The notes below the pieces were generated by a model that worked only from the letters and a program-made list of their open reading frames with translations, had not been told where the DNA came from and did no database searches. Of a stretch of 64,000 nt of DNA, positions 1 through 64,000 are shown piece after piece (positions within the stretch are counted from its first letter, which is position 1; the number at the start of each line of letters is the position of its first letter). The translations under genes were made by a program, and so were the position numbers. Source of the stretch: a bacterium (lineage in GTDB: Bacteria; Patescibacteriota; Microgenomatia; Woykebacterales; RBG-16-39-9b); assembly GCA_030704665.1 (NCBI GenBank), contig JAUYID010000009.1, positions 330,460-394,459 on the forward strand, in the 5' to 3' direction.

Positions 1-2
1 GA

Positions 3-26
3 TTGAATTTAAGTGAAGGAAAAAGT
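3..26 (+). repeat. Copy 1 of the conserved 24-nt upstream motif TTGAATTTAAG(T/C)GAAGGAAAAAGT
   Basis: Read directly. 23 of 24 nt identical to copies at 777, 1899 and 2493. Lies 88 nt upstream of ORF 115..696, at the window edge. Confidence 0.6.
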
Positions 27-114
27 AAACAAGTTTGCATTTACATTGCAGTAAAAGTAAAATCCGAGGTATCGGAAGGAAATCAGCCGGCTGAGAAGCC
101 AGGAGGGGGATTAG

Positions 115-696
115 ATGCTCAGAAGGTTCAGTGACCTCCGGTTCGCTACCTGGTTTTTCCTGGTATTCGTAACGGTTGTCTGCACACCGTTCGGGTTTGT
201 CATGGTCAACTACTTGGACTACACGCGCAAGGAGGCTGTTTTCTACATGGCGCAGCCGTTCGTGATCGGTGTTTGGGTCCTGATCACGGCGTACGGTATT
301 AGAGGACTAAGCGGTCAACATAGCTGGCGGAAAGCCAGAAGGGAGGTCATTGTGGCTGCCCAAACTGAGGTCAAGGTCAAGTCTTTCAGTTGGTTCGCCT
401 ATATGGAGTCGGATGGCTCAAAGGCGCGTGCCATCTCTCCAATGCTCGGCCTGCTAGTCGTGCGACCAACGGTGCGGGAAGCAGTTGACGAGATGCTCGG
501 TCTCGCCGAGGACTACCTCAAGTTCGCGATCGAAGCTGGTGATGAGGACGTTTCACGCCCAACCCCGGTGGAGGCTGTGGAAGCGCACCTTCTCAAGTTC
601 ATCTGGCAGTGCAGTTCTAGGGCGGAGATGCAGGGACAATTTTGGTCTTGTGGTGTGATTCAGAAGGATCTCTCCAAGGCAGAGTGGGACGAGTAA
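115..696 (+). CDS. Hypothetical protein with two N-terminal TM helices, GC-rich (~55%)
   Basis: 193-aa ORF; hydrophobic N-terminus (FATWFFLVFVTVVCTPFGFVMV, FVIGVWVLITAYGI); no recognisable family. GC clearly above neighbouring genes. Preceded by motif copy 1. Confidence 0.5.
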   Translation: MLRRFSDLRFATWFFLVFVTVVCTPFGFVMVNYLDYTRKEAVFYMAQPFVIGVWVLITAYGIRGLSGQHSWRKARREVIVAAQTEVKVKSFSWFAYMESDGSKARAISPMLGLLVVRPTVREAVDEMLGLAEDYLKFAIEAGDEDVSRPTPVEAVEAHLLKFIWQCSSRAEMQGQFWSCGVIQKDLSKAEWDE

Positions 697-776
697 CAAA
701 CACATAGTAGTTGGATTTCATTTCCAACTCGAGGGTCGTCGCAGTCATGCAGCGACCCTTTCCAATTCCAAAAAGA

Positions 777-800
777 TTGAATTTGAGCGAAGGAAAAAGT
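777..800 (+). repeat. Copy 2 of the conserved upstream motif (TTGAATTTGAGCGAAGGAAAAAGT)
   Basis: Read directly. Followed 0 nt later by TATTAT, which is at -10 spacing (17 nt) if TTGAAT acts as a -35. Lies 47 nt upstream of the RidA ORF. Confidence 0.6.
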
Positions 801-847
801 ATTATATTTTAAAAACTAAGAATTATAGAATAAGGTTGTTTTAAATT

Positions 848-1228
848 ATGAAAACAAAAGTTGAAACTGACGAAGCGCCAAAGGCACCTGGTTTACTTTC
901 CCAGGGAATCGTCGATGGCAATATGATCTACGTTGCTGGGCAAATCCACAGCACGCCCGACGGAAAGGTGATTGAGGGAACCACTGAAGAAAAAACTCAC
1001 CAAGTAATCAAAAATCTATCCGCAATTCTGAAAGCTGCTGGTGCCGATCTGACCCACGTCGTTAAAGTAACTATTTACGTTACCGACATTGCCGAATTGC
1101 CGAAACTCAATGAAGTCTACAAAACCTATTTCACCACTGAGCCCCTGCCGGTCAGAGAAGCAGTCTGCGTCAAAGCCCTTCCTCTCGGTGCAACAATCGA
1201 AATGAGCTGCATCGCCTCCAAAGACTGA
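848..1228 (+). CDS. RidA/YjgF/TdcF-family reactive-intermediate deaminase
   Basis: 126 aa; typical RidA fold signature (GxxxVAGQI..., VKVTIYVTD..., C-terminal PLGAxIEMxCIA). Low-GC coding. Ends with TGA. Confidence 0.85.
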   Translation: MKTKVETDEAPKAPGLLSQGIVDGNMIYVAGQIHSTPDGKVIEGTTEEKTHQVIKNLSAILKAAGADLTHVVKVTIYVTDIAELPKLNEVYKTYFTTEPLPVREAVCVKALPLGATIEMSCIASKD

Positions 1229-1326
1229 TTGAAGTCTTTCACCCCAGCCAAAAACTAACAAATTCTTGAAGACAAACCCATAGTGTTGTATAATCCTTGG
1301 CATCTATACCTGTGTTGGGTGTAGAA

Positions 1327-1836
1327 ATGAAAGGGAGTTGTACTCCCAGAAGGGGAAGAATCGTGAGTAAGATCAGTGTGGAACTGCAGACAGTTGACCT
1401 CGGTCATGGTGATGTACGGCCTATACCGGCGGAGTTCGTGGTGAAAGCCTTCCGCGCAGCTCACTTGTGCCAACACCAGTGGTTGGGCAAGTTCGCCGAC
1501 TTTCTGGAGGCGATCAAGATTCATTGGGGAACTCACTCAACCGAGGTTCAATTCACCTTCTACTTCAAAGGGGCCGTTGCGGGAGGTGGCAAGACGGAGA
1601 TCGAGGTAGGGTGGAATCGGGCCGGTTGTTTCATCAACGAAAACTACATCAACGATTGGCCTTACCGGAAAGTCGTTTGGGAAAGGGACACACCATTGGA
1701 CCTATCGTCCCTGCTGGCCTTGCTGGTGAAGCGAGCCCTTCGGCAGGCTTTCGAGGAGCGGGTTCAGAAGGGCAACGATTCACTAGAGATCGTCGAGACA
1801 ATTCCAGTCACCGACTGGACACCGTCTAACCCGTAG
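1327..1836 (+). CDS. Hypothetical protein, GC-rich (~55%); start uncertain (TTG 1297 / ATG 1327 / GTG 1363 with AGGGGA SD)
   Basis: Open frame 1297..1836 with no family recognised. An extended -10 (TGtTGTATAAT) lies at about 1284-1294. No copy of the 24-nt motif precedes this ORF. Confidence 0.45.
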   Translation: MKGSCTPRRGRIVSKISVELQTVDLGHGDVRPIPAEFVVKAFRAAHLCQHQWLGKFADFLEAIKIHWGTHSTEVQFTFYFKGAVAGGGKTEIEVGWNRAGCFINENYINDWPYRKVVWERDTPLDLSSLLALLVKRALRQAFEERVQKGNDSLEIVETIPVTDWTPSNP

Positions 1837-1898
1837 AGTTCGAAAGACTGCAACACACAAGCGCTACGAGCAATCGTGGCGCTTCCCATTTTCAAAGG

Positions 1899-1922
1899 TT
1901 GAATTTAAGCGAAGGAAAAAGT
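1899..1922 (+). repeat. Copy 3 of the conserved upstream motif (TTGAATTTAAGCGAAGGAAAAAGT)
   Basis: Read directly, 13 nt upstream of ATG 1936. Preceded by an imperfect hairpin (GCGCTACGAgcaaTCGTgGCGC) that follows the stop of the previous ORF. Confidence 0.6.
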
Positions 1923-1935
1923 TAAAATTTATGCG

Positions 1936-2481
1936 ATGGAAACAATCAACTTGGGTAAACTTAGTTTCATTCCTTTTGTAGAAGAACCAGAGCTTGTGGC
2001 TGCGACTGTAAAAGACCTCATTGAAAAGAATAACCTTGCCGATAAAGTTTGGGTTAGCAAAATTGACCCTGGGCTAGCTGATACGGCTGCTTTTTGTGAG
2101 CATTACGAAATTGGCATGGATGTAGCGGCCAACTGTGTGATAGTTGAAGCTAGTCGTGCCGAGCGGTCTTGGTACGCTGTTTGTCTTGTTCTCGCTACAA
2201 CTCGCGCTGATATCAACGGAGTAGTCCGGAGAAAACTTGATGCAAGAAGAGCCTCTTTTGCTCCGATGGAGACTGCAGTGTCCTTGACAAAAATGGAGTA
2301 CGGGGGAATTACACCAATAGGGCTACCAGAAGAATGGCCAATTCTGATTGATGAAGCAGTATGTAAACAAGAGCGAGTAATAGTTGGAAGTGGCATTCGC
2401 GGCTCGAAACTTTTGGTGGCAACAAGCCTATTTACTGAACTTCCCAACGCTGAAATACTTCCTATCACTAAGACCGAATAA
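1936..2481 (+). CDS. YbaK/ProX-family aminoacyl-tRNA deacylase-like (editing-domain) protein
   Basis: 181 aa. GGITPIG and IVGSGIRGSKLLV align with the YbaK GGISPLG / YVSGGKRGLDIEL motifs. Confidence 0.7.
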   Translation: METINLGKLSFIPFVEEPELVAATVKDLIEKNNLADKVWVSKIDPGLADTAAFCEHYEIGMDVAANCVIVEASRAERSWYAVCLVLATTRADINGVVRRKLDARRASFAPMETAVSLTKMEYGGITPIGLPEEWPILIDEAVCKQERVIVGSGIRGSKLLVATSLFTELPNAEILPITKTE

Positions 2482-2492
2482 TTCACAAGAAG

Positions 2493-2516
2493 TTGAATTT
2501 AAGCGAAGGAAAAAGT
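2493..2516 (+). repeat. Copy 4 of the conserved upstream motif (TTGAATTTAAGCGAAGGAAAAAGT)
   Basis: Read directly, 11 nt after the stop of the YbaK-like ORF and 24 nt before a short ORF starting at 2541. Confidence 0.6.
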
Positions 2517-2540
2517 GATTACTAATAGTTTGTGTCGATA

Positions 2541-2711
2541 ATGGTGTTGACGTTGACAACAATGTTGGTGTTGTCACCAGTGTTGACAAAAACGTCTATA
2601 CTGGTAATACTAGAAAAAGATCTGCCTTATGAATTTTCTAACTGTCCAAAAACTCTCTGCAATGTCTCTTTCTGGAATTTCAACTTTAAAAAAAATAAAT
2701 TTGTGGGCTGA
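2541..2711 (+). CDS. Possible 56-aa hydrophobic small protein (MVLTLTTMLVLSPVLTKTSILVILEKDL...)
   Basis: ATG 2541, TGA 2709-2711 in frame, translated by hand; below the 60-aa cutoff of the ORF track. Sits exactly where a fifth cassette ORF would be expected after motif copy 4. The GTTGAC-rich codon repeats could equally be a non-coding hairpin region. Confidence 0.2.
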   Translation: MVLTLTTMLVLSPVLTKTSILVILEKDLPYEFSNCPKTLCNVSFWNFNFKKNKFVG

Positions 2712-2714
2712 CAA

Positions 2715-2815
2715 GGCAAACCACTGGGGTGGGGTACGGGTTCTGACCCCGTTTCTACCGTTTACAAAACGGTTGCATCACCATTATGCTAACCCCACCG
2801 TAAGGTTGGTTTGCC
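2715..2815 (+). ncRNA. Candidate structured RNA: closed multi-branch fold (P1 GGCAAACCA/TGGTTTGCC; P2 GGTGGGGT/ACCCCACC; three internal hairpins)
   Basis: Complementary segments read directly: 9-bp and 8-bp closing helices enclose hairpins ACGGG-TTCTGA-CCCGT, ACCGTTT-ACA-AAACGGT and GCAT...ATGC. No ORF >60 aa anywhere in 2600..3350. Confidence 0.3.
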
Positions 2816-2914
2816 TCGCCAACTCATAAATCGAAAGCTGGTTGACAACCTCAACCACGTCATTAGCTTACTTATTGGCACTTGTCGGGATTAAAAATCC
2901 TGATTTGTGCCAAC

Positions 2915-2952
2915 GAAATCCCGCTGGAGCGCGCCGCTTTTTGCGGGATTTC
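2915..2952 (+). terminator. Strong hairpin GAAATCCCGC-(18 nt)-GCGGGATTTC followed by a T-rich tract; terminator-like or RNA structural element
   Basis: Perfect 10-bp inverted repeat read directly, followed by TTGATTG. Confidence 0.35.
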
Positions 2953-3354
2953 TTGATTGTAATTGATACAATCATTTCAACATCACCTTACCTTTCCGCC
3001 CTGTTGGGCTAATGGCTAAAGACCCTTTTAGGGGAAGGTAGGTTAGACGGATTGAGGTTGCCAAGCAACTATCGACTTTTTAAAGCGCAAAAGCCACCCT
3101 TTTTTGCGAGTGGCTTTACAGCCCGTCGCAAGAATTTCTTAGTCCTCTTGTTTTGCCGCTTTCTAAAGTTATTCAACTTCTTTAGCGACGGGGCAATCGT
3201 TAGATTGCTTCTTTTATTAAAGACATTGAAACTGAGATTGTCAAGGCTAAGGTAGAGTAGTAATTAGGTTCTTAGAGTTGAATTTTCGCTGAATGGGCAG
3301 AGTAAATAGTTATGTAGTAAACAGAAAATTTTACTTCTTTTAGACCTAAGTTTT

Positions 3355-3968
3355 TTGCTCGATCGAGCATCTTTTCTTTTTGCTATACTTTCCCAAATGA
3401 CAGCTGAAGTGCCGCAAATTTATATTCTCGACAGAAAAGCCTGGAGAGAGTGGCTTAGCCAAAACCACGACAAAGTGGGAAGTATTTGGCTCGTTCACGA
3501 CAAGGCCTCCAAAGGTGGAAAACTTTCCTACGACGACTTGGTCGAGGAAGCGCTTTGTTTTGGCTGGATTGACGCTACCCTCAAAAGTTTGGATGAAAAT
3601 CGTTCCATGATTTATGTCTGTGCCCGCAAGCCGAAAAGTATCTGGGCAGCCTCCAATAAAGCTAGAGTTGAAAAGTTAATCAAGAAGGTTTAATGACAAG
3701 GCCCGGCCTTGCAGTGGTTGAGAGGGCCAAAGCAGATGGCTCGTGGTCAGCCTTTGATGTGGTGGAGGATCTAGTCTTGCCAGAGCAGTTGCAAGCAGCC
3801 TTCGCGAAAAACGCTAAGGCCGCCGAGAACTTTGAAAAACTTTCCCTGTCCGTGCGCAAACAAATTCTCTACTATATTTATAGCGCCAAACAAGAAGAAA
3901 CGAGAAAGCAGCGGGTGGAGAAACTACTACCTAGTCTGGCAGAGGGCAAGAATCCGTTTATTGGATAA
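3355..3968 (+). pseudogene. YdeI/OmdA-family (DUF1801-associated, ~190 aa in other bacteria) gene split into two ORFs (3355..3693 and 3693..3968) by a stop/frame change at an overlapping TAATG
   Basis: N-part has the family motif EEALCFGWIDATLKSLDE...KPKSIWAASNKARVEKLIKK. C-part (MTRPGLAVVERAKADGSWSAFDVVEDLVLPE...) continues the same family in another frame. Either a frameshift pseudogene/sequencing error or a genuinely split, translationally coupled pair. Confidence 0.5.
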
Positions 3969-4031
3969 ATTTTGAAGTTGCGCAAAGTTTTCAACGGCTA
4001 AAGTTTGTGTTACGATAAATGCAGTCTGCCC

Positions 4032-5393
4032 ATGACTTACCTCAGGAAATTTCTTCACAACAAAATTTATTTAGGCTCTGCTCTAGCCGCGGTTCTCCTC
4101 TTAAGTATCGGGGGCGGCTACCTTTTACTCGCCAAAAATTCTGCCAACCCCAAAACCAATTCCGCCTCTTCCAGCTCGGCACAAAAAGAAACCCAAGGCG
4201 GTTCACGTATGGGGGACCCCAATTCCACTGACCCAGTTGAGAAAGGAAAAGCTTTGTCTGGCGGTAATTGTTCTGGTACCGGAAGCAAGAAGTTAAACTC
4301 GGCCCCAATGAGAATCAAGGATATTAGTTACATCCAACCCTACGGACTTTTGGCCGGCCCTCACGTGACGCCAATCGATCACGGTTATTACTGGGGCAAG
4401 GTTCCTTTCGGAGATCCAGATCTGTACGACGTTCTAGCACTTTCGGATGGGAAAATCGTCAATATTGGCTATCGGGATCGCAGTGGCGAGGGCAGGAAAG
4501 TAAAAGGGGATTATCGGGTTGTGATCAGCTACTCCTGTACGTTTTTCAGTTACTTCGATCTGGCCACCAGTCTGGATCCAGCAATTCGCAGGCAGCTGCC
4601 AAAGGATTGGGAAAAAGCTGACAACAAAGTCGTTAATACGGATATAAACATTAAAGAGGGACAAGTTTTGGCGAAATTTGGCGGGCAATCCCTAGATTTT
4701 GCAGTTTGGGATACCACCAAACAATTAAAAAACCTGCTCGTTCCAACTGCCTACAACAATGCCGAGCCTTGGAAGATCAACACGGTTAATCCTCTGGAAT
4801 ATTTCTCAGACTCGGTTAAATCACAAATACTACCGTTTTACTTGAGAAAAGTTGAGCCGCTTGATGGGGTGATCGATCAGGATATCGATGGCAAGGCCGC
4901 CGGAAATTGGTTTGCCGAAGGGACCAATGGTTACGCTGGAGTTTTTAGCTATGGTAGTGCCGGTGGAGGACAAAACAACTACTGGGCCGGGCACTTGGCT
5001 TTGGTACACGATCTTTACGAGCCGAGCGGTTGGGTTTTCTCGATTGGGAATTTAAACGGTGAAGCGAAGCAGTTTGGCATTAAAGCACCAAGTCCAACCC
5101 CGGACAAACTTGAAATTGCCAGCGGACTGGTAAAATACGAAATTGGCGCGTGGCAACACGTTGAAACAAACGGCAATGTTTGGCTAGGTAAGGCCTTTCC
5201 AACTGGTGGTCTAAAAATGAAAGTGGGGAATAGTCAGGGAACGGTGTTAGTTCAATTATTAGAAAAAAGAAAGCTAAAAATTGAGGTTTTCCTCAATAAG
5301 ACCCCTTCCCAGGTTTCTGGTTTCACTTCTGCTGCTCGGATCTACGACCGCGGCGACAACGCCAAAATGATTAAATCCAACACTGCCACGTAG
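4032..5393 (+). CDS. Hypothetical secreted/membrane-anchored protein (N-terminal signal-anchor LGSALAAVLLLSIGGGYLLL)
   Basis: Long ORF (track 4005..5393); ATG at 4032 gives an N-terminus followed by a TM segment. No family recognised; Gly/Asn/Trp-rich extracellular region. Confidence 0.55.
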   Translation: MTYLRKFLHNKIYLGSALAAVLLLSIGGGYLLLAKNSANPKTNSASSSSAQKETQGGSRMGDPNSTDPVEKGKALSGGNCSGTGSKKLNSAPMRIKDISYIQPYGLLAGPHVTPIDHGYYWGKVPFGDPDLYDVLALSDGKIVNIGYRDRSGEGRKVKGDYRVVISYSCTFFSYFDLATSLDPAIRRQLPKDWEKADNKVVNTDINIKEGQVLAKFGGQSLDFAVWDTTKQLKNLLVPTAYNNAEPWKINTVNPLEYFSDSVKSQILPFYLRKVEPLDGVIDQDIDGKAAGNWFAEGTNGYAGVFSYGSAGGGQNNYWAGHLALVHDLYEPSGWVFSIGNLNGEAKQFGIKAPSPTPDKLEIASGLVKYEIGAWQHVETNGNVWLGKAFPTGGLKMKVGNSQGTVLVQLLEKRKLKIEVFLNKTPSQVSGFTSAARIYDRGDNAKMIKSNTAT

Positions 5394-5422
5394 CGAAAAG
5401 ATTCAGACTAAGAGTCTCCAGA

Positions 5423-5842
5423 TCACAAAAGCTTTCTCTTTTTCATTTCTTGCAGATTGTGCTCGATTATCTTTTTGAGAACGGATCCATCCACATCGGA
5501 GAGCTTGTTGATGTAGAGACAACCCTTGCTGGTCTTGTGTTTGCCAAGTTTTGCTAGCAGGTTGGGATCGTCCAGACCTAACATTATGTATAGCGTTAGA
5601 TTTTGCTTGCGGGGAGAAAAGCCGGTCAGTGGCCAGTCGCCCTCCTGAGCGCTGCGTTCGGATTTGTAGTGGTATTGCCCAAAACCGACAATGCTTGGAC
5701 CCCACATTTTGGGTCTTTCGCCGGTTACTTCCTCGAAAATTTCCAATAGTTTGAAACTGTCTTTTCTTTTGATTTCTTCCGGAACAGCGTTTAAGAAATC
5801 TCTGACACTGGCATCATTTACCTTTGTCTTCAGTTCGGCCAT
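5423..5842 (-). CDS. DUF1801 (YdhG-like) domain protein
   Basis: 139 aa; N-terminal KVNDASVRDFLNAVPEE...FKLLEIFEEVTGE is characteristic of the DUF1801 family. Confidence 0.65.
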   Translation of the reverse strand: MAELKTKVNDASVRDFLNAVPEEIKRKDSFKLLEIFEEVTGERPKMWGPSIVGFGQYHYKSERSAQEGDWPLTGFSPRKQNLTLYIMLGLDDPNLLAKLGKHKTSKGCLYINKLSDVDGSVLKKIIEHNLQEMKKRKLL

Positions 5843-5871
5843 CTGCAGAGATTATATTAAGACAAGGGAAA

Positions 5872-7086
5872 TTATTCAACAAAGGTTAAGGCAATACCTT
5901 TTTTGTTCGCTCTTCCAGTTCGGCCGATACGGTGAATGTAGTCCTCGTAAGTCTCGGGAAGTTCGTAGTTAATGACGTGAGAAACGTTGTCAATATCTAG
6001 TCCGCGAGCGGCCACGTCAGTTGCCAAAAGAACATTAAACTGGTTATTTTTGAAATCTTTCAGAGTTCGTTGTCTTTGACTTTGCGAGCGGTTGCCGTGA
6101 ATAGCTCCGACCTTAAACCCGCGAGTTTCCAGTTGGCGGGCGAGTTTTTCCACACCGTGTTTGGTACGACCGAAAACCATGACTTTGTCAAATTCCTCTT
6201 GAATCAAAAGATCATGCAAACGCTCCATTTTGGTTCCGGGAGTAACTTTGACCACATTTTGGTCGACATTTTCACTAGTTGGTTGAGTTTGCACTGAAAC
6301 TGTGACCGGATCAGTCACGAAAGCCTGCAGAACTTGTCTGACTTTGGGGTTAATCGTGGCTGAAAAGAAAAGCGATTGTCGAGGACTTGGCAAAAGGGAA
6401 ATAAAGTATTTCACATCATTGATAAAACCAATATCAACCATGAGGTCAACTTCATCAAGAACAATAGTTCGAAAGTTGCCCAGGTTAAGGATTTTTTGCT
6501 GCAGAAGATCTTTCAGTCTTCCGGGAGTGCCGATAACGATGTTTGGATTGCGCTCCAAGTCCCAGCGCTGACGGTTGAGAGAAGCTCCCCCAATACAAAC
6601 TGCTGAATAAATTTTTAAGCCAAAAGAAAAGCTGCGTAGCTCCTCATTGATTTGGGTAGCGAGCTCTCGAGTCGGAGCCACGATCAAAGCTTTCTGGCTT
6701 CGATCACGCCAAATTTTGTTGATGATTGGGATCAAAAAAGCGGCTGTTTTCCCCGTTCCAGTGTTGGCTAGACCAATCAAGTCTCGGCCTTCAAGCATGG
6801 GGCCGATGGCCTTGTCTTGAATTGAAGTAGGTTGAGTGTAACCACGATGCGCGATATTACTTTTTAGTTCTGGGGCAATCGGGAAGCTTGCGAAAGAGTT
6901 GCTCGCTTGATAGCTTTCCGCCTGCAAAACTTCAGCGGCTTTTTTGATAAAGATACTGTGATCAGCACCAATCAATTTACTTTTGTTTTTTCCAGCAAAG
7001 CCAACGGCTTGATTGCCGGCAAATTTGTTATAAAGTTTTCGGCCCTGGTTTGGACGCCCGAATCTACTTCGTTTTTGTCTATACAT
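5872..7086 (-). CDS. DEAD-box ATP-dependent RNA helicase (motif II is DEVD) with a basic RG-rich N-terminal extension
   Basis: Q-motif region GYTQPTSIQ, motif I TGTGKTAAF, Ia APTRELA, GTPGRL, motif II VLDEVDLM, SAT, motif VI HRIGRTGRA. Confidence 0.9.
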   Translation of the reverse strand: MYRQKRSRFGRPNQGRKLYNKFAGNQAVGFAGKNKSKLIGADHSIFIKKAAEVLQAESYQASNSFASFPIAPELKSNIAHRGYTQPTSIQDKAIGPMLEGRDLIGLANTGTGKTAAFLIPIINKIWRDRSQKALIVAPTRELATQINEELRSFSFGLKIYSAVCIGGASLNRQRWDLERNPNIVIGTPGRLKDLLQQKILNLGNFRTIVLDEVDLMVDIGFINDVKYFISLLPSPRQSLFFSATINPKVRQVLQAFVTDPVTVSVQTQPTSENVDQNVVKVTPGTKMERLHDLLIQEEFDKVMVFGRTKHGVEKLARQLETRGFKVGAIHGNRSQSQRQRTLKDFKNNQFNVLLATDVAARGLDIDNVSHVINYELPETYEDYIHRIGRTGRANKKGIALTFVE

Positions 7087-7257
7087 ATTGTTTTTTTGAA
7101 AAGAAAAACTAAGTTGTTAGATGCTTGGTAAAAAGCAAAAGATATCTTAGGAGCTAGTGACCAAAGATATCCGCTAAAGTGGGGATTGAAAGCTTTGTTT
7201 AGCTCTATTTCTGTTTCAACGGGCAGTATATCACGTCTCGTCCAAGAAAGCAAATTA

Positions 7258-8121
7258 CTATCGGTCGTTAGAAGATTGTTTTGGTGGGTTTAGCATCTTA
7301 AGAAATTTTTCTAGTGGGTCATTTTCTTCGTAAAAGAAAGGATCTATCCACACTAGGGAACCATCTTCTGTCTCAACAAAATTGCTTTTCTTGGTTTCGT
7401 GAACCAAAACTTCATCAAGATCGTCTGCCCAGATTTTTTTCCAAAGATCTTGGTCTTCCTTCGTTGAAAGATATCTGTTTGCAATCGCAGCAAATTGTTT
7501 AAACCTTTCAGTATCAAGGAGAGAATCTTCTGGTATGTTTCCTTCCTCGAATCTTACTAAAGAGACCTGTCCTGAAGCAAATAAAAAGTCCGGCATCCGC
7601 ATGTTCAATTTTTCGAAATCTTCTTTCAAATCTGCAGCCATTTCTTGTGTCTGCAGCATTTCGTTTATATAAGGCTGTCGTGCATCTTGATAGTGTGGTG
7701 CCGAAACTCTGTGGGTTTTTAAAATGTATTTTTCGCCTTTGACTTCGAGTAAATAAACATTTGATTGGTTGCCCTGAGAGTAGCGAGATAAGTGATTGCC
7801 CTTTGGTAAATCAGTAGAGTCAAAATATACTGGGTTAGATCCTTCATCTCTTGCATACTCTAACTTTAAAAGACCCTCTTCTATATCCTTAAGGATTCCT
7901 GGATTTGATTTAATAAATCTTTCCCCTTCTTCCGATACCAAAAGAGCAGCTCTCACCTCATCATTTTCTCGATCAAGATAGCCCAGTTTGGGGGATTCAA
8001 AGACTCTATTTCCAAAGCGATCTCTAGAAGAACCTTCGACAGGAGTAAAGTGCTTTACTGGTGCATCAGTTGGTTTTAGTTCTTCTTGGGCATATCTTTC
8101 CGGAGTAAAGAACTCAGACAT
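7258..8121 (-). CDS. Hypothetical cytoplasmic protein; possibly a protein-kinase-like fold (YILKTHR ... LVHETKKSNFV ... WIDPF)
   Basis: 287-aa ORF. Only weak resemblance to kinase/aminoglycoside-phosphotransferase catalytic segments; acidic, no TM. Confidence 0.5.
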   Translation of the reverse strand: MSEFFTPERYAQEELKPTDAPVKHFTPVEGSSRDRFGNRVFESPKLGYLDRENDEVRAALLVSEEGERFIKSNPGILKDIEEGLLKLEYARDEGSNPVYFDSTDLPKGNHLSRYSQGNQSNVYLLEVKGEKYILKTHRVSAPHYQDARQPYINEMLQTQEMAADLKEDFEKLNMRMPDFLFASGQVSLVRFEEGNIPEDSLLDTERFKQFAAIANRYLSTKEDQDLWKKIWADDLDEVLVHETKKSNFVETEDGSLVWIDPFFYEENDPLEKFLKMLNPPKQSSNDR

Positions 8122-8205
8122 AAAGTAAGTATAAGACCAAACTCACCACTAATGGGTTTATTTTATCTTGTTTCTCTCCTGCTAACAAGTTAAATCAAAC
8201 TTATG

Positions 8206-8282
8206 CTAAAGGTAAGACTTTCTTGAGAGCTAAGTTGGACAACGCAAAGCTCAGAGAGATTTATATCAAGAAAGATCTTGCG
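8206..8282 (+). repeat. Copy A of a ~75-nt conserved intergenic repeat (…GTAAGACTTTCTTGAGAGCTAAGTTGGACAACGCAAAGCTCAGAGAGATTTATATCAAGAAAGATCTTGCG)
   Basis: About 72 of 76 nt identical to 11697..11773. Located ~95 nt upstream of the VKOR gene start. Contains a GAGCT…AGCTC inverted repeat and an AAGATCTT palindrome. Confidence 0.7.
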
Positions 8283-8375
8283 TTCTGCGGACCAAAGTTT
8301 TACTGCTGCCATCTTAAGCCTGGTGCTGTGATAAATATCACTGCTTGAGTGGTGGTGTTGGGATAAATTGTTTCT

Positions 8376-8813
8376 ATGACAAAAACAGGACGGCTTCACA
8401 ACCGTTTAATTTTTTTGCTTTCTCTGGTTGGGTTGACTATTTCAGGCTATCTTTTCTACACTTACGTGAGGCAAACGCCAATTCTTTGTGTCAACTCTGG
8501 TTGTGAGCTAGTGCGGGCGAGCGGCTACTCCTACTTTTTGTCTGTCCCCCTGCCAGCTTATGGTGGGCTGATGTACCTAGGAATTTTTATCACCAGTTTT
8601 TCACGCACGCTTTTTGGGGCGCGTTTTTTTCAGACCTCTTCAAAAGTGATTCTCGTTTTAGCGAGCGCTGGCGTGGCTGTCTCAGCCTACCTGACCTATC
8701 TCGAAGCGTTCAAAATCAAAGCTTTTTGCATTTGGTGTCTGGCATCCGCGGTTGTTATCTTATTTTTATTTTTAACTTCTGCTTTTGAAGTTCGGAGGCT
8801 CAATGAAAATTAA
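8376..8813 (+). CDS. Vitamin K epoxide reductase (VKOR) family membrane protein
   Basis: 145 aa, 4-5 TM helices, Cys pair CVNSGC in the first loop and CIWC active-site motif in the last TM. Typical VKOR arrangement. Confidence 0.8.
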   Translation: MTKTGRLHNRLIFLLSLVGLTISGYLFYTYVRQTPILCVNSGCELVRASGYSYFLSVPLPAYGGLMYLGIFITSFSRTLFGARFFQTSSKVILVLASAGVAVSAYLTYLEAFKIKAFCIWCLASAVVILFLFLTSAFEVRRLNEN

Positions 8814-9447
8814 AGGGGAAGTCTTTGTTTTTTCTGCTCTCACTGCTTTGACGATGCTTTTTGTTGTTGGTTTGCTTGCCTTCAATCAGAAACCGACTCA
8901 GGTGAGTGCTGATAAAATAAACAGTTTGGTCAGGGAGGATAGCCAAGTTCTTGGTGTGGCCGATGCCAAGGCGACACTAGTTGAATTTGGGGATTTTCAG
9001 TGTCCGGCTTGTGCCACGGTGGAACCTACCTTACAGGAATTGAGAACTTTGTACAAAGACAAAGTCAAATTTGTCTTTCGCCATTTTCCACTGCCAAGTC
9101 ATGACAACGCTCTTCCAGCTGCGAGGGCAACGGAAGCAGCTAGCGCCCAAGGCAAATTTTGGGGCTATCATGACCTCCTTTATCAACACCAAACAGAGTG
9201 GTCAGCGCTATCTGATCCGACGGCGAAGTTTGAGGCCTATGCAGTTGGGTTGGGTTTGGATTTAGAAAAGTTTCAAAACTCTTACCAGAGTGGGGATTTT
9301 GATGAAAAAATCCAAGCAGACAAAAAAGATGGGCTGGGATTGAATGTTGCGGGAACACCAACCTTTTACCTCAACGGCAAAAAACTGGTTGGGAATTACA
9401 GCCTCAACTTTTTCAAAACTGAAGTAGAAAGAGCCTTGGAGAATTGA
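8803..9447 (+). CDS. DsbA-like thioredoxin-fold thiol:disulfide oxidoreductase (CPAC active site), signal-anchored
   Basis: FGDFQCPACA thioredoxin motif. GGAGG SD 5 nt before ATG 8803 (track ORF begins 8785). Partner of the VKOR gene. Confidence 0.8.
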   Translation: MKIKGEVFVFSALTALTMLFVVGLLAFNQKPTQVSADKINSLVREDSQVLGVADAKATLVEFGDFQCPACATVEPTLQELRTLYKDKVKFVFRHFPLPSHDNALPAARATEAASAQGKFWGYHDLLYQHQTEWSALSDPTAKFEAYAVGLGLDLEKFQNSYQSGDFDEKIQADKKDGLGLNVAGTPTFYLNGKKLVGNYSLNFFKTEVERALEN

Positions 9448-9465
9448 AAGAAAGGCCCCTTTTGC

Positions 9466-9663
9466 ATGGCTAGTTACAAAATATCAGTTGATCGTGCTCT
9501 CTGCATTGGATCTGGTTCTTGTGTTTTGTTTGCCGGACAAACCTTTGAGCTTGACAGTGAGTGTAAGGCTGCTGTCTCCCCTGGGCAGGGAGACGACATT
9601 GAAGATATCAAGCTTGCGGCTGACAACTGCCCCACCCGTGCGATTTTTGTCAAAGAAGAGTAA
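9466..9663 (+). CDS. Small ferredoxin (single Fe-S cluster, CxxGxC…C…CP pattern)
   Basis: 65 aa, MASYKISVDRALCIGSGSCV…DNCPTRAIFV resembles mono-cluster 3Fe/4Fe ferredoxins. Confidence 0.7.
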   Translation: MASYKISVDRALCIGSGSCVLFAGQTFELDSECKAAVSPGQGDDIEDIKLAADNCPTRAIFVKEE

Positions 9664-9920
9664 GTTCTTCTTCGCCAGGTTAGTTTTTCACGCCTTTAAC
9701 TACAACCCCCAAATCCATCTAGCGGACTAACCTCTACCCTTCTGGCAATGGGCGCGGTCATCGGCTACCTTCGCTAAAAAGTAAATCCGCCTGCGGCGCG
9801 ACTGCTTTTTTGAAAAAAGGTAAACCAAGGTTGGGCTACTTAAAAGAAAACCCCGGGTTCCGGAGTTTTCTTTTTTGCTTGCCTAAAAGTAAAATTTCAG
9901 CTACAATAACGCTTCCGAAA

Positions 9921-10871
9921 ATGGAAGCAATCATCTCAGTCAAAGACATCTACAAAAAATACGGTAAGACCGAAGCTCTCAAAGGAGTCAGCTTTGAAGC
10001 TGAAAAGGGCAAGGTTCTTGGTTTGCTTGGGCCGAATGGGGCGGGGAAAACTACCTTGATAAAAATTCTGACTACTTTGCTTAATCCAGATTCAGGAAGC
10101 GCAACTGTGGCTGGCTACAACGTTGTCAAAGATGCTGCCAAACTGCGCAGTGTCATTGGTTTGGCTGGACAGTACGCGGCCGTTGATGAAAACCTCACCG
10201 GAAGAGAAAATCTGGAAATGGTGGCTCAGCTTTATCATTTGGGTAGTAAAGAATCTAAAAAGCGGGCAGAGAGTGTTTTGAAAGAAATGAGTCTGGAAGA
10301 GGCGGCCAACCGGCCGGTGAAAACCTACTCCGGGGGGATGCGTCGCCGACTTGATGTGGGAGCAAGTTTACTTTTTGAACCAAAAGTTCTTTTTCTTGAC
10401 GAGCCAACGACTGGGCTTGATCCACGGACGAGAAGTGACCTTTGGGAATTTGTTCGTAGTTTGGTCGCCAAAGGAACTTCTGTGGTGCTGACGACCCAAT
10501 ATTTGGAAGAAGCCGACGCTCTCGCCGACGAGATTGTTCTCCTCGATAAAGGTAAAGTCATTGCCGCCGGAACTAGCCGTGAACTGAAACGACAGCTCGG
10601 TGGTAGTATGGTGGAAATTGAACCAAAGAGTTGGGTTGACCATGAAAAAATTCGCGATCTCCTCAAAAACAAGTTTGGTGGCCACCAAATCCACGTCAAG
10701 GATAGCCACCAAATGATCACTTTCCCGGCCCCGAACGGGCCCGCGGATCTGCGCGATGCTCTCAATCTTCTCGAAGGGGCGGGGATTGAGCTGGTTCACA
10801 TTAGTTTGACTCAACCAACTCTCGATGAGGTTTTCTTAACCTACACGACGGAGGGAGCAGGCGATGAATAG
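9921..10871 (+). CDS. ABC transporter ATP-binding protein (DrrA/ABC-2 exporter type)
   Basis: Walker A GPNGAGKTT, signature YSGGMRRRL, Walker B LLFLDEPTTGLD, H-loop. ATG 9921 chosen in frame within track ORF 9810..10871. Confidence 0.9.
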   Translation: MEAIISVKDIYKKYGKTEALKGVSFEAEKGKVLGLLGPNGAGKTTLIKILTTLLNPDSGSATVAGYNVVKDAAKLRSVIGLAGQYAAVDENLTGRENLEMVAQLYHLGSKESKKRAESVLKEMSLEEAANRPVKTYSGGMRRRLDVGASLLFEPKVLFLDEPTTGLDPRTRSDLWEFVRSLVAKGTSVVLTTQYLEEADALADEIVLLDKGKVIAAGTSRELKRQLGGSMVEIEPKSWVDHEKIRDLLKNKFGGHQIHVKDSHQMITFPAPNGPADLRDALNLLEGAGIELVHISLTQPTLDEVFLTYTTEGAGDE

Positions 10872-11634
10872 TTTTCTCAATGCAGTTAGTGACGTCTTGG
10901 TGATCACGGAGCGGAATTTGATCCGCTATCGACGCGTGCCTCAGCTGCTCATTTTCTCAACTATTCAGCCAGTGATGTTTTTGCTGCTTTTCAACTATGT
11001 TTTCGGGGGAGCAATTCAAACCGACCAAGCAGGAGAATATATTAACTTTCTTTTGCCTGGAATCATCGTCCAAACCGTTCTTTTTGGAGCCTCCCAAGCC
11101 AGTGTCGGTATGGCCGAAGACCTATCTAGCGGCATCATGGACCGCTTTCGTTCGCTGCCAATCGCGCGTTTTGCGGTCATTGCCGGCCGAGTTCTGGCTG
11201 ACACGATCAGAAATATTTTTGTTGTCCTGATCATGCTTGCCGTTGGCATGTTGATTGGTTTCCGTTTTGGAGACGGAATTGCCAATGGACTGATCGGTCT
11301 TTATCTTGCTGTTCTTTTTGGATTTGCTTTTTCTTGGATTTCCATGAGTGTGGGTTTGCTCGTTCGTGATCCGGAAGCAGCTTTACCAGCTGGTTTTCTC
11401 TGGATTTTCCCCCTTGTTTTTGCCTCCGGTATCTTTGTACCGGTGCGGACTATGCCCGAGTGGCTCCAAGTTTTTGCTCGCAACCAGCCCGTGACCAAAG
11501 TGGCTGAAGCCGTTCGTAGTTTTATGGTTGGTGGCCCCCATGATAGTTTGGGTCCAGCCCTGCTTTGGATGGGTGGAATCACCTTGGCCTTTTTGACTAT
11601 CAGTATTTTCCTCTACCGCCGCAATAACAGTTAA
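10864..11634 (+). CDS. ABC-2 family transporter permease
   Basis: 256 aa, six hydrophobic segments, overlaps the ATPase stop (ATGA); typical ABC-2 permease partner. Confidence 0.85.
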   Translation: MNSFLNAVSDVLVITERNLIRYRRVPQLLIFSTIQPVMFLLLFNYVFGGAIQTDQAGEYINFLLPGIIVQTVLFGASQASVGMAEDLSSGIMDRFRSLPIARFAVIAGRVLADTIRNIFVVLIMLAVGMLIGFRFGDGIANGLIGLYLAVLFGFAFSWISMSVGLLVRDPEAALPAGFLWIFPLVFASGIFVPVRTMPEWLQVFARNQPVTKVAEAVRSFMVGGPHDSLGPALLWMGGITLAFLTISIFLYRRNNS

Positions 11635-11696
11635 CACTGTTGTACAATTCTTCTCAGGCTAAAGTCATTAACTTTTGGAAAGTTCCTGCTTTCATG

Positions 11697-11773
11697 TTGA
11701 AAGTAAGACTTTTTTGAGAGCTAAGTTGGACAACGCAAAGCTCAAAGAGATTTATATCAAAAAAGATCTTGCG
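11697..11773 (+). repeat. Copy B of the ~75-nt conserved intergenic repeat, ~40 nt upstream of the ychF start
   Basis: Near-identical to 8206..8282; an extended -10 (TGTTATAAT) sits a few nt upstream of the ychF ATG. The repeat is in frame with ychF in the track ORF 11675.., but the canonical YchF N-terminus (MLKVGIVGLPNVGKST) starts at 11813. Confidence 0.7.
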
Positions 11774-11812
11774 AACTCCGTTCTTTGGATTGTTCTCTGT
11801 TATAATCTTGGG

Positions 11813-12940
11813 ATGTTAAAAGTTGGTATTGTAGGGCTTCCAAATGTGGGTAAGTCCACTTTGTTTAACGCTTTACTAAAAAAACAAGTTGCGGCTAGTG
11901 CAAACTATCCCTTTACCACCATTGAGCCCAATGTTGGTGTGGTTGAGGTTCCGGACGGGCGTCTAGAAAAATTGGCTCAAGTCGTTAAAACCGAAAAAAT
12001 CATTCCGGCGGCGGTTGAGTTTGTTGACATTGCCGGCTTGGTCAAGGGAGCCGCTGAGGGAGAGGGGCTGGGGAACAAGTTTCTTTCTCATATTCGTGAG
12101 GTTGATGCGATTGCCCACGTAGTGCGGGCTTTTGAAGATCCCAATGTTTTGCGCAGTGATTCGTCAACAGATCCGAAGAATGACGTGGAAACAATTAACA
12201 CTGAACTCATTCTTGCTGATCTAGAAACTGTTACGAAATTAATTGATGGAGCAGAGCGAGAATTAAAGGGAATGCAGAATGCAGAATTAAGAGCTGGGAA
12301 TGAAAAGTTAAAAACCTTGAAGAAAATTAAATCTGGGCTCGACCAAGGGGTTTTGGCCAAGGGGGCTGAACTAACCAAAGAAGAGCTTGAAGCAGTGGGC
12401 CCGCTGCCACTGATTACCATCAAACCTACTATATATGTATACAATGTCAGCGAAGCTGACTTGAATGAAGAATTAAACCCTTCACGAGCTCAGGGACTGC
12501 TTTCTTCGAAAGTAAGAATTGAGAATTTAAAAAAATTCACTCCAAGTGTGGTTATTTGTGCCAAAGTTGAGGCCGAACTAGCAGAACTGAGTGCTGCTGA
12601 GCAAAAGGATTATTTGCAAGAGTTGGGTGTAGATCAGTCTGGGTTGGAGCGGCTGATACGGGAAAGTTACGAACTGTTAGGGTTAATCACTTACTTCACT
12701 GCCGGAGAAAAAGAAGCGCGGGCTTGGACGATCAAAAAAGGAACCAAAGCCCCGACTGCGGCCGGAGTGATTCACACTGATTTTGAACGTGGTTTTATCA
12801 AAGCGGAAGTGATCAATTGGGAAAAACTGGTTGAAGCTCCCGGCTGGAATCCTGCTCGGGAAAAGGGTTGGGTCGCTCTCGTTGGTAAGGACTATCTCTT
12901 CCAAGACGGGGACACCGCTATTTTTAAGTTCAATACTTAA
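11813..12940 (+). CDS. ychF: Ribosome-binding ATPase YchF (Obg-family GTPase)
   Basis: MLKVGIVGLPNVGKSTLFNALL, G-domain motifs, C-terminal TGS domain (GFIKAEVI…); 376 aa. Confidence 0.9.
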   Translation: MLKVGIVGLPNVGKSTLFNALLKKQVAASANYPFTTIEPNVGVVEVPDGRLEKLAQVVKTEKIIPAAVEFVDIAGLVKGAAEGEGLGNKFLSHIREVDAIAHVVRAFEDPNVLRSDSSTDPKNDVETINTELILADLETVTKLIDGAERELKGMQNAELRAGNEKLKTLKKIKSGLDQGVLAKGAELTKEELEAVGPLPLITIKPTIYVYNVSEADLNEELNPSRAQGLLSSKVRIENLKKFTPSVVICAKVEAELAELSAAEQKDYLQELGVDQSGLERLIRESYELLGLITYFTAGEKEARAWTIKKGTKAPTAAGVIHTDFERGFIKAEVINWEKLVEAPGWNPAREKGWVALVGKDYLFQDGDTAIFKFNT

Positions 12941-12996
12941 AAACGCGGTCCTTGCGACCACTGTTTCAAGTTCAATAACTGACTTTTAGGTCGAAA

Positions 12997-13029
12997 GGGC
13001 CGAAGCACGCAAGTGCGTTCAGTCGGCCC
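12997..13029. terminator. Hairpin GGGCCGA-(19 nt incl. GCAC-gcaa-GTGC)-TCGGCCC between convergent ychF and the 445-aa gene
   Basis: Inverted repeat read directly, placed between the two convergent stop codons. Confidence 0.45.
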
Positions 13030-14356
13030 GTCTCGATCTCTCCGTAGTCTCTTCCTGGGGTTGGACAAAGAGTAGCGACCCAGCCCCGTTGCAAGAAGAC
13101 GATTGCTCTCGGTGCGATTCTGTAGCCAAAGTACGCAGAGCGTCCTTCTTCAGCTTCTTGGTTTGGAACTTACCCCTTTTTTCACAGCGTCGACAGTGCC
13201 AGGTGTAGCGTAGGATCCGTGGTGGGCGGCCAACACGGAGAGTCTGCAACCACTCTTCTTGCCGAGACAGAAAACGCTCGCTGAGACGGGGTTGGTAGGG
13301 TAGGTCTTTGACTTCATGCTCCCAACAAAGATGGCCAGCACAAAAGCGCCGTGCGCAGGTCCCACAGCGCCGTCCGTAAGCTTTGCTACACCAGCCCCCA
13401 AAGGAACAGCTTGTGTTCTTTCCCAGTGGGTTGTTAATTGTTAGCGTACTGACATGCGGTTCGGTTGTCGGAACAGTTTCTCTGTTTAGGTTAACTAGCC
13501 TGCGTAGGCTGGCGAACTCATCGACTGGAACAAAAGACCGTCCCCTTCGGTAAGACTGCGGAGAACTCTTCACCACCTGTCCCACAGATTCTGGTTTTCT
13601 GTTTTGTCCCAGGATTACTGCCTTGGCGCGCTTCTCAGAGGCTAACCCTCCGTGAGCTGCAAAGCCAATGACCAGCCTGCGTTCAAGCAATTTCTTGTCA
13701 TCCCAACAGAGACGACACTTGTCGCACTTGGTGCCGTGGGTTTGTTCTCGACAGGGAATAACCTTCAACCCAGCCATGTCGTAAACACTGTTTGAAGCGT
13801 GTTCAGTGACGACGATGGCTGCTGCATAACCTCTTTCCCAGGCAACTTCGACATCGGCCTTGGTTTCGCAGGAAGCCAGGACCGAGACTGGACCCCAGAC
13901 CTCACTGGGGACGAGATGGGAGGCGTGGGTGTAAGTCCAAACGGCAGGCATCTCTTCCTTGGCTAGGTAGCCACGAAGACGATAGCGCTGCACGGCTTTA
14001 ACCAAAAGACGAGTTCCGGCTACGGTAGTTGAGTCTCCAACGACGTGAAGTCGCAGAGCTCGCAAACCACTGAGCTTATCAATTGCGGCTGCTTCCTCGA
14101 CTGCTAGATCAAAGGTTGTTGCCTTTGGGTTGGCCGCATTGAGGCGGCGAGTAGTCGTCATCCCAATGTAGCCGTTTTCGGCATAACAACCGTTGTTCAG
14201 AAGGGGGCAAGTTTTTGGGCAAGAGCCTTGGGAGACGTTGGTAGTAGAAACCGGACCGATCTTGTTGTTGGCCGTCACCTCTTTGGCGAAAACTGAGGGC
14301 AAAGGGGCTTCGGGAGTGTTTGGAACCCCGACCAAGTTTATGGCTTGATTGACCAC
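13019..14356 (-). CDS. Cys-rich hypothetical protein (445 aa) in a GC-rich (~55%) island; N-terminal CPxTCP…GCYA cysteine cluster and several CxxC pairs; possibly phage/plasmid-derived
   Basis: GTG start with strong AAGGAGG SD; own promoter. Recognition of the N-terminal motif as a phage-associated family is from memory and uncertain. Confidence 0.5.
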   Translation of the reverse strand: MVNQAINLVGVPNTPEAPLPSVFAKEVTANNKIGPVSTTNVSQGSCPKTCPLLNNGCYAENGYIGMTTTRRLNAANPKATTFDLAVEEAAAIDKLSGLRALRLHVVGDSTTVAGTRLLVKAVQRYRLRGYLAKEEMPAVWTYTHASHLVPSEVWGPVSVLASCETKADVEVAWERGYAAAIVVTEHASNSVYDMAGLKVIPCREQTHGTKCDKCRLCWDDKKLLERRLVIGFAAHGGLASEKRAKAVILGQNRKPESVGQVVKSSPQSYRRGRSFVPVDEFASLRRLVNLNRETVPTTEPHVSTLTINNPLGKNTSCSFGGWCSKAYGRRCGTCARRFCAGHLCWEHEVKDLPYQPRLSERFLSRQEEWLQTLRVGRPPRILRYTWHCRRCEKRGKFQTKKLKKDALRTLATESHREQSSSCNGAGSLLFVQPQEETTERSRRAD

Positions 14357-14401
14357 TTCCGAGACCTCCTTTCCTTCGTTCTCTCGTCTTCTCTCGAGCC
14401 G

Positions 14402-14430
14402 ATAATATTATTTGTCAGGATAAATTGCAA
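14402..14430 (-). promoter_or_regulatory. Sigma70-like promoter TTGCAA-17-TATTAT for the 445-aa Cys-rich gene (minus strand)
   Basis: Hexamers and spacing read on the reverse complement; ~45 nt upstream of the GTG start. Confidence 0.5.
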
Positions 14431-14462
14431 GATTGTTTTAGGGTTGGCTAAAAATTTGGGGT

Positions 14463-14501
14463 GGGACCGGTTGCTTGAGAGCGAGAAAAGCAACCGGTCC
14501 C
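14463..14501. other. Perfect 14-bp inverted repeat GGGACCGGTTGCTT-(11 nt)-AAGCAACCGGTCCC between the two island genes (terminator or operator palindrome)
   Basis: Read directly. On the minus strand it is followed by ACCCCAAATTTTT. Confidence 0.5.
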
Positions 14502-14766
14502 GGGCGGTGGGTAGGTAGAAAGCGAACTTCAAGTGGCGATGCCAAACTCTTGAGCAAGCGTGACCGCGTTGGTCCAGAGCCGGGTTCCAAGACCATCAGG
14601 ACATGAAAGAGCGTTGCGTCGGTGGGACCGCAGCAGGCGCGTGATCAGGTTCTTGCCCAGACTGAGCTTGCCACTACTCCCACACCGATAACAGCTCCAC
14701 CGCGCGCAGCTTTGAATCTCCTCCGTTTGCGCTAGCATCATGGTAAGCCTTTCTTGTCTTTTTCAG

Positions 14767-15081
14767 CTAGACACCTCTAGGCATCGGGGTCCTGGTTTGG
14801 AAACAGGAGCTACAGTAGACCGGCAGACCTGGCTTTGGTACGAAAGGGACTTTGGCGAGCCCTCCGCAGTCAGTGCAGGTTGTCTCGCTCAGTACTCTGT
14901 CCCCAGATCGGGAAGCCTGCTCCCACTCTTCGAAACGTGCTCGTTTGGCCACTCTGCAGCCAGGACACCGCTTGGGAGGGTTGTTTAACCCCTTATCCCG
15001 GTAAAACTCTTGCTCGCCAGCTGTGAAGCTGAAGTCGTCCCCACAGTCCTTGCAAGAAAGAACCTTGTCTCGAAAACTCAC
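14767..15081 (-). CDS. Tandem zinc-ribbon domain protein (CxxCG…FxFTAGEQEFY…KRCxxCR repeated twice), GC-rich island
   Basis: GTG start with AAGGAG SD gives a 104-aa protein. The upstream part of the longer track ORF 14767..15183 overlaps the rpsF promoter, so it is unlikely to be coding. Confidence 0.5.
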   Translation of the reverse strand: MSFRDKVLSCKDCGDDFSFTAGEQEFYRDKGLNNPPKRCPGCRVAKRARFEEWEQASRSGDRVLSETTCTDCGGLAKVPFVPKPGLPVYCSSCFQTRTPMPRGV

Positions 15082-15161
15082 CGTTCTCTCCTTTTCACCT
15101 TCCCGGATTCTTAGGCGGGATAATATCTCGAAAAGACAAAAATTGCAAATTACAAAAAAGC

Positions 15162-15191
15162 TTGAAGGTGCTTGCTCCCGCATGTTATACT
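15162..15191 (+). promoter_or_regulatory. Sigma70-like promoter TTGAAG-17-TTATAC(T) for the rpsF-ssb-rpsR operon
   Basis: Hexamers read directly ~50 nt upstream of the rpsF ATG. Confidence 0.5.
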
Positions 15192-15240
15192 CGGACTCGG
15201 TTTTTAAAATACCTGAAAACGAAAGGAAACCAAAGCAAAA

Positions 15241-15588
15241 ATGGCTGACTATGAGCTTGCTTTAGTAACTTCTGACGATTTGCCAGAAAAAGACAAAAAA
15301 GAGTTGCTTTCGACAGTCGAAAAGAAAGTTGCTCTCGGCGAAGGAAAAGTGGGAAATATTGAAGAGTGGCCGAGAAAAAGCCTCGCTTACCCAATCAACA
15401 AAAAAACTACAGCCAATTTTACTTTCGTTGAATTTAGTGGAGATGCCTCTGTTCCAGCGGCGATCAGACGAGAACTGAACTTGTCCGAAAACATTTTGCG
15501 TTCCCTTTTAATAAAAAAAGAGGCAGTCAAGGCAAAAGCCAAAGATAGGAGAGCAAGGATCAAAAAGGCCAAGGAGGATCTGAATTAA
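15241..15588 (+). CDS. rpsF: 30S ribosomal protein S6
   Basis: MADYELALVTSDDL…IEEWPRKSLAYPINK typical of S6, with a basic C-terminal tail. Confidence 0.9.
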   Translation: MADYELALVTSDDLPEKDKKELLSTVEKKVALGEGKVGNIEEWPRKSLAYPINKKTTANFTFVEFSGDASVPAAIRRELNLSENILRSLLIKKEAVKAKAKDRRARIKKAKEDLN

Positions 15589-15640
15589 TTTAGAATTAAT
15601 AATGAAGAATTCTGAATTTTAGCTACGGAGGTTAAAAACT

Positions 15641-16198
15641 ATGTCTAGTAGAAGTTTGAACAAAGTGATGCTGATTGGTAATCTGACCCGAGATCCGGAG
15701 TTGCGCTACACCCCGCAGGGAACTGCGGTCTGTTCTTTTGGACTAGCTACGAATCGTAGCTGGATGCCATCAGATGCCTCCGAAAGACGGGAAGAAACTG
15801 AATTTCACCGCATTGTCTCCTGGAACAAACTAGCTGAGCTTTGTAGTCAACTGTTGACCAAGGGTCGTAAAGTTTATATTGAAGGTCGGCTCCAAACCCG
15901 GAGTTGGGAAGGTCAGGATGGAGAAAAGCGCCAAGCAACTGAAGTCGTTGCTGAGGATATGGTCATTCTTGATTCAAAAAGAGAACGAGAAGGTGGTGAG
16001 GCTGAGTTTTCTGAGTCTGGGAGTCAGGAAGTAGCTGCCGAGGCAGCTGGCGAGAAGAAAGAGACCAAGAAAGCCACCGCCGAAAAAGAGGAAGACTCTT
16101 CTGAGAGCAAAGTAGAAAAGAAATCAAAAGACGAGAAAAAAGAAAAGGAAAGTAAAGAGGAAGACGACGTCATTGACCTCGACGATATTCCCTTCTAA
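15641..16198 (+). CDS. ssb: Single-stranded DNA-binding protein
   Basis: OB-fold N-terminus ([32 protein letters not shown]), acidic/K-rich linker, C-terminal DDIPF tail. Confidence 0.9.
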
Positions 16199-16203
16199 AA
16201 ACT

Positions 16204-16434
16204 ATGGCACAGACAAATTCACGAAACAAGCGCAAGGTTTGTAATTTTTGCAAAGAAGAGACAAGCGTTTCTTACAAAGACCTTGAAACTTTAAAAAAGT
16301 TTACTACCGAAAGAGGAAAAATCGTCGGTCGAGCTAAAACCGGAACCTGCTCAAGTCATCAACGGCAGCTTACGAATGCAATCAAAAGAGCCCGCTATTT
16401 GGCTCTGCTTCCGTTTTCCACCAGAAGCCGCTAA
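16204..16434 (+). CDS. rpsR: 30S ribosomal protein S18
   Basis: CNFCKEE…[17 protein letters not shown]…[18 protein letters not shown] is typical of S18. Confidence 0.9.
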
Positions 16435-16530
16435 AGAGATAACAAAAAAAAAACAAGCGGCATCTTTTCATCTTGGGCAAGCCAGTTTTAATGGTATAAT
16501 TTTAAGACCGGAAAAGAAAAACTTGCTTCA

Positions 16531-17580
16531 ATGAGCGTACCAAAAGGCAAACTTGTCACCATCGATATTGGTTCTTCCTGGACAAAAGTTTTTGTCATTG
16601 ATCATGACCGTGGCAACAAACTGGCGATTGGGGGTAGCTACAGTCTTCCAACCTCGAGCGGAGACCTGAAACTCTCTATCGAAGAAATTTTTCAAAAACT
16701 AAAAATCATTCCGAAAGAAAATGTTTTGCTTTTCTCAAGCAGCTTTGAAGAAGCTGATAGTCTTGCCAGCGACTATAAGGGAATTTTCGTTCCTTTGGCT
16801 GAAATAAAGAAAAACTTGGGAGTGTGGCTCAAACAGCAAGGCTACCCAAACTGCAAATTTTTTGACGCGGGTAGTGATATTTTTAAAGCTGACTACAAAG
16901 TAAACGAACTTGGGGCTTTCCTTTCCTTTTCGTTTGGAGAAATTGATCTGGAAAACCATCTTGCCAATCGAGCCATGCATTTTCATACTTTAGCTGAAAC
17001 TCAGAAGGAAATGGAGACGGACCGGGCGGTAATACGCTCTGCTCTCGCGAAACTCGAGGACAGCCTGAATGAGGCGAGCAACGTCTTGATGACGGGAGCT
17101 TTGGTTGCTGCTCAGACCAAGTTTTCAAAACTTGCCTTGGTCATGCTTGACGTTTTGAGTCCACACAAAGTGGCTGAAGTTTTGGTTGATACCAAAAACT
17201 TTGCGAACAGTTGGGGAGCGGCAATTACTAAATATAAAGAACTGCTCGATTTCGAAATCGATTTTGTGGAAAAACTAGGTAGTTTTGTTTCCTTGGGTGG
17301 GGAGGGAACAGTTGGCTTGGACTACGGACTGAAAAATGTGCAGGAAGTCAAGGTCGCCGAAAATGAGATTGCTTTGATCCCAGCCAATGAGGAACAAGAA
17401 GTTCAGGTTGAGTTTTCCATTGGCAAAGAAAAGCGTAAAGTGGAAACCGGTGGAGGACACTACGGAATTTTGCTAGACGGAAGAAAAAAACCTTTACCGC
17501 TGATTTTTGGACAGTCGTCTTCCCAAAAAGCAATGTTGAAATGGGAAGAAGCAATTGAAAAAGTGGAGCTGATCAAATGA
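16531..17580 (+). CDS. Hypothetical protein; N-terminus (LVTIDIGSSWTKVFVI) faintly resembles the phosphate-1 motif of actin-like (ASKHA) ATPases
   Basis: 349-aa ORF with an upstream promoter (TTGGGC-16-TGgTATAAT). Overlaps the next ORF by 4 nt. Confidence 0.5.
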   Translation: MSVPKGKLVTIDIGSSWTKVFVIDHDRGNKLAIGGSYSLPTSSGDLKLSIEEIFQKLKIIPKENVLLFSSSFEEADSLASDYKGIFVPLAEIKKNLGVWLKQQGYPNCKFFDAGSDIFKADYKVNELGAFLSFSFGEIDLENHLANRAMHFHTLAETQKEMETDRAVIRSALAKLEDSLNEASNVLMTGALVAAQTKFSKLALVMLDVLSPHKVAEVLVDTKNFANSWGAAITKYKELLDFEIDFVEKLGSFVSLGGEGTVGLDYGLKNVQEVKVAENEIALIPANEEQEVQVEFSIGKEKRKVETGGGHYGILLDGRKKPLPLIFGQSSSQKAMLKWEEAIEKVELIK

Positions 17581-18635
17581 TCAATCCCACTATCTTGCGT
17601 ATCGGGTCGAGTTCTTATGATCTGGTCAGAAAATTTCCCGGAAAGGGTAAGGCCAGTGTTAAAGTTGGGGACAGTGTGGCCGCAGCTGATATCGTGGCCC
17701 ATTGCGAAGTTTCGGCGGGACAAAGACTAGTAAAAGTGGCACACAGTTTGGGAGTGGGCGCGCGCGAGGTAGAAAAATATTTGATCCGTTCGGTAGGAGA
17801 CAGAATTTACCAGGGGGAAGTGATTGCCCGTAGAACTGGAGTACTTGGCTTGGGTAAAAAAGAGGTCAAGTCGCCAGCCGATGGTTTGATTTTTGGTGTC
17901 GATGTCAACGGAGACTTGATCATCAAATTCATGCCGACTTCGATTCGCCTCGCAGCCGGAGCAAGTGGTAAAGTGACTGATGTGTCCGAAGACGGTGTGA
18001 CGATTTCAACTAATGTGACTGAAGTTGCCGCCCCGATCGCTTCCGGAAAAGAACGGGACGGAGCGCTAAAGGTGGTTGGTTCCCACAATGATTTTCTTTT
18101 GCCTCAGCACATTGATGCTTCGGCGAGTGGAAAAATTATCGTCGGTGGAGCCCTAGTCGAGCGGGCGACGATCGAAAAAGCACTGACTGTAGGTGTGCAC
18201 GGTATCGTTGTCGGAGGAATAAACTACCGTGATTTTTTAAGCCTTGGTGTTGGTAGTGATGTCGGTTTGACGGTTTTAGTTACTTGCGGCTACGGGGCCT
18301 TTCCAATGGGGGAGGATATTCACGATAAGCTCAAAGCCCTCGAGGGTTATTTTGCTTTTATTTCTGGAGAAAAGGCTAAACTGGTAATCCCCGATCTTAA
18401 TGCCAAAACAACCAAAGCCAATCAACCTAGTGTGGAGAGCTGGAAGAAGCTTGGTGTCGGGGATAAAGTTAGGGTTCTCCATGAAAAAGAAGAAAAACTC
18501 CTCGGCAAAGTTTTGGAGTTGAAAGAAAACCAAGTGCTTCCTTCGACCGTGATCGCCGAAACTGCTCTTGTTGAGTTGACTGACGGAAAAAAGGTTGAAG
18601 TGGCAGCAGCCAATTTGCAAATTGTTTTTAGCTAA
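17577..18635 (+). CDS. Hypothetical protein (352 aa), Gly/Val-rich, no family recognised
   Basis: ORF translationally coupled (ATGA) to the preceding gene, followed 2 nt later by the S41 protease gene. Confidence 0.5.
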   Translation: MINPTILRIGSSSYDLVRKFPGKGKASVKVGDSVAAADIVAHCEVSAGQRLVKVAHSLGVGAREVEKYLIRSVGDRIYQGEVIARRTGVLGLGKKEVKSPADGLIFGVDVNGDLIIKFMPTSIRLAAGASGKVTDVSEDGVTISTNVTEVAAPIASGKERDGALKVVGSHNDFLLPQHIDASASGKIIVGGALVERATIEKALTVGVHGIVVGGINYRDFLSLGVGSDVGLTVLVTCGYGAFPMGEDIHDKLKALEGYFAFISGEKAKLVIPDLNAKTTKANQPSVESWKKLGVGDKVRVLHEKEEKLLGKVLELKENQVLPSTVIAETALVELTDGKKVEVAAANLQIVFS

Positions 18636-18637
18636 AA

Positions 18638-19867
18638 ATGAAAGAAAAAATCAAAAGCCTAATAGTTAAACATTACGTTCAAGCGGTTGGGGCCCTGGTA
18701 CTTTTTGCTCTTGGAGTTTGGATCGGGCAAAACTTTGACATCAACGTCGGCCAAAAAACTACCCGTGGTGAGTTCAAACCCCTGATCAGTCTCAGCAATC
18801 GTCAAACTCCGACAAATACTACGGTCAGTTTCAACCAGTTTTGGGAAGTTTGGGATCATCTAACCAGTGAGTACCTGAACAAAAATGATATTGACCAACA
18901 AAAACTTCTTTACGGAGCAATCTCAGGTTTGGTTGAAGCGGCTGGAGATCCCTACACTGTTTACCTTGACCCAGAGTCCAACAAAGACTTTGATTCGCAG
19001 CTCAACGGTACTTTTGAGGGGGTGGGGATTGAGATTGGTTCCAAGGACGGCAAACTTGTCGTCATCTCACCAATTGAAGGCACACCAGCGATGGAAGCTG
19101 GGGTACTGGCGGGGGATATCATCACCAAAATTGACGGTAAGGACGCTTCCAGCCTGTCACTAGTAGAGGCAGTCAAAACTATTCGTGGGCAAGCGGGCAC
19201 CCCCGTCCATTTTGTTTTTTCACGAGCCGGGAAACTAGTTAACAAGACCATCACTCGTACCAAAATCACCATCAAGAGTGTTGAGTTTGCCAACAAAGGA
19301 GAGGAAGTTGCTGTGATCCGGATTAATCGCTTCGGAGACTCAACTCAGGAAGAGTGGGACAGTGCGGTGAACAAATTTACTTCGGGGAAGTTCCAAAAAC
19401 TTATTCTCGATCTGCGCAACAATCCTGGTGGCAGACTGGATACTGCCATTTACATTGCCAATGAGTTTGTCGCAGCCGGAACTAGTGTAGTTTTGGAAGA
19501 AGACTCGGGTGGAAACAGACAGGAATTTAAAGGTGAGCGTAACGGGCGCCTGCAAGAGATTACCCCAGTAGTTTTGCTCAATAAAGGCAGTGCCTCAGCT
19601 TCTGAAATTGTCGCCGGAGCCCTAAGAGACTTGAAAGGTGCACCTCTGCTCGGGGAAACCAGCTATGGAAAAGGGACGGTCCAAAAAGTTGAAGATTTGG
19701 AGGCAGGTGCAGCTCTACATATCACTATCGCTAAATGGCTTACCCCCAAAGGAATTTGGGTTCATGGTAAAGGGCTCAAGCCCGATACCGAAGTTAAACT
19801 AACCGCCAAAGACATCAAAGCAAACAAAGATCCCCAACTAGAGGCAGCCCTCAAACTGCTAAAATAA
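18638..19867 (+). CDS. C-terminal processing (S41, CtpA/Prc-like) serine protease with PDZ domain, N-terminal TM anchor
   Basis: PDZ segment GVGIEIGSKDGKLVVISPIEGTPAMEAGVLAGDIITKIDGK; S41 motifs NPGGRLDTA and NKGSASASEIVAGAL. Confidence 0.85.
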   Translation: MKEKIKSLIVKHYVQAVGALVLFALGVWIGQNFDINVGQKTTRGEFKPLISLSNRQTPTNTTVSFNQFWEVWDHLTSEYLNKNDIDQQKLLYGAISGLVEAAGDPYTVYLDPESNKDFDSQLNGTFEGVGIEIGSKDGKLVVISPIEGTPAMEAGVLAGDIITKIDGKDASSLSLVEAVKTIRGQAGTPVHFVFSRAGKLVNKTITRTKITIKSVEFANKGEEVAVIRINRFGDSTQEEWDSAVNKFTSGKFQKLILDLRNNPGGRLDTAIYIANEFVAAGTSVVLEEDSGGNRQEFKGERNGRLQEITPVVLLNKGSASASEIVAGALRDLKGAPLLGETSYGKGTVQKVEDLEAGAALHITIAKWLTPKGIWVHGKGLKPDTEVKLTAKDIKANKDPQLEAALKLLK

Positions 19868-20059
19868 GATTTCTCCCAGTTTGACAAAAAGAGGCTTCTC
19901 CTGTTAAATTTCTAATATGTTTTCCAGCCTGAACCAGAAGAAGCAAAAGATTTCCAACTAAGTTGGCGGTCTTGTTGTGCCTTGGTTTAAGCTTTCTCCC
20001 CAAACAAATTTCCAGATAAACAAAGACATTATTAGGCTAGCCAAGAGGTAGTTAGTCTG

Positions 20060-21415
20060 GTGAAGGGAGGAGTTAGCTTGACTTCTGGTTGGGCAAAGGC
20101 TAATATCAGCCTCAATTCGTTAAGTGCGGAAGAAAGAGAGGACGAAATGAATAAGGAGATTCTCGCTGGTATTCAAGAGCGTGGGTTGAACTTGCTTGAT
20201 GAGATGAGACAGCACCTCGCGAACAAGTATCCTGGCCTGCCTATCCCCCCGATTGTTGAAGAAGTGGTCATCGACACTACCACCCAAGGACCAGCGATCG
20301 TTGGTGTTTACGACCATTTCCTAGCCCTACAGGAACTGGAGGAAATGCCGATTGCCTTGTTGAGAGCCAGTAGCGCAGTCGGTCTACCGGTGGTCATTGC
20401 TCACGGTGAAGGTTCGCTGCTGCTGGAATCACGTGCCATCTATGTCCAGTGGGGTTTGCGGGAGCGTGAAGGCAGGTGGGAAGTGGTTTACTACGAGCAC
20501 CCTCTCTTAGCTGGCTATGTTCGCCTCTCGCCCTTCGACCTCTTTCTGGAGTGGCGAGATCTTTTTCAGCGGGGGATCCCCGGCATCTTCAACCAGAAGT
20601 TCGAAGAAGCGACTATGGATAAATTCGCCAGCCTTGAATTCTTTGCGAAGGCAAAGGCGCCCTGTCCTGAAACCGCTCATTTTCGGATGAGTCTCAGGCG
20701 GGTTGAGAACCGAGACGAGAAGGTGAAAGCCAGGTTAGTCGAGATGGAGGCTAAGGGCATTTTCACTACCGGCGCGGTTGTTAAACCAGTCGGCTCTTCC
20801 CTGGGAATGGGAGTAGTGATGTTCCCGGAGGGTGTGAGGGTGGAGGAAATCGCCGTCGATATACTCGCCCGTAATCACGATGTTATCGTTCAACGCCGCA
20901 TCAATCCACCACCTCTAGTCATTGAGGGAGAAGATTTCGACTGGAACTTCCGGGTCCTTGTTGCCCGCAACAGCTTGAACGAACCCGCCGTGGTTGCTAT
21001 CGAAATTCGCTACTCCTCAAAGGGTGGTGTCGTCAACGCGGCCCAAGGTGCTAAGCGCCTGACCTTCGAGGATTTCATTTCCCGGATGGGTTGGGATCTA
21101 ACCAAGGTTCGTCAGGCGATAGAGGCCCTAAGCCTGTCGATGTTTCGGGCTATCGAAGATGGTTTGGGTCTGGTCGATCCACAGCAAGATGCAGTGGGGT
21201 TGGACATCATCGTCGATCACGATCGTAAGGCCTACGCCATGGAGATCAACGGTAGCTTGGCGATGGGCTATTTGGGTTTAGACGAGCTTCAACCAGATGC
21301 ATCCAGCAGCGCGCTATCCTTGTTGAAGTTGATGGAGCTGCGAGCTCGGGTCTATGTCCACAATCGAGTGCACTTGCTTGTTTATCAGCCCGAAGTGGTT
21401 GGGGAAGGAGGTTGA
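20060..21415 (+). CDS. ATP-grasp fold enzyme (RimK/YheC-D-like ligase), GC-rich (~54%); real start may be ATG 20147 (MNKEILAG…)
   Basis: VVKPVGSSLGMGVVMF and AMEINGS resemble ATP-grasp ATP-binding/active-site segments. Composition distinct from its neighbours. Confidence 0.5.
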   Translation: MKGGVSLTSGWAKANISLNSLSAEEREDEMNKEILAGIQERGLNLLDEMRQHLANKYPGLPIPPIVEEVVIDTTTQGPAIVGVYDHFLALQELEEMPIALLRASSAVGLPVVIAHGEGSLLLESRAIYVQWGLREREGRWEVVYYEHPLLAGYVRLSPFDLFLEWRDLFQRGIPGIFNQKFEEATMDKFASLEFFAKAKAPCPETAHFRMSLRRVENRDEKVKARLVEMEAKGIFTTGAVVKPVGSSLGMGVVMFPEGVRVEEIAVDILARNHDVIVQRRINPPPLVIEGEDFDWNFRVLVARNSLNEPAVVAIEIRYSSKGGVVNAAQGAKRLTFEDFISRMGWDLTKVRQAIEALSLSMFRAIEDGLGLVDPQQDAVGLDIIVDHDRKAYAMEINGSLAMGYLGLDELQPDASSSALSLLKLMELRARVYVHNRVHLLVYQPEVVGEGG

Positions 21416-21523
21416 GAGACGAGGCGCCCCTTTTTGAACTTCGGTTCGGGGGCGCTTCATCGGCCTTAATATCCTGACAGAGAGACTTGAATTCCCTAGA
21501 TTATTTGTTTAGAATAAATTTTC

Positions 21524-22672
21524 ATGCCCGAAGAAAAAAAGAGACTTTACATCAAAATAGGGGTTTTGCTGGGAGCGGTTCTACTCACTGGGCTGATCGG
21601 TGGGGTGGTCGCCTCTTCTTACCCAAACTGGTACAGTTCCCTTCCTTTCAAAAACTCTCTACCAAACTTTTTAAAACCCCCCGACTCAGAGGTCAACTCA
21701 AGTAAAGAAGTAGTCCGCACTGTTGAGGAATCGGCCGTCATCGACGCAGTTGAGGAGGCTTCTCCTTCGGTCGTTTCCATCATTGCCAAGACAGTAAACT
21801 TTGACCCGGCCCTTGGAGTCGTGACTGACCAACAAGGTATTGGGACCGGCTTTATCGTTGATTCTTCAGGAATTGTCATTACCAACAACCATGTCGTTTG
21901 TGAAACGGGAATTGATTACAACGTCCTGACCAAAGACGGCAAAAGCTACGCCGTGACAAAAATTGATACGGACCCAGCTAATGACGTTGCTATTCTCAAG
22001 ATCAAAGGTAGCAGCTTCCAAGCACTTGCCCTTGCCGATTCAGACCCAAAGATCTTAAAAGTCGGACAAAAAGTCATTGCCATTGGCAATGCTCTAGGAC
22101 AGTTTCAGAATACAGTCACTGTTGGAGTCATTTCCGGTATTGGTCGGGGAGTGACTGCTCAGGGAGGTTGCGGGGGACAATCGGAAGAAACATTGCAAAA
22201 TGTGATTCAAACTGATGCTGCTCTCAACCCGGGGAATTCTGGCGGACCCCTGCTCGATTTGAGTGGAAAGGTGGTTGGCGTGAACTTTGCCGTTTCCACC
22301 AGTGCCCAAAACATCGGCTTTGTCATTCCGATCAACCGGGTCAAAAAAATTCTTGATCAGTACAAAAAAGAAGGCCGCATCATCCGTCCTTTCTTGGGGA
22401 TTCGTTATCGTTTGATTGACCCTCAGGAATCTGCGGCCCGCAGTGTTCCGCAGGGAGCGTTTGTTTCTAGTGTGGTGGTGGCTTCACCCGCAGCCACTGC
22501 AGGTATTGAGGTAGGCGATATCATCACCAAGCTCAACAAGCAAAAGGTGAGTTTAAGTAACGATATTGTTACCATTTTGAATGATGTGGTTGTAGGTAAG
22601 GAAATTTCAGTCGAGGTCTACCGGAATGGGAGAAGCATTGCTCTCAAAATTGTTCCTCGAGAAGCGGACTAA
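21524..22672 (+). CDS. HtrA/DegP-family trypsin-like serine protease with C-terminal PDZ domain, N-terminal TM anchor
   Basis: GTGFIVDSSGIVITNNHVV (His), DVAILKI (Asp), GNSGGPLLD (Ser); PDZ in the C-terminal 100 aa. Confidence 0.9.
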   Translation: MPEEKKRLYIKIGVLLGAVLLTGLIGGVVASSYPNWYSSLPFKNSLPNFLKPPDSEVNSSKEVVRTVEESAVIDAVEEASPSVVSIIAKTVNFDPALGVVTDQQGIGTGFIVDSSGIVITNNHVVCETGIDYNVLTKDGKSYAVTKIDTDPANDVAILKIKGSSFQALALADSDPKILKVGQKVIAIGNALGQFQNTVTVGVISGIGRGVTAQGGCGGQSEETLQNVIQTDAALNPGNSGGPLLDLSGKVVGVNFAVSTSAQNIGFVIPINRVKKILDQYKKEGRIIRPFLGIRYRLIDPQESAARSVPQGAFVSSVVVASPAATAGIEVGDIITKLNKQKVSLSNDIVTILNDVVVGKEISVEVYRNGRSIALKIVPREAD

Positions 22673-22713
22673 AATCATTTGACAGCAGCAGGCATTTCAC
22701 GCTTTAATATAAA

Positions 22714-23253
22714 TTGATGTCTGACAACGGTTTATTTGGACTACCCAGCTTCCGACGTAGAATTGGAGTAGTCGCCTCTTTGTTCATTCTTTTTGCTATT
22801 CCAGTCACAGTCATTGCCACTTTGCAAGGCCGTTCCGATCTCTCCCGGGCCGCGGCTTGTCTGGATATCAGCAATGACGGTGGCGTTGACTCAGCTGATA
22901 GCAGTCTCTTGAAGAATCAAATTGAGACCAAGATCTATTCAAAGGCAAGCGACTTTGATAGTGATGGGGTGGTAAACGAAACTGACCAGCTGATTCTAAA
23001 CGAAAGTTTGGGCGAAACCTGCTCACCACAAGTAACCTTCTTTGCTAGTCCGGATAGTATCAAGATAGGTGAAAGTGCTGTTTTGACCTGGACGGTTGCT
23101 CACGCGAGCAAAGTCGAGATTGAGGGGGTCGGAGAGGTTGCTAAAGAAGGCGAAATCAAAGTTAACCCAACTGAAAGTAAAACTTACCAATTGAGCGCAA
23201 GCGGCCCCGGTGGGCAAGTAGTTGGGGCCTCAACCCTAAAAGTCACCCATTAA
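22714..23253 (+). CDS. Secreted protein with a dockerin-like double Ca-binding repeat (DISNDGGVDSAD…DFDSDGVVNETD) followed by an Ig-like domain
   Basis: Signal-anchor N-terminus. Both 12-residue loops fit the D-x-[DNS]-x-D-G-x-[VI]-[DN]-x-x-D dockerin/EF-hand-like pattern and are spaced ~29 residues apart. Confidence 0.55.
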   Translation: MMSDNGLFGLPSFRRRIGVVASLFILFAIPVTVIATLQGRSDLSRAAACLDISNDGGVDSADSSLLKNQIETKIYSKASDFDSDGVVNETDQLILNESLGETCSPQVTFFASPDSIKIGESAVLTWTVAHASKVEIEGVGEVAKEGEIKVNPTESKTYQLSASGPGGQVVGASTLKVTH

Positions 23254-23296
23254 TTCTCTTTGACAGGTTAGATCCGTCTTGTTAGCATATTAATTA

Positions 23297-24919
23297 ATGC
23301 CCAAGATTCAAGTGGCGAAAAAACTTTGGTTCTCTCTTTTTGTTGTTCTAGTACTTTTTGTCTCTGTCATTTTTACCCAACTGGCGAGTTTGAACAGCCG
23401 TGATACACGCACGCAAGCAGCCTCGGCTCCAACTACAGTGACTTGGACCGATCCGATCCGCTTCCGCGATACTGTTTGTTTGCACGGAACCAGTGTTTGT
23501 CAGCCTTTTCATACAACGACCTCTACTTCAGATACTTGGACGGTAGCTGACAATGTCAGCTATGATCTCCACGTTGATGTGAGTAAAGACGGCTCAACTT
23601 GGTACGGTTGGGAGCAAAACAACAATTTGAGCAAGGATTGTCCCGGTTCGACCTGCTCAAGAACCTTTAGTTGGGCTCAAGTGGACTTTGTGGTGCGCAC
23701 GACAATCGACAACATTGATCACGCGGTGAGAAGACCGACAACAAGCTATACTTACAGTTCAGCTCCGCCGAATTTTAGCTACACTGGTAGTGTAGTTTTC
23801 CACTATTTGGACAATTTAAGTCCTCAGGGAATTACGATCAAGAATTTGTCGGGTAATACCGGTCCTTGTACTGTCAGTTGTCCGGTTCCACCACCAAGTG
23901 TTGATATCAAGGCAAACAATTCAGATAGCTCAATTACGATTCCCTACAACTCAAGTGTGACGATAAAATGGACTTCCTCCGGCTCACCAACCTCTTGTTC
24001 AGTTTCACCGACCGGTTGGACTGGAACGAGCGGTCAGCAGAGCCAAACTCTGACCTCAGCGCGTACTTACAAGGCGACTTGTAGTAACAGTGGCGGAAGC
24101 GATTCAGACTCAGTGACTGTCAATGTAAGTGCTCCGGGTGCTCCTTCAGTCAACATCAAAGCCAATGGCTCCGATGGCCCAATCAAAATTACCAAAGGCA
24201 AAACCGTGACGATCAGTTGGACCAGTGGGGCCAACACCACTTCATGTACGATTGCGCCGTTTGGTTGGACCGGGTTGAGCGGGTCAAAAAGTAGTGGGGC
24301 ATTGAGTAAATCGACCACCTTCAAAGCTAGTTGTACTGGTCCTGGGGGGAGTGGGTCAGATTCAGTTGTAGTCAATGTCGAGACCGCCTCAACTAGTCCA
24401 ACTAGCGGTAGTTCTGTTCCGATCATCAAAAGCACGACTCCGAAGACAACTTCAATAAGTAAAGACGCACTTGCCGGGTCAAAAACCAAGGTTACTTCGA
24501 AGACAGCCTTGGATATTGTTTTAAGCAGTGGGACCAACCGCTTTTTGATTGGAGCTAAAGAAGTTAGGGTTTCAATCACTGCGACCAAAGTCAGCAAAAA
24601 ACTGGTTATCAACCACGACAACGAGTATTTTAGAATCAGTGCCTCTGAACTGAAGGTTGGTAAAATTTACACTTTGGAAATTTCTGGAGACTGGCTTGTT
24701 TCTCAGACCCAACGTTTCAAAGTAAACGCAAAGGGAACCAATTTAAAGCTAGAACCACTTATTATCGGGGATTTGACCGGCGAAGGTCGGATCAATGACG
24801 ATGATATTTTTGAGTTTTTGAACGGCTTTCTCAGCGATAAATTTTATGATTTTAATGTTGATGGGGTAGTCAACAGTTTTGATTACTCTATTTTGATTGG
24901 CAACTCGGAAGGAACCTAA
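23297..24919 (+). CDS. Secreted Ser/Thr-rich protein with two tandem ~85-aa Ig-like repeats and a C-terminal dockerin-like module (DLTGEGRINDDD…DFNVDGVVNSFD)
   Basis: Signal-anchor; internal repeats VDIKANNSDSSITIPYNSSVTIKWTSSG…/VNIKANGSDGPIKITKGKTVTISWTSGA…. C-terminal 120 aa paralogous to the next gene. Confidence 0.55.
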   Translation: MPKIQVAKKLWFSLFVVLVLFVSVIFTQLASLNSRDTRTQAASAPTTVTWTDPIRFRDTVCLHGTSVCQPFHTTTSTSDTWTVADNVSYDLHVDVSKDGSTWYGWEQNNNLSKDCPGSTCSRTFSWAQVDFVVRTTIDNIDHAVRRPTTSYTYSSAPPNFSYTGSVVFHYLDNLSPQGITIKNLSGNTGPCTVSCPVPPPSVDIKANNSDSSITIPYNSSVTIKWTSSGSPTSCSVSPTGWTGTSGQQSQTLTSARTYKATCSNSGGSDSDSVTVNVSAPGAPSVNIKANGSDGPIKITKGKTVTISWTSGANTTSCTIAPFGWTGLSGSKSSGALSKSTTFKASCTGPGGSGSDSVVVNVETASTSPTSGSSVPIIKSTTPKTTSISKDALAGSKTKVTSKTALDIVLSSGTNRFLIGAKEVRVSITATKVSKKLVINHDNEYFRISASELKVGKIYTLEISGDWLVSQTQRFKVNAKGTNLKLEPLIIGDLTGEGRINDDDIFEFLNGFLSDKFYDFNVDGVVNSFDYSILIGNSEGT

Positions 24920-24960
24920 GTTTTTGACAAGGGGAAAACCCCCTGCTAGCATGTATTTAA

Positions 24961-26301
24961 GTGAGCAAGTTTGGAAAATTTCAAAAACGAAGAGTTTGGC
25001 TCAGCCTTATTACTACCTTTGTTCTATTGGGGGCAATTGTGTTTACTCAATTTGCTGCTAAAAACTCTGGCGATTTGCGTATCAAAGCAGCTACCTGCGC
25101 TTCAGGAGAAAATTTGGTGAGTCTACGTCCAGTTGCCAACAGCTACGTCAAGCTTTGGTCCCAAAGTCCCAGTAGCGGTACAGAGTTTGACAAGGTAGAT
25201 GAGGCAGTTGCTGATGGAAATAATACTTATATCTGGGATGATACGAAACCTTCCAATTTCGTGGCTTTTTCTCACCAAAGCCTAAGTTTGAGTTCAGACA
25301 AAGCTGTCAAAAGGGTTGCTGTTTACCTCGTCGCCAGAAGAAGCGGTAATGCCGCCAGTGTGGCGCCCGGACTTTATCTGGGAGGTAATTTTTACTCTGG
25401 AACTACAAATTCGGCTGGGCCCAATTACTCAGAGTACAGCAACACTTGGCTTTCCAATCCAGCTGGTGGGTCTTGGACCGCCAGTTCGGTAAATTCGGCG
25501 GGTGTGGCTGCCCGTTCCAGTCGAGTCAATCAGGGAAACGCACTCTCGATCACGCAAATGTGGATGGATGTTTGTTGGGTTTATAAAGCTCCGATGGTTA
25601 ATATCAAGGCCAATGGTTCCAACGGGCCAATTACTATTCCCTACAACAGCGCCGCAACTTTGAGTTGGAGTAGTAGCTACGCTACTTCTTGCCCTGGTTT
25701 TTCAGCTACGAGTGGTTCCAAATCAATCGGTAAACTGACCTCGTCGCGGACTTTTAGTATTACTTGTACGGGTAAGGGGGGAAGCGGAAGCGACTCGGTC
25801 AGAGTCAACCTTTCGGCTCCTCCTACTTCGGGTGGTGGCGGTTCTGATTCTAGCCCCCCACCCTCGTCTGGAGGCGAAACAAAGGCAAAGCCGACGGTTG
25901 CTAGTATTAGTCTCCGAACCTCAGCCAACGCGTTTTTGATAAATGGTAAAGAAGTCGAGGCAACCATCAAAGGTACAAGCGTCACCAAAAAGGTTACCTT
26001 TTCCAAAGATGCGACTAGCGTTAGTCTTAAGACCTCGGCTTTAACCGTGGGTAAAACCTATATTTTGGAACTCAAAACTCCGTGGTTACTTACACAAAAC
26101 TTTAGTTTCAAGCTAAAATCAGGGGTGAAATTGGCTGCAGGGCCTTTGATTTTTGGGGATGTAACCGCAGACAACAGAATATCGGAAACTGATATAGTAG
26201 AGTTTTTGGCGGGTTTTATCAACGATCAAAACTACGATTTTAACGCAGATGGGGTGGTCAACAGTTTTGATTATTCAATTTTGATTAACAACCTAAAATG
26301 A
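24961..26301 (+). CDS. Paralogous secreted protein with one Ig-like repeat and a C-terminal dockerin-like module (DVTADNRISETD…DFNADGVVNSFD)
   Basis: C-terminal region ~50% identical to that of 23297..24919; the same VNIKANGSNGPITIPYNS repeat type. Confidence 0.55.
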   Translation: MSKFGKFQKRRVWLSLITTFVLLGAIVFTQFAAKNSGDLRIKAATCASGENLVSLRPVANSYVKLWSQSPSSGTEFDKVDEAVADGNNTYIWDDTKPSNFVAFSHQSLSLSSDKAVKRVAVYLVARRSGNAASVAPGLYLGGNFYSGTTNSAGPNYSEYSNTWLSNPAGGSWTASSVNSAGVAARSSRVNQGNALSITQMWMDVCWVYKAPMVNIKANGSNGPITIPYNSAATLSWSSSYATSCPGFSATSGSKSIGKLTSSRTFSITCTGKGGSGSDSVRVNLSAPPTSGGGGSDSSPPPSSGGETKAKPTVASISLRTSANAFLINGKEVEATIKGTSVTKKVTFSKDATSVSLKTSALTVGKTYILELKTPWLLTQNFSFKLKSGVKLAAGPLIFGDVTADNRISETDIVEFLAGFINDQNYDFNADGVVNSFDYSILINNLK

Positions 26302-27242
26302 AAAAACAGAGACGACAATTTTACTTTTTTAACAAAGTCATGACCGCAGGCTTTTGTTTACTGGTCTTTTTGGCTTTGGCCAAGGCAGCTTCCGCTGCGG
26401 GTTTATCGCTTACTCCAAGTTCAGGCAACGTGAAATCAGGAGAAGAGCTTAAAGTTCAACTTGTTCTTGATACTGACAGTACTGAGACAGTTGATGGAGC
26501 TGATGCTATCCTCACTTTTGATGACAACCGACTCAAGCCAAAGGAAGTAAAGTCAACTGGAGAATTTAGCAATTTGATTACCAAAGAAAGTCCAGGGAGA
26601 CTACAAATCACCGCTTTAGCTTCCAAAGAAGGGCAAAATTTTGAAACCTCGATTCCTCTCGCCGAAGTGACCTTCACTATTCTTCAGTCAGGTGTAGCTG
26701 CGGTTGGTTTTGATTTTAGCGAAGGCTCGACGACTGATTCAAATGTAGTCCAGCACAAAACCCTCAAAGACATTCTCCAAAGCGTCAACGGCGGAAACTA
26801 TTCTGTGACAGCGACTCCTGGGCAACAAACGGTCAGTCTTTTGAAAAGGATTTTTCCAATTTTGATCATAATCTTTGTCCTGTTCTTAATCGGGTTTGGG
26901 GTTTTCTGGTTCGTCCGAAGAGGGGGTTTTGGTTTCTTTGGTGGAGGAGGGCAGGATGAGGATGTCTTTTATCCAGAATCAGTGCCAATGGACGAAGTTC
27001 CAAAGGATGTAGAAATTCCAAGTGGGCAGCCTCTGACAGCTCAGGGCCAAGAAGAGCAGACGGCTGCCTCACTACCAACTGAGACCGCGGCAGCTGACTC
27101 GCAACCGCCTGTTTCTGTCCCACCAGGTCCTGAGGAAACTCCCGAACAACAGTCATCGGACCAGCCCTACAACGCCTGGACCGCCGCCCCACCGCCAACA
27201 AATCAGCCTCCGACTCCGCCGGTGAGTGGAGAGGGTAGCTAA
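26298..27242 (+). CDS. Type-I membrane protein with an extracellular cohesin-like beta-sandwich domain, single TM, Pro/Thr/Gln-rich cytoplasmic tail
   Basis: Signal peptide, then TPSSGNVKSGEELKVQLVLDT…AILTFDDNRLKP…AEVTFTILQSGVAAVGFDF resembling cohesin modules. TM IFPILIIIFVLFLIGFGVFWFV. Overlaps the upstream dockerin gene (ATGA). Confidence 0.45.
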   Translation: MKKQRRQFYFFNKVMTAGFCLLVFLALAKAASAAGLSLTPSSGNVKSGEELKVQLVLDTDSTETVDGADAILTFDDNRLKPKEVKSTGEFSNLITKESPGRLQITALASKEGQNFETSIPLAEVTFTILQSGVAAVGFDFSEGSTTDSNVVQHKTLKDILQSVNGGNYSVTATPGQQTVSLLKRIFPILIIIFVLFLIGFGVFWFVRRGGFGFFGGGGQDEDVFYPESVPMDEVPKDVEIPSGQPLTAQGQEEQTAASLPTETAAADSQPPVSVPPGPEETPEQQSSDQPYNAWTAAPPPTNQPPTPPVSGEGS

Positions 27243-27967
27243 AAAACTTTGGTCAAAAGCTGTCCGTCGATTTCGTAGACTAGCTTGCAACCCTTCTTCA
27301 GTTTACTTTTTGCTTCTTCAAAAAGCCGTTTGTAAAAAGTCATTTGGGATTGACCGGAGTCAAGAGCACTTCGTGGTTCGTAGTTTCTCACCTCTTCTTT
27401 TAAGTTCAGATAATTCCTTGTTGGGATGTAGGGTAGGTTGGCCACAATCAAATCAAGTTTTTCCTCTATTCCCTCGGTTAAATCAGTTTGGATAAACTCA
27501 ATTCTGTCTAAAACTAAATGAAGGGCGGCATTTTTCCGAGCCACAAAGAGAGCAGCCGTGGAAGTATCAGTAGCCATGATTCTAGCGGAAGGAAGACTGA
27601 GGGCGAGAGAAACCGCGATACAGCCACTGCCGGTTCCAACGTCAACTAGAGTTGGGTTTGGGAAATTTTTTACTGACTGAATTACTTCTTCTACCAAATC
27701 TTCACTTTCCGCACGAGGAATCAAAACCTTTGGGTTGACCAGAAACTTGAAGCCAAAAAACTCTTTATAACCAAGAATATAGGCTAGGGGTTCGCTTTTG
27801 GCTCGTCGGTCAACTAAATTCTTGAAGTTCGTTGTTTGGGTTTTGGTTAAATCTTGTTCCGGATGAGCAAAAAGAAAGGAACGATCTTTTTTTAAAAGCT
27901 CAGCGAGCAGAATCTCAGTTTCGGTTCGATCAATCGTTGAGGCAGCCAAGGTCCACTTAATTGTCAT
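27239..27967 (-). CDS. prmC: Release-factor glutamine N5-methyltransferase PrmC/HemK (catalytic motif NLPY instead of NPPY)
   Basis: SAM-binding VDVGTGSGCIAV; LIVANLPYIP; lies immediately downstream of prfA with a 4-nt overlap. Confidence 0.75.
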   Translation of the reverse strand: MTIKWTLAASTIDRTETEILLAELLKKDRSFLFAHPEQDLTKTQTTNFKNLVDRRAKSEPLAYILGYKEFFGFKFLVNPKVLIPRAESEDLVEEVIQSVKNFPNPTLVDVGTGSGCIAVSLALSLPSARIMATDTSTAALFVARKNAALHLVLDRIEFIQTDLTEGIEEKLDLIVANLPYIPTRNYLNLKEEVRNYEPRSALDSGQSQMTFYKRLFEEAKSKLKKGCKLVYEIDGQLLTKVF

Positions 27968-28869
27968 TGGTCTTGAGATTGGAAGGCGGTGATGATGGGT
28001 TTTAAATTGCCTTCAAGTATTTCTTCGATGTTGTGAAAGCTTTTGCCGAGACGATGATCAGTGATACGGTCTTGTGGGAAGTTGTAAGTACGAATCTTTT
28101 CTGACCTATCCCCAGAGCCGATCTGCTCTTTTCGAGTAGAATCTATATTACTTCGTTTTCTCTCTTCTTCGGCTTGATAAAGGCGGGCGCGGAGAACACC
28201 TAGTGCGCGCTGCCGGTTTTGCAACTGACTGCGCTCTGAAGAACAAGTGGCGACTAATCCAGTGGGAAGGTGGGTGATTCTTACCGCGGTCTCAACTTTT
28301 TGAACATTTTGTCCACCATGGCCCCCGGCGCGGAAAGTGTCAATTTTGAGATCGGTTGGGTTAATTTCGAAGTCTTTTTCTTTTATTTCCGGTAAAACTG
28401 CCACCGAGGCAGTGGAAGTGTGAATCCTTCCGCCAGACTCAGTTTCAGGTACTCTTTGAACACGATGGACTCCGGACTCGAGCCTTAGATCTTCGTAGGC
28501 CGCAGGGTTGCCAATTCGAAAAATCACTTCTTTAATATTGCCAAGCCCACCTTCGTTGATGGAAAGTTGCTCTACCTTCCAGCCTTGGTTGTCGGCAAAA
28601 CGAGTGTACATTCGGTAGAGAACACCGGCGAAAAGGCCAGCCTCGTCACCTCCAGCGGCAGCTCTGATTTCAAGCAGCGCTCCTGAGGCGGTTTCGACTT
28701 CGCCGGGGTTTGAGCCGGTCAATGCTTTCTCAAGCGCTTCCTTCTGCTCTTGGAGAGCCTTAACTTCCTCTTCTGCTAGTTGTCTCAAACTTTCATCAGA
28801 AGCAATCAGCTCTTTGAGATCTGCAATTTTTTTGTCTAACTCTTCAATTTGGGATTGGAGATAGTCCAT
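27964..28869 (-). CDS. prfA: Peptide chain release factor 1
   Basis: GGQ motif (RAGGHGGQNVQKVETAVRITH) and RF1-type PxT region (RVQRVPETESGGRIHTS). Confidence 0.85.
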   Translation of the reverse strand: MDYLQSQIEELDKKIADLKELIASDESLRQLAEEEVKALQEQKEALEKALTGSNPGEVETASGALLEIRAAAGGDEAGLFAGVLYRMYTRFADNQGWKVEQLSINEGGLGNIKEVIFRIGNPAAYEDLRLESGVHRVQRVPETESGGRIHTSTASVAVLPEIKEKDFEINPTDLKIDTFRAGGHGGQNVQKVETAVRITHLPTGLVATCSSERSQLQNRQRALGVLRARLYQAEEERKRSNIDSTRKEQIGSGDRSEKIRTYNFPQDRITDHRLGKSFHNIEEILEGNLKPIITAFQSQDQ

Positions 28870-28893
28870 CTAACTTATAGAATAGGGGAAAAT

Positions 28894-29346
28894 TTAAGAA
28901 GCTTCAATCAGTTCCAGCATTTCTTTGAGAGATTTTGGTCTCTCCGCCGCCTTGGTTTCGCTAGGCTTTTTTGCTTTTCGATCTTTTTTAGCAGTCAGAC
29001 GGCGCTCAAAAGCTTCAACTCGACCCTCAGTATCGACAAATTTTGCTTGCCCGGTGAAGAAGGGATGGCATTTGCTGCAGACTTCAACGTGAATCTCGGG
29101 TCGTGTGGAACCAACCGTGAAAGTTGTGCCGCAAGAGCAAGTTACTTTGGCGTTTTCGAAGTACTCGATCGGCCCAAGTTCGCGCTTTTCTAGACCTTTT
29201 TCTTTTTTGACTGGAGTTTCGGCCACGGCTTCGCTAGCTTCTTCTTTTTCGAGAACTGCAGTTTGGACGGAGTCTTGAGTTGTTGCTACTTGTTTCTGCT
29301 CTTCCATAAAATTAGCTTCAAAATTTTGTCCCAATGATTCTAACAC
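28894..29346 (-). CDS. rpmE: 50S ribosomal protein L31 (Zn-ribbon type) with a ~65-aa acidic N-terminal extension and a Lys-rich C-terminal tail; start uncertain
   Basis: Core [12 protein letters not shown]…[10 protein letters not shown] matches L31. No internal Met near the core, so the extension may be real. Confidence 0.65.
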
Positions 29347-29378
29347 AGGAATTGTGATTCTACAAGTTCAAAATCAAA

Positions 29379-30299
29379 TCAATTGCGCTGGTGTTTACGC
29401 AGGTGGTGGTGCGGTTTGTTCAAAGTTGAGAAGTAAACTCCGAGAAGAATTATTACTCCGGCCAGGAGAAAGAAGGGATCGAGCTTTTCATGCAAAAAGA
29501 TTGCTCCGAGGGCAATCGACACAATTGGCGTGATATAGCTGAGCGAGGAAACCAAGTGGACTTTGATTCGTGCTAGCCCCCAATCGAAAAGAAGATAGGC
29601 GAAAAAGGAGGCAAAAAGAGCAGAAAAGAGAATGGCGAGGATTCCGACCAAAGTTACTTCCCGAATCCAAAAAGGGTGGGTGGCGGTTTCAACTAGAGAA
29701 AAGGGAAGAAAAGCTAGACTGGAGACAAAGAAGGCAAAGCAAGTGACAGTCAACGAAGAGTAGCTTGCATAGAGTCTTTTCGAGCCAATGATATAGACCG
29801 AGCCAAAAATTACTGATAAAACAAGCAGAAAATTCCCGAGCAGTGGAAACTCAAAGTCACCTCCGTTGGTCAAGATAGGTCTGATCACGAGCAAAGCGGT
29901 GCCCAAAAAACCAAAGACAATGCCGGCTTTGTTGAGCAAGGAGATTTTTTCTTTCAAAAACCAGCTAGCCGCAACTAAATCAATGATTGGTTCCGTTGAA
30001 ATCAAAAGAGCTGCAGTCACGACAGTAGTTAAGTTCAAACCGAGAACCAAAAAGCCAATATGAAAAGCGAGCCCGAAGAGGGAAACAAAAATTAACGAGA
30101 CGGAGTCCTGCCGACTGACTTTTTGAGGAGGATGCAAAAGTAAGATTGGGGTGATCAAAAGAGCTGCAATCGCAAAACGGATAAAAACAGCTGAAAAAGG
30201 AGGGATTTCGGACAAAGCAATTTTTAAAGCCGGTGTGGTCAGGCCCCAGATGGTGGAAGCGAGAAGGACAGCGAGAAAGCCGGCAGTTTCTTTCTTCAT
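29379..30299 (-). CDS. DMT-superfamily (EamA-like) transporter, 10 TM
   Basis: Two EamA-like repeats; ATG start MKKETAGFLAVL chosen (the track ORF starts two codons upstream at TTG). Confidence 0.75.
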   Translation of the reverse strand: MKKETAGFLAVLLASTIWGLTTPALKIALSEIPPFSAVFIRFAIAALLITPILLLHPPQKVSRQDSVSLIFVSLFGLAFHIGFLVLGLNLTTVVTAALLISTEPIIDLVAASWFLKEKISLLNKAGIVFGFLGTALLVIRPILTNGGDFEFPLLGNFLLVLSVIFGSVYIIGSKRLYASYSSLTVTCFAFFVSSLAFLPFSLVETATHPFWIREVTLVGILAILFSALFASFFAYLLFDWGLARIKVHLVSSLSYITPIVSIALGAIFLHEKLDPFFLLAGVIILLGVYFSTLNKPHHHLRKHQRN

Positions 30300-30380
30300 T
30301 ACCAATTAGTTTAACAAAAACGTAAAAAGAAAGTTTCCGCTTGCCAGGTTAGGATCTTTTCCTCTATAATTTATGTAACT

Positions 30381-30926
30381 ATGAATGAACCTGCCCAGGC
30401 TGCTTCGATTGAGCATGGCTTGCCCAAAGGAGCAGAAACAGCTTCAACCTTTTCTACTTCTCTGGAAACAAATCCCCCGCAACCCCAAGTTGAGGTGAGA
30501 CCACAACTAAGCAATGAACAGCAAGAGGCTGACGAAGCACGAAGAATTCAAGAGTTAACCAGCCAAGTTCGTCAAGCTCAAGAACGGACGGAAGAACCAG
30601 TAAATTTTGCTCAGAGCCTCGAAAAAAGAGCTGAGGTACTAAACAAGCAAGCAACTGGTCTGCGGGCAGAACACGAGCCAGTAGACAAAGGACCCAGTGT
30701 CAGTCCAGCCACACACTTCCTTTTGGAGGCGGAAGAAAGAAGAGCCGCTCACTTAGCTGCCTTGGTTGGGGTAGATGCCACCGAGCCAGTCAAGCAAGAG
30801 AAACAAGTGCCCCCTCCGACTCAAGACAGAGGGGAAGCTGCTCCGAGCACCCCAACTAACTTAGAAGATAAAGCTAGAGCACTAGAAGCGCAATTTGAAA
30901 GTGGCGGAGGGCAAAAGGCTGCCTGA
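30381..30926 (+). CDS. Hypothetical Gln/Glu-rich predicted coiled-coil protein, stop overlaps the start of the following ATPase (ATGA)
   Basis: 181-aa ORF, low complexity; translationally coupled to 30926..33418. Confidence 0.5.
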   Translation: MNEPAQAASIEHGLPKGAETASTFSTSLETNPPQPQVEVRPQLSNEQQEADEARRIQELTSQVRQAQERTEEPVNFAQSLEKRAEVLNKQATGLRAEHEPVDKGPSVSPATHFLLEAEERRAAHLAALVGVDATEPVKQEKQVPPPTQDRGEAAPSTPTNLEDKARALEAQFESGGGQKAA

Positions 30927-33418
30927 TGTTTGATTTTACTGTTTACGCACAGACTCCAAATTCTCCTGATCTGGGCCAAAGTCTTTTGGGTTTGACGGTT
31001 TTGGTTTTAAGCCTACTTTTTGGCTTGGTTCTCTTTGCCCTTTTACCCTTTGCTTTTATCCTTTTTCGTCGTTACCAAAAAAGAGAGAAGCGTAGTTGGG
31101 ATTACGTGCTCTTGCAGGTAAAACCGACCAAGTACAACGAAATTAAAATCGAAGCCGCGGAAGCGATGTTCGCTTCTTTCTACGGACTTTTTCGGGCGGG
31201 TGCCCAGGGTTGGATAAAGGGGCAGGATCACATCGGGTTTGAGATTGTTTCCAAAAATGGCGAAATTGTTTTTTATGTTTCTACCCCCAATGAGCTTTCC
31301 GACCTAGTTGAAAAGCAAATCCACAGCTTTTACCCTGAAGCAGAGATTGTCCCAGTTCCGGACTACACAATCTCAACTGGAAAATATACTGATATCGTGG
31401 AGCTGTCTTTAAAGGCCAAAGCTTTCAAGCCAATCCGGCGCTTTAAAGAGTTTGGGGAGGACGTTGACCCGATGAACTCAATCACAACGGCTCTCTCCAA
31501 ACTTGAGCAAGGAGAAGCAGCAGCTTTACAGATACTGATTGCTCCGGCGGGAAGTGGCTGGCAAGGCCGCGGTTTTCGTGAAATTCACAGAGTCCAGACG
31601 AGTGCCTCAAGCTCAATTACTGCCCAAATCGGCAAAAGTATTACCAGCCCCGGGCAACCCCAACAGCCTGATCTACAACAACCCGAGGCTAGAACCAATT
31701 CAGTGACTATGGACCCTTACAAAAAAATTGAAGAAAAATCCTCAAAGCCTGGTTTTGACACCGTGATCCGTTTCGTGGTTTGCGCGAACAACAAATACAA
31801 CGCTGAAGTTTATATCAACAATATGATTGGCTCTTTCGCGCAGTTTGCTGATCCGGTAGGCAACGGTTTTCGGCGCCGTCGTTGGCCTTGGACTCTGACC
31901 AAAAAACAATCTCTTTCTGATTTCGTCAACCACATCATGCCCCTATTTTTTGGCAAAATGATTCTTAATACTGATGAGCTGGCAACAGTTTTTCATTTTC
32001 CCAGCAAAAAGGTCATGACCCCGAACATTATCTGGGCACTAGCCAAAAAATCCGCAGCCCCAACCACCGTTCCTAGCCAAGGTTTGTACCTTGGTAAAAG
32101 TGTCTTTCGGGGAGTGGAAACCCCGATCAGAATTACCGAGGATGATCGCCGTCGCCATACTTACATCATCGGGCAAACCGGTACTGGAAAAAGTGAGCTG
32201 CTCAAGCACCTGGCTTACCAAGACATTGTTGAAGGCAAAGGGGTGGCTTTTATCGATCCTCATGGGAGCGCAATTGAGGATTTGATCAATATGATTCCAG
32301 CTTCTCGAGCCGAAGACGTGATTCTTTTCGACGCGGGCGATACAGAAAGGCCGCTTGGACTCAATATTCTCGAGGGTGAAACTGACGAACAGAAAAACAT
32401 GGTGGTGAACTCTTTTATTGCCTTGCTCTACAAACTCTATGATCCAAAAAAAGTTGGCATCATGGGACCGAGATTGGAGCGGGCCATTCGCAACGTCATG
32501 CTTACGGCTATGGTGGAGAAAGGGAACACTTTGGTAGAAGTTTTGCGCTTGCTCATCGATCCGAAATTTGTTCAGGAGAAACTGCCGCTCATTACCGACC
32601 CCTTAGTACGTAGATATTGGACCGATGAGATCGCTCAAACTTCGGACTTTCATAAAAGCGAAACCATGGGTTACTTCGTTTCCAAATTTGACCGTTTCGT
32701 CACTGACAAACTGTTGCGCAATATTGTCGGTCAAAGTCAATCGGCTTTTGATTTTCGCAAATTGATGGACGAAGGCAAGATTTTGCTTGTTGACCTCTCC
32801 AAAGGAAAAATAGGGGATGAGAATTCCAATTTCTTGGGACTGATCTTAGTTCCAAGAATCCTCATCGCCGCCATGAGCCGGATTGATGTACCTGAGGAGC
32901 AACGCCGTGACTTTTATCTCTACGTGGACGAGTTTCAGAACTTTGCTACTCCTGACTTTGCGGTCATTCTTTCGGAAGCGAGAAAGTATCACCTCAACTT
33001 GACTGTCGCCAACCAGTTTATTGCTCAAATCGAGCAGGATATCAAAGACGCGGTTTTTGGTAACGTTGGAACTACGATTGCCTTCCGAGTCGGTATTGAT
33101 GACGCTACTTACCTGGAACATCAGTTTGAACCGGTTTTCAACAAGCAAGATCTGATCAACAACCCGATCGGGCACGCCTACATTCGCCTGCTCGTCAAGG
33201 GTCAACCGACGCCACCGTTTTCTTTTTCAACTGATTGGAACCAGATTCAGGGAATTGCCAGAAACAAAGAAACCGGCTCGGCCATTGCTGAGCTCTCTCG
33301 ACTCAGATTCGGAAAAGATAAAAATATTGTTGAAGCTGAAATAAATCGGCGGGCGGAGCTGGATAAACCAGTCCCCCTACAAAAACCAAATCCAGAGCCG
33401 ATCACAAAAAATGTTTAG
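30926..33418 (+). CDS. Membrane-anchored FtsK/HerA/VirD4-superfamily P-loop NTPase (type IV coupling-protein-like, TraG-D_C-type C-terminus)
   Basis: N-terminal TM; Walker A YIIGQTGTGKSEL, then AFIDPHGS…VILFDAGD…LGLNIL (coupling-protein-like pattern), Walker B YLYVDEFQNF, then ARKYHLNLTVANQFIAQ…GNVGTTIAFRVGIDDATYL. Paralogue of 59340..62288. Confidence 0.6.
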   Translation: MFDFTVYAQTPNSPDLGQSLLGLTVLVLSLLFGLVLFALLPFAFILFRRYQKREKRSWDYVLLQVKPTKYNEIKIEAAEAMFASFYGLFRAGAQGWIKGQDHIGFEIVSKNGEIVFYVSTPNELSDLVEKQIHSFYPEAEIVPVPDYTISTGKYTDIVELSLKAKAFKPIRRFKEFGEDVDPMNSITTALSKLEQGEAAALQILIAPAGSGWQGRGFREIHRVQTSASSSITAQIGKSITSPGQPQQPDLQQPEARTNSVTMDPYKKIEEKSSKPGFDTVIRFVVCANNKYNAEVYINNMIGSFAQFADPVGNGFRRRRWPWTLTKKQSLSDFVNHIMPLFFGKMILNTDELATVFHFPSKKVMTPNIIWALAKKSAAPTTVPSQGLYLGKSVFRGVETPIRITEDDRRRHTYIIGQTGTGKSELLKHLAYQDIVEGKGVAFIDPHGSAIEDLINMIPASRAEDVILFDAGDTERPLGLNILEGETDEQKNMVVNSFIALLYKLYDPKKVGIMGPRLERAIRNVMLTAMVEKGNTLVEVLRLLIDPKFVQEKLPLITDPLVRRYWTDEIAQTSDFHKSETMGYFVSKFDRFVTDKLLRNIVGQSQSAFDFRKLMDEGKILLVDLSKGKIGDENSNFLGLILVPRILIAAMSRIDVPEEQRRDFYLYVDEFQNFATPDFAVILSEARKYHLNLTVANQFIAQIEQDIKDAVFGNVGTTIAFRVGIDDATYLEHQFEPVFNKQDLINNPIGHAYIRLLVKGQPTPPFSFSTDWNQIQGIARNKETGSAIAELSRLRFGKDKNIVEAEINRRAELDKPVPLQKPNPEPITKNV

Positions 33419-33446
33419 GCAAGTTTTGTTATTATTAAAGTAACTT

Positions 33447-36422
33447 ATGTTAAACCCTGAATCATTCCGACCAGACCTGGCCCCTCAAAGTGGTGAGGGC
33501 GGTGCTTCTGGTGGGAAAGAAGTTTCTTTAGATGCGGCAAAGTTTACAGCCTGGAAAGAAAGGTACGAGGGGGGAAAATCCTTCACCAAGAAAGATGTAG
33601 CTAGCATGGCTAGTTATGTCTCTCGAAGTGGTGGTACTGGTGAACCCGGAGCACCAAACCCAAACGATTTGGACCCGCGTCGACTCTTTGAAAAAATTGT
33701 TGAGAGAACAGAAAAAGAAGAGGGTAGCCCTACAAGAATTTCTTTTAGGGAAGAGGCGGTTGCACAGGATTCAGATGAGACTAGACCAGCTACTGAGGAG
33801 GATTTAGAAAGACTAGCCAAAAATGGAATTGGAGGGCTGCGCGAGGAGGAGTCTCCAAGTCCTCTCGACACAAGTCGCCCACCCGTTGAGCTCGAGGATG
33901 CTTCCCAAGGTCGAGCTCCAGCAGCAGAAGATGTCGATGAAACTGAAGAAGAGCCACAGGGTGGCGTGGTTAAGCAACCTTCCCAAGGTCGTGGCAGAGC
34001 GAGAAGAGCTGATGAGGCTGATCTAGAAGCTGGACAGCCAGGAGGACGAACCCACCGAGCACCGAGAATTCCAGCCCCACCTGAACCACCAGTCGAAGCC
34101 AATGCTGGTGCGGTAGGACCACCTCCAATTGACCGCCAACCTCCAGCTCCACCTGCTCCTGAAGATGATGAGCGGAGACAAGAAACTACTGCGACTACAC
34201 CGCCTGCGCTTCCTAGAGTTGAACAGAGCCAGCCTGATCCGGAAGACCTAGAAAGACACCAACAAGGTCTAAAGACTTACGGAGATTTGAAATTTGGTGC
34301 TGAGTTTCAGTCAGTTGATGGTAGAAATTTTAAAGTAATGGAAACAAAGTTTGTTGATGTTAGTAAGGAAGAAGCAGAAAGACTCCATAGTATAGAAGTA
34401 GAGAAGGGTTTGAGGGGAGTATGGGAAGAAAAGCCAGGGGTACAAATAGAGCTTGCTTTGGGAGAAGAAGGTGGGAAGCAAAGCCGTCATCGCTACGATG
34501 CTAGGGTTGACGGAAATGAGTCGATGAGAGAACTACTAGGTATCAGCGCTCTTGATCATCAGGGAAGAAGAACCGCCGCAGTAGGTGAGCCAAGACAAGA
34601 GCAACCACCTGGGCCGCCAGGACCACCGTCCCGAGTGCGGGTTGTCCCGCCTCCCGAGACTCAACCACAGGCCCCTCAACTAGAAGAGCGGCTACCACCT
34701 CTCTTGGCGAGATTTGATTATACCCAACTGAGCGAAGTCGAAAAAGCTGACAAAGTCGAAGAATTCCGGCAAAGAATTCAGGCAGTGGAAGAAGAAACCA
34801 GAGAACTGCAACCAGGCGATAAAGATGCAATTGTTGACCTGAAGCGAGACTTTCTTCGGGGTGGAGGAGAAATGTTTTGGGCCAGGCCACTAAATCAAGA
34901 GGGACATTGGGGGGACACCCCAAATGAGGCAGCACGAGATTTTGTTAGTTACCTTGGACAGGGAGGCATTTTTACTGATGGGGTAAATACCTACCGAGTT
35001 AACGAGCTTATTCTTACGGGTAGTGACTTGAGTTCGTTGACTCCGGAGCAATTAGAGGCTCTTCGGGAGGATGTAAATCTTTTCGGTTACCGAGCGGTTT
35101 TACATGCGTTTCCGGGTAAGTCTATCAGCGTCCAGTACGCGGTCAGTAATGCAGAAGACCAAGAGCAGGTTTTTCCTCGGAAAGACGTAGTTGGAGCCGT
35201 GCGAGGAACATTTTCTAGAACTGCCGCCCAAACAGCTGCGGAAACCGGAGTTGGTGGAGTAGCAGCGGGAACTGGACCGACTGGAACCGAAACTGGTGGA
35301 GGAGGAATTCCACCGGAAACTCCACCGACGACAACGGCAGGTGGGCCTGAAGGGGAGCCGCCTTCAGAGCGAACGAAGCAAGCTTATGACGCGCTTCTCA
35401 AAGAAGCTCTTGAGGACCTCTCCCGGCGCGGAGTGGGGGCAGGAGCGGAAAGAGAGCCTATCAGCGAAGATTTGTTCAAACGAATTTTGCAAGTACAGAA
35501 TTTTTATTTAGCCAATCACCGTCCTGAAGTTTTCAAAGATCCGAACTTTAACCCGCTGGAAGACCCGGTCATTCAAGCGATCATGACTTTGCGGCAGCGG
35601 GAGAGCTTTGGTTCAGGACAGAACCTGGTGCGAGCGATTTTGATGCTTGAAGGTATGAAGAGTGACGCCATCGGTACCGGAGGAGAGGGAGGAAAAGTCA
35701 GCCCAACCCAGCAGGATCGTTTGAACGAGCTCAACAACCTTCAAAAAGAACTGGAGAAGAATTTGCGCGCTGAGCCACGACGGGGCCTCGTCAAGAGCAT
35801 GGCTGAGTTGATGAGAAGGGCCAACCCACTCAAATGGCGGGAGATTGGAGTCGAAAGAAGATTTCAGAGGGCAGCAGCTTTTGGTTTTGATTACGATCTT
35901 TTGCAGGTGCTCGAAAAGGCTGACTATTCCAGAGAGAGAATTGATGACACACTAAAAAGAAACCTGACTAAGTGGGAAGATGAGCTGATTGCTGCTAGAG
36001 CAGCCGGTTCCGCTCCACTCCCGGTTGCAGCCGAAACTAACGCACAAAGTTCAGGAACGCAAACTGGGGGAGGGAGCGAAACCACTTCCAGCCCTGAGGC
36101 GGCAGCGGCGGCCAAGACTGCCGCAAGTGCTTTTGCTCTTGAGCTGATGAGGACTTGGTTGCGAACCGGCGGAAAAATGTCGCAAAAGGAGATGAATGGT
36201 TTGCTGACTAGGGGAGTAGCCATCTTGGCGGGAGCAGCCAACACCAATCCAGCCCTGGCACCACTTTTCCAAGAGCTTTCAGCAGAGTCACAGGAAAAAG
36301 GTAGGAGAATTGCTTTCTGGCGCTTTGGCAAAAAAGCAGCGGCGACAACTGGTATACTTATGTTAATTACGGTTGCGGTGATCGGTTTAACCAGCTATGA
36401 GGCCTTTCAACAAAAACAATGA
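33447..36422 (+). CDS. Giant (991 aa) Pro/Glu/Gly/Arg-rich, largely disordered protein with a C-terminal TM tail-anchor; GC-rich coding
   Basis: Long uninterrupted frame; low-complexity PAPPAP, GGxGG and acidic tracts interspersed with short globular-looking segments. C-terminal GILMLITVAVIGLTSY. Confidence 0.55.
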   Translation: MLNPESFRPDLAPQSGEGGASGGKEVSLDAAKFTAWKERYEGGKSFTKKDVASMASYVSRSGGTGEPGAPNPNDLDPRRLFEKIVERTEKEEGSPTRISFREEAVAQDSDETRPATEEDLERLAKNGIGGLREEESPSPLDTSRPPVELEDASQGRAPAAEDVDETEEEPQGGVVKQPSQGRGRARRADEADLEAGQPGGRTHRAPRIPAPPEPPVEANAGAVGPPPIDRQPPAPPAPEDDERRQETTATTPPALPRVEQSQPDPEDLERHQQGLKTYGDLKFGAEFQSVDGRNFKVMETKFVDVSKEEAERLHSIEVEKGLRGVWEEKPGVQIELALGEEGGKQSRHRYDARVDGNESMRELLGISALDHQGRRTAAVGEPRQEQPPGPPGPPSRVRVVPPPETQPQAPQLEERLPPLLARFDYTQLSEVEKADKVEEFRQRIQAVEEETRELQPGDKDAIVDLKRDFLRGGGEMFWARPLNQEGHWGDTPNEAARDFVSYLGQGGIFTDGVNTYRVNELILTGSDLSSLTPEQLEALREDVNLFGYRAVLHAFPGKSISVQYAVSNAEDQEQVFPRKDVVGAVRGTFSRTAAQTAAETGVGGVAAGTGPTGTETGGGGIPPETPPTTTAGGPEGEPPSERTKQAYDALLKEALEDLSRRGVGAGAEREPISEDLFKRILQVQNFYLANHRPEVFKDPNFNPLEDPVIQAIMTLRQRESFGSGQNLVRAILMLEGMKSDAIGTGGEGGKVSPTQQDRLNELNNLQKELEKNLRAEPRRGLVKSMAELMRRANPLKWREIGVERRFQRAAAFGFDYDLLQVLEKADYSRERIDDTLKRNLTKWEDELIAARAAGSAPLPVAAETNAQSSGTQTGGGSETTSSPEAAAAAKTAASAFALELMRTWLRTGGKMSQKEMNGLLTRGVAILAGAANTNPALAPLFQELSAESQEKGRRIAFWRFGKKAAATTGILMLITVAVIGLTSYEAFQQKQ

Positions 36423-36751
36423 TCGACAATCTTGAATTTACCAAATTTGTTTTGAAAACGAAAAAAATGACTCCCGAGCAGAAAAATCTCTTTTTGGAGG
36501 CGGTTCCGAACATGACTGAGGAAGATAAAACGAACCTGATTCTTTCCTTGGGCTTGCAAAATTTGGCCGCAATTTATGAAGATGTTTCCGATACCGAGGA
36601 CAAGGCTGCCCTTTCCGGAAAAGACATTGACCAGGAAGTGGATAATTTTCTGCTCAAAAGAGGAGAGAGTATCGACAACGACCAAATTGAGCAGCTGCGT
36701 GATCAACTGAAAAGCGCGAGTGACAGAACCCCAAAACCCGAACAAGTTTAA
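36419..36751 (+). CDS. Small acidic hypothetical protein (110 aa), start overlaps the stop of the 991-aa gene (ATGA)
   Basis: Coupled ORF. The antisense ORF 36407..36745 is judged spurious. Confidence 0.5.
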   Translation: MIDNLEFTKFVLKTKKMTPEQKNLFLEAVPNMTEEDKTNLILSLGLQNLAAIYEDVSDTEDKAALSGKDIDQEVDNFLLKRGESIDNDQIEQLRDQLKSASDRTPKPEQV

Positions 36752-36850
36752 ACCTCTTGAACCTCAGTTTAAGTTGACATCCAATCTCATAGTGTGATAT
36801 ATCATGCCTATTCAATTCGGTTGGTAAGCCATGGATAAGGAGAGTGAAAC

Positions 36851-37450
36851 ATGGATACTTCCCTAGGCCAAAGAATTCAGGACTTCATCCTGTCTTTGGT
36901 GGGAGTTCGGCCTGAACTGGTCAAACACTTGCAGGAGGCCGCGGATGGGGATCAGGGTGAGGTCATGAAGATCTCACGGGCGATTTCCGCCATCGACAAT
37001 ACCTCCGAGCTTCCGCAGCGTTTCGAGGCACTTTCGCCGAAGGTTCGTTTAGCTTTGGAATTCGCGGATGCATCTGCGACAGTTCGAGCAGATCTGGATT
37101 CGGCAGACGAATCGGTTCCAGATTCGCGTGGGCGTCCTCAAAAAGCAGCTGCGAAGAAGACCGCCCGCAAGACCGCCAAGAAGACGCCGAAGAAGGCGCG
37201 CAAGGCGGCCAAGAAGAAGACTGCGGCGAAGAAGACTGGGACACGCAAGAAGGCAGCGAAGAAAACCGCTGGCAAGCGTGCTGCCGGGGAGACTGCGTCC
37301 AAGAAAGCGGCGAGCAAGGGCAAAGTCGACCCCGACACTCGGGTCAAGATCGCGGCGGACTTGAAGAATGGTCACTCGCCGAAAGATATCGCCGCTCGCT
37401 ATGGGGTCACGGGTCAGGCTGTCGGCAACGTCAAGCGTTTTGGACCCTAG
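36851..37450 (+). CDS. GC-rich (~62%) DNA-binding protein: N-terminal domain, histone-H1/HU-tail-like (A/K)KKT(A) repeat tract, C-terminal helix-turn-helix
   Basis: KKAAAKKTARKTAKKTPKKARKAAKKKTAAKKTGTRKKAAKKTAGKRAAG… then GHSPKDIAARYGVTGQAVGNVKRF (HTH). K is encoded by AAG and A by GCC/GCG, unlike native genes. Own promoter TTGACA-17-TGtGATATAT and downstream terminator. Confidence 0.6.
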   Translation: MDTSLGQRIQDFILSLVGVRPELVKHLQEAADGDQGEVMKISRAISAIDNTSELPQRFEALSPKVRLALEFADASATVRADLDSADESVPDSRGRPQKAAAKKTARKTAKKTPKKARKAAKKKTAAKKTGTRKKAAKKTAGKRAAGETASKKAASKGKVDPDTRVKIAADLKNGHSPKDIAARYGVTGQAVGNVKRFGP

Positions 37451-37488
37451 TCGGAATCAGACGGAGAGAAAGAGAGCGATCGCTTTTC

Positions 37489-37526
37489 AGGACCACAACT
37501 CCACTTTGTGGTCCTTCTCCGTTTTT
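37489..37526 (+). terminator. Rho-independent terminator AGGACCACAA-ctccac-TTTGTGGTCCT + TCTCCGTTTTT
   Basis: 10-bp stem plus T-run read directly, 40 nt after the stop of 36851..37450. Confidence 0.65.
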
Positions 37527-37536
37527 AGATTGAAAG

Positions 37537-38745
37537 TTACTTAATTTTTTTGACGAGGTTGGCCAGAGTGAGGGTTTCCTGTTTTTGGGTAGAAAAATCT
37601 TTGAGAGTAATTTTTTCCTCTTTGATTTCCTCAGGTCCGAGAAAGGCTACAAAAGGAATTTTCTTTTGGTCGGCATATTTGAGTTGTTTATCAAGTTTGG
37701 CGTTTGGATCCAGGTAAATTTCCGAATTAATTCCCCGTTTGCGCAGTTCGTTGACCAGTTCCAGTGAATTAACCAAATATTTTGCTTCAAAGATGGTGAC
37801 GAGAACTTGGGTTGACGAGCCAGCCTTCGGTAGTAAACCGTTCTCTTCGGCAGCCTCAAGCAGGCGATCAAAGCCAAAGGAGAAACCAACCGCCGGTACA
37901 GTTTCTTTACCAAAGATACCGATTAGTTTGTCGTAGCGACCACCACCACCGACACTGCCAGAGCCATAACCCTCAATTTCGACTTCAATGATTGCCCCGG
38001 TGTAATAGTCGAGTCCGCGGGCCAGAGTCGGGTAAAAAGCAAAATTTTCTTTTGGTAGCCCGCAAGCTTCCAAAAGATCGAAAAGTTCGTTAATTGCCTC
38101 AGTAGGTGCGGCCCCCTTGATTTTTTCGAGAGTTTCGAGAGCAGCGCGCTGGTTAAAACCTTGTTTCTTGATTTGTTCAACCACTCCAACCTCACCGATT
38201 TTGTCTAGTTTGTCTAGGGCGACAACTATTGCTTTTGGCAAAGAAGTAAAAAGGCTGCGATCGTTGATTTTAAAAGTAAATTTTTCAAAACCAATTGCTT
38301 TGAGTACTGAGGCAGCAGCCAAAATCACTTCGGCATCGGCCAGTAGAGAAGTGGTGCCGACAGTGTCGATATCGACTTGGAGAAACTCACGGAAGCGTCC
38401 CGCCTGCGTGTTTTCCGCTCGCCAAACGGGTTGGATTTGGTAGCGTTTGAAGGGTTTAGTTAAATTCGGATATTGAGCCATGACTCGGGCGAGGGGAACG
38501 GTTTGGTCGTAGCGCAGCGCAACTTCCCGTCCACCGCGATCCTCAAATTCGTAAATGAGTTTTTCTTCTTCGCCGTACTTACCTTTGAGAATTTCAGCGT
38601 ACTCCAGGGCTGGGGTTTCCAGGGGTTCAAAACCAAATTTAGCAAATTCAGCGACCATTTTTCCCAGCAAAAAAGACCGCTTGCGCGCGGCTTCTGGTAA
38701 AAAGTCTCGAAACCCTTTCGGGGTTTGCAAACTTGATTTGTTCAT
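37537..38745 (-). CDS. hisS: Histidyl-tRNA synthetase
   Basis: GFRDFLP N-terminal motif, class II motifs, GGGRYD, C-terminal anticodon-binding domain; 402 aa. Confidence 0.9.
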   Translation of the reverse strand: MNKSSLQTPKGFRDFLPEAARKRSFLLGKMVAEFAKFGFEPLETPALEYAEILKGKYGEEEKLIYEFEDRGGREVALRYDQTVPLARVMAQYPNLTKPFKRYQIQPVWRAENTQAGRFREFLQVDIDTVGTTSLLADAEVILAAASVLKAIGFEKFTFKINDRSLFTSLPKAIVVALDKLDKIGEVGVVEQIKKQGFNQRAALETLEKIKGAAPTEAINELFDLLEACGLPKENFAFYPTLARGLDYYTGAIIEVEIEGYGSGSVGGGGRYDKLIGIFGKETVPAVGFSFGFDRLLEAAEENGLLPKAGSSTQVLVTIFEAKYLVNSLELVNELRKRGINSEIYLDPNAKLDKQLKYADQKKIPFVAFLGPEEIKEEKITLKDFSTQKQETLTLANLVKKIK

Positions 38746-38855
38746 GGTCGCAATTATAGCGCAAGTTAGGGCTATTTGGAAGTTGTTGGTTGGGACAAAG
38801 GGGTCGGGGGAGAGGAGCTCACAGTTGTGAAAACTCCTCTCCGGGCCTTGGTTGT

Positions 38856-40970
38856 TTAGACAGCGATCTCTACTCCTTCCCGTTTGTTCGATCTGTCGCT
38901 TTCCCGGATCAATTCGATCAGCTCATCTACCTCCCATCTGCTACCGTAGCGTTGAGAGAGACGGATCATCAGGGTTTTGGCAGTGTTGTCGAGCACTTCT
39001 CCGTTCTTTTCCGCTTCTCGTGCTTTCCCGAGCTCTTCAAAGGCAGTGGGTAGAAGCTTCGGGACAAGACCTGCTGGGATACCGCAGCGGTTGTCGATCA
39101 GACGAGCATTGAAGGTCAAGTCGCGGTTGACGACACTGGCTAGAAGAAGTTCCCAACTCGAGGTTGTGAACTTGAACGGAGGTTTGTTGCTCGGCTTGGC
39201 ACCATTGGCCCCGACTAGCAATGGGATCGAGCTGATCGTGGGCGTCTGACCTTTGGGGGTCAGATGGATGATGACCTCAGCGATACTTCCAAAGGTCCCA
39301 AGCCATTGGGTCCTAAAGCTATCCAGGAATTGCGAAAATTCCGGAGAAGTGCTCAAGGATGGATCATACAGGGCGTCATTTACCTTCCTCACCACCGAGT
39401 TTAGGTACATATTCGCATCGTCCGGCTTGGTGGGCCCACCTACTGCTTGAGACAGTTGGTACGGGTTCAGGTTTTTTCGGGTAAGAAAGGCAAAGCGCGC
39501 AATCTTGAGCTCTTCGGCGCTGAAGTTCAGATCAAAGCCTGAGGCCGCGACTTCTTCTTCTTCTTCTTCCTCGTCTGCCTCCCCAGGATCTTTACTCTCA
39601 GCAGATAATCGAGCTGCGGCCGCTGCCTGCTCCCTTTCTCTCTCAAAGTCCTCAAACCCAACTGAGTTTGCCCTAACTCTTGGTACTTCCCTGGGATCAG
39701 CTGTGCCTCGGGTGAAGCGCGTGGCGAAAGCTTCAAGAGAAGAGAAGCGGACGGTCTCTCCGAATTTCTCGCGGATATCGGAGAAAAGAGTGCGAGTGGC
39801 TGCATCAAGTGATTCTTCGAGCGTGCCCCACACATGAACCATTTTCTTGATAGCTTGGTCTCGATTGATCCGGGCTGTACCGCGTGACCAACCGAATTTT
39901 TCGTCGATCCCTGACAGAGTAGTAGTGGTTGAGACGAGGAGAACCTCCCGCATTGTCTCAACCTCACGCCCGGTCAGGCTCTTCGAAGAGTCGGTTCGTT
40001 GCCTTGACGCAGGTTGTGATCGGGGAGTAGCCGGTGTAGCAAGGGTTCGCCTACTCAGAGGTGGAGACGGTGGTCTCTGAACCGGTTCTTGCGAAACGGA
40101 AACAGAAGCGGCCATTTCCTCCGTGTCTTCGTTATCACCCCGAATACCCCCTTCCGAGGGAAAAGGAAGAGCTACTCTGTCCAGAATGTCGGGAAAGGTC
40201 TGCCTGAGTTTGGAGATCAGATCCTCTCGGCTGCTTACTCCCAAGACGCGCATGACGTTAAGGATGATGCTCCCAACTGCCAGCACGGATCTACCGGTTT
40301 GCTCGGCGATCTCAGCGTTTTCCAAACCCGCAACGATGAGTTGTGCGACTTCCCATTCTTGGGCGGCTAGAGTCTTGCCGTAGAAGACATGAGAGAGCTT
40401 GGGTTCGGTCGAAGTAGAGGGCTCAGCTGTTCCTTGAGCGTTCTTCGAACCCTTGGGTCGACCGGCTCGTCTGGCCTGAACGACCGGAAGGGTTGCTTCG
40501 GCTTTGGGTTCTGTCGAAGCAGGAGTTGGCGTTTGTTCTGGCTCTGGGTCAGCAGATGGGACTTCCTTCACCGCCGAAGGCTTATCGGCTCGAAGAGCCT
40601 TTTTGGCGGGCTGAAGTCTTTGCTGTTCCTGCCTAGGAGCCTTCAAAACCTTGCCTTCTCGGACCAGCGGCCGTAGTCTGTGGTAGAAGAGCAGCTCGGT
40701 AGAGAGTTGCGCTCCGGACAGTCCGTCTGGGTTGCGTAGAGCCGTTTCAAGGCTAGCCTGGAAAAGCTCATCAGCTTGGTCAGGGTGTTTGCCGAGCCGC
40801 GTCAAGAGACGTTTGCGTTCCCGCAGACGCTCCAGACAAGCCTGATCTGGATTGGCCTTTCTTTTCTCCTGTTTCTCTGCCTCAGAGAGGAAGCTGAGAA
40901 GGGCATTTGCAGCAGTTCTGAACTCAATACTGGTCATGGGGTCTCCCTCCCTTTCATTTCCAGAATCCAT
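38856..40970 (-). CDS. GC-rich (~55%) large regulatory protein with AT-hook (RRAGRPKGSKN), LuxR/GerE-type HTH (EWEVAQLIVAGLENAEIAEQTGRSV…) and an uncharacterised ~300-aa C-terminal domain
   Basis: 704-aa ORF (likely start at the second Met, MTSIEF). Motifs read from the translation; acidic EEEEEE tract. Composition unlike the neighbouring hisS. Confidence 0.5.
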   Translation of the reverse strand: MDSGNEREGDPMTSIEFRTAANALLSFLSEAEKQEKRKANPDQACLERLRERKRLLTRLGKHPDQADELFQASLETALRNPDGLSGAQLSTELLFYHRLRPLVREGKVLKAPRQEQQRLQPAKKALRADKPSAVKEVPSADPEPEQTPTPASTEPKAEATLPVVQARRAGRPKGSKNAQGTAEPSTSTEPKLSHVFYGKTLAAQEWEVAQLIVAGLENAEIAEQTGRSVLAVGSIILNVMRVLGVSSREDLISKLRQTFPDILDRVALPFPSEGGIRGDNEDTEEMAASVSVSQEPVQRPPSPPLSRRTLATPATPRSQPASRQRTDSSKSLTGREVETMREVLLVSTTTTLSGIDEKFGWSRGTARINRDQAIKKMVHVWGTLEESLDAATRTLFSDIREKFGETVRFSSLEAFATRFTRGTADPREVPRVRANSVGFEDFEREREQAAAAARLSAESKDPGEADEEEEEEEVAASGFDLNFSAEELKIARFAFLTRKNLNPYQLSQAVGGPTKPDDANMYLNSVVRKVNDALYDPSLSTSPEFSQFLDSFRTQWLGTFGSIAEVIIHLTPKGQTPTISSIPLLVGANGAKPSNKPPFKFTTSSWELLLASVVNRDLTFNARLIDNRCGIPAGLVPKLLPTAFEELGKAREAEKNGEVLDNTAKTLMIRLSQRYGSRWEVDELIELIRESDRSNKREGVEIAV

Positions 40971-41087
40971 TCAAAAGGTTAAGGTGCCAAACAAACTAGC
41001 CTAGCGGCTAAGCAGGCGAGATTATATTTGCACATCGGGAGGTAAAAATCCAGACGCTTGTTTAGCTCGTGGTTTTTAAAAGGAAGC

Positions 41088-41798
41088 TCAGCGAGCGGAG
41101 GGAGTTGCTGAGGCAGTAGAAATTTTTATTTTTGCCAAAGAGGGGAGTGAATAAATTAAATTGGCAACTAAATTGCCTCCACTCTCAAGAGTTCCGGCAA
41201 CAACGACAATGTCGCCAACTTTCAGATCCGAGACCAGTAAATCCTTATTTTTCTGCTTGATTTTGGTTTTGGTGGTGAAGAGGGCTGTTGCCAGCTTCTC
41301 TTCAGTTTTTCGGATGTGATTGACCACCAGTCCAGAAGCGTTCAGCTCTCTGATAAAACCAAAAACCGCTCTTCGTTGCGGCTCTTTAGAAAGTTTGCCG
41401 ATCAAAAGAGCAGTTCCGGAAGAGTCTTTTTTCCCGACTCCGTAGACTGCGATTCGGTCACCAATTTTTAGATTGGGGAGTTTAATCTTTGTTTTCTTGC
41501 TGCCGAACTGAAAGTATTTGGTGCTTGAGAGAGTCAAGACTGATTTTTTGCTTTTTCCAAAAAGGACAAAGATAGTCGAGCCATCAATTTGGTCAATCAA
41601 GCCAACGAAGTGGTCTTTGCCAAAACCAACTCTAGTTTCGGCGTTACCTGCTGATTTGCTCGCGAGGCGTCTTTCAATCTCTTCAAGCCTTGATTTGGCC
41701 CGGCTTTCCACTGAGTTGTCCGGGTCCTGTCCAAAAACAACTCCGACCGAAGAAACGGTAAAAAGGACAAGCAAAGTAGTGAAAACTAGTTTAATCAT
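41088..41798 (-). CDS. Secreted hypothetical protein (signal peptide), Lys-rich beta-rich
   Basis: 236-aa ORF, N-terminal signal MIKLVFTTLLVLFTVSSVGVVFG; overlaps the upstream gene by 4 nt. Confidence 0.5.
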   Translation of the reverse strand: MIKLVFTTLLVLFTVSSVGVVFGQDPDNSVESRAKSRLEEIERRLASKSAGNAETRVGFGKDHFVGLIDQIDGSTIFVLFGKSKKSVLTLSSTKYFQFGSKKTKIKLPNLKIGDRIAVYGVGKKDSSGTALLIGKLSKEPQRRAVFGFIRELNASGLVVNHIRKTEEKLATALFTTKTKIKQKNKDLLVSDLKVGDIVVVAGTLESGGNLVANLIYSLPSLAKIKISTASATPSAR

Positions 41799-42196
41799 AG
41801 ATTTTTGATCTCAGGAGAATAAAAAACTTCTCGGGAAAGAGTTTTGGCCTCACCAGTCTTTTGGTCGAAGGCAATGATGTTGATCTGATTTTCGCCTTCG
41901 GTGAGAGTATAGGTGAGACTAAACTTTCCGTCCGTGGTTTCGGTACTAGTATCTTGCGCCCCACCGCTGACCACGACAACTGAGTCGCTACCGGTTGAGC
42001 CCTCAATGACAACCTCTTTCTCAAAAGTTGAGGAACCGTCAGCGGGGGCATCAGTCAGAATTAGGGAAAAGCTTTTAGCACTGTTTTGAGTTGAAGTGTC
42101 CGAACCTTTTGAGAAAAAGCGGAAATAAACAAAGGTGCCAAGGGCCAAAATCACCAAAAAGAAAATTAGAAAAGTGATTAGACTGCGTTTGTTCAT
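41795..42196 (-). CDS. Signal-anchored hypothetical protein with Ig-like Ser/Thr-rich ectodomain
   Basis: 133 aa; TM LITFLIFFLVILALGTFVYF. Confidence 0.5.
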   Translation of the reverse strand: MNKRSLITFLIFFLVILALGTFVYFRFFSKGSDTSTQNSAKSFSLILTDAPADGSSTFEKEVVIEGSTGSDSVVVVSGGAQDTSTETTDGKFSLTYTLTEGENQINIIAFDQKTGEAKTLSREVFYSPEIKNL

Positions 42197-42307
42197 AGAA
42201 TGATTAGAAAAAGAACTTTACGAAATTAGCACCTTTTCAAAAATTTTTCAAGTGGTCCTTAAGGCATTGATCTAAATAAAAAGGAGTGTTAATATCTCTC
42301 TACCTTT

Positions 42308-42958
42308 ATGGATATTACTTTTTTAGGACACGCGGCTTTTAGATTGAAAGGAAAAAGCGCTAGCTTGGTGACTGATCCCTTTGACCCAAAAGTGGGCCTG
42401 AAATTCCCCAAAGTTGAAGCTGATATCGTCACCGTTTCCCACGAACACTTTGATCACAACGCTTCTGGTCTTGTCGGTGGTGCGCCCTACATAATCAACG
42501 GCGCGGGTGAGTACGAGATCAAAGGAGTCAGTGTCGTGGGGGTGGATTCTTTTCATGATGACAAAGAAGGCGCGGAACGTGGCAGAAACACCCTTTACAA
42601 TATCCAGATGGATGGAGTAAATGTCGCTCATCTCGGAGATTTGGGCCAGGCAAGTTTGAGCAATACTCAAGTGGAAGAGCTGGGAAATGTGGATATTTTG
42701 CTTATTCCGGTTGGAGGTTTTTTTACCATTGATGCTTCTAGTGCAGCAAAAATTGCCGCCCAACTCGAGCCAAAAATTGTCATTCCGATGCACTATCAAG
42801 AGATCGGTTCGCAAATCAAGGAGCTCGAAGGACCAGAAAAATTCTTCAAAGAAATGGCCAAAGAAAATGTAGAAAAACTCGACAAACTCTCAATTTCCAA
42901 AGAAAAATTTCCGGAAGAACTCAAAGTCATTCAGTTAGTTCGGCCGGGAAGCAGTTAA
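42308..42958 (+). CDS. MBL-fold metallo-hydrolase
   Basis: TVSHEHFDHN metal-binding motif; typical ~215-aa beta-lactamase-fold hydrolase. Promoter TTGATC-17-TTAATAT upstream. Confidence 0.8.
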   Translation: MDITFLGHAAFRLKGKSASLVTDPFDPKVGLKFPKVEADIVTVSHEHFDHNASGLVGGAPYIINGAGEYEIKGVSVVGVDSFHDDKEGAERGRNTLYNIQMDGVNVAHLGDLGQASLSNTQVEELGNVDILLIPVGGFFTIDASSAAKIAAQLEPKIVIPMHYQEIGSQIKELEGPEKFFKEMAKENVEKLDKLSISKEKFPEELKVIQLVRPGSS

Positions 42959-43001
42959 AAGCTTACCAACCAACAACTGCATTACAACTTAGTCAAAACT
43001 C

Positions 43002-44357
43002 ATGGTCCAAGGTAGAGCAGGTTTAAAAACAGTCGAAATAAAATCAGTGGCTGGAAAGATTCCTCCCCAGGCCCTTGAAGCTGAGCAGTCAGTACTGGGG
43101 GCATTACTTCTTGATAGAGACGCGATTGTCAAAGTGGCGGAGTCTCTCAAACCAGGACACTTTTACAAAGAAACCCACGCTGAGATCTATCGTGCGATTC
43201 TGACTCTTTACGAAAAAAGATTGCCCGCTGATCTGGTCACTATCACTGACGAGCTCAAAAGAATTGATAAGTTTGAAATGGTTGGTGGAGCGGGGTATCT
43301 TTCTAGTTTGGTGAACCTGGTTCCAACCGCAGCTCACATCGAACACTACGCCAACTTGGTCAAAGACAAAGCGACCAAAAGAGCCCTCATCTCGGCGGCG
43401 AATGCCATTTCGGAAGAAGCTTACAACGAAGAAACCGAAGTAAAAGATTTGCTGGACAGCGCTGAATCGACTCTTTTTGGGATTTCTCAAAACAATTTAA
43501 AACAGAATTTTTTGGCGATCAAAGACGCACTGGCTGAAAGTTTCGACCGGCTTGACGAGCTCCACAAGCGCGGTTCTGGGATGCGAGGCATTCCTTCTGG
43601 TTACACGGAGCTCGACAAAAAGCTTTCCGGTCTGCAGGACTCGACCTTGATTGTTCTCGCGGCTCGACCTTCGATGGGTAAGACTACCTTGGCAATGAAT
43701 ATGATTCAGCACATTGCTACCAAAGAAAAAGTTCCGGTGGGAATTTTCTCTTTGGAAATGGGCAAAGAACAGTTGGTTGATTTGATGCTTGCTTCCCAAG
43801 CTGATGTTGACGCTTGGAAAATCACCACGGGAAATTTGGAAGAGAAAGATTTTGAAAAAATTTCCGATGCGATGGGGGAACTAGCTGAAGCACCAATTTA
43901 TATTGATGATACGCCAGGAGCTTCAATCATGGAAATGCGCACCAAAGCACGAAGACTGCAAATGGAAGCAGGGTTGAAAGTCCTTTTCGTTGACTATCTA
44001 CAACTGATTCACGGTCGAGATTTGGAAAACCGAGTCCAGGAAGTTTCCGAGATCTCCCAAGCTCTGAAAAACTTAGCGCGCGAACTCAAAATTCCGGTGG
44101 TGGCGATCAGTCAGCTTTCACGGGCGGTTGAATCGAGGCAAACTAGAAATCCTCAACTCTCCGATCTACGAGAATCAGGCGCAATTGAGCAAGACGCCGA
44201 TGTGGTCATGTTTCTTTACCGAGAAGACGTAGATGATACCGAAAACGTTAAACTCAATATTGCCAAACACCGCAACGGTCCTTTGGGTGAGATTGACCTC
44301 AAATTCAAAGGTGAGCGCCGACGTTTTTACGCAGTAGAAAAAGCTAGACTTTCTTAA
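43002..44357 (+). CDS. dnaB: Replicative DNA helicase DnaB
   Basis: N-terminal PPQALEAEQSVLGALLLD; Walker A ARPSMGKTTLAMN; Walker B LVDYLQLI; RecA-like C-terminal domain. Confidence 0.9.
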   Translation: MVQGRAGLKTVEIKSVAGKIPPQALEAEQSVLGALLLDRDAIVKVAESLKPGHFYKETHAEIYRAILTLYEKRLPADLVTITDELKRIDKFEMVGGAGYLSSLVNLVPTAAHIEHYANLVKDKATKRALISAANAISEEAYNEETEVKDLLDSAESTLFGISQNNLKQNFLAIKDALAESFDRLDELHKRGSGMRGIPSGYTELDKKLSGLQDSTLIVLAARPSMGKTTLAMNMIQHIATKEKVPVGIFSLEMGKEQLVDLMLASQADVDAWKITTGNLEEKDFEKISDAMGELAEAPIYIDDTPGASIMEMRTKARRLQMEAGLKVLFVDYLQLIHGRDLENRVQEVSEISQALKNLARELKIPVVAISQLSRAVESRQTRNPQLSDLRESGAIEQDADVVMFLYREDVDDTENVKLNIAKHRNGPLGEIDLKFKGERRRFYAVEKARLS

Positions 44358-44370
44358 AAAAACAGATCTC

Positions 44371-45573
44371 ATGAGGTATTTTTTCAGGCCGAAAATCTTC
44401 ATCCCTCTTTTTATCTTGATTCTAACCCTGGGCGTTGCTATTTTTCTCTTTCTTCTCAAAACCAAAGTTGGGGATTTGCGCCCAGCTCTTTTTCCACCGA
44501 GCAAAGATCTTGTCTCTGAAATTGAGAAACAAAAAATCGGAGAGAATGTTTCTATACCCTTAAAATTTGATACTAGTTTTAAAATTGGAGTCTTTGCCAA
44601 AAAACTTGGGCCAGTGCGGGATTTGCAGTTTTCCCCAGGTGGGACTCTGCTTGCTTCTGTACCCGCTCAGGGGAGGGTTGTTGCTTTGCCTGATGTCGAT
44701 AATGACGGGAAAGCTGATAAAGTTGTAAACCTGCTCACAGGACTTAACAAACCTCACGGTCTAGCTTTTTACCAGGGGAAGCTTTTTGTTGCTGAACTTA
44801 CCAAAGTGAGTCGGTATTCTTTTGATGAGAAGAAATTGACCACCTCTTTTGACAAAAAGCTTTTTTCTTATCCCTATCAAGGCGGTCACAGTACGAGAAG
44901 TGTTGTTATTGATAAAAATGGCGTGCTTTTCGTGACCGTGGGTTCGAGTTGTAATGTTTGCGTGGAAAGCGAAGAATGGCTGGCCGGGGTAGTGGTTTCT
45001 GATACTGAAGGAAGAAAACCAAGACTTTTTGCTAAAGGTCTACGCAACAGTGTCTTTCTCAAAATTAGCCCGGAGACAGGTAAACTTTGGGGAACAGACA
45101 TGGGTCGAGACCTTCTCGGAGACAATACTCCGAAAGAAGATATCAACATTATTAAAGACGGTGGGGACTATGGCTGGCCCTTTTGCTATGAAAACAAAGT
45201 TCACGATGACAAATTTGATCCAGGCAACAACCATAGTTGTGAAAGTACTTCTGCTCCGGTTTGGAGTATGCAGGCTCATTCAGCTCCCTTAGGCTTAAAT
45301 TTTATTGATTCGCAGCAGTTTCCGGATTCCTGGCAGGGGGACATGCTCGTTGCCTTTCACGGTTCTTGGAACCGCACAGTTCCAACTGGTTATAAGATAG
45401 TTAAACTGGATGTAAAAGGTAGTTCGGTCATTTCACAAGAAGATTTCATCACTGGCTTTCTTGCTGGTTCTTCTGCTCTGGGCCGACCAGTTGATTTGGA
45501 ATTTGATTCCAAAGGCAGTCTCTTTATTTCCGATGACAAAATTGGGGCGATTTACAAGTTAGTAAAAAAATAG
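44371..45573 (+). CDS. Soluble quinoprotein (PQQ-type) sugar dehydrogenase-like beta-propeller, signal-anchored
   Basis: GSDH-family segments (RDLQFSPGGTLLAS…, DGGDYGWP, DLEFDSKGSLFISDD…IYKL). Confidence 0.6.
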   Translation: MRYFFRPKIFIPLFILILTLGVAIFLFLLKTKVGDLRPALFPPSKDLVSEIEKQKIGENVSIPLKFDTSFKIGVFAKKLGPVRDLQFSPGGTLLASVPAQGRVVALPDVDNDGKADKVVNLLTGLNKPHGLAFYQGKLFVAELTKVSRYSFDEKKLTTSFDKKLFSYPYQGGHSTRSVVIDKNGVLFVTVGSSCNVCVESEEWLAGVVVSDTEGRKPRLFAKGLRNSVFLKISPETGKLWGTDMGRDLLGDNTPKEDINIIKDGGDYGWPFCYENKVHDDKFDPGNNHSCESTSAPVWSMQAHSAPLGLNFIDSQQFPDSWQGDMLVAFHGSWNRTVPTGYKIVKLDVKGSSVISQEDFITGFLAGSSALGRPVDLEFDSKGSLFISDDKIGAIYKLVKK

Positions 45574-45840
45574 TTATTTCGAAAAATACTTAGTAAGTTT
45601 AATAACAATTTCAGATACTCCAACCATCAAGATTAGAATTAGAAAAGAACTCAAAAACCAAAAAGGCCAAAAACTTTTTATAAACAAAGTTTTACCCATT
45701 ATTTGGGTTATGGTCATTGGCTCAAAATTCTGATAGTCATAGTAATTAATGATTGAAGAGAAAAGGAAACCCAGGAAAAGGGAAGCAAGTATATAGACTG
45801 CAATTTTTAAGTAAGGAGTTTTCATTTCTTTGGTGGGCAA
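45574..45840 (-). CDS. Possible small membrane protein (88 aa, 2 TM); N-terminal codons overlap the tRNA 3' end
   Basis: ORF only; hydrophobic composition; AT-rich. Confidence 0.3.
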   Translation of the reverse strand: MPTKEMKTPYLKIAVYILASLFLGFLFSSIINYYDYQNFEPMTITQIMGKTLFIKSFWPFWFLSSFLILILMVGVSEIVIKLTKYFSK

Positions 45841-45916
45841 GGAGGGAGTCGAACCCTCATGAGTTTGAGCTCACAGGTTTTTGAGACCTGCGTGTCTACC
45901 ATTCCACCACTTGCCC
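45831..45916 (-). tRNA. tRNA-Leu (anticodon CAA), CCA encoded
   Basis: Reverse complement reads GGGCAAG…anticodon loop CTCAAAA…long variable arm…GGTTCGACTCC…CTTGCCCACCA. A 7-bp acceptor stem pairs perfectly; the T-loop is canonical. Confidence 0.85.
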
Positions 45917-46004
45917 AGTGAAACCCGATTATATAGTTTTGAGCCTGGTTTTGCAATTTAGTCAATTGACACCCTAGCGTTTCTTTGCCATTATAGATGG
46001 GCCT

Positions 46005-46859
46005 ATGTTTGACCCAAACGGAGATTCTAGCCCGGCTCCGTCAGTGCCGGGAGCAACTCTTTCACAAAACAATCCAAACCCACCCGAGCCTAGCAGCTCT
46101 TTACCGACTAATTTACCTGACTCGACAGCAACCGTTGTCCCACAACAACCTTCTTGGGTAGTTCCTTCTCCGCTTGATGGATCGGGGGTAGAGCCTTTAC
46201 CAGTTCAGGAAAAGCCGCTGACTGTCTCAGATGCAGCTCAAGTTGCCTCACCAGACAGTTTAGGGGTGGCTATTGATGCGCCACTAACTGGCGAAACACC
46301 CGACTCGTCAGTCGAAGAGGAGCGGGTGATTTCTTCACCACCGACACTGGACAAACTGGCCGATACGGCGGTGGAGGTAAGTAAACTTTCGAGTGAAGAA
46401 ACCCTGAAAAAAGCTTCCTTTGATGTGACTATTCTTTATTTGGATTATCGGCAAAAGCTTGCCTTGAGTGGCGAAGCAAACACGGCGCAGTGGGAGGAGG
46501 TAGCCAAAGCCTATCCAGACTTTGCTGGTAAGATTCAGGAACTAGCCGCTACCTTGCGGGAGGTGGAAAAGGTCAAGAAAGAGGCTTATCCGGAAACTGA
46601 TCAGATCTTGCAGAAAGTGAGTTTTCACAACGTTGAAGATGAGGCTAGTCGAATGCTGCTAACCGATTTTCTCTGGAGGCGAGCGACGAACCAATCAGGA
46701 AAGTTTGATAAAGAGATGAGCTTTGCCAAAGAAGCAGTTTCGATTCTGCGAGAGCTTGGAGTTTCAGAAGAAAAACTGCGTAGCAAAGTTGACCTATCAC
46801 CCGTGCAAATTCTTGAAGAAGTCCTCAAAGGCAAACTCCGCCTGAGCAAAATTCAATAA
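46005..46859 (+). CDS. Hypothetical protein with Pro/Ser-rich N-terminal half and alpha-helical C-terminal half
   Basis: 284-aa ORF with upstream promoter TTGACA-17-CATTAT; no family recognised. Confidence 0.5.
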   Translation: MFDPNGDSSPAPSVPGATLSQNNPNPPEPSSSLPTNLPDSTATVVPQQPSWVVPSPLDGSGVEPLPVQEKPLTVSDAAQVASPDSLGVAIDAPLTGETPDSSVEEERVISSPPTLDKLADTAVEVSKLSSEETLKKASFDVTILYLDYRQKLALSGEANTAQWEEVAKAYPDFAGKIQELAATLREVEKVKKEAYPETDQILQKVSFHNVEDEASRMLLTDFLWRRATNQSGKFDKEMSFAKEAVSILRELGVSEEKLRSKVDLSPVQILEEVLKGKLRLSKIQ

Positions 46860-46957
46860 ATTTTAAGCAAAACAAAATGTCTAGGCCCCGGCAGTTTTTG
46901 TCAGGGCCTATGGGTAAGTCCAGGAATTGTTCTCACCTTTCTTCTTGTCAGAGGCTG

Positions 46958-47257
46958 TCAGCTACTGGTTGGTCGGCTACTCAAGCTGAGGGTTAGCCGA
47001 ACATCCTTCAGGATTTTCCTGGCTGCGGCACCCTCATCAATGTCCACACAGTCGCAGTAGGCAGCAAAGATGGACCGATCAAGGAGCCGCAGGCCTTGTT
47101 CATTCAGCTCGTCGAAATGATCTTTGCGCAGTCGCAGGAGACGGCGTAGGCGGTTGAGATAGCCATCGCGAACCTGGCCCCGGCCTGGTGTGTGGGCTAT
47201 CTCTTCGACCCCCAGCTTCAGTTCCTTGAGATCTTCTCTCGTCCTTGTGGTACTCAT
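46958..47257 (-). CDS. GC-rich (~54%) small hypothetical protein (99 aa)
   Basis: ORF with GC-biased codons unlike the flanking genes. The overlapping N-terminal part of track ORF 47192..47935 is not coding (efp starts at 47375). Confidence 0.35.
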   Translation of the reverse strand: MSTTRTREDLKELKLGVEEIAHTPGRGQVRDGYLNRLRRLLRLRKDHFDELNEQGLRLLDRSIFAAYCDCVDIDEGAAARKILKDVRLTLSLSSRPTSS

Positions 47258-47374
47258 GCAAAGGCCTCCTTTCTCAAGTTAATTTTACTCTGCTCGAAGA
47301 CTAAATTAAACACCTTTAAAATAAAGAATAAAGCTTGCGAAATGCCCTCGGAAATGGTTAAATGGCGACCAATT

Positions 47375-47935
47375 ATGATTAATGTTACTGACTTACGGTC
47401 CGGAGCTGCTTTCAAAGACCAGGGTAACCTTTGGGAAGTGCTCGAATACCAACATATTAAAGTCGGTAGGGGAAGTGCGAACATCAAGGTCAAAGTGCGC
47501 AATCTTCGTAGCGGGACAATTACTGAAAAAAGCTTCATGTCTGGGGCTAGGGTTGATCCAGCTGAGGTTGAAAAGAAAGAAGCTCAGTTTCTTTATCTTG
47601 ATGGAAGTTTGGCTTACTTTATGGACCCGAAAAGCTACGAGCAGTTTTCTTTACCGCTATCAGCTTTGGTTGGTCAAGAAAAATATCTCCAGGAAGGGGG
47701 AAATTACAACCTAGTCTGCGTAGATGAGGAAATTTTGAGTGTTGAGATGCCCCGAACAGTAGAGTTGAAAGTAGAAGATACTGGACCGGGAATCAAAGGC
47801 GACAGCGTTTCGAGTGCCTACAAGGCAGCTACTCTTGAAAACGGAATGACGGTGCAGGTGCCTCTTTTTATCAAAGAAGGAGAGAAAATTCGTCTTGATA
47901 CGCGTAGTGGTGACTACCTAGAGAGAGCAAAATAG
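47375..47935 (+). CDS. efp: Elongation factor P; Arg at the beta-hairpin tip (KVGRGSA)
   Basis: MINVTDLRSGAAF…VLEYQHIKVGRGSANIKVKVRNL… has the three EF-P OB/KOW-like domains. ATG 47375 in frame within the track ORF. Confidence 0.85.
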   Translation: MINVTDLRSGAAFKDQGNLWEVLEYQHIKVGRGSANIKVKVRNLRSGTITEKSFMSGARVDPAEVEKKEAQFLYLDGSLAYFMDPKSYEQFSLPLSALVGQEKYLQEGGNYNLVCVDEEILSVEMPRTVELKVEDTGPGIKGDSVSSAYKAATLENGMTVQVPLFIKEGEKIRLDTRSGDYLERAK

Positions 47936-48382
47936 CTAAACTTTTACCAAAAGGAAAATTGCCAGCCCGACCGCGACTGCGGCAGTCACAAAACCGCTCG
48001 CCGGAGGTACGTTGCTTTGAATCCCACGGTGGAAGTTGTTCAGCTTTTTGTACCAAGCCCACTTGTTCCAAGGGAGAAACTCAAAACCTCGAAAGCTAGC
48101 CAGCATAAAATCAGGAGCTGTACCAAGAAAACCACCAAACATTATTAACGGAAGCTGGGGATTACTTCTGGCAAACCACCAAATTAAAAACAAACCAAAA
48201 AGATAATCGAGCCCGACCCAAAAATAAAACTTTTTCCCAAAGGGTGGGTGAGGCGAGCCGTCCCAATGAGGAGTTGCGTCCAGAACGAAATGAGAAGCAA
48301 AGGCGGCCGGCAAAGAAATTGCCGGATTGGGTATGGCTTTGACAAGAGCGGCACCGATAAGTAAATGGGGAGTCGAAAGCAT
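47936..48382 (-). CDS. Membrane protein, possibly DUF457/YdjM-like metal-dependent hydrolase (His-rich HFVLDATPHWDGSPHPP)
   Basis: 148-aa ORF, 3-4 TM; weak family resemblance. Confidence 0.45.
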   Translation of the reverse strand: MLSTPHLLIGAALVKAIPNPAISLPAAFASHFVLDATPHWDGSPHPPFGKKFYFWVGLDYLFGLFLIWWFARSNPQLPLIMFGGFLGTAPDFMLASFRGFEFLPWNKWAWYKKLNNFHRGIQSNVPPASGFVTAAVAVGLAIFLLVKV

Positions 48383-48521
48383 AAGAGTTAGTCTTTCGCT
48401 AGACTAACAACTAAAAATTCTAGGCCAAGAAAACGTTTTTGTCAAACAAATGACTTCTAAGCAAACCTATTGCCAAAGACAACCAAGTTTAGTATAACTG
48501 TTCCACTTAATTTTTTTATCT

Positions 48522-49169
48522 ATGGCGGATTTAATTAGCTTATTGACCAACATAACCGTTTTGGTGATTTTGGTCTCCTACATCTTTCTTATTTGGCTGG
48601 GACTGATTGTTTGGACCTGGGTTGATATCAGCCGGAGAAGTGACAATTGGTTTTACCGGCTTGCAATGTTGCTTTTGGTTGCTCTGGGAGCCTTTGTGGG
48701 CTTTGCTTTTTATCTGATGATTCGACCGAGTCTGACCAAAAAAGAATCTGAAACCCAGGAGCTAGAGGAACAGTTTCTTCTTGCTAGTTCCTTAGCTTGC
48801 CCGAAGTGTGGGCAGATTACTCCTGAGAACTTCCTCTTTTGTATTCGTTGCGCGACCAGTTTAAAGAATAAATGTAAAAACTGTGGTTTTTTGGTTCATG
48901 CCAGTTGGTCAGCTTGTCCTAACTGTGGCAATCTTCAAGCTGAAGTACCCTTGTTAAATGTGATTGAGGCCCAGACTAAATCAGTCGAAACTAAACCCCT
49001 ACACCTAGGAGTAGATTTTTCTGGGGTTTTTCAAGTGATCAAAAATATGCGTTCAATTGCTCCTGAGCTCAGAAAGGAAAGCAATGGTGAGACCCGCAAG
49101 CAAGTTAGAAAAGCCAAAAGAGCAAGATCCAAGCCGAGAGCAAAAAAGGCTGAAGTGGCTGCAAAGTAA
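48522..49169 (+). CDS. Membrane-anchored double zinc-ribbon protein (PLDc_N-like N-terminal TM pair; CPKCGQ…C..C and CKNCGF…CPNCG); 3' end uncertain
   Basis: 215-aa ORF. The K-rich C-terminal tail overlaps the likely start region of the downstream peptidase gene. Confidence 0.5.
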   Translation: MADLISLLTNITVLVILVSYIFLIWLGLIVWTWVDISRRSDNWFYRLAMLLLVALGAFVGFAFYLMIRPSLTKKESETQELEEQFLLASSLACPKCGQITPENFLFCIRCATSLKNKCKNCGFLVHASWSACPNCGNLQAEVPLLNVIEAQTKSVETKPLHLGVDFSGVFQVIKNMRSIAPELRKESNGETRKQVRKAKRARSKPRAKKAEVAAK

Positions 49170-50217
49170 ACTAGATAAAACTTCTCTCGACGGCTTTTTA
49201 GTTTCAAAAACTGAGAACAAAACCTATTTAACTGGTTGGGAAGCGGACCCGGAAAGTGGTTATCTTTTAATCACACCCGGCCAAGCCTTTCTTTTTACCG
49301 ACTCGCGTTACACTGAACAAGCAATTCAGCTGGTAGACGGTTTTGAGGTAGTTGAGGTTCCCGGGAATTTTTCCTCTTTTGCAGTCGAGTTTATCAGCAA
49401 AAAGAAGCTAAAAAGAATCGCATTTGAAAGCCACAATCTTTCCGTTTTTGACTTTAAACGCTTTAAGAAACTTTTCCCCTCAAAATTGATCCCTCTTGCC
49501 CACTTGCTTGAAGAAAGACGAGCGACCAAAGACCAAGATGAAATTGAGGCGATCAGGGCAGCAGTTCGGCTGGACCAAAGTGCTTTTGAATACATTTTGA
49601 ACTTCGTTAAAACCGGTCAGACAGAAGCAGAGGTAGCTTGGGAGTTGGAAAGAAAATTAAAAGAGCTTGGGGCGCAGAGAATGGGTTGGCAACCTTTTAT
49701 TGTGGCTTCTGGAGCAAACTCTTCTATTCCGCATTACGGAAATAGCTCAAAGGTAAAAATCAAAAAGGGAGACCTTTTGCAGCTAGACTTCGCTAGTGTA
49801 GTTGAAGGTTATCATTCAGACACTTCTCGGGTTATTTTTATTGGAAAACCAGACGAAGAAAAAATCAAAATTTACAACTGGGTCAGAGAGGCCCAAGAAC
49901 TAGGGGAGAGCTTGGTTCGACCAGGTAAAAGTGGAGAAGAGATTGACACAGCGGTACGAAATTTTCTTAAAGAAAAAACCCCAAACTACTTCCAGCATGG
50001 TTTGGGTCATGGTGTTGGTTTGGAGATTCACGAGCTACCGAAGCTGAGCTTGGCAGGGAAGAAAAAACTCGAAATTGGAAATTGTTTTACGGTCGAGCCG
50101 GGGATTTATCGTCCTGGTTGGGGTGGGGTTCGGCTAGAAGATATTGTTGTTTTAGGAAAAAACGGGGCCGAGATTCTCACCAAAACTACCAAAGAGATCA
50201 AAGACGTAACTATTTAA
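49084..50217 (+). CDS. M24-family Xaa-Pro aminopeptidase (PepP-like); start uncertain (ATG 49084 or GTG 49087, overlaps upstream ORF)
   Basis: N-terminal creatinase-like domain (KRLKWLQSKLDKTSLDGFLV), pita-bread fold with metal ligands (…DFASVVEGYHSDTSR…HGLGHGVGLEIHE…VEPGIY). Confidence 0.8.
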   Translation: MVRPASKLEKPKEQDPSREQKRLKWLQSKLDKTSLDGFLVSKTENKTYLTGWEADPESGYLLITPGQAFLFTDSRYTEQAIQLVDGFEVVEVPGNFSSFAVEFISKKKLKRIAFESHNLSVFDFKRFKKLFPSKLIPLAHLLEERRATKDQDEIEAIRAAVRLDQSAFEYILNFVKTGQTEAEVAWELERKLKELGAQRMGWQPFIVASGANSSIPHYGNSSKVKIKKGDLLQLDFASVVEGYHSDTSRVIFIGKPDEEKIKIYNWVREAQELGESLVRPGKSGEEIDTAVRNFLKEKTPNYFQHGLGHGVGLEIHELPKLSLAGKKKLEIGNCFTVEPGIYRPGWGGVRLEDIVVLGKNGAEILTKTTKEIKDVTI

Positions 50218-50230
50218 GGCCAATCACTCT

Positions 50231-51724
50231 TTGACTGAACTCAAACTTGTGTTAAAATTGCCAGCAATGCAAGTAAGAGTCTCGAATCAAAATTTAAAAA
50301 ACATTGAAGCTGACGCTCTCTATTTGGCGGTTTTCGAAGACAAAAGCCTTTCTGAAAAGATGGTCCAGCTAGACAAGCAACTAAATTCTGCTCTCAGTGA
50401 TTTTCTCAAACTCAAAGAATTCAAAGGGAAACTTTACGAAACTGCAGTTCTTTATCCCCAAGGTTTGAATTTCCAAAGACTCATATTAGTTGGGATGGGC
50501 AAAGAAGAGGATTTTGAAGCTCCACGAATGACCAAGAATGTGGCTGGTGCTGCGGCTAAACGGGCAATCAAGTTGGGGGTGAAGAAGCTAGCGACACTGT
50601 TGAACCACCCTGAAGAAACGGCTGGTGTCGTCGAAGGAGTCGGGCTTGCCAGTTTTGATGCCGGGATGCACAAAACCAAAAAAGAGAAACTGGAAATTCA
50701 AGAACTTATTCTTGTCGGTGCAGATGAAAAAGTCGTTGGAGAGGCTCAAGCAGCGGCCGAAACAATTAACTGGGTTCGCCACCTTATTGCCGAGCCAGCC
50801 AACCTGATGACTCCGGCTCGTGTGGTTGAAGAAGCAAAAAAGATCGCCAAAACCTACAAACTAGGGATTGAAATTATCGACGAGAAAGAAGCAAAAAAGA
50901 GAAAGATGGGAGCCTTTCTTGCGATTGCGCAAGGGAGTGATGAATCATCCTATATGATCGTTCTGCACTACAAAGCGCCAAAACCAGGTAAGACTGTCCT
51001 TGGCATTGTCGGAAAAGGTATTACTTTTGATAGCGGTGGCATTTCGATCAAACCTTCAGCCAAAATGGCGGACATGAAGATGGATATGTCTGGGGCAGCC
51101 GCTATGCTCGGAATCATGAAATTGGTGGGGGAGTTTAAACCCAATCTTGATATCATCGGCATTGCCCCGGTGACTGAGAACATGCCGAGTGGAAAAGCGG
51201 CCAAACCGGGAGATGTCTTTAAATCTTTGTCCGGTCGGACGATTGAGATCCTCAACACTGACGCTGAGGGTAGGGTAGTGATGAGCGATGCTTTTACTTA
51301 CGTTCAAAAACTGGGGGCGAAGAAGATTTTTGAACTCTCGACCCTGACCGGAGCAGTGAACGTTGCTTTGGGTCCGGAAGCTACGGCTATTATCGGGTCT
51401 TCGCAAGAATGGGTTGATACAGTTATTTCTGCTGGAAAGAGGGCGGGGGAGAGAATTTGGCAGCTGCCGATTTACTCCGAGCACAAAGAAATGTTGAAAA
51501 GTGATATTGCTGATCTTGCCAATATACCTCCAACCCGGGCAGCCGATGTCATTGCAGGAGGAGTTTTCCTCGGAGAGTTTGTTGAAAAGGAAAATGATTG
51601 GGCGCATTTGGATATTGGAGCAACTGCCTGGTTGGAAGGGGACAAACCGTATTTGACTAAGGGCCCGACTGGAGTAGGGATTGAAACTGCGCTTGCTTTG
51701 ATAAAGGCTTTGGAAGGAAATTAA
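50231..51724 (+). CDS. pepA: Leucyl aminopeptidase (M17)
   Basis: NTDAEGRVV motif, GKGITFDSGG, C-terminal catalytic domain; 497 aa. Confidence 0.85.
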   Translation: MTELKLVLKLPAMQVRVSNQNLKNIEADALYLAVFEDKSLSEKMVQLDKQLNSALSDFLKLKEFKGKLYETAVLYPQGLNFQRLILVGMGKEEDFEAPRMTKNVAGAAAKRAIKLGVKKLATLLNHPEETAGVVEGVGLASFDAGMHKTKKEKLEIQELILVGADEKVVGEAQAAAETINWVRHLIAEPANLMTPARVVEEAKKIAKTYKLGIEIIDEKEAKKRKMGAFLAIAQGSDESSYMIVLHYKAPKPGKTVLGIVGKGITFDSGGISIKPSAKMADMKMDMSGAAAMLGIMKLVGEFKPNLDIIGIAPVTENMPSGKAAKPGDVFKSLSGRTIEILNTDAEGRVVMSDAFTYVQKLGAKKIFELSTLTGAVNVALGPEATAIIGSSQEWVDTVISAGKRAGERIWQLPIYSEHKEMLKSDIADLANIPPTRAADVIAGGVFLGEFVEKENDWAHLDIGATAWLEGDKPYLTKGPTGVGIETALALIKALEGN

Positions 51725-51736
51725 GGTTAAAAGTTT

Positions 51737-52978
51737 TTGTGGGGGGAACAGATTAAAAGATTCTTTCCGAGTATTGTCACGAATATAGATTTTCTCAAGC
51801 TCTGGTTGGCGCAGATTACTTCGCAAATAGGTTTGAACGCGCTCTATTTTATTTTAGCTCTCAAAGTTTATGAGCAAACTCAGGGCTCTAATACCGCGGT
51901 TAGTTTGTTGATTTTAGCTTTTACCGTTCCTTCCGTGTTCTTTGGTTATTTGGCCGGAGTCTTGGTTGACCATCAAGATTTAAAAAAAGTTTTGATTTAT
52001 ACCAATCTTTTCCGTGCTTTGGTCGTCTTCGGTCTTTTGTTTGTTTACACCAATATTTTTTTCATCTACGGCCTAGTCTTACTTTTGGCTTTGGTGACTC
52101 TTTTCTTTTTGCCAGCTGAGGGATCTGCTTTGCCGGCCTTGGTAAAAGAAAAAAAGGATCTGATTTCAGCAAATTCTCTTTTTACACTCACTCTTCAAGG
52201 AGCGCTCATAATTGGCTTTGTTGCCGCCGGCCCTTTACTTTCTTTACTTGGAGAGACAACTACTTTGATCGTTCTGGTCGCTTTCTTTTTGATTGCACTG
52301 GCCTGTGTTTGGTTTTTGCCTGATTCAATCAGATCGATTGAAGAAAAAGAGGGAGTGAGTTCGTGGCGCAGTTTTCTTGATGGTATCATCTTCTTTTTCA
52401 AGACTCGTTCCGTCCGAGACGCTATTTTTTTCTTGACCAGTACACAGGCGATTACTTTGGTTTTGGCAACAATCGCTCCGGGCTTTGTTGATCGAGTTTT
52501 GGATTTGGATGTTCGCTTGACTAGTCTAGTTTTGGTAGCACCGGCGGCAGTGGGAATGATTGTCGGGTCGGTTTTTTTGAGTCATCGTGCCGGCAAACAC
52601 AAAGAGGCAGTTTTGGTGACTTGGGGACTATTCGTGGCTGGTATTTCCTTTTCGGCTCTGTCTGTGCTGGAAAGAGTAAAGCTGAGCAATTTCATTTTTC
52701 TCTTGGCAATTTTGTTCATTGTTTTGCTTGGTGTGGCGGCGTCTTTGATCACTATACCAGCAACAACTGAGCTTCAACACGACACTCCTGAGCGGTTTCG
52801 GGGGCGAGCCTATGGGATACTAGGAACGTTTGTTAGTGGGGTCTCGGCCCTGCCGGTGATTTTGGCTGGAGCGATTGGGGACACTTTTGGTGTGCGCTCG
52901 GTGATGATTGCTATGGCTATCGTCACCATCGCGGCTGGTGTTTACCGTTTGCGGGGAAAAAGTTATACTGAAGGTTAG
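51737..52978 (+). CDS. MFS transporter (12 TM)
   Basis: 413-aa hydrophobic ORF with MFS-like repeats; no substrate assignable. Confidence 0.75.
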   Translation: MWGEQIKRFFPSIVTNIDFLKLWLAQITSQIGLNALYFILALKVYEQTQGSNTAVSLLILAFTVPSVFFGYLAGVLVDHQDLKKVLIYTNLFRALVVFGLLFVYTNIFFIYGLVLLLALVTLFFLPAEGSALPALVKEKKDLISANSLFTLTLQGALIIGFVAAGPLLSLLGETTTLIVLVAFFLIALACVWFLPDSIRSIEEKEGVSSWRSFLDGIIFFFKTRSVRDAIFFLTSTQAITLVLATIAPGFVDRVLDLDVRLTSLVLVAPAAVGMIVGSVFLSHRAGKHKEAVLVTWGLFVAGISFSALSVLERVKLSNFIFLLAILFIVLLGVAASLITIPATTELQHDTPERFRGRAYGILGTFVSGVSALPVILAGAIGDTFGVRSVMIAMAIVTIAAGVYRLRGKSYTEG

Positions 52979-52983
52979 TAAAA

Positions 52984-53811
52984 ATGTTACCAATACTTTT
53001 TAAGCTCGGACCGTTTTCAATTTACTCTTACGGATTTTTTTTGACACTAGCTTATTTGGCCGGGACTTTCTTTTTCTGGCGAGAAGGAAAAAAAAGGGGC
53101 TTTAGCGAGGAGAAACTTCTGGATCTTTCGGTCCTGGCCCTTTTGGCTGCTCTCGTTGGAGGGAGGATTCTTTACGTTTTAATAAACTGGAATCTTTTCT
53201 CTTTAGATCCAAAATCAAGCCTTTTTCTTTGGCAAGGAGGCTTTGCCTATTTTGGGTCTTTGTTCGCGGCTGTGGTTGTGGTTTGGTATTTTGTGCGAGC
53301 CTGGAAGTGGCCTTTTTTTCAGATCGCTGATCTGGGAGCAATTGCCGCGGCTCTGAGTTTTACAATTGGTAAGTTCGGGACCTTTCTGGCGGGAACTGAT
53401 TATGGTAGCCAAACCAATTTACCTTGGGGTGTAGTCTTTCCAAACTTAGTTGGTTCGCGCCACCCGGTCCAACTTTACGAAGCTTTTGTGAGTTTGCTTA
53501 TTCTCTTTTTTCTGATTCGTCTTTACTTCAAAAATATTGAAAAAAGCGGGAGCATGCGTTCGGGAGTGGTCTTTTTTGACTACTTAATACTTTCCGGGGT
53601 CGCTCGGCTCGTTTTGGAGTTTTTCAGAGCTGACTCAGACTTTGTTGCCGGAGTTGCTTTAGCACAAATTCTTAGTTTAATCGTTGCAACAGTAGGAGCA
53701 GTTTGCTTATACTATTTCGGGTTGCGCAATCTGCGGACCGATCTAAGGGTCGTCCTGAAAAGATTGAGCAACCTTGATTTTAAATTAAGAGGAGTTCTAA
53801 CAAGGAGGTAG
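52984..53811 (+). CDS. lgt: Prolipoprotein diacylglyceryl transferase
   Basis: SIYSYGFFLTLAYLAG…, GGRIL, LPWGVVFP signature segments of Lgt. Confidence 0.85.
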   Translation: MLPILFKLGPFSIYSYGFFLTLAYLAGTFFFWREGKKRGFSEEKLLDLSVLALLAALVGGRILYVLINWNLFSLDPKSSLFLWQGGFAYFGSLFAAVVVVWYFVRAWKWPFFQIADLGAIAAALSFTIGKFGTFLAGTDYGSQTNLPWGVVFPNLVGSRHPVQLYEAFVSLLILFFLIRLYFKNIEKSGSMRSGVVFFDYLILSGVARLVLEFFRADSDFVAGVALAQILSLIVATVGAVCLYYFGLRNLRTDLRVVLKRLSNLDFKLRGVLTRR

Positions 53812-53812
53812 T

Positions 53813-54151
53813 GTGCAAATTCCGGTCCAGAAGAGCAAGCTAGAGAGTGGAAAAGCCAAACTGCTAAAACAACTTGATCACTACAAAAAGGAAGACCCAT
53901 ATCTGATTCCCGATCGGCAAAGCTCGAACACTGTCGATGATGATATAACTGAGATAGAGGGTCACGACCGTATCACGGCGACGAGAATTGCTTTGGAAAC
54001 AGATCTGAAGGCAGTTGAAGAAGCTTTGGGACGTATTAAAGACGGTACTTACGGAAATTGTCAGAATTGCGGGAAAAAGATCGAAGAGAATAGATTGAGT
54101 ATTATGACCACCGCAAAATTTTGCTTGGATTGTCAGGAAAAGCGCAAGTAG
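53813..54151 (+). CDS. DksA/TraR-family C4 zinc-finger protein
   Basis: C-terminal CQNCGKKIEENRL…CLDCQ four-Cys finger preceded by a coiled-coil. GTG start directly after the lgt stop. Confidence 0.65.
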   Translation: MQIPVQKSKLESGKAKLLKQLDHYKKEDPYLIPDRQSSNTVDDDITEIEGHDRITATRIALETDLKAVEEALGRIKDGTYGNCQNCGKKIEENRLSIMTTAKFCLDCQEKRK

Positions 54152-54216
54152 GTCGTTAGATAAACTTGTTGGTTTCCGCAGAGTTTGTGGTAAAATTCCT
54201 TATGAGGAGGATTTAA

Positions 54217-54609
54217 ATGGCACAGAAGATATTGGTAGTTGAAGACGATCAATTTTTGAGAGAACTCTACGACGAACTTCTTTCAGGAGAGGGTTATGAG
54301 GTAAGTGTGGCCGCCGACGGTCAAGAAGGTTTTGATAAAGTTTCCGCTGGTGGTTTTGACCTAGTTTTACTTGATATTATGCTGCCAAAAATTGATGGTC
54401 TGGAAGTACTACGCAAACTAAAAGAAACTCCTCCAAAACAAGCAAACGGTCCCACGGTTTTGCTGACCAATTTGGGTCAAGACTCGATCATCAAAGAAGG
54501 TTTTTCTTTGGGTGCGGCGGGTTATCTAATAAAATCAGCTATGAACCCAGACCAAGTTCTCAATGAGGTAAAAGTATTTTTAAGTAAGAGTAACATCAGC
54601 CACAAATGA
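54217..54609 (+). CDS. Stand-alone response-regulator receiver domain (CheY-like)
   Basis: ILVVEDD…, phospho-acceptor D in LVLLDIMLP, T/K positions conserved. No output domain; no histidine kinase in the window. Confidence 0.75.
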   Translation: MAQKILVVEDDQFLRELYDELLSGEGYEVSVAADGQEGFDKVSAGGFDLVLLDIMLPKIDGLEVLRKLKETPPKQANGPTVLLTNLGQDSIIKEGFSLGAAGYLIKSAMNPDQVLNEVKVFLSKSNISHK

Positions 54610-54663
54610 TACTTTTTCAGGTCTTTTTAATGTCTACCATTCTGTCAGCCAAAGAATAAGAAG

Positions 54664-55566
54664 ATGCAGATTTTTAAAGTTCGAGTTAAGCCTGTCGAAG
54701 ACAGACTAGACCGTTTTTTGGCTTCGCAAACGAAAAACCTCTCCCGTTCCAAAATCCAAAAGCTGATCGTTGAGGGAAAAATCTTGGTGAACAAAAAAGG
54801 GGTCGGCCAAAACTACAAGATTCATTCAGGAGATACCATTACCCTGAATTTACCTCCCCCAAAAGACACTGAGATTAAAGCTGAAGATATGCCCGTAAAA
54901 GTTCTCTATGAGGATTCAGATTTGCTAGTTATCGAAAAAGAATCTGGAGTTGTTGTCCATCCAACTTCTGATCACACTTCCGGAACTATTGTAAACTGGC
55001 TTCTTTTTCACACAAAAAATTTGGCTGTGGCCGAGGAGGGGATTCGTCCTGGTGTTGTCCACCGCCTGGACAAAGGTACCTCAGGGCTACTTATTCTTGG
55101 CAAAAATTCACAAACAACGCAGGAGCTTAAAAAACAGTTTGCGGCGAGACAAGTGACCAAAAAGTACACCGCCTTGGTGATCGGAGAAATGGCTAAACCT
55201 TTTGGTAGTATCAAAACTAATATTGGTCGCCATCCGCGCTCTTTCCAGAAATTTGCTGTTCTGGAAGCGGGAAAAGAAGCTGAAACAGACTACCGTGTTG
55301 TGAAACAATTTCAAGGCTTTACCCTTGTCTCTGTTTTTCCCAAGACTGGTCGCACCCATCAAATCCGTGTTCATCTTTCTTCAATTGGCTTTCCGATCGT
55401 CGGGGACAAGCTATATGGGGCGCCGGCGGACTTGGGGAGACTATTTTTACACGCCAGTGAAATTGAATTTAGCCACCCAAGGACCGGAAAAATCTTGAAA
55501 TTCTTTTCCGAACTGCCAGACGCTTTGCAAGCTTATTTAGATGGGTTATCATTAAAGAAAGACTAA
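54664..55566 (+). CDS. RluA-family 23S rRNA pseudouridine synthase (RluD-like, N-terminal S4 domain)
   Basis: S4 (RLDRFLASQ…SRSKIQKLI), catalytic HRLDKGTSGLLIL motif. Confidence 0.85.
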   Translation: MQIFKVRVKPVEDRLDRFLASQTKNLSRSKIQKLIVEGKILVNKKGVGQNYKIHSGDTITLNLPPPKDTEIKAEDMPVKVLYEDSDLLVIEKESGVVVHPTSDHTSGTIVNWLLFHTKNLAVAEEGIRPGVVHRLDKGTSGLLILGKNSQTTQELKKQFAARQVTKKYTALVIGEMAKPFGSIKTNIGRHPRSFQKFAVLEAGKEAETDYRVVKQFQGFTLVSVFPKTGRTHQIRVHLSSIGFPIVGDKLYGAPADLGRLFLHASEIEFSHPRTGKILKFFSELPDALQAYLDGLSLKKD

Positions 55567-57264
55567 ATGGAAACTTCCTCTGCCTTTTTCTTGATCGGGA
55601 TCATTATTGCTTTAGCTGCCTTTCTCGGGGCCTGGGCTAGTTTCCTCAAACAGCCAATCTTTATTGCCTATATAGTGGCTGGTTTGATTGCGGGGCGTCT
55701 TATTTTTGGCAGTGCGCAAAATGTCGAGATCTTCAACCTTTTACGTGATTTAGGCTTGTCCTTTGTTCTTTTTCTGGTTGGTTTGGATATACGGACCAAA
55801 GAGTTGCGACGTTTTGGCTTTCCGGCCTTTAAAGCTGGTCTTGGTCAAGTCTTGGTCACCGCGGTTGGGGGTTTTCTCGTTGCTAATCTTCTTGGGTTTG
55901 GCGGAACTTCTGCTCTTTATATTGGAATAGCCCTCGCTTTTTCAAGTACGATTGTGACGGTAAAACTTTTGCTTGAGAAAAGGGATTTTGACTCTCTCTA
56001 CGGCGGTTTGACCGTGACAATGCTTTTGCTGCAGGACTTACTCGCCATTTTCACCCTTATTTTTATTTCAAGTTTTTCGGCTGGAAGCTCTTCTTTTCTT
56101 GATATTTTCATCACTGCCACGGTTGGGGCAATCTTTTTGGGAGTTGGGTATTTTCTCAACCAAAATATTTTGCCCTATATTTTCGAAAGAATTGCTTATC
56201 ACAGTGAGCTGCTCTTTATTGGTGCCTTGGCTTGGCTTTTCATCGTCGCTGCCGCAGCCTCCTTCGCTGGGTTTTCTATTGAAATTGGGGCTTTCTTGGC
56301 CGGAGTTGGTTTGGCGAATTTGCCGCAAGAGCATCAAATCGCGGCTCGGGTACGACCTTTGCGTGATTTTTTCATTCTAATCTTCTTTATTTTGATAGGG
56401 GCTAGGCTTGCTCTAGTTGATATAGGTTCAATAATTTTTCCCGCGGTGGTACTTTCACTTTTGGTTCTTCTGCTTAAACCTCTCTCAACAATGTTTTTTC
56501 TATCTCGTCAAGGTTTTCAGGCTAGAACTAGCTTTTTGAGTGGTATTTCGATTGCTCAGGTCAGTGAATTTTCTCTAGTGATTCTTTATTTAGGACAGAA
56601 GGTCGGTCAAATTTCGCAGGAAGTGGTTGGAGTCGTGACACTTTCCGCGCTGATCACGATTGCCGTGAGTTCGTATTTAGTCAAAAATTCCAATCGGGTC
56701 TATCGCCTTCTGATGAAGTATTTGACCTTTTTTGAACCCAAACACAGGCTTGTAGAGCCTAGAAAGAGTAGTGAGTTACGGGAGCATTTTGTTTTGGTTG
56801 GTTTAGGACGGCTGGGGTGGGATATTTTGAAGACTTTGAAAAAACACGGGGAAAAAGTTTTGGTAGTTGATTTTAATCCAGCGGTGATTGAGAAACTCGA
56901 TGAAGAAGGAACTGACTGTCTTTTCGGGGATATAACCGATCCGGAAATTCAAAAGGGCGCCAATATCAGTTCGGCCAAGATGGTAATTTCTACTGTCTTC
57001 GATCCAGAGGACACAGAGGAACTTCTTGATCTAGTGAGCAAACTGGAAATAAAAGTTCCGGTAGTAGTCACGGCAGCTACGGAGATCAAAGGTATTGATT
57101 TTTACAAGTCCGGTGCTTCCTACGTTATCGTTCCTAGAGTCATCTCAAGTAAGGTCGTTTCAAGTTTACTTTCCGGAGAAAACTTGAAGGAAATTGTTTC
57201 TGGTGAAGCTAGGATTGAGCAAATTGAGTTGCTTTCTGATCGTATCAAGGATCGTACTGGTTAA
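55567..57264 (+). CDS. CPA2-family cation:proton antiporter (Kef/NapA-like) with C-terminal TrkA-N/RCK domain
   Basis: About 11 TM segments; HFVLVGLGRLGWDILKTL Rossmann motif of RCK/TrkA-N. Confidence 0.8.
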   Translation: METSSAFFLIGIIIALAAFLGAWASFLKQPIFIAYIVAGLIAGRLIFGSAQNVEIFNLLRDLGLSFVLFLVGLDIRTKELRRFGFPAFKAGLGQVLVTAVGGFLVANLLGFGGTSALYIGIALAFSSTIVTVKLLLEKRDFDSLYGGLTVTMLLLQDLLAIFTLIFISSFSAGSSSFLDIFITATVGAIFLGVGYFLNQNILPYIFERIAYHSELLFIGALAWLFIVAAAASFAGFSIEIGAFLAGVGLANLPQEHQIAARVRPLRDFFILIFFILIGARLALVDIGSIIFPAVVLSLLVLLLKPLSTMFFLSRQGFQARTSFLSGISIAQVSEFSLVILYLGQKVGQISQEVVGVVTLSALITIAVSSYLVKNSNRVYRLLMKYLTFFEPKHRLVEPRKSSELREHFVLVGLGRLGWDILKTLKKHGEKVLVVDFNPAVIEKLDEEGTDCLFGDITDPEIQKGANISSAKMVISTVFDPEDTEELLDLVSKLEIKVPVVVTAATEIKGIDFYKSGASYVIVPRVISSKVVSSLLSGENLKEIVSGEARIEQIELLSDRIKDRTG

Positions 57265-57269
57265 AAAGT

Positions 57270-57968
57270 TTACTGCTCTTTTTTGATAAGGCTTTGGTAT
57301 TCGAATTTTAGAATCGAGTTGATTTTGTTCACGTCTAGATTTTTTGGATAAGTTTCGTAGCGGAACTTGTTTTGTTCCCAGTTTACTTTTTCAGCTCTCG
57401 AGCTAGAAATCTCTAAAGTCATTGCTGGAGTAGTGGATTGGCCTTGAGAATCAATGATACCAGTAGCGTAGAGGATTAAAGTCAGCTTTTCTACTTCTTT
57501 GATATTGAAAACCCTACCGGCGAAATCTGCAAAATTTTGATAGCCAGTCTTTAAAATGGTCAACTTGTCAGTTTCGTTGATAGTGTAGCGAAAGGTGGCT
57601 GTTCCATCAATCAAGGTGATTTCTTTGAGGAAGTCAGGGGCACCAACGATTTCATTGTAAGCTTTGTTTAGTTGAGCTTGAGGGGTTTTTTCTCGTTGAG
57701 CAGCCTCAGAAGCTTCTTTTTGCCTTTGTTTTTCCAACTCAATATTTTGTTCAGGGTTGGTATCAGGAAGAGTGTCAGGTGGAGGTTTTAAGAGTAGAGA
57801 AAGCAAAGACCAAATGAGAATTACCACCAAAATGAGGATAAAAAATAGCAAAGAAGCGGCGAGACCGATCTTTAATGTGTCCGGCTTGGAAATTGGCTGT
57901 TTGGTGGCAGGGTCGACTTTAGCCTTATAAAAGTATTTTTTTAACAAGATCGACCAAGTACTAGGCAT
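57270..57968 (-). CDS. Hypothetical membrane-anchored protein with Glu/Lys-rich coiled region
   Basis: 232-aa ORF; TM ASLLFFILILVVILIWSLLSLLL. Confidence 0.45.
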   Translation of the reverse strand: MPSTWSILLKKYFYKAKVDPATKQPISKPDTLKIGLAASLLFFILILVVILIWSLLSLLLKPPPDTLPDTNPEQNIELEKQRQKEASEAAQREKTPQAQLNKAYNEIVGAPDFLKEITLIDGTATFRYTINETDKLTILKTGYQNFADFAGRVFNIKEVEKLTLILYATGIIDSQGQSTTPAMTLEISSSRAEKVNWEQNKFRYETYPKNLDVNKINSILKFEYQSLIKKEQ

Positions 57969-58043
57969 TGCTTCTATGTTAAGTTCTTCTGCCTTTGGCT
58001 GTCAAGCAAACCTGTGCTAAACTAAAAGCCTTAAAGGAAAGAA

Positions 58044-59063
58044 GTGGAAAACTCTCCCAGCGAAAAAAATTTAAAATCAGTAAACCCGGTTAGAAATAGG
58101 AAAAAAATCTATTGGCGGGTCTTTCTTTTTATTATCCTGATCTTTTTCTTGGCCAATCTGGTTCTGCAGGTACTGCGTTTGGTTGGGGCGATCCAGAAGC
58201 CCTTTCCCTCTTTGGCAGGTGCTTTTGCCAGTGAAAAAAGACTCGATCTAAAACAGAAATCGAATCTTTTGCTTCTGAGGTATTCTGCGGAGAAGACCCT
58301 ACAAGAAAGCTGGGTATTAAGCTACGAGAACTCCTCAAGGCAGCTCCACTTCTTCAAACTTCCTCACCAAGCTTCTTTAGCAAATGAGGAAAAGAGTTTG
58401 AGTGAGGTTTTTTCCGCAAGTTTCGACCAAAACTTCTGGCTCAGCGCCAACCTGATTGGTGCACCGCTCGATGGTTATCTGGCCTTTCGAGATCTTGAAG
58501 CGTTCTCAAAAGAGGCCTTCTTAGAATCGAGAAGGGAACTTTTCTCTTTATCCTTCTTTTTCAATTTTTTTGGACAAAAGGCTTGGCTTGATCAGCACCT
58601 TGCGACGAACCTGTCTAGCAGCCAACTGATCGGTGTCGCTCGAATTTTTAAAGCAGTCAGTCTGGACAAAATAGATTTTACTGATTTGTCCGGTTTCGCC
58701 GAAAAAGGAGTTGTCGAAGCAGAGAAGATTGATCGGGAAATCGGCTCTTTATTGATTGATCCGGACATCGCAGAGGAAAATTCCTTAGTAAAGATTGTCA
58801 ACGGTAGTGGGGTTGCTGGGTTAGGCAGCAACTTAAAACGGATTGTAACTAATTTGGGTGGAAGATCTTTGACAGTTGAGTCCGGTAATGAAAAAATGAC
58901 AAAAGTTTTGGCGGTTGATGAAGACAGCAAGCTAGCCAGAAGAATAGCGGGATTTTTGGGAGTTGGGGTAAGCAAAACAAACCAAACCTCTGAAGCCGAG
59001 GTGGAGATATTTCTAGGTTCAGATTTGGCTGAAAGACTAAGCCTAGCTAGCCTCAAGAAGTAA
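58044..59063 (+). CDS. LytR-CpsA-Psr (LCP)-like cell-envelope protein with C-terminal LytR_C domain
   Basis: N-terminal TM, degenerate LCP core, C-terminal VKIVNGSGVAGLGSNLKRIVTNLGGRSL typical of LytR_C. Confidence 0.5.
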   Translation: MENSPSEKNLKSVNPVRNRKKIYWRVFLFIILIFFLANLVLQVLRLVGAIQKPFPSLAGAFASEKRLDLKQKSNLLLLRYSAEKTLQESWVLSYENSSRQLHFFKLPHQASLANEEKSLSEVFSASFDQNFWLSANLIGAPLDGYLAFRDLEAFSKEAFLESRRELFSLSFFFNFFGQKAWLDQHLATNLSSSQLIGVARIFKAVSLDKIDFTDLSGFAEKGVVEAEKIDREIGSLLIDPDIAEENSLVKIVNGSGVAGLGSNLKRIVTNLGGRSLTVESGNEKMTKVLAVDEDSKLARRIAGFLGVGVSKTNQTSEAEVEIFLGSDLAERLSLASLKK

Positions 59064-59073
59064 AACAGAAATA

Positions 59074-59191
59074 TTGACTTTTTGAGCTCTTTGTGGTAGT
59101 ATATTAAACGATCTCTCTCCTTTCTTCCGAGGAGGGGCCAAAATAGCCTCTCCTAATTTGAGAAAACCCCTTCGGGGGTTTTCTCGTTTTT
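59074..59191 (+). ncRNA. Candidate small RNA: promoter TTGACT-17-TAGTAT, ~80-nt transcript with internal hairpin GGAGGGGC/GCCUCUCC and intrinsic terminator AAAACCCC-ttcg-GGGGTTTTCTCGTTTTT
   Basis: All elements read directly. A second promoter (TTGACT-16-TAAAAT) further downstream likely serves the 982-aa ATPase gene, so the short transcript would be independent. Confidence 0.4.
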
Positions 59192-59339
59192 AGAGGCAAA
59201 AAACTCGAAATTTTTCTGAAGCTGAGACAAAGACTTTCAAGATTGACTCCGAACGTGATTTAGGTTAAAATCCTTCTCATGAGGAGAAAAATAAAAAGGG
59301 AGGGTCGCCTGTCAGCTTGGCAGGGAAAGAGACAATAAA

Positions 59340-62288
59340 ATGGCTCCATTGTACTTTCTTGCGATCATAGTGATTTTGGCGATTTGTTTCTTCTTTGCTT
59401 GGAGAGCGGCGCGCAGAATTGAGATTGGTGACCGCAAGTCGCAAATACAACAAGGTATTCTACTTTCAATCCAACTCCCAAAAGAAAACGAAAAACTTCC
59501 GGTGGCGGCCGAACAGATGTTCGCGTCTCTTCATGGTTTGTTACGGTTTACCCCGGATGCCCAAGAGCATATTTCTTTGGAAATGGCTTCGTCGGTGGAT
59601 GGTTTACGATTTTATGTCTATACTCCAACTGAGTTTAAAAGTTTTGTTGAGAGTCAAATTTACGCTCAATACCCAACTGCTGAAATTCGCGAGGCTGTCG
59701 ACTACACCAAAAGTATCGGGGACAACTCCCACGTGGCGGCTTCTGAGATAACTTTAAGCAAAGACTTCATTTTTCCCATTAAAACTTTCCGAGATTTTGA
59801 AGTTGATCCGCTCGCAGCGATTACAAGTGCCCTTTCTTCCTTGGGAAATAGTGAGCAACTTTGGTTACAAATACTAGTTCGTCCTGTTGATGACTTTTGG
59901 CAGGACCGCGGCCATGAATACGTAAAACTAGTTAGAGAAGGAACTCACCCGGTTAGTATCAACCCACAAGACATAATTATTGATGTTGGAAAACAAATAG
60001 TTTCTGTTGGAGCGAATATTTTCCCTTATATCGCCAAAGGCCCAACTCCAGTCGACCCTCATCCCGGGCCGGTCCGGACACCACCGCCTCCAAGGCTCTC
60101 CGCCGGCCAAGAACTCGAGCTCAAAATGATTGAAAACAAACTTTCTAAGATAGGTTTTGAGACCAAAATACGAGCTGTGGCTGTAGCGCAAAGTGAAGAT
60201 TCCGCCCGCCAAAAACTAGGAGGAATACTTGGCGCCTTTAAGCAGTTTACGACGGCAAATTTGAACGGGTTTATAGCTGACTCAGATTCTCCTTCCTCCT
60301 CTGCTGTTGTCACCAGTTTTCAACAGCGCTCTTTCCCAGAGAAAGAGAGTGGAGACTTTATTCTTGACATTGAGGAGTTGGCCTCTATTTTCCACTTACC
60401 GAACTTGTCAGTTGAAACCCCGACTATTTCTTGGACCCGAGCCAAGAAGGGGGAGCCACCACTCAACCTCCCAACAGAAAACGCTACTCTCTTGGGAGAG
60501 ACTATGTACCGCGACTTAAGTACTAGATTTGGAATCAAAAAAGCAGATCGTCGCAAACACATGTACTTAATCGGAAAAACTGGAGTAGGGAAGTCCACCC
60601 TGATCAAAAATATGATCATTCAGGATATGCGTAATGGTGAAGGTGTTGCAGTCTTGGATCCTCACGGGCAACTTATAGAGGAACTTTTGGAATTTGTACC
60701 GGAAAATCGAATTGATGACGTCGTTATTTTCAACCCAGCCGATGCAGATTATCCGGTCTCTCTCAACATGTTGGAGATGGTGGATCCAAGACAACGAACC
60801 TTAATGGCCGACTCCTTGGTTGATGTCTTTAAAAAATACTTTGCGAACTCTTGGGGACCGCGACTTGAGTATATTTTAAAAAACTGTATTTTGACCCTTC
60901 TTGAGGTTCCGAATACTTCTTTGCTTTCAATTACTCGGCTTTTGACCGATAAAGACTATCGGAAATTTATCGTTGATAAAATTAATGATCCGCAGATGAA
61001 AGCTTTTTGGAGGGACGAGTACGCTCGGATGGAGCAAAACGAAAGATTAATTACTGAGGCTATCAGTCCGATTCAAAATAAAGTAGGGCAGTTTTTAAAT
61101 TCAGAGTTAATCCGCAACATTGTGGGACAAGCCAAGAGTACAATTAAAGTCGACGATATCATTAACAGACGCAAGCTGTTTTTTGTAAACCTAGCCTCGG
61201 GTCGTATTGGAGCCAACAACACGTCTTTGTTGGGAGCGATGATTGTTTCCCAGCTTCAATTTGCAGCCATGCGACGGGTTGATATTCCAGAACAGCAACG
61301 AGTCGATTTCTTTCTTTATGCCGACGAGTTTCAGAGCTTTGCGACTGAGAGTTTTGCCGTTATTCTTTCTGAAGCACGTAAATACCGCCTAGATTTGACT
61401 ATTACCCATCAATATATTGAACAAATGCCTGAAGAAGTGCGCGACGCCATTTTTGGTAACGTTGGTACCTTGATTTGTTTTGGGGTAGGAAATCAAGACG
61501 CTCATTTCCTTGAGAGAGAGTTTTCTCCAGTTTTTTTGGAAAACGACTTTATCAACTTGGGTCGTTTTGAAATGTATTTAAAACTTCAGATTGATGATTT
61601 TTCCTCAACACCGTTTTCGGCCCGCTCTCTGGCTCCTTATACTGATGCAACCAACCTTCACGAGCGAGCGGTTCAGATTTCCAGAATGAACTATTCCAGA
61701 CCAGTTGAGAGGGTAGAGAAGATGATTAAAAAATGGACTGAAACCAAGTTTCGTCTTGGCCAGCCGCCACTTCTTCCGGCCTGGGCAGTTGAGGAGGAAA
61801 AGCAAGCTCTTATTTCCGGACGGGAAATAGACTCTCCGGTTGAAGGAGAAGTTATCCCAACCCTAGAAACTACCACTCCTCCAACGGAACAATCTTTATC
61901 GATCCCGGTTCCTTTGCAAGAACAGCAGGTTAGACTAGAGACGATTCCTGAAACGGGGCCGCTGGGCGTTCCTGAAGTTTCTCAGACACCAGTTTCTGAA
62001 CCAGCGGTGAGTCCACCACTGCCCGTAAGCGAACTAGCTGATTCGGACCAAGAAGAAAAAGTCGAAAAGGCTCCGTCCGTGGGGGCCCAAGTCTCTCAAA
62101 CCAACTTAGAACCTCAGCTCCCAGCGCCTGCAGATCTAGCACCGCCTGTTTTTTCGCGGGAAAATACTGGCCTTGGTTTAGGACAGAGCGTTGGTTCAAG
62201 TGGTGAAGTGGAAATCTTTCGTTTTCCTATCCAACAACCAAGCCAAAAAGAATCAGAGTCAGGCGAAATTTTGATGCCGAGAAGATAA
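59340..62288 (+). CDS. Second membrane-anchored VirD4/TraG/FtsK-HerA-like P-loop NTPase (paralogue of 30926..33418) with a ~180-aa Pro/Glu-rich C-terminal tail
   Basis: Walker A MYLIGKTGVGKSTL; VAVLDPHGQ…VVIFNPADADYPVSLNML; Walker B FFLYADEFQSF; ARKYRLDLTITHQYIEQ…GNVGTLICFGVGNQDAHFL; N-terminal TM. Confidence 0.6.
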   Translation: MAPLYFLAIIVILAICFFFAWRAARRIEIGDRKSQIQQGILLSIQLPKENEKLPVAAEQMFASLHGLLRFTPDAQEHISLEMASSVDGLRFYVYTPTEFKSFVESQIYAQYPTAEIREAVDYTKSIGDNSHVAASEITLSKDFIFPIKTFRDFEVDPLAAITSALSSLGNSEQLWLQILVRPVDDFWQDRGHEYVKLVREGTHPVSINPQDIIIDVGKQIVSVGANIFPYIAKGPTPVDPHPGPVRTPPPPRLSAGQELELKMIENKLSKIGFETKIRAVAVAQSEDSARQKLGGILGAFKQFTTANLNGFIADSDSPSSSAVVTSFQQRSFPEKESGDFILDIEELASIFHLPNLSVETPTISWTRAKKGEPPLNLPTENATLLGETMYRDLSTRFGIKKADRRKHMYLIGKTGVGKSTLIKNMIIQDMRNGEGVAVLDPHGQLIEELLEFVPENRIDDVVIFNPADADYPVSLNMLEMVDPRQRTLMADSLVDVFKKYFANSWGPRLEYILKNCILTLLEVPNTSLLSITRLLTDKDYRKFIVDKINDPQMKAFWRDEYARMEQNERLITEAISPIQNKVGQFLNSELIRNIVGQAKSTIKVDDIINRRKLFFVNLASGRIGANNTSLLGAMIVSQLQFAAMRRVDIPEQQRVDFFLYADEFQSFATESFAVILSEARKYRLDLTITHQYIEQMPEEVRDAIFGNVGTLICFGVGNQDAHFLEREFSPVFLENDFINLGRFEMYLKLQIDDFSSTPFSARSLAPYTDATNLHERAVQISRMNYSRPVERVEKMIKKWTETKFRLGQPPLLPAWAVEEEKQALISGREIDSPVEGEVIPTLETTTPPTEQSLSIPVPLQEQQVRLETIPETGPLGVPEVSQTPVSEPAVSPPLPVSELADSDQEEKVEKAPSVGAQVSQTNLEPQLPAPADLAPPVFSRENTGLGLGQSVGSSGEVEIFRFPIQQPSQKESESGEILMPRR

Positions 62289-62328
62289 CTTTAATAAAAT
62301 ACAAAGCGCCAAACTATAAGGAGGTAAA

Positions 62329-63111
62329 ATGGCCAAAAACAACAATAAATTTGATTTGATCAGACAAGCCTTGGGGTCAGCCGAGTCCAGTATCAAGCTA
62401 GCCAAGCAGCTCTTGGAGGAACTGGAAAGCCCTTCCGCTGGTAGCCACCACCAAAAGACAAACCCTAGCAAAGAATTGCCGGGTGTAGTTGGTATTTTTG
62501 ATGGCGAAAAGATGGTCGCTGAGAGTGGGGAAAGCTTTCCCGTGGCAGAAAACTATGCCTCCAAAAGTTTATTGGTTGCTGGGGACACTCTAAAATTGGT
62601 GGAGGAGGGGGGAGAAAAGAGGTTTAAACAAATTGAACACGTAAAAAGACACAAATCAGTTGGTATTCTTACCAAAAAGGATGGAAAATGGAGGGTCGTC
62701 ACTTCAGAAGGATCCTACAAAGTTTTGCCCGCAGCGGTGACTCATTTTGACGGTGAGGTTGGGGACGAAGTCAGTTTACATTTACCAGCAACCAACCTCT
62801 CGACCTCCTTTGGTGCGATAGAATCGATAAGTAAAAAATCCACGAGCGTTTCTGAAGCCCCTCCCGTACCAGAAGACATTGTTTCACAGCAGAGTAAGCA
62901 AAAGGTTCATAATGAGCCAAGGAAAAAGCCAGGCAAGCCAAAACCGTCTGGTACCAAAAAAGAAATTGCCAAGGAGACAAGCAAAAAAGAAGCTCCCAAA
63001 AAAGAAATAGAGTACAAAGAGGTTGAAATAGCTCAGGCAACAGTACCAAAGGCAGAAAAGGTTGAACTCCCACCAGTCAAAGAAGTCGTCGATGAGGACG
63101 AGTTGACTTAG
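62329..63111 (+). CDS. Hypothetical protein with globular N-terminal half and Lys/Pro/Glu-rich low-complexity C-terminus
   Basis: 260-aa ORF immediately downstream of the second ATPase, with an AGGAGG SD. Confidence 0.5.
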   Translation: MAKNNNKFDLIRQALGSAESSIKLAKQLLEELESPSAGSHHQKTNPSKELPGVVGIFDGEKMVAESGESFPVAENYASKSLLVAGDTLKLVEEGGEKRFKQIEHVKRHKSVGILTKKDGKWRVVTSEGSYKVLPAAVTHFDGEVGDEVSLHLPATNLSTSFGAIESISKKSTSVSEAPPVPEDIVSQQSKQKVHNEPRKKPGKPKPSGTKKEIAKETSKKEAPKKEIEYKEVEIAQATVPKAEKVELPPVKEVVDEDELT

Positions 63112-63992
63112 TTTTCTTCCATTTCGTTAAAACCAGGACCATTTTCTTCAATTTCTTTGTGGTTCAAGTTGTCAAAACTTGAGTTCGCCGCAGGGATGTC
63201 TTTGATTTCGACTTCTTCAATTGACTCATCAGATTCGGTTTGAACCGGGTCTTGGTTGGAGAGTAAACCCAAAGCCTCTTCTCTGACGTAGGGAGTGAAG
63301 GAATTGTCAATTGGAAAAATTGGTTGAGAGAGCTTGGGACTTCGCCTGGTTTCACGAATTAAAACTGAAACACTAGATTGCTTTTGAATTGTAACCGCCT
63401 TTATTACCGCTGAGAATTCGGCCCCCAAATTTATTGCCTCCGCGATTTTTTCGCCCCAGAGGTTGTTTAATTTACCAATTCTTTTCCCAGCTGAAGAAAC
63501 AACAGTCACGTCTTTTTTGCTAGCCTTGAGATCGACGGGGTCGCCGGTTTTGAGGGTTGCAAGAAGTTGTGTCATGGCTAGATCTTCAACTTCGATAACT
63601 TTAGTTTTACCGGGTTCTTCAAGAAAGGTGTCAAGATTTACCACCGGTGAGGGAAGATTTTTTAAATCTTCCGCCTTGACACTGGAGAGACGTTTTAGAT
63701 TGTTGGTCGCGATTCCATTGTAGGGATCCAGCTTCAAAACTTTTTGATAAAAAGATTTGGCTTTGCTGATGTTGCCGGTTTCGGTATAGGCTTTGCCCAG
63801 GCGATTTAGGGTATCAACATCGTCAGGATAATCGTTTATTATCTCTAGGTTCAATTTCAAGGCTTGGTCCCACTTGGCTTCGAGAGCGAGTTGGATGGCC
63901 TGCTCGGATCTAGGATCAAGTAAAGCTTCGTTCATAGTTACTAGTATAAGAATTAAAGGGCGAGTTTTGTCAAGACCTTGACAGAGGAGCAA
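63108..63992 (-). CDS. TPR-repeat protein
   Basis: N-terminal TPR-like helices (LGKAYTETGNISKAKSFYQKVLKLDPYNGIATNNL). The stop overlaps the convergent upstream gene. Confidence 0.6.
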   Translation of the reverse strand: MLLCQGLDKTRPLILILVTMNEALLDPRSEQAIQLALEAKWDQALKLNLEIINDYPDDVDTLNRLGKAYTETGNISKAKSFYQKVLKLDPYNGIATNNLKRLSSVKAEDLKNLPSPVVNLDTFLEEPGKTKVIEVEDLAMTQLLATLKTGDPVDLKASKKDVTVVSSAGKRIGKLNNLWGEKIAEAINLGAEFSAVIKAVTIQKQSSVSVLIRETRRSPKLSQPIFPIDNSFTPYVREEALGLLSNQDPVQTESDESIEEVEIKDIPAANSSFDNLNHKEIEENGPGFNEMEEN

Positions 63993-64000
63993 AAAAGACG

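Follow-up and report, generated by a model that had tools for sequence, protein, structure and literature searches.

Cohesins and dockerins are the hallmark modules of cellulosomes, and the presence of both in a member of the Patescibacteriota with a 938-kb genome raises the question of what they hold together in such an organism. Within the window (the whole 64,000-nucleotide stretch of DNA that was analysed), four adjacent genes, here called p1 to p4, encode three dockerin proteins and one membrane-anchored cohesin protein. A sequence-only reading of this DNA had postulated that the genes tether adhesins or enzymes to the cell surface rather than break down cellulose. The analysis described here leads to a similar conclusion: p1 to p4 are probably a genuine, non-cellulosomal cohesin-dockerin (Coh-Doc) module that holds non-catalytic, adhesin-like proteins on the cell surface. 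To the earlier reading it adds an X-module beside the dockerin, a motif in the cytoplasmic tail of the anchor, and conservation across the lineage.

Organization of the locus

All four of the open reading frames that had been proposed were recovered in an ORF check of the window; they lie on the + strand and form one operon (Table 1). The first can be opened at 22714 or at 22717, and the ATG at 22717, which gives the product annotated at NCBI as MDP2671221.1, is the more likely start. In the NCBI annotation, p1 is named a "dockerin type I domain-containing protein" and p4 (MDP2671224.1) a "cohesin domain-containing protein", while p2 (MDP2671222.1) is hypothetical. The stop codon of p3 overlaps the start codon of p4 as ATGA, in keeping with the suggestion that p4 is translationally coupled to the gene before it. 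A promoter-like site also precedes each dockerin gene. The one upstream of p1 was not listed by the promoter scan because of the T at position 2 of its -10 element. Directly upstream lies a gene for an HtrA-type serine protease, a conserved neighbour that is a possible quality-control or processing partner of the module.

Table 1. Features of the p1-p4 locus, with positions counted in the window
Feature	Position	Strand	Basis and remarks
HtrA-type serine protease (Trypsin_2 + PDZ)	21524..22672	+	Pfam; directly 5' of the dockerin genes
Promoter-like site 5' of p1 (putative)	22679..22708	+	TTGACA, 18 nt, TTTAAT; -10 end 8 nt before ATG 22717; read directly from the sequence
p1, small dockerin protein, 178 aa	22717..23253	+	Dockerin_1, 35.2 bits
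p1 N-terminal hydrophobic leader	22762-22824	+
p1 dockerin	22858-23022	+	flanked by conserved Cys pair
p1 Ca loops	22864-22899, 22951-22986	+	12 residues each
p1 Ig-like domain (one)	23026-23247	+
Promoter-like site 5' of p2 (putative)	23260..23288	+	TTGACA, 17 nt, TG-TAGCAT (extended -10); scan match 10/12; -10 end 8 nt before ATG 23297
p2, large dockerin protein, 540 aa	23297..24919	+	Dockerin_1, 17.2 bits; XDoc HMM; paralogy with p3
p2 leader/TM	23324-23386	+
p2 Cys-rich head, type B	23426-23881	+
p2 Ig-like repeats (two)	23894-24130, 24143-24382	+	followed by Ser/Thr/Pro linker
p2 X-module	24506-24766	+
p2 dockerin	24767-24916	+
p2 Ca loops	24770-24805, 24848-24883	+	12 residues each
Promoter-like site 5' of p3 (putative)	24924..24952	+	hexamers and spacing as in p2 site; scan match 10/12; -10 end 8 nt before GTG 24961
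p3, large dockerin protein, 446 aa	24961..26301	+	Dockerin_1, 27.5 bits; AF2 and Foldseek
p3 leader/TM	24994-25056	+
p3 jelly-roll head, type A	25096-25584	+
p3 Ig-like repeat (one)	25591-25815	+	followed by Gly/Ser/Pro linker
p3 X-module	25897-26154	+
p3 dockerin	26155-26298	+
p3 Ca loops	26158-26193, 26236-26271	+	12 residues each
p4, membrane-anchored cohesin, 314 aa	26298..27242	+	Cohesin, 25.7 bits; AF2; Foldseek
p4 signal peptide	26298-26396	+	end ASA|A
p4 cohesin fold	26397-26816	+
p4 TM helix (one; residues 185-206)	26850-26915	+
p4 cytoplasmic tail, 108 aa	26916-27239	+
p4 juxtamembrane motif EDVFYPESVPMDEVP	26958..27002	+	motif scan and alignment

The dockerins of p1, p2, and p3

The six Ca loops read exactly as had been reported, and a six-frame motif scan of the whole 64-kb window found no paired loops outside p1, p2, and p3. 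The canonical dockerin pattern is D-x-D/N-x-D/N-G-x-I/V-x-x-x-D followed by a helix, in two tandem segments. Conservation of the Ca-binding residues, which the earlier reading had singled out for checking, is complete only in part: loop 2 conforms to the pattern in p1, p2, and p3, but loop 1 carries S or T at position 3 in each. The Pfam Dockerin_1 model (PF00404, gathering cutoff 22.9 bits) is passed by p1 (E=1.4e-8) and p3 (E=3.8e-6); p2 falls under the cutoff (E=6e-3), though it is a clear paralogue of p3 and aligns with p3 and its orthologues over the whole region of the X-module and dockerin (X-Doc). Furthermore, a local XDoc HMM detects the L001 copy, which is identical to p2, with E=9e-57.

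It had been recognized that the repeats might be generic EF-hand or thrombospondin-type loops rather than dockerins. Their loop-helix-loop-helix pattern argues otherwise, as do the best PDB sequence and fold matches, which are solved dockerins and X-dockerins. For p1, the best sequence matches are the dockerins 2y3n_B, 2vn5_B, and 1ohz_B, and solved dockerins are likewise the best sequence matches of p3, in which AF2 predicts that both Ca loops are followed by a helix (model residues 370-379 and 396-406). The window dockerins do have a shorter inter-loop spacer, 14-17 aa, than the roughly 22 aa of classical dockerins. In addition, near-perfect internal two-fold symmetry was not found among 16 X-Doc sequences, in which segment 2 (D.N.DG..NS.D plus helix 3) is far better conserved than segment 1. 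This asymmetry suggests that these dockerins may have a single binding mode and no dual binding.

The description of p2 and p3 as tandem paralogues with Ig-like repeats holds (about 36-39% identity), with two such repeats in p2 and one in p3; their N-terminal heads, however, are mutually unrelated. In both proteins, the C-terminal ~135 aa are an X-module–dockerin dyad, a kind used in cell-surface anchoring, which the earlier reading had missed. The X-module of p3 is a beta domain (residues 313-398) that abuts G399-D400 of the dockerin. In the AF2 model of p3, built from a 7-sequence MSA, pLDDT is 64.6 overall, 77-88 in the head, and 66-84 in the X-Doc region. Below E=1e-3, the only PDB structures matched by Foldseek are X-dockerin dyads (5k39_B, 5m0y_B, 2b59_B, 4u3s_B) and the CipA Coh9-X-Doc structure, at E=2e-6 to 2e-4 over ~155 aligned columns with TMt 0.54-0.59, for a model of moderate confidence. 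An orthologue of p2, P0127, is found in L005, and full-length orthologues of p1 are found in L002, L005, and L062 at the same position of the operon; the Cys pair is present in the window, L002, and L005 copies of p1.

The p4 cohesin

Each module that had been assigned to p4, namely a signal peptide, a cohesin-like beta-sandwich of ~140 aa, a TM helix, and a Pro/Thr-rich tail, was found, but the tail is more than Pro/Thr-rich, since it opens with a conserved motif. Whether the ectodomain is cohesin-like, a point on which the earlier proposal depended, was answered by profile and fold alike. Residues 44-150 match the Pfam Cohesin model (PF00963; E=1.5e-5) with a margin of 1.6 bits over the gathering cutoff of 24.1 bits, and the relatives reach 39 bits (P0003) and 37 bits (P0004). 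The AF2 model of the ectodomain (pLDDT 82.7, pTM 0.79) consists of strands throughout, without a helix, and cohesins account for 50 of its top 50 PDB matches in Foldseek (best 6kgf_C, E=1e-10, TMq 0.71, TMt 0.75). The closest GTDB relative of p4 is 39% identical.

The predicted p4 model matches type I cohesins with E=1e-10 and type II/III cohesins with ~1e-6. X-Doc dyads usually partner type II/III cohesins, which have an extra helix and beta-flaps; consequently, as judged from predicted models, the X-Doc of p2 and p3 and the type I-like fold of p4 appear mismatched in type. No LPXTG is present in p4, which has instead an internal TM helix and then a tail. Given the K/R cluster right after this helix and the positive-inside rule, the tail is probably cytoplasmic.

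Conservation of the dockerin-cohesin cassette

The module occupies a fixed chromosomal site (S41 peptidase, HtrA, dockerin genes, cohesin, then convergent prmC/prfA) at five independent loci, down to 26% cohesin identity, with HtrA immediately 5' of the dockerin genes in the window, L002, L005, L062, and L066. The order of dockerin gene followed directly by cohesin gene is kept in 8 independent p4-type loci. More broadly, a cassette of dockerin and then cohesin, with or without a second cohesin after it, is present in 46 of 56 GTDB species-representative loci (Daviesbacteria/Microgenomates/Patescibacteria) and was confirmed independently by Pfam on example loci; dockerin stop and cohesin start codons often overlap across related loci. 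In the Daviesbacteria cassette, the first cohesin is TM-anchored at its N-terminus, and the second ends in LPxxG and a TM helix, an end for which the curated sorting-signal models gave no match.

It could be postulated that the dockerins are not partners of the neighbouring cohesin at all. They might be Ca2+-stabilised structural or lectin-like modules, or have other partners, while p4 binds something else and adjacency reflects common export and regulation. Dockerin-like modules without a cognate cohesin are described for many genomes in PMC9012536, and the near-threshold domain scores, the X-Doc versus type I-like mismatch, and the separate promoter-like site of each dockerin gene would be compatible with this idea. 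However, dockerin genes remain next to the cohesin gene, in many cases with stop and start codons that overlap, at 24-48% cohesin identity and in the 46 species representatives, and it would be hard to see why the two members of a known interaction pair should stay linked so persistently if they do not interact. The absence of pairing is thus judged improbable.

The cargo and its heads

When 59 related cargo proteins were surveyed with Pfam, Dockerin_1 was found in 41, followed by TIG, fn3, Big_*, SdrD_B, PA14, F5/8-C, TSP_1, CARDB, and CBM60; judged by these domains, the related cargo appears adhesin-like. Metallopeptidase and CBM60 domains occur in 1 of the 59 proteins each. These two cases, together with the presence of the hallmark modules themselves and a weak fold likeness of the p3 head to carbohydrate-binding modules (CBMs), are what a minimal cellulosome would have in its favour, that is, a module that assembles polysaccharide-degrading enzymes on the surface. 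Such a reading has been published for expressed cohesin and dockerin proteins of a Microgenomates MAG, Ca. Shapirobacterales (10.1101/2021.08.21.457207). However, Pfam finds no catalytic domain in p1-p3 and no glycoside hydrolase (GH) catalytic family among those listed for the 59 cargo proteins; a dockerin-bearing carbohydrate-active catalytic subunit is thus seen neither in p1-p3 (scope 64 kb of the 938-kb genome) nor among those listed families. Likewise, the conserved neighbourhood contains no GH genes in the window and related loci, and there is no multi-cohesin scaffoldin, p4 and all 8 p4-type anchors having one cohesin each. A cellulosome is therefore very improbable, and the lack of GH catalytic domains supports the non-cellulolytic, tethering reading.

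The heads also bear on whether the module serves the cell's own envelope, as an S-layer-like coat or as an accessory of cell shape or division, rather than adhesion to a partner or substrate. Such a role would suit a module that is vertically conserved and sits in the core genome next to housekeeping genes and genes of envelope proteases (S41, HtrA), with promoter-like sites of strong, constitutive appearance. The p3 head, however, is a mobile module with 623 representative homologues; it occurs in proteins of phages (phrog_2448/6368, a Prophage_tail protein, BFVD tail proteins) as well as in surface proteins of several domains. Its fold matches to CBMs (4qpw, 8xmz, 4d3l) and phage knobs are weak (Foldseek, E=3e-3 to 1e-2). 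Heads that vary and are swapped between paralogues, that are shared with phage proteins, and that accompany adhesin-type modules (TIG, PA14, F5/8-C, TSP_1) are typical of recognition and not of a lattice, which makes a self-directed envelope function quite improbable.

The N-terminal segments of p1-p3 raise another possibility. Their hydrophobic stretches are ~21 aa long and lead into a conserved polar motif, TQ(F/L)A..NSRD.R.QAA, with the nearest AxA-like site 12-17 aa beyond; because of this length and distance, they may remain as uncleaved membrane anchors. If so, both partners would be membrane-bound, and docking would close a loop in cis, as an envelope lattice or coat, or bridge cells of the same species in trans, leaving no free head. 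The N-terminal anchoring of the first Daviesbacteria cohesin would fit. In that arrangement, however, the variable head would sit by the membrane and the conserved dockerin far out, which is odd for a recognition module. Furthermore, the small residues at the end of the polar motif (AAS, AAT, AAA) would allow cleavage by signal peptidase, and CttA provides a precedent for release followed by tethering (PMC4266597). Uncleaved anchoring is unlikely, and cleavage of the leaders is the presumed course.

The cytoplasmic motif

The motif that opens the p4 tail has the family consensus (D/E)(V/I)F(Y/V/I)P-x1-2-(V/F)P(L/M)D-xx-P and the invariant core F-x-P-x2-3-P-x-D-x2-P. In about 950,000 ORF residues it has 11 matches, all in cohesin-anchor tails and from 8 independent loci; residue shuffles gave 0. 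In the alignment of p4-type anchors (24-48% identity), 5 of the 23 invariant columns fall inside the motif. Such conservation would imply an intracellular partner of p4. A bolder version would make the p4-type cohesin a transmembrane adhesion receptor rather than a passive peg, in which the motif recruits a cytoplasmic partner and the docking of, or force on, interchangeable X-dockerin adhesins outside is coupled to an intracellular machine or signal, as in integrins. Together with the dockerin-cohesin-cohesin cassette, it would then be the main organelle of host or partner attachment in Microgenomates-type CPR bacteria. This version is considered unlikely as a whole.

A model for surface tethering

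Taken together, these results have led to the following model for the tethering reading. In this model, p4 would be exported by Sec, its signal peptide would be cut after ASA, and it would remain anchored as a type I membrane protein with a single cohesin on a short stalk outside and the 108-aa tail inside. Export of p1, p2, and p3 would proceed via their common N-terminal leader, and their Ca2+-loaded dockerins would plug into the lone p4 cohesin, for which they would compete. The dockerin of p2 and p3 would be braced by the X-module, as in anchoring type II/III dockerins, and that of p1 stapled by a Cys-Cys clasp. Displayed in this way would be interchangeable heads on Ig-like stalks: the p3 jelly-roll of the phage-shared type, the Cys-rich head of p2, and the bare Ig domain of p1. 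What the heads recognize would most likely be a ligand on a surface: a glycan or protein of a host or partner cell, for instance, or a substrate. Through its cytoplasmic motif the anchor may also touch an intracellular partner.

Relation to known systems and significance

In Ruminococcus flavefaciens, CttA is an adhesion protein whose N-terminal binding modules are held at the cell wall through the XMod-Doc:CohE complex (PMC4266597). The systems are alike in that a non-catalytic protein with a C-terminal X-Doc dyad, the fold matched by the p3 C-terminus, docks onto a cell-bound, single-cohesin protein, ScaE. However, CttA has N-terminal binding modules for attachment, whereas the p2 and p3 heads are not recognisable CBMs and the CBM and phage-knob matches of the p3 head are weak (E=3e-3 to 1e-2). 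ScaE belongs to a Gram-positive Firmicute, in which sortase attaches it to the cell wall, whereas p4 has a TM helix and a conserved cytoplasmic tail. Here, in addition, three dockerin proteins serve one cohesin in a small-genome, CPR-type host, and, unlike in the CttA:ScaE system, no cellulosome genes were seen near the module in the window or related loci.

The best structural matches of the p3 X-Doc are the type II X-dockerins of Clostridium thermocellum CipA/CipB (2b59, 5k39, 5m0y, 4fl4; E=2e-6 to 7e-5, TMt 0.56-0.59, 19-22% identity), whose role is also cell-surface anchoring. These belong to an enzyme-loaded, multi-cohesin scaffoldin and dock onto a type II cohesin borne by an SLH protein. 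By contrast, the p4 cohesin best resembles type I, the dockerin spacer in the window is shorter, and there is no scaffoldin. Non-cellulosomal cohesins of Archaeoglobus fulgidus (2xdh) and Clostridium perfringens (2vo8, 2jh2, 2w1n) are both among the p4 fold matches. According to PMC9012536, non-cellulosomal Coh-Doc pairs are established, archaeal ones have been shown to bind (citing Peer 2009), and Coh/Doc proteins of ANME archaea are proposed mediators of partner-cell interactions. However, the A. fulgidus, C. perfringens, and ANME examples lack a conserved dockerin-cohesin operon with a TM-anchored single cohesin, and the cargo differs: in C. perfringens it consists of toxins or glycoside hydrolases, in archaea of mixed domains.

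The earlier statement that such a system has not been characterised in these lineages needs qualification. At NCBI, p1 and p4 are already named after their domains. For Ca. Shapirobacterales, a metaproteome study reported that cohesin and dockerin proteins are expressed and took them for a cellulosome (10.1101/2021.08.21.457207), and in the Saccharibacterium Southlakia epibionticum the dockerin-domain protein SEML1_0315 is reported to be essential, for which the authors speculated about adhesion or glycan targeting (PMC10633639). These precedents come from the same superphylum and place Coh/Doc domains on envelope proteins, a likeness at the level of domains; none of the operon, the X-module, the build of the anchor, and its tail motif is described in either study.

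Both the cohesin anchor, with its conserved tail motif, and the X-dockerin, which is compact and asymmetric, would add new parts to the Coh-Doc field and to protein-display engineering. With four small genes, a known interaction chemistry, and recombinant Coh-Doc assays, the module also offers a hypothesis compact enough for testing in vitro. To our knowledge, the attachment of ultra-small CPR/Patescibacteria cells to a partner or substrate is poorly understood beyond a few cultivated Saccharibacteria. The module appears to generalise over many Microgenomates species, and it argues against scoring cohesin and dockerin matches in CPR MAGs as "cellulosome" or as carbohydrate-degradation potential.

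Identity of the cohesin and dockerin domains

Four genes on the plus strand, p1 to p4, had been proposed in the sequence-only reading to form a cohesin/dockerin surface-display module, in which p1, p2 and p3 are dockerin proteins and p4 is a membrane-anchored cohesin. The six 12-residue loops described there are found at the positions reported, and when all six frames of the 64 kb window are scanned for the motif, paired loops turn up in the three ORFs p1, p2 and p3 only. Against Pfam Dockerin_1 (gathering cutoff 22.9 bits), p1 scores 35.2 bits, p3 27.5 bits and p2 17.2 bits, the last below the cutoff. Searched by sequence against the PDB, p1 and p3 find cellulosomal dockerins of solved structure as their best matches (2y3n_B, 2vn5_B, 1ohz_B, 1daq and 2mte).

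Residues 44-150 of p4 match Pfam Cohesin at 25.7 bits (gathering cutoff 24.1). Single-sequence phmmer searches of the PDB with p4 and p2 gave no useful match, and a cohesin-family profile gave weak PDB matches alone (7urp, 4e-4; 4ums, 5e-3). Modeling p4 residues 30-186 with AF2 from a 120-sequence MSA gave a confident, all-beta structure (pLDDT 82.7, pTM 0.79). All 50 best Foldseek PDB matches of the p4 model are cohesins. A type I cohesin leads the list (6kgf_C, E=1e-10, TM 0.71/0.75), which also has cohesins from outside cellulosomes, those of A. fulgidus (2xdh) and C. perfringens (2vo8, 2jh2). Thus, the ectodomain is cohesin-like, and the alternative of some other fold is not borne out. A search of NCBIfam with p1-p4 gave no informative family. 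The domain calls are in themselves ordinary and have in part been annotated already by NCBI, which records the four proteins on a 938 kb MAG contig.

A TTDSN(V) patch at p4 residues 145-149 is near-invariant across the whole small-cohesin family and is kept in the second cohesins (Coh#2) of the Daviesbacteria-type cassette described below. It is a candidate dockerin-contact or calcium site; the loop is modeled at lower confidence (pLDDT about 63-65).

Features of the operon, its surroundings and related loci (window positions unless a homologous locus, L, is named)
Feature	Position	Strand	Details
p1	22717-23253	+	178 aa; MDP2671221.1, dockerin type I domain-containing protein
p2	23297-24919	+	540 aa; MDP2671222.1, hypothetical protein
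p3	24961-26301	+	446 aa; MDP2671223.1, hypothetical protein
p4	26298-27242	+	314 aa; MDP2671224.1, cohesin domain-containing protein
Promoter-like site before p1	22679-22708		TTGACA and -10 element
Promoter-like site before p2	23260-23288		hexamers and spacing as before p3
Promoter-like site before p3	24924-24952		hexamers and spacing as before p2
Leader of p1	22762-22857
Leader of p2	23324-23425
Leader of p3	24994-25095
p3 head	25096-25584		type A
p4 TTDSN(V) patch	26730-26744
p4 tail motif	26958-27002		EDVFYPESVPMDEVP
p4 tail peptide			QDEDVFYPESVPMDEVPK
Gene group upstream of HtrA	16531-19867		two adjoining uncharacterised proteins (349, 352 aa) and CtpB-like S41 peptidase
Coupling-ATPase gene	30926-33418		TraG/VirD4/TrwB-like; also flagged DUF8128
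Coupling-ATPase gene	59340-62288		TraG/VirD4/TrwB-like
Cassette	L019:4468-7711		large dockerin protein, two small cohesins
Cassette	L041:4073-8205		large dockerin protein, two small cohesins
Cassette	L054:3942-8154		large dockerin protein, two small cohesins
Cohesin-plus-dockerin protein	L019:4468-6312		adaptor-like

Architecture of the dockerin proteins

The two larger dockerin proteins share five elements: a leader; Ig-like repeats, each some 80 aa long, of which p2 has two and p3 one; a linker of low complexity; a conserved beta domain (about 86 aa); and, directly following it, the C-terminal dockerin. Their leader, which p1 shares, consists of a hydrophobic helix of ~21 residues and then TQ(F/L)A..NSRD.R.QAA, and a p1 HMM, in its leader region, also picks up the N-terminal ends of further dockerin proteins. 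This unusual leader was also seen on dockerin proteins of the homologous loci L065, L070, L075, L090, L105, L116 and L118. The N-terminal heads of p2 and p3 are unrelated to each other. Type A is found in p3, a 392-aa protein of L002 and the homologues P0122 and P0123; type B, which is Cys-rich, is found in p2 and the homologue P0127.

Mature p3, modeled with AF2 from a 7-sequence MSA, reaches moderate confidence only (pLDDT 64.6), with a beta-sandwich head at pLDDT 77-88 and a beta-domain-plus-dockerin region at pLDDT 66-84. An 18-sequence alignment of 1438 columns was set aside as too gappy for structure prediction. A helix follows each calcium loop (model residues 370-379 and 396-406). Among PDB fold matches of p3, those with E<1e-3 are exclusively type II X-module-dockerin (X-Doc) dyads (5k39_B, 5m0y_B, 2b59_B, 4u3s_B), aligned over about 155 columns at TMt 0.54-0.59 and 17-22% identity; CipA Coh9-X-Doc (4fl4, 3kcp) also scores. 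On the strength of these matches, p2 and p3 both end in an X-Doc dyad, an arrangement used elsewhere for cell-surface anchoring. With its helices and its X-Doc fold, the region is that of a dockerin and not of generic calcium loops that lack helices.

In p2 and p3, 14 aa separate the two loops; p1 has a spacer of 17 aa. Position 3 of loop 1 is S/T in all three. Conservation across the 16 X-Doc sequences compared is far higher in segment 2 than in segment 1, an asymmetry that argues for one binding face over a symmetric dual mode. The dockerin of p1 is bracketed by a Cys pair (C-[LY]-D ... C-[SV]-P) that is conserved between the copies in the window, L002 and L005. Dockerin termini can be joined by an 'intramolecular clasp' (PMC3821032), and by analogy the Cys pair may be a covalent version of it.

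The membrane anchor and its tail

Anchors of the p4 type, from 8 independent loci, share one plan. After a signal peptide come a single cohesin, a stalk of ~12 aa and an internal TM helix; a K/R cluster follows, and then a tail that begins with (D/E)(V/I)F(Y/V/I)P-x1-2-(V/F)P(L/M)D-xx-P. By the positive-inside rule, the tail of p4 is predicted to be cytoplasmic. A regular expression for the motif, which was derived from the same anchor sequences, matches 11 times in about 950,000 ORF residues, always in p4-type tails, and 0 times in residue shuffles. The 15 residues of the motif hold 5 of the 23 invariant columns of the anchor alignment (24-48% identity), and no segment of the protein is more densely conserved. 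The only explanation offered for it is a hypothetical intracellular partner.

Gene order and expression signals

Five independent loci (the window, L002/L003, L005, L062 and L066) have an identical gene order: S41 CtpB-like peptidase, HtrA, dockerin gene(s), cohesin and then convergent prmC and prfA, with unrelated genes between the peptidase and HtrA in some of them. The order is kept even where the cohesin shares only 26% identity with p4; among the GTDB representatives matched, the best identity to p4 is 39%. By this conservation of order, the module is a vertically inherited chromosomal locus rather than an island. The dockerin genes vary, being p1, type B and type A in the window and L005, p1 and type A in L002, p1 and one large dockerin protein in L062, and one large dockerin protein only in L066.

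Several neighbors recur as well. L002, L005 and L066 have genes of similar size where the window has the group upstream of HtrA; the first protein of the 349/352-aa pair has a weak MutL-family match (21.6 bits). Between S41 and HtrA lies an ATP-grasp gene in the window, and purine or OTCase genes elsewhere. Of the two large coupling-ATPase genes, the DUF8128-flagged one adjoins a 991-aa protein without a Pfam match and keeps its synteny in L002, L005 and probably L066. No rRNA gene occurs within the 64 kb window.

All four genes are co-oriented in the ORF listing, where p1 starts at TTG 22714, one codon before 22717. The p3 stop and the p4 start overlap as ATGA. Logan calls shorter forms of p1 (157 aa, start 22780) and p3 (420 aa, start 25039), the starts of which cut through the hydrophobic helix of the leader; NCBI PGAP and the homologues favor the long forms. 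Upstream of each of p1, p2 and p3, there is a consensus match, and only that, to TTGACA-N17/18-T(A/T)(G/T)(C/A)AT, and exactly 8 nt separate the end of the -10 element from the start codon in all three cases. This short distance suggests that the p1, p2 and p3 transcripts would be leaderless or near-leaderless, and that p4 would be translated through coupling to p3.

A wider cassette in Daviesbacteria and other Microgenomates

At least 459 small cohesins are recovered with a p4-family profile; where a source is named, it is Ca. Daviesbacteria or Microgenomates. With local HMMs, a large C-terminal-dockerin protein is followed directly by a cohesin gene in 46 of 56 GTDB species-representative loci, and two cohesin genes follow the dockerin gene in 44 of the 56; Pfam confirmed the adjacency on examples. 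An earlier count using a regular expression for paired calcium loops (about 5/56), which would have made dockerin genes rare near the Daviesbacteria cohesin gene, was rejected as a false negative given the local HMM and Pfam results. The resulting three-gene cassette is found in L007-L061. Its first cohesin (Coh#1) is N-terminally TM-anchored, and Coh#2 combines a signal peptide with a conserved C-terminal sequence, LP(E/P)(G/A)G(T/S)...IVGS(I/V)LT(I/V)LGILGLALL, which matches no NCBIfam curated sorting-signal model and resembles a new sorting signal. Many GTDB representative MAGs with this cassette (L006, L008, L010, L012, L018-L020, L024, L025 and others) are titled 'uncultured Gammaproteobacteria bacterium isolate binchicken_...', titles that look like placeholder or erroneous taxonomy.

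Heads and cargo

Pfam detects no catalytic domain in p1-p3. Some 155 aa long, the type A head is a mobile module for which 623 representative homologues were recovered at E<=1e-3 (P0142-P0289 among them). Stand-alone copies form proteins of about 170-190 aa without a signal peptide; others lie within multidomain proteins (with M4 peptidase and Ig, BNR_4, LamG, Prophage_tail, or cohesin and dockerin) or are repeated in giant proteins, which reach 3474 aa. The p3 copy itself has no Pfam family or PHROG match, and a 26-sequence profile finds no sequence relative in the PDB; relatives that stand alone correspond to the C-terminal portion of phrog_2448 and phrog_6368, both function-unassigned families. 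The PDB fold matches of the p3 head are weak or generic (jelly-rolls including viral ones, CBMs, phage tail-needle knobs), and those in BFVD are phage proteins, either uncharacterised or tail. A binding role for this head is plausible. The type B head of p2 has no Pfam, PHROG or PDB match.

In a Pfam census of 59 related cargo proteins, Dockerin_1 is present in 41. Further modules found are TIG (12), fn3, Big_7, Big_13, SdrD_B, PA14, F5/8-C, TSP_1, CARDB and CBM60; a reprolysin-like peptidase occurs in one protein, and no GH catalytic family is among those listed. Some cargo proteins, including one in L019 and P0150, carry both a cohesin and a dockerin in an adaptor-like manner, and consequently higher-order cohesin-dockerin chains may form in some Microgenomates.

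Relation to known systems

Domain calls, folds and gene linkage bear out what had been observed from the sequence and support the interpretation placed on it; from them we infer the binding and function of the module. In this model, the single membrane cohesin p4 would act as a socket for which p1, p2 and p3, as adhesin-like ligands, would compete with their dockerins. A cellulosome was considered and rejected because the p4-type anchors include no multi-cohesin scaffoldin, and neither p1-p3 nor the families listed for the 59 related cargo proteins include a dockerin-bearing carbohydrate-active enzyme. Non-cellulosomal cohesin/dockerin modules are established (PMC9012536). In the CPR, cohesin and dockerin proteins of Ca. 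Shapirobacterales are reported to be expressed and were interpreted as a cellulosome (10.1101/2021.08.21.457207), and an essential envelope protein of Southlakia is reported to have a dockerin domain (PMC10633639).

In R. flavefaciens, CttA (CBMs, XMod-Doc) docks on the cohesin of ScaE and thereby keeps the cell on its substrate (PMC4266597), and by analogy this pair would be the closest functional counterpart of the operon. However, CttA:ScaE is attached to the wall, whereas p4 would be a TM anchor with a cytoplasmic motif. Furthermore, a type I-like cohesin is here paired with X-Doc, the dockerin is shortened and asymmetric, and one cohesin would serve several ligands, the heads of which are of no recognised type.

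A literature search found no description of the p1-p4 operon or of the wider dockerin-cohesin cassette. What is added here is the lineage-wide cassette, the putative X-Doc adhesin architecture and the conserved, predicted cytoplasmic motif. Taken together, these three features offer a way to test CPR surface biology directly.

Follow-up and report, generated by a model that had tools for sequence, protein, structure and literature searches.

Organization of the par2 locus

The window (here, the whole stretch of 64,000 nt of DNA that was analysed) contains at 59340..62288 an ORF with an ATG start, par2, coding for a 982-aa membrane-anchored protein in which a DUF8128 domain is joined to a VirD4/TrwB-type coupling ATPase. 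The bacterium is an ultrasmall member of CPR/Patescibacteria, and ATPases of this type are motors that bring DNA or proteins to type IV secretion systems (T4SS). After a gap of 40 nt there is a second ORF with an ATG start (62329..63111), coding for the 260-aa partner of par2, that we call p260. These features, and all those described below for par2, p260, the paralogue par1 and their neighbours, are on the forward strand. Upstream from par2, at 58044..59063, lies the gene of a 339-aa LCP-like membrane protein with a Pfam LytR_C domain. In Woykebacteria, CPR3 and Dojkabacteria this gene is conserved next to par2 on its 5′ side, and LCP-like homologues precede par2 in loci L082-L085, L093, L094 and L002-5/L023.

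Between the LCP-like gene and par2, a consensus scan (the only method used for these signals) found a terminator-like hairpin, with a 12-bp stem and then a T run (59159..59186), and a promoter-like sequence, TTGACT-17-TAAAAT (59243..59271), 69 nt 5′ of the par2 start codon. The LCP-like gene is probably transcribed separately from par2, and the promoter-like site, together with the 40-nt gap, suggests that par2 and p260 form a bicistronic unit.

Domain architecture of par2

The only N-terminal hydrophobic segment of par2 (aa 1-27, 59340..59420) corresponds to a transmembrane anchor in the hydropathy scan and to a helix at residues 2-29 in the AlphaFold2 model, and is followed by the sequence RAARR. 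Because of these basic residues after the anchor helix, the positive-inside rule would put the remainder of the protein on the cytoplasmic side. The N-terminal alpha/beta domain (~aa 35-381, 59442..60482) is the Pfam domain DUF8128 (PF26449), for which a precomputed Pfam match exists for par2 itself and for all the listed homologues. Its coordinates in par2 were derived from the AlphaFold2 model, with strands and helices at residues 39-350, and from natural gene splits, which fall at query residue 381/383 both in loci of Parcubacteria type and in one haloarchaeal plasmid.

The motor (aa 383-804, 60486..61751) was delimited by means of profiles, the AlphaFold2 model and motifs. It is a RecA-like P-loop motor, in which Walker A (GKTGVGKS, aa 412-419, 60573..60596) and Walker B (FFLYADEF, aa 657-664, 61308..61331) are both intact, and residues K413, T414, G415, G417, K418, D662 and E663 are invariant in 57 par2 orthologues. 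AlphaFold2 confidently folds aa 1-830, and the nucleotide-binding domain with its inserted all-alpha domain has a fold match to TrwB.

par2 scores above the Pfam cut-offs for TrwB_AAD_bind (PF10412; 45.7 bits, cut-off 20.5) and T4SS-DNA_transf (PF02534; 27.7 bits, cut-off 20.1). It is far under the NCBIfam equivalog cut-offs (46.8 vs 250 bits for conju_CD1115 and 36.5 vs 366 bits for SXT_TraD), hence we considered it a divergent branch that is the equivalog of no curated T4CP. The structures used for comparison were 1E9R (TrwB), 7OVB (DotL) and 8DOL (Cag-beta) for T4CPs, and 4AG5 and 7O42 for VirB4. VirB4 was also considered as an identity for par2 and was rejected, since the sequence profiles favour T4CP families. 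Precisely, the only VirB4-type NCBIfam match of par2 was VirB4_plasma (21.1 bits, cut-off 590), and TIGR00929 (VirB4_CagE) matched par1 only (26.1 bits, cut-off 643). Full-length TrwK/VirB4 aligns to the motor only, over 323 residues, so the N-domains are not superposable.

The layout of par2 is also similar to that of FtsK, with its membrane anchor, its Pro-rich stretch of low complexity and a RecA-like motor from the FtsK-HerA superfamily, and among the genes near par2 in several loci are RuvC, XerC/D-like integrases, dcw genes and FtsB/FtsE. par2 did not show the FtsK_SpoIIIE motor profile together with the gamma (KOPS-binding) domain, and we regard it as highly improbable that it works as an FtsK-like translocase for chromosome segregation or dimer resolution at the division septum.

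The initial annotation had described a Pro/Glu/Ser-rich extension of ~180 aa on this ATPase, and we found it at aa 805-982 (178 aa, 61752..62285), with 15% P, 13% E, 10% S and 10% L, a net charge of -17 and a disordered model (AlphaFold2 pLDDT <50 across aa 832-982). Among par2 orthologues the length of the tail goes from 14 to 213 aa. The ortholog alignment contains a short linear motif, GEVEIFRFP (aa 955-963, 62202..62228), in which E956 is nearly invariant and which follows in the orthologues the pattern GE[VI]x[IF]..FP. A weaker second copy, GEILMP, lies at 62262..62279, and par2-clade proteins throughout CPR carry a related pattern, [EP]G[EQ]x[IV]x[FIL], at their terminus.

The partner protein p260

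The downstream protein had been described as Lys/Pro-rich with a disordered tail. The tail, rich in Lys, Glu and Pro, is there; the protein is not merely Lys/Pro-rich, as residues 1-170 are the folded and conserved part of the family. This part comprises an N-terminal long helix (aa 4-33, 62338..62427), seen in the AlphaFold2 model and conserved as IDLIRQALxAAESSIKLA+QLL, and a tandem beta-barrel domain of probable OB or cold-shock-like type (aa 50-170, 62476..62838), modelled by AlphaFold2 with pLDDT >90. It is followed by a variable Lys/Glu/Pro linker (aa 171-254) and an acidic C-terminal tip (62839..63108 as a whole), defined by composition and by the AlphaFold2 model, the conserved tip itself being DEDELT at 63091..63108. 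Residues 171-260 contain 19% K, 17% E and 12% P and were modelled with low confidence (means of ten-residue blocks between 49 and 62), with pLDDT <50 in short segments only (173-177, 216-220 and 226-228). Across the family the terminal E[DE]ELT is kept and the linker is not.

We counted 328 homologues of p260 and, at 50% identity, 1,071 representatives; the protein has no match in Pfam or NCBIfam. The conserved residues Y76, K79, K89, F99, K100, K106, R107 and Y130 are aromatic or basic and, as far as sequence can tell, compatible with nucleic-acid binding. On the basis of the model, p260 is probably a tandem OB-like, SSB-like protein, a predicted nucleic-acid binder.

As regards the linkage of par2 to its downstream gene, for which co-occurrence had been proposed as a check, p260 is directly 3′ of par2 in all the eight relatives examined in its own clade (L001, L082-L085 and L092-L094), three of which are reverse look-ups starting from p260, and at least 31 contigs are apparently common to the par2 and p260 match lists. 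Other arrangements are par1, p260, HTH protein and par2, in this order, in L024, L057 and L079, and a divergent orientation of p260 and par2 in L066 and L011.

The paralogue par1 and the ancient duplication

At 30926..33418 the window carries par1, an 830-aa protein with DUF8128 and coupling-type ATPase and without the long tail, which is missing also from most par1 orthologues. The two ATPases had been described as paralogues with shared motifs and N-terminal membrane anchor, and BLASTP bears this out (E 4e-151; 777 aa, of which 36% are identical and 54% positive). The alignment goes from residues 4/23 to 760/766 of par2/par1, and takes in the hydrophobic N-terminal segment, the N-domain and the entire motor. 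par1 has a single N-terminal hydrophobic segment (aa 15-50), Walker A GQTGTGKS (aa 416) and Walker B FYLYVDEF (aa 663).

Both alignment and phylogeny, the checks proposed for the age of the duplication, indicate that it is ancient. Homologues fall into two clades, in each of which identity to the clade's reference is 54% or more, against 39% or less to the reference of the other clade, and in a neighbour-joining (NJ) tree, built without bootstrap support, par1 and par2 are each monophyletic, with the plasmid and phage outgroups outside both. On sequence grounds, par1 and par2 are two ancient clades spanning CPR classes, and nearly all CPR bacteria carry both copies. In the relatives they occur on the same contigs, and the relatives are not single-copy genomes without a linked gene. 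Moreover, of 80 unrelated CPR loci, six (L006, L019, L024, L048, L057 and L079) have par1 and par2 no more than 10 kb apart. The two genes are adjacent in two of these loci, have one to four genes between them, a p260 homologue included, in three others, and six genes in the last one.

The initial annotation had interpreted the two copies, each paired with a different disordered partner, as specialised, substrate-specific translocation units and not as one housekeeping DNA pump. In this case, two independent protein translocation units would each export the neighbouring low-complexity or disordered protein. T4CPs are able to recruit protein effectors, as established for VirD4 and DotL, and the disordered tails of par2 and p260, with their conserved terminal peptides, could be signals. 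Acidic low-complexity ORFs do flank par1, both in the window, where a 181-aa ORF has its stop overlapping the par1 start (30381..30926) and a 991-aa ORF with a C-terminal hydrophobic anchor lies 3′ of par1 (33447..36422), and in L024, L057 and L079. However, the 181-aa sequence is not conserved, and neither of the two ORFs of the window has a detectable homologue, even next to a 67%-identical par1 orthologue. The pairing as proposed holds for neither locus, since p260 is a conserved, folded, probably OB-like protein, in which the tail is the variable part, and the par1 neighbours are without detectable homologues. In addition, the conserved neighbour of par2 in most CPR is a DNA-binding HTH protein, and the recurrent closeness of par1 and par2 means that the loci are not obviously independent. 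We hence consider this explanation unlikely, and the interpretation in the initial annotation as a whole partly supported.

Gene neighbourhoods and possible link to the T4SS

par2 orthologues are vertically inherited within a housekeeping gene order (LCP-like gene, par2, p260, YebC, RuvC), and Woykebacteria, CPR3 and Dojkabacteria have the flanking synteny in common. In most of the remaining CPR lineages, the position directly 5′ of par2 is taken by an HTH protein gene with Sigma70_r4 and HARE-HTH matches (34 loci), which fits a nucleic-acid-related cargo or a regulator.

In core Microgenomates (L030 and L050) the par2 orthologues, which in the NJ tree are sister to the par2 group of the window, CPR3 and Dojkabacteria, are head-to-head with a full T4SS cluster, consisting of PrgI/VirB3-like, VirB4-like (P-loop_TraG/AAA_10), M23 hydrolase and VirB6/TrbL genes and a T4SS_pilin array. 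This adjacency was present in two of six short-type par2 loci; three of the other four have little or no upstream sequence on the contig, and in the full 10-kb upstream flank of L078 a VirB4-like gene was not detected. No T4SS gene was found in the 64-kb window by Pfam and tblastn, and the ORFs of the window that were scanned with Pfam contain no relaxase domain.

Outside CPR, the nearest relatives are plasmid-borne in haloarchaea, Sulfolobus, Streptomyces and Bacillus, or are encoded by jumbo phages of Bacillus. A homologue with DUF8128 and ATPase on a Natrinema plasmid has a VirB4-like gene and a pilin as neighbours, and another, in Bacillus phage G, adjoins the 'VirB-like' gp155. Given these relatives, the par2 locus could be taken for what is left of an integrated conjugative element or a prophage. 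This is effectively refuted by the conserved chromosomal synteny of the flanks; furthermore, the similarity patterns of par1 and par2 each track the organismal lineages, the GC content of the locus (0.43-0.45 in 2-kb windows) is inside the range of the window (0.41-0.51), and no integrase, relaxase or repeat boundary was found near the locus.

The passages of PMC12102498 (Quinonero-Coronel et al. 2025) on Patescibacteria report 5,713 VirD4-type homologues in 2,918 of 3,035 genomes, only 148 of them near virB4 and nearly all far away, VirB4 in 2,417 genomes, and relaxases as rare. According to the same passages and to PMC10633639, a T4CP homologue of Southlakia epibionticum is non-essential whereas its T4SS is essential, for which reason the authors of PMC12102498 were unable to rule out exaptation.

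An explanation to which we give a rather low probability is that par1, par2 and their partners are an exapted CPR-specific membrane pump, which moves DNA or RNA for a core purpose (uptake or export, recombination-linked processing) without a VirB4 apparatus. Such a pump agrees with T4CP homologues being in more genomes than VirB4 and almost never adjoining it, as in the passages above, and with par1 and par2 being near-universal, vertical, close together in the six loci listed and in housekeeping surroundings (RuvC/RuvA/RuvB/YebC, SecD/SecF, the dcw cluster and ribosomal genes), with probable OB-fold and HTH proteins as partners. Against it, par2 orthologues adjoin a complete T4SS cluster in L030 and L050, a single TM helix in each subunit offers no evident channel, and the incompleteness of MAGs could account for many genomes with T4CP and without VirB4. 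Besides, distance between T4CP and virB4 is frequent even in ordinary conjugative systems, as stated in PMC12102498.

Proposed role of par2 and p260

The explanation that we consider best, with about an even chance of being right, is that VirD4/TrwB-type T4CPs form a pair throughout CPR, of which par2 is the one at locus 2, lying here away from T4SS genes and probably co-transcribed with p260. par2 would form a hexameric ring at the membrane and, driven by ATP, recruit its substrate and feed it to the chromosomal CPR T4SS. The conserved partners, p260 and the HTH protein, are of predicted nucleic-acid-binding types, which points towards nucleic acid as a candidate substrate. By analogy with SSB or with the DNA-binding accessory proteins beside coupling proteins (TrwA, TraM), the predicted OB barrels of p260 may bind single-stranded nucleic acid or a nucleoprotein cargo, and its acidic tip may dock on a partner. 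The C-terminal tail of TraD binds TraM, and the par2 tail motif could likewise be a second docking peptide. par1 would be an ancient paralogue that probably acts in the same pathway, and not in an unrelated unit, since both genes are repeatedly close together.

A more novel reading, that we put forward only tentatively and judge rather improbable, is that par1, par2 and p260 or the HTH protein make up a CPR-wide machine uncoupled from conjugation, which moves nucleic acid or nucleoprotein between epibiont and host or across its own membrane; the paralogues would be a single hetero-oligomeric or sequential motor and the tail peptides its docking code. If true, this would be a previously unrecognised route of nucleotide or genetic exchange in bacteria unable to make nucleotides.

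Patescibacteria are a large share of bacterial diversity and live on other cells. Their T4SS is essential in the one species tested genetically, and the role of the about two T4CP homologues per genome is posed as an explicit question in PMC12102498, which this locus breaks down into parts open to test. Rather than being scattered at random, the homologues form two orthologous groups of ancient origin, and the par2 group has a gene-order tie to the T4SS in a sister lineage, a conserved docking-type peptide on its disordered tail and a conserved, probably nucleic-acid-binding partner of SSB-like layout. Should p260 turn out to bind nucleic acid and to dock on the ATPase, nucleic acid could still be a load of the 'relaxase-less' CPR T4SS, and this would bear on how CPR auxotrophs get nucleotides or exchange genes. 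If not, what the locus encodes is simply a coupling protein, divergent yet of an ordinary sort, plus an accessory protein.

Comparison with known systems

The ATPase family is already known, having been annotated and, in 2025, counted in Patescibacteria. par1 and par2 are probably the same proteins as the homologues of PMC12102498, which are likewise VirD4-type HMM matches, about two per genome and mostly not near virB4. The passages of that paper on these homologues count them, and describe neither the paralogue clades and their mutual linkage nor DUF8128, the motif at the C-terminus or the partners of OB-like and HTH type.

With respect to VirD4/TrwB/TraD T4CPs, par2 has one TM helix, whereas TrwB has two, and a DUF8128 domain of ~350 aa between anchor and motor. 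The par family is chromosomal and vertically inherited, with two ancient paralogues per genome, usually far from virB4 and with no relaxase, and the partner of par2 is probably a tandem OB-like protein, whereas the T4CP accessory is a ribbon-helix-helix protein. As for VirB4, in L030 the CPR VirB4-like protein is encoded by a gene separate from par2. FtsK/SpoIIIE and the T7SS proteins EccC/EssC share with par2 the superfamily, being membrane-anchored translocases with low-complexity regions, and EccC recognises C-terminal peptides of its substrates.

A canonical SSB is encoded elsewhere in the window (15641..16198). p260 resembles SSB in its probable OB-like barrels, in a linker that is variable and biased in composition, and in an acidic peptide conserved at the C-terminus. 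They differ in that p260 has two predicted cold-shock/S1-like barrels behind a long helix, has no sequence similarity to the SSB Pfam family and ends with E[DE]ELT, whereas the SSB tip is DDDIPF.

Two paralogous membrane ATPases

We compared the 982-aa ATPase of locus 2 (par2, an ATG ORF at 59340..62288 on the forward strand) with its 830-aa paralogue of locus 1 (par1, an ORF at 30926..33418, forward strand). The two proteins share 36% identity over 777 aligned residues (BLASTP, E 4e-151), in an alignment that begins in the N-terminal hydrophobic segment and takes in the whole motor. The Walker A (GKTGVGKS in par2 and GQTGTGKS in par1) and Walker B (FFLYADEF and FYLYVDEF, respectively) motifs are intact in both, and each protein has a single N-terminal hydrophobic stretch, so the common motif series and N-terminal TM reported for the two ATPases in the initial annotation were borne out. 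The same holds for the Pro/Glu/Ser-rich C-terminal extension of par2 (15% Pro, 13% Glu and 10% Ser in aa 805-982). Precisely, in an AlphaFold2 model obtained with 57 orthologues as input (mean pLDDT 78.7), residues 1-830 are folded and residues 832-982 have a pLDDT <50.

Residues ~400-720 of par2 scored above the gathering cut-offs of three Pfam families, TrwB_AAD_bind (45.7 bits), T4SS-DNA_transf and DUF87, and the N-terminal region corresponds to PF26449 (DUF8128) in precomputed annotation. The NCBIfam matches (VirD4 of the CD1115 family, TraD, CedD and VirB4) were all sub-threshold, and a profile search against PDB sequences retrieved TrwB and DotL. On the basis of these results we assign par2 to the motors of the VirB4/VirD4 branch, with the profiles favouring the coupling-protein (VirD4/TrwB) side. 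The protein combines a single TM helix with an additional alpha/beta domain of ~350 aa, whose boundary at about residue 381/383 is confirmed by naturally split genes: the DUF8128 and ATPase parts are separate neighbouring genes in ~40 Parcubacteria-type loci and in one haloarchaeal plasmid.

Genomic setting of par2

The DNA of the window is chromosomal and of CPR/Patescibacteria type, and its nearest homologues carry the labels Candidatus Woykebacteria and CPR3. The locus lies among housekeeping genes (HisRS, DnaB, EF-P, RF1, PrmC, L31, Lgt, RluD, a Kef-type antiporter, SSB and YchF), the GC content of the par2 locus lies inside the window-wide range, and the whole 64-kb window yielded no gene for VirB4, VirB6, a pilin or a relaxase. 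Between the upstream LytR_C gene and par2, consensus scans alone gave a terminator-like hairpin (59159..59186) and a promoter-like site (59243..59271). Together with the gap of 40 nt between par2 and the downstream 260-aa gene (p260, 62329..63111, forward strand), these scan matches suggest that the two genes may form a two-gene transcript.

In Dojkabacteria (L002-L005, L023) the order RluD / LytR_C protein / par2 / YebC / RuvC / RuvA / RuvB is conserved; the lineage of the window has kept this gene frame, in which par2 is followed by two insertions, p260 and a TPR gene. Elsewhere in the window, the gene of ribosomal protein L31 (28894..29346) encodes an acidic N-terminal extension of ~60 aa (Pfam L31 covers aa 62-115 of 150), and its start codon may be over-called. 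The only domain recognised in a 704-aa protein (38856..40970, reverse strand) is a single GerE/LuxR-type HTH at aa 199-252. A run of genes at 22714..27242 encodes Dockerin_1 (22714..23253, 24961..26301) and Cohesin (26298..27242) domains, is kept in a Woykebacteria relative (L086, 4094..6948) and suggests that this ultrasmall bacterium has a surface scaffold resembling a cellulosome.

The DUF8128 and ATPase architecture is also found on haloarchaeal, Sulfolobus, Streptomyces and Bacillus plasmids and in Bacillus jumbo phages (Foldseek E 5e-47 over 886 columns for phage G gp156). The homologue of a Natrinema plasmid adjoins a VirB4-like gene and a pilin, and gp156 adjoins the 'VirB-like' gp155. 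In the phage G record (L090, 4240..8382 for gp155-gp156), gp156 is mis-annotated as 'MsbA-like permease', and its VirB-like neighbour is a second ATPase; full-length DUF8128 and coupling-type ATPases also occur in the Bacillus/Geobacillus phages JL, 0305phi8-36, TP-84 and SPO1-like Goe16. All the plasmid and phage homologues found are distant (<33% identity), and the top plasmid match, on Priestia megaterium pFDU301A, is unannotated and uninformative, with the gene apparently broken into ORFs of 534 and 159 aa. We rejected a mobile-element origin of the locus because, besides this distance, its synteny is chromosomal; that par2 is the remnant of such an element is extremely improbable.

Age of the duplication and linkage of the paralogues

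The 120 best matches of each paralogue formed two non-overlapping sets, with ≥54% identity to their own reference and ≤39% to the other. We also built an NJ tree from 401 motor-domain columns of 109 sequences, covering 80 loci across many CPR classes plus representatives. In this tree, computed without bootstrap and with distant outgroups, 73/73 par2-type and 34/34 par1-type sequences fell in separate clades, with the Natrinema plasmid T4CP and phage G gp156 outside both. The close (Woykebacteria) relatives were not part of the 80-locus CPR set and were added by exact-protein look-ups. Both genes are present in CPR3 and share contigs in relatives (size-matched: 938369, 99571, 56938, 586188, 532215, 131449); in a Woykebacteria MAG a single contig carries the two at a distance of 21.6 kb, and the genes between them match those of the window. 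The identity sets, the clades and the presence of both copies in relatives support an ancient duplication; whether it was ancient had been asked in the initial annotation. According to a T4SS survey (PMC12102498), Patescibacteria have 5,713 VirD4-type homologues in 2,918 of 3,035 genomes, about two per genome, with which our two-clade result agrees; only 148 of the 5,713 are near virB4.

Among the matches listed, par1 and par2 are within 10 kb of each other in 6 of the 80 unrelated CPR loci. They are directly tandem in L006 and L048 and six genes apart in L019; in L024 and L079 the order is par1 / p260 homologue / Sigma70_r4+HARE-HTH protein / par2, as in L057, where two ORFs also separate par1 from the p260 homologue. 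The 26 kb between the paralogues in the window are hence one arrangement among several, and the two separate translocation units envisaged at the outset are probably not independent, since these six loci carry both genes.

Partners of the two ATPases

The p260 family comprises 328 close homologues and 1,071 representatives at 50% identity, and no model in Pfam or NCBIfam matched it. Its description as a Lys/Pro-rich protein held for the composition of aa 171-260 (19% Lys, 17% Glu, 12% Pro) and has to be corrected for the first 170 residues, which are folded and conserved. These comprise an N-terminal helix (IDLIRQAL.AAESSIKLA.QLL) and a domain rich in beta structure, in which the motifs NYASKS, GD.LKL, FKQ and KR are invariant. 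The Lys/Glu/Pro linker is variable in length and sequence, and the last five residues are again conserved (E-[DE]-E-L-T).

The gene follows par2 directly in the window, and so it does in all the clade relatives examined, both those reached from the ATPase (L082-L085) and those reached, free of query bias, from p260 (L092-L094). The pairing of this ATPase with its downstream gene held, and the match lists of the two proteins have at least 31 contigs in common (size-matched). In Berkelbacteria-type loci p260 is one gene upstream of par2, with an HTH gene between; L066 has it in divergent orientation to the HTH-par2 operon, and L011 has a partial copy at the contig end in the same orientation. 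It is absent within 10 kb in most Parcubacteria loci, and an HMM of its N-domain run on all ORFs of L001-L081 revealed no hidden divergent copies beyond the six loci found by BLAST. In Parcubacteria, a ~350-aa Sigma70_r4 + HARE-HTH protein, often preceded by SecD/SecF, is encoded immediately upstream of par2 in 34 loci; this partner was not found in the window. From the domain and linkage of p260 and from the Sigma70_r4/HARE-HTH neighbour, both recurrent partners of par2 are predicted to be of nucleic-acid-binding types.

For par1, we dropped the idea of a conserved disordered partner, because the flanking low-complexity ORFs of 991 and 181 aa had no significant homologue in related loci by tblastn, blastp or phmmer --max, not even in the Woykebacteria locus L086, whose par1 orthologue is 67% identical. 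What recurs around par1 is only a tendency of position: its start tends to be abutted by a small ORF, and L024, L057 and L079 encode acidic proteins close by. The pairing in the initial annotation, with a different disordered partner for each copy, holds at neither locus as stated, the par2 partner having a folded, conserved part and par1 no conserved partner, and we regard its protein-substrate model as rather unlikely.

A small ORF rich in Pro, Ala and Gln runs up to the par1 start in L035, L037, L038, L041, L045, L046, L052, L055, L069 and L072. These ORFs have in common a basic amphipathic helix of the W(L/W)A....(L/I)K type at the C terminus; the 181-aa ORF of the window (30381..30926) is without it. 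Just 3' of the 991-aa gene, a 199-aa ORF (36851..37450) has a weak, sub-threshold match to the histone-H1-like nucleoprotein HC2.

Link to type IV secretion

In two core Microgenomates loci (L030, L050), tail-less par2-type genes of 729-737 aa are head-to-head with a T4SS cluster encoding a PrgI (VirB3-like) fusion, a VirB4-like ATPase (P-loop_TraG, AAA_10), an M23 peptidase, TrbL/VirB6 and a T4SS_pilin array. These clusters are complete, with 3-5 tandem T4SS_pilin paralogues (L030 5831..9888 and 17991..21900; L050 5677..9721 and 15678..19449); both records are labelled 'uncultured Gammaproteobacteria' and have a CPR-like gene content. In the NJ tree their genes are sister to the par2 group of the window, CPR3 and Dojkabacteria. 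This position and the T4SS adjacency, the strongest contextual argument, argue for par2 being a true coupling protein, its gene having moved away from virB4 as T4CP genes commonly do (PMC12102498).

The main rival is that par2 is an exapted nucleic-acid pump independent of any T4SS. According to published work, T4CP homologues are more widespread than VirB4 and almost never adjoin it (PMC12102498), and one such homologue is reported as dispensable in Southlakia, where the T4SS is essential (PMC12102498, PMC10633639). Weighing these points with the L030 and L050 clusters, we give this reading a minor though real chance. An FtsK-like role, or the replacement of FtsK, was down-weighted because TM7x has its own annotated ftsK, and is very unlikely.

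The ATPase family is already annotated and surveyed in aggregate. The term DUF8128 was not found in the full texts searched, and the survey, in its available part, only counts these homologues (PMC12102498); we therefore found no published description, within these sources, of the two-clade structure, the paralogue linkage, the T4SS adjacency of par2 orthologues, the conserved tail peptide or the SSB-like tandem-OB partner. The locus is not in itself surprising; it offers a concrete, testable handle on the question of the CPR coupling homologues.

The par2 tail and the proposed mechanism

Among par2 orthologues the tail is 14-213 aa long and not conserved in sequence, except for a short motif near its end. 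This motif reads GEVEIFRFP (aa 955-963) in the par2 of the window, and relatives have GE[VI]x[IF]..FP or GEIVFP. Across Parcubacteria and Berkelbacteria, par2-type proteins end in a related [EP]G[EQ]x[IV]x[FIL], and most par1 orthologues stop at the folded domain. In several Parcubacteria-type lineages the tail is not purely disordered and has a Cys4 zinc-ribbon-like motif, CxxCG..VPF.P....P.YC..C, in the C-terminal ~70 aa (L013, L014, L028, L047, L064, L077).

Alongside the family assignment, architecture, paralogy, synteny, partner conservation and predicted fold established here, we propose that par2 would be a hexameric membrane motor, acting as the coupling protein of a chromosomal CPR T4SS. 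The p260 protein would bind single-stranded nucleic acid or nucleoprotein cargo and use its acidic tip for docking, a second docking peptide may be the motif in the par2 tail, and par1 would act in the same pathway as par2. Taken as a whole, we consider this proposal evenly poised between right and wrong. The F-plasmid TraD binds TraM through a disordered extension that ends in a docking peptide. Like TraD, par2 has a disordered extension with a conserved terminal peptide, known here from sequence and from the model.
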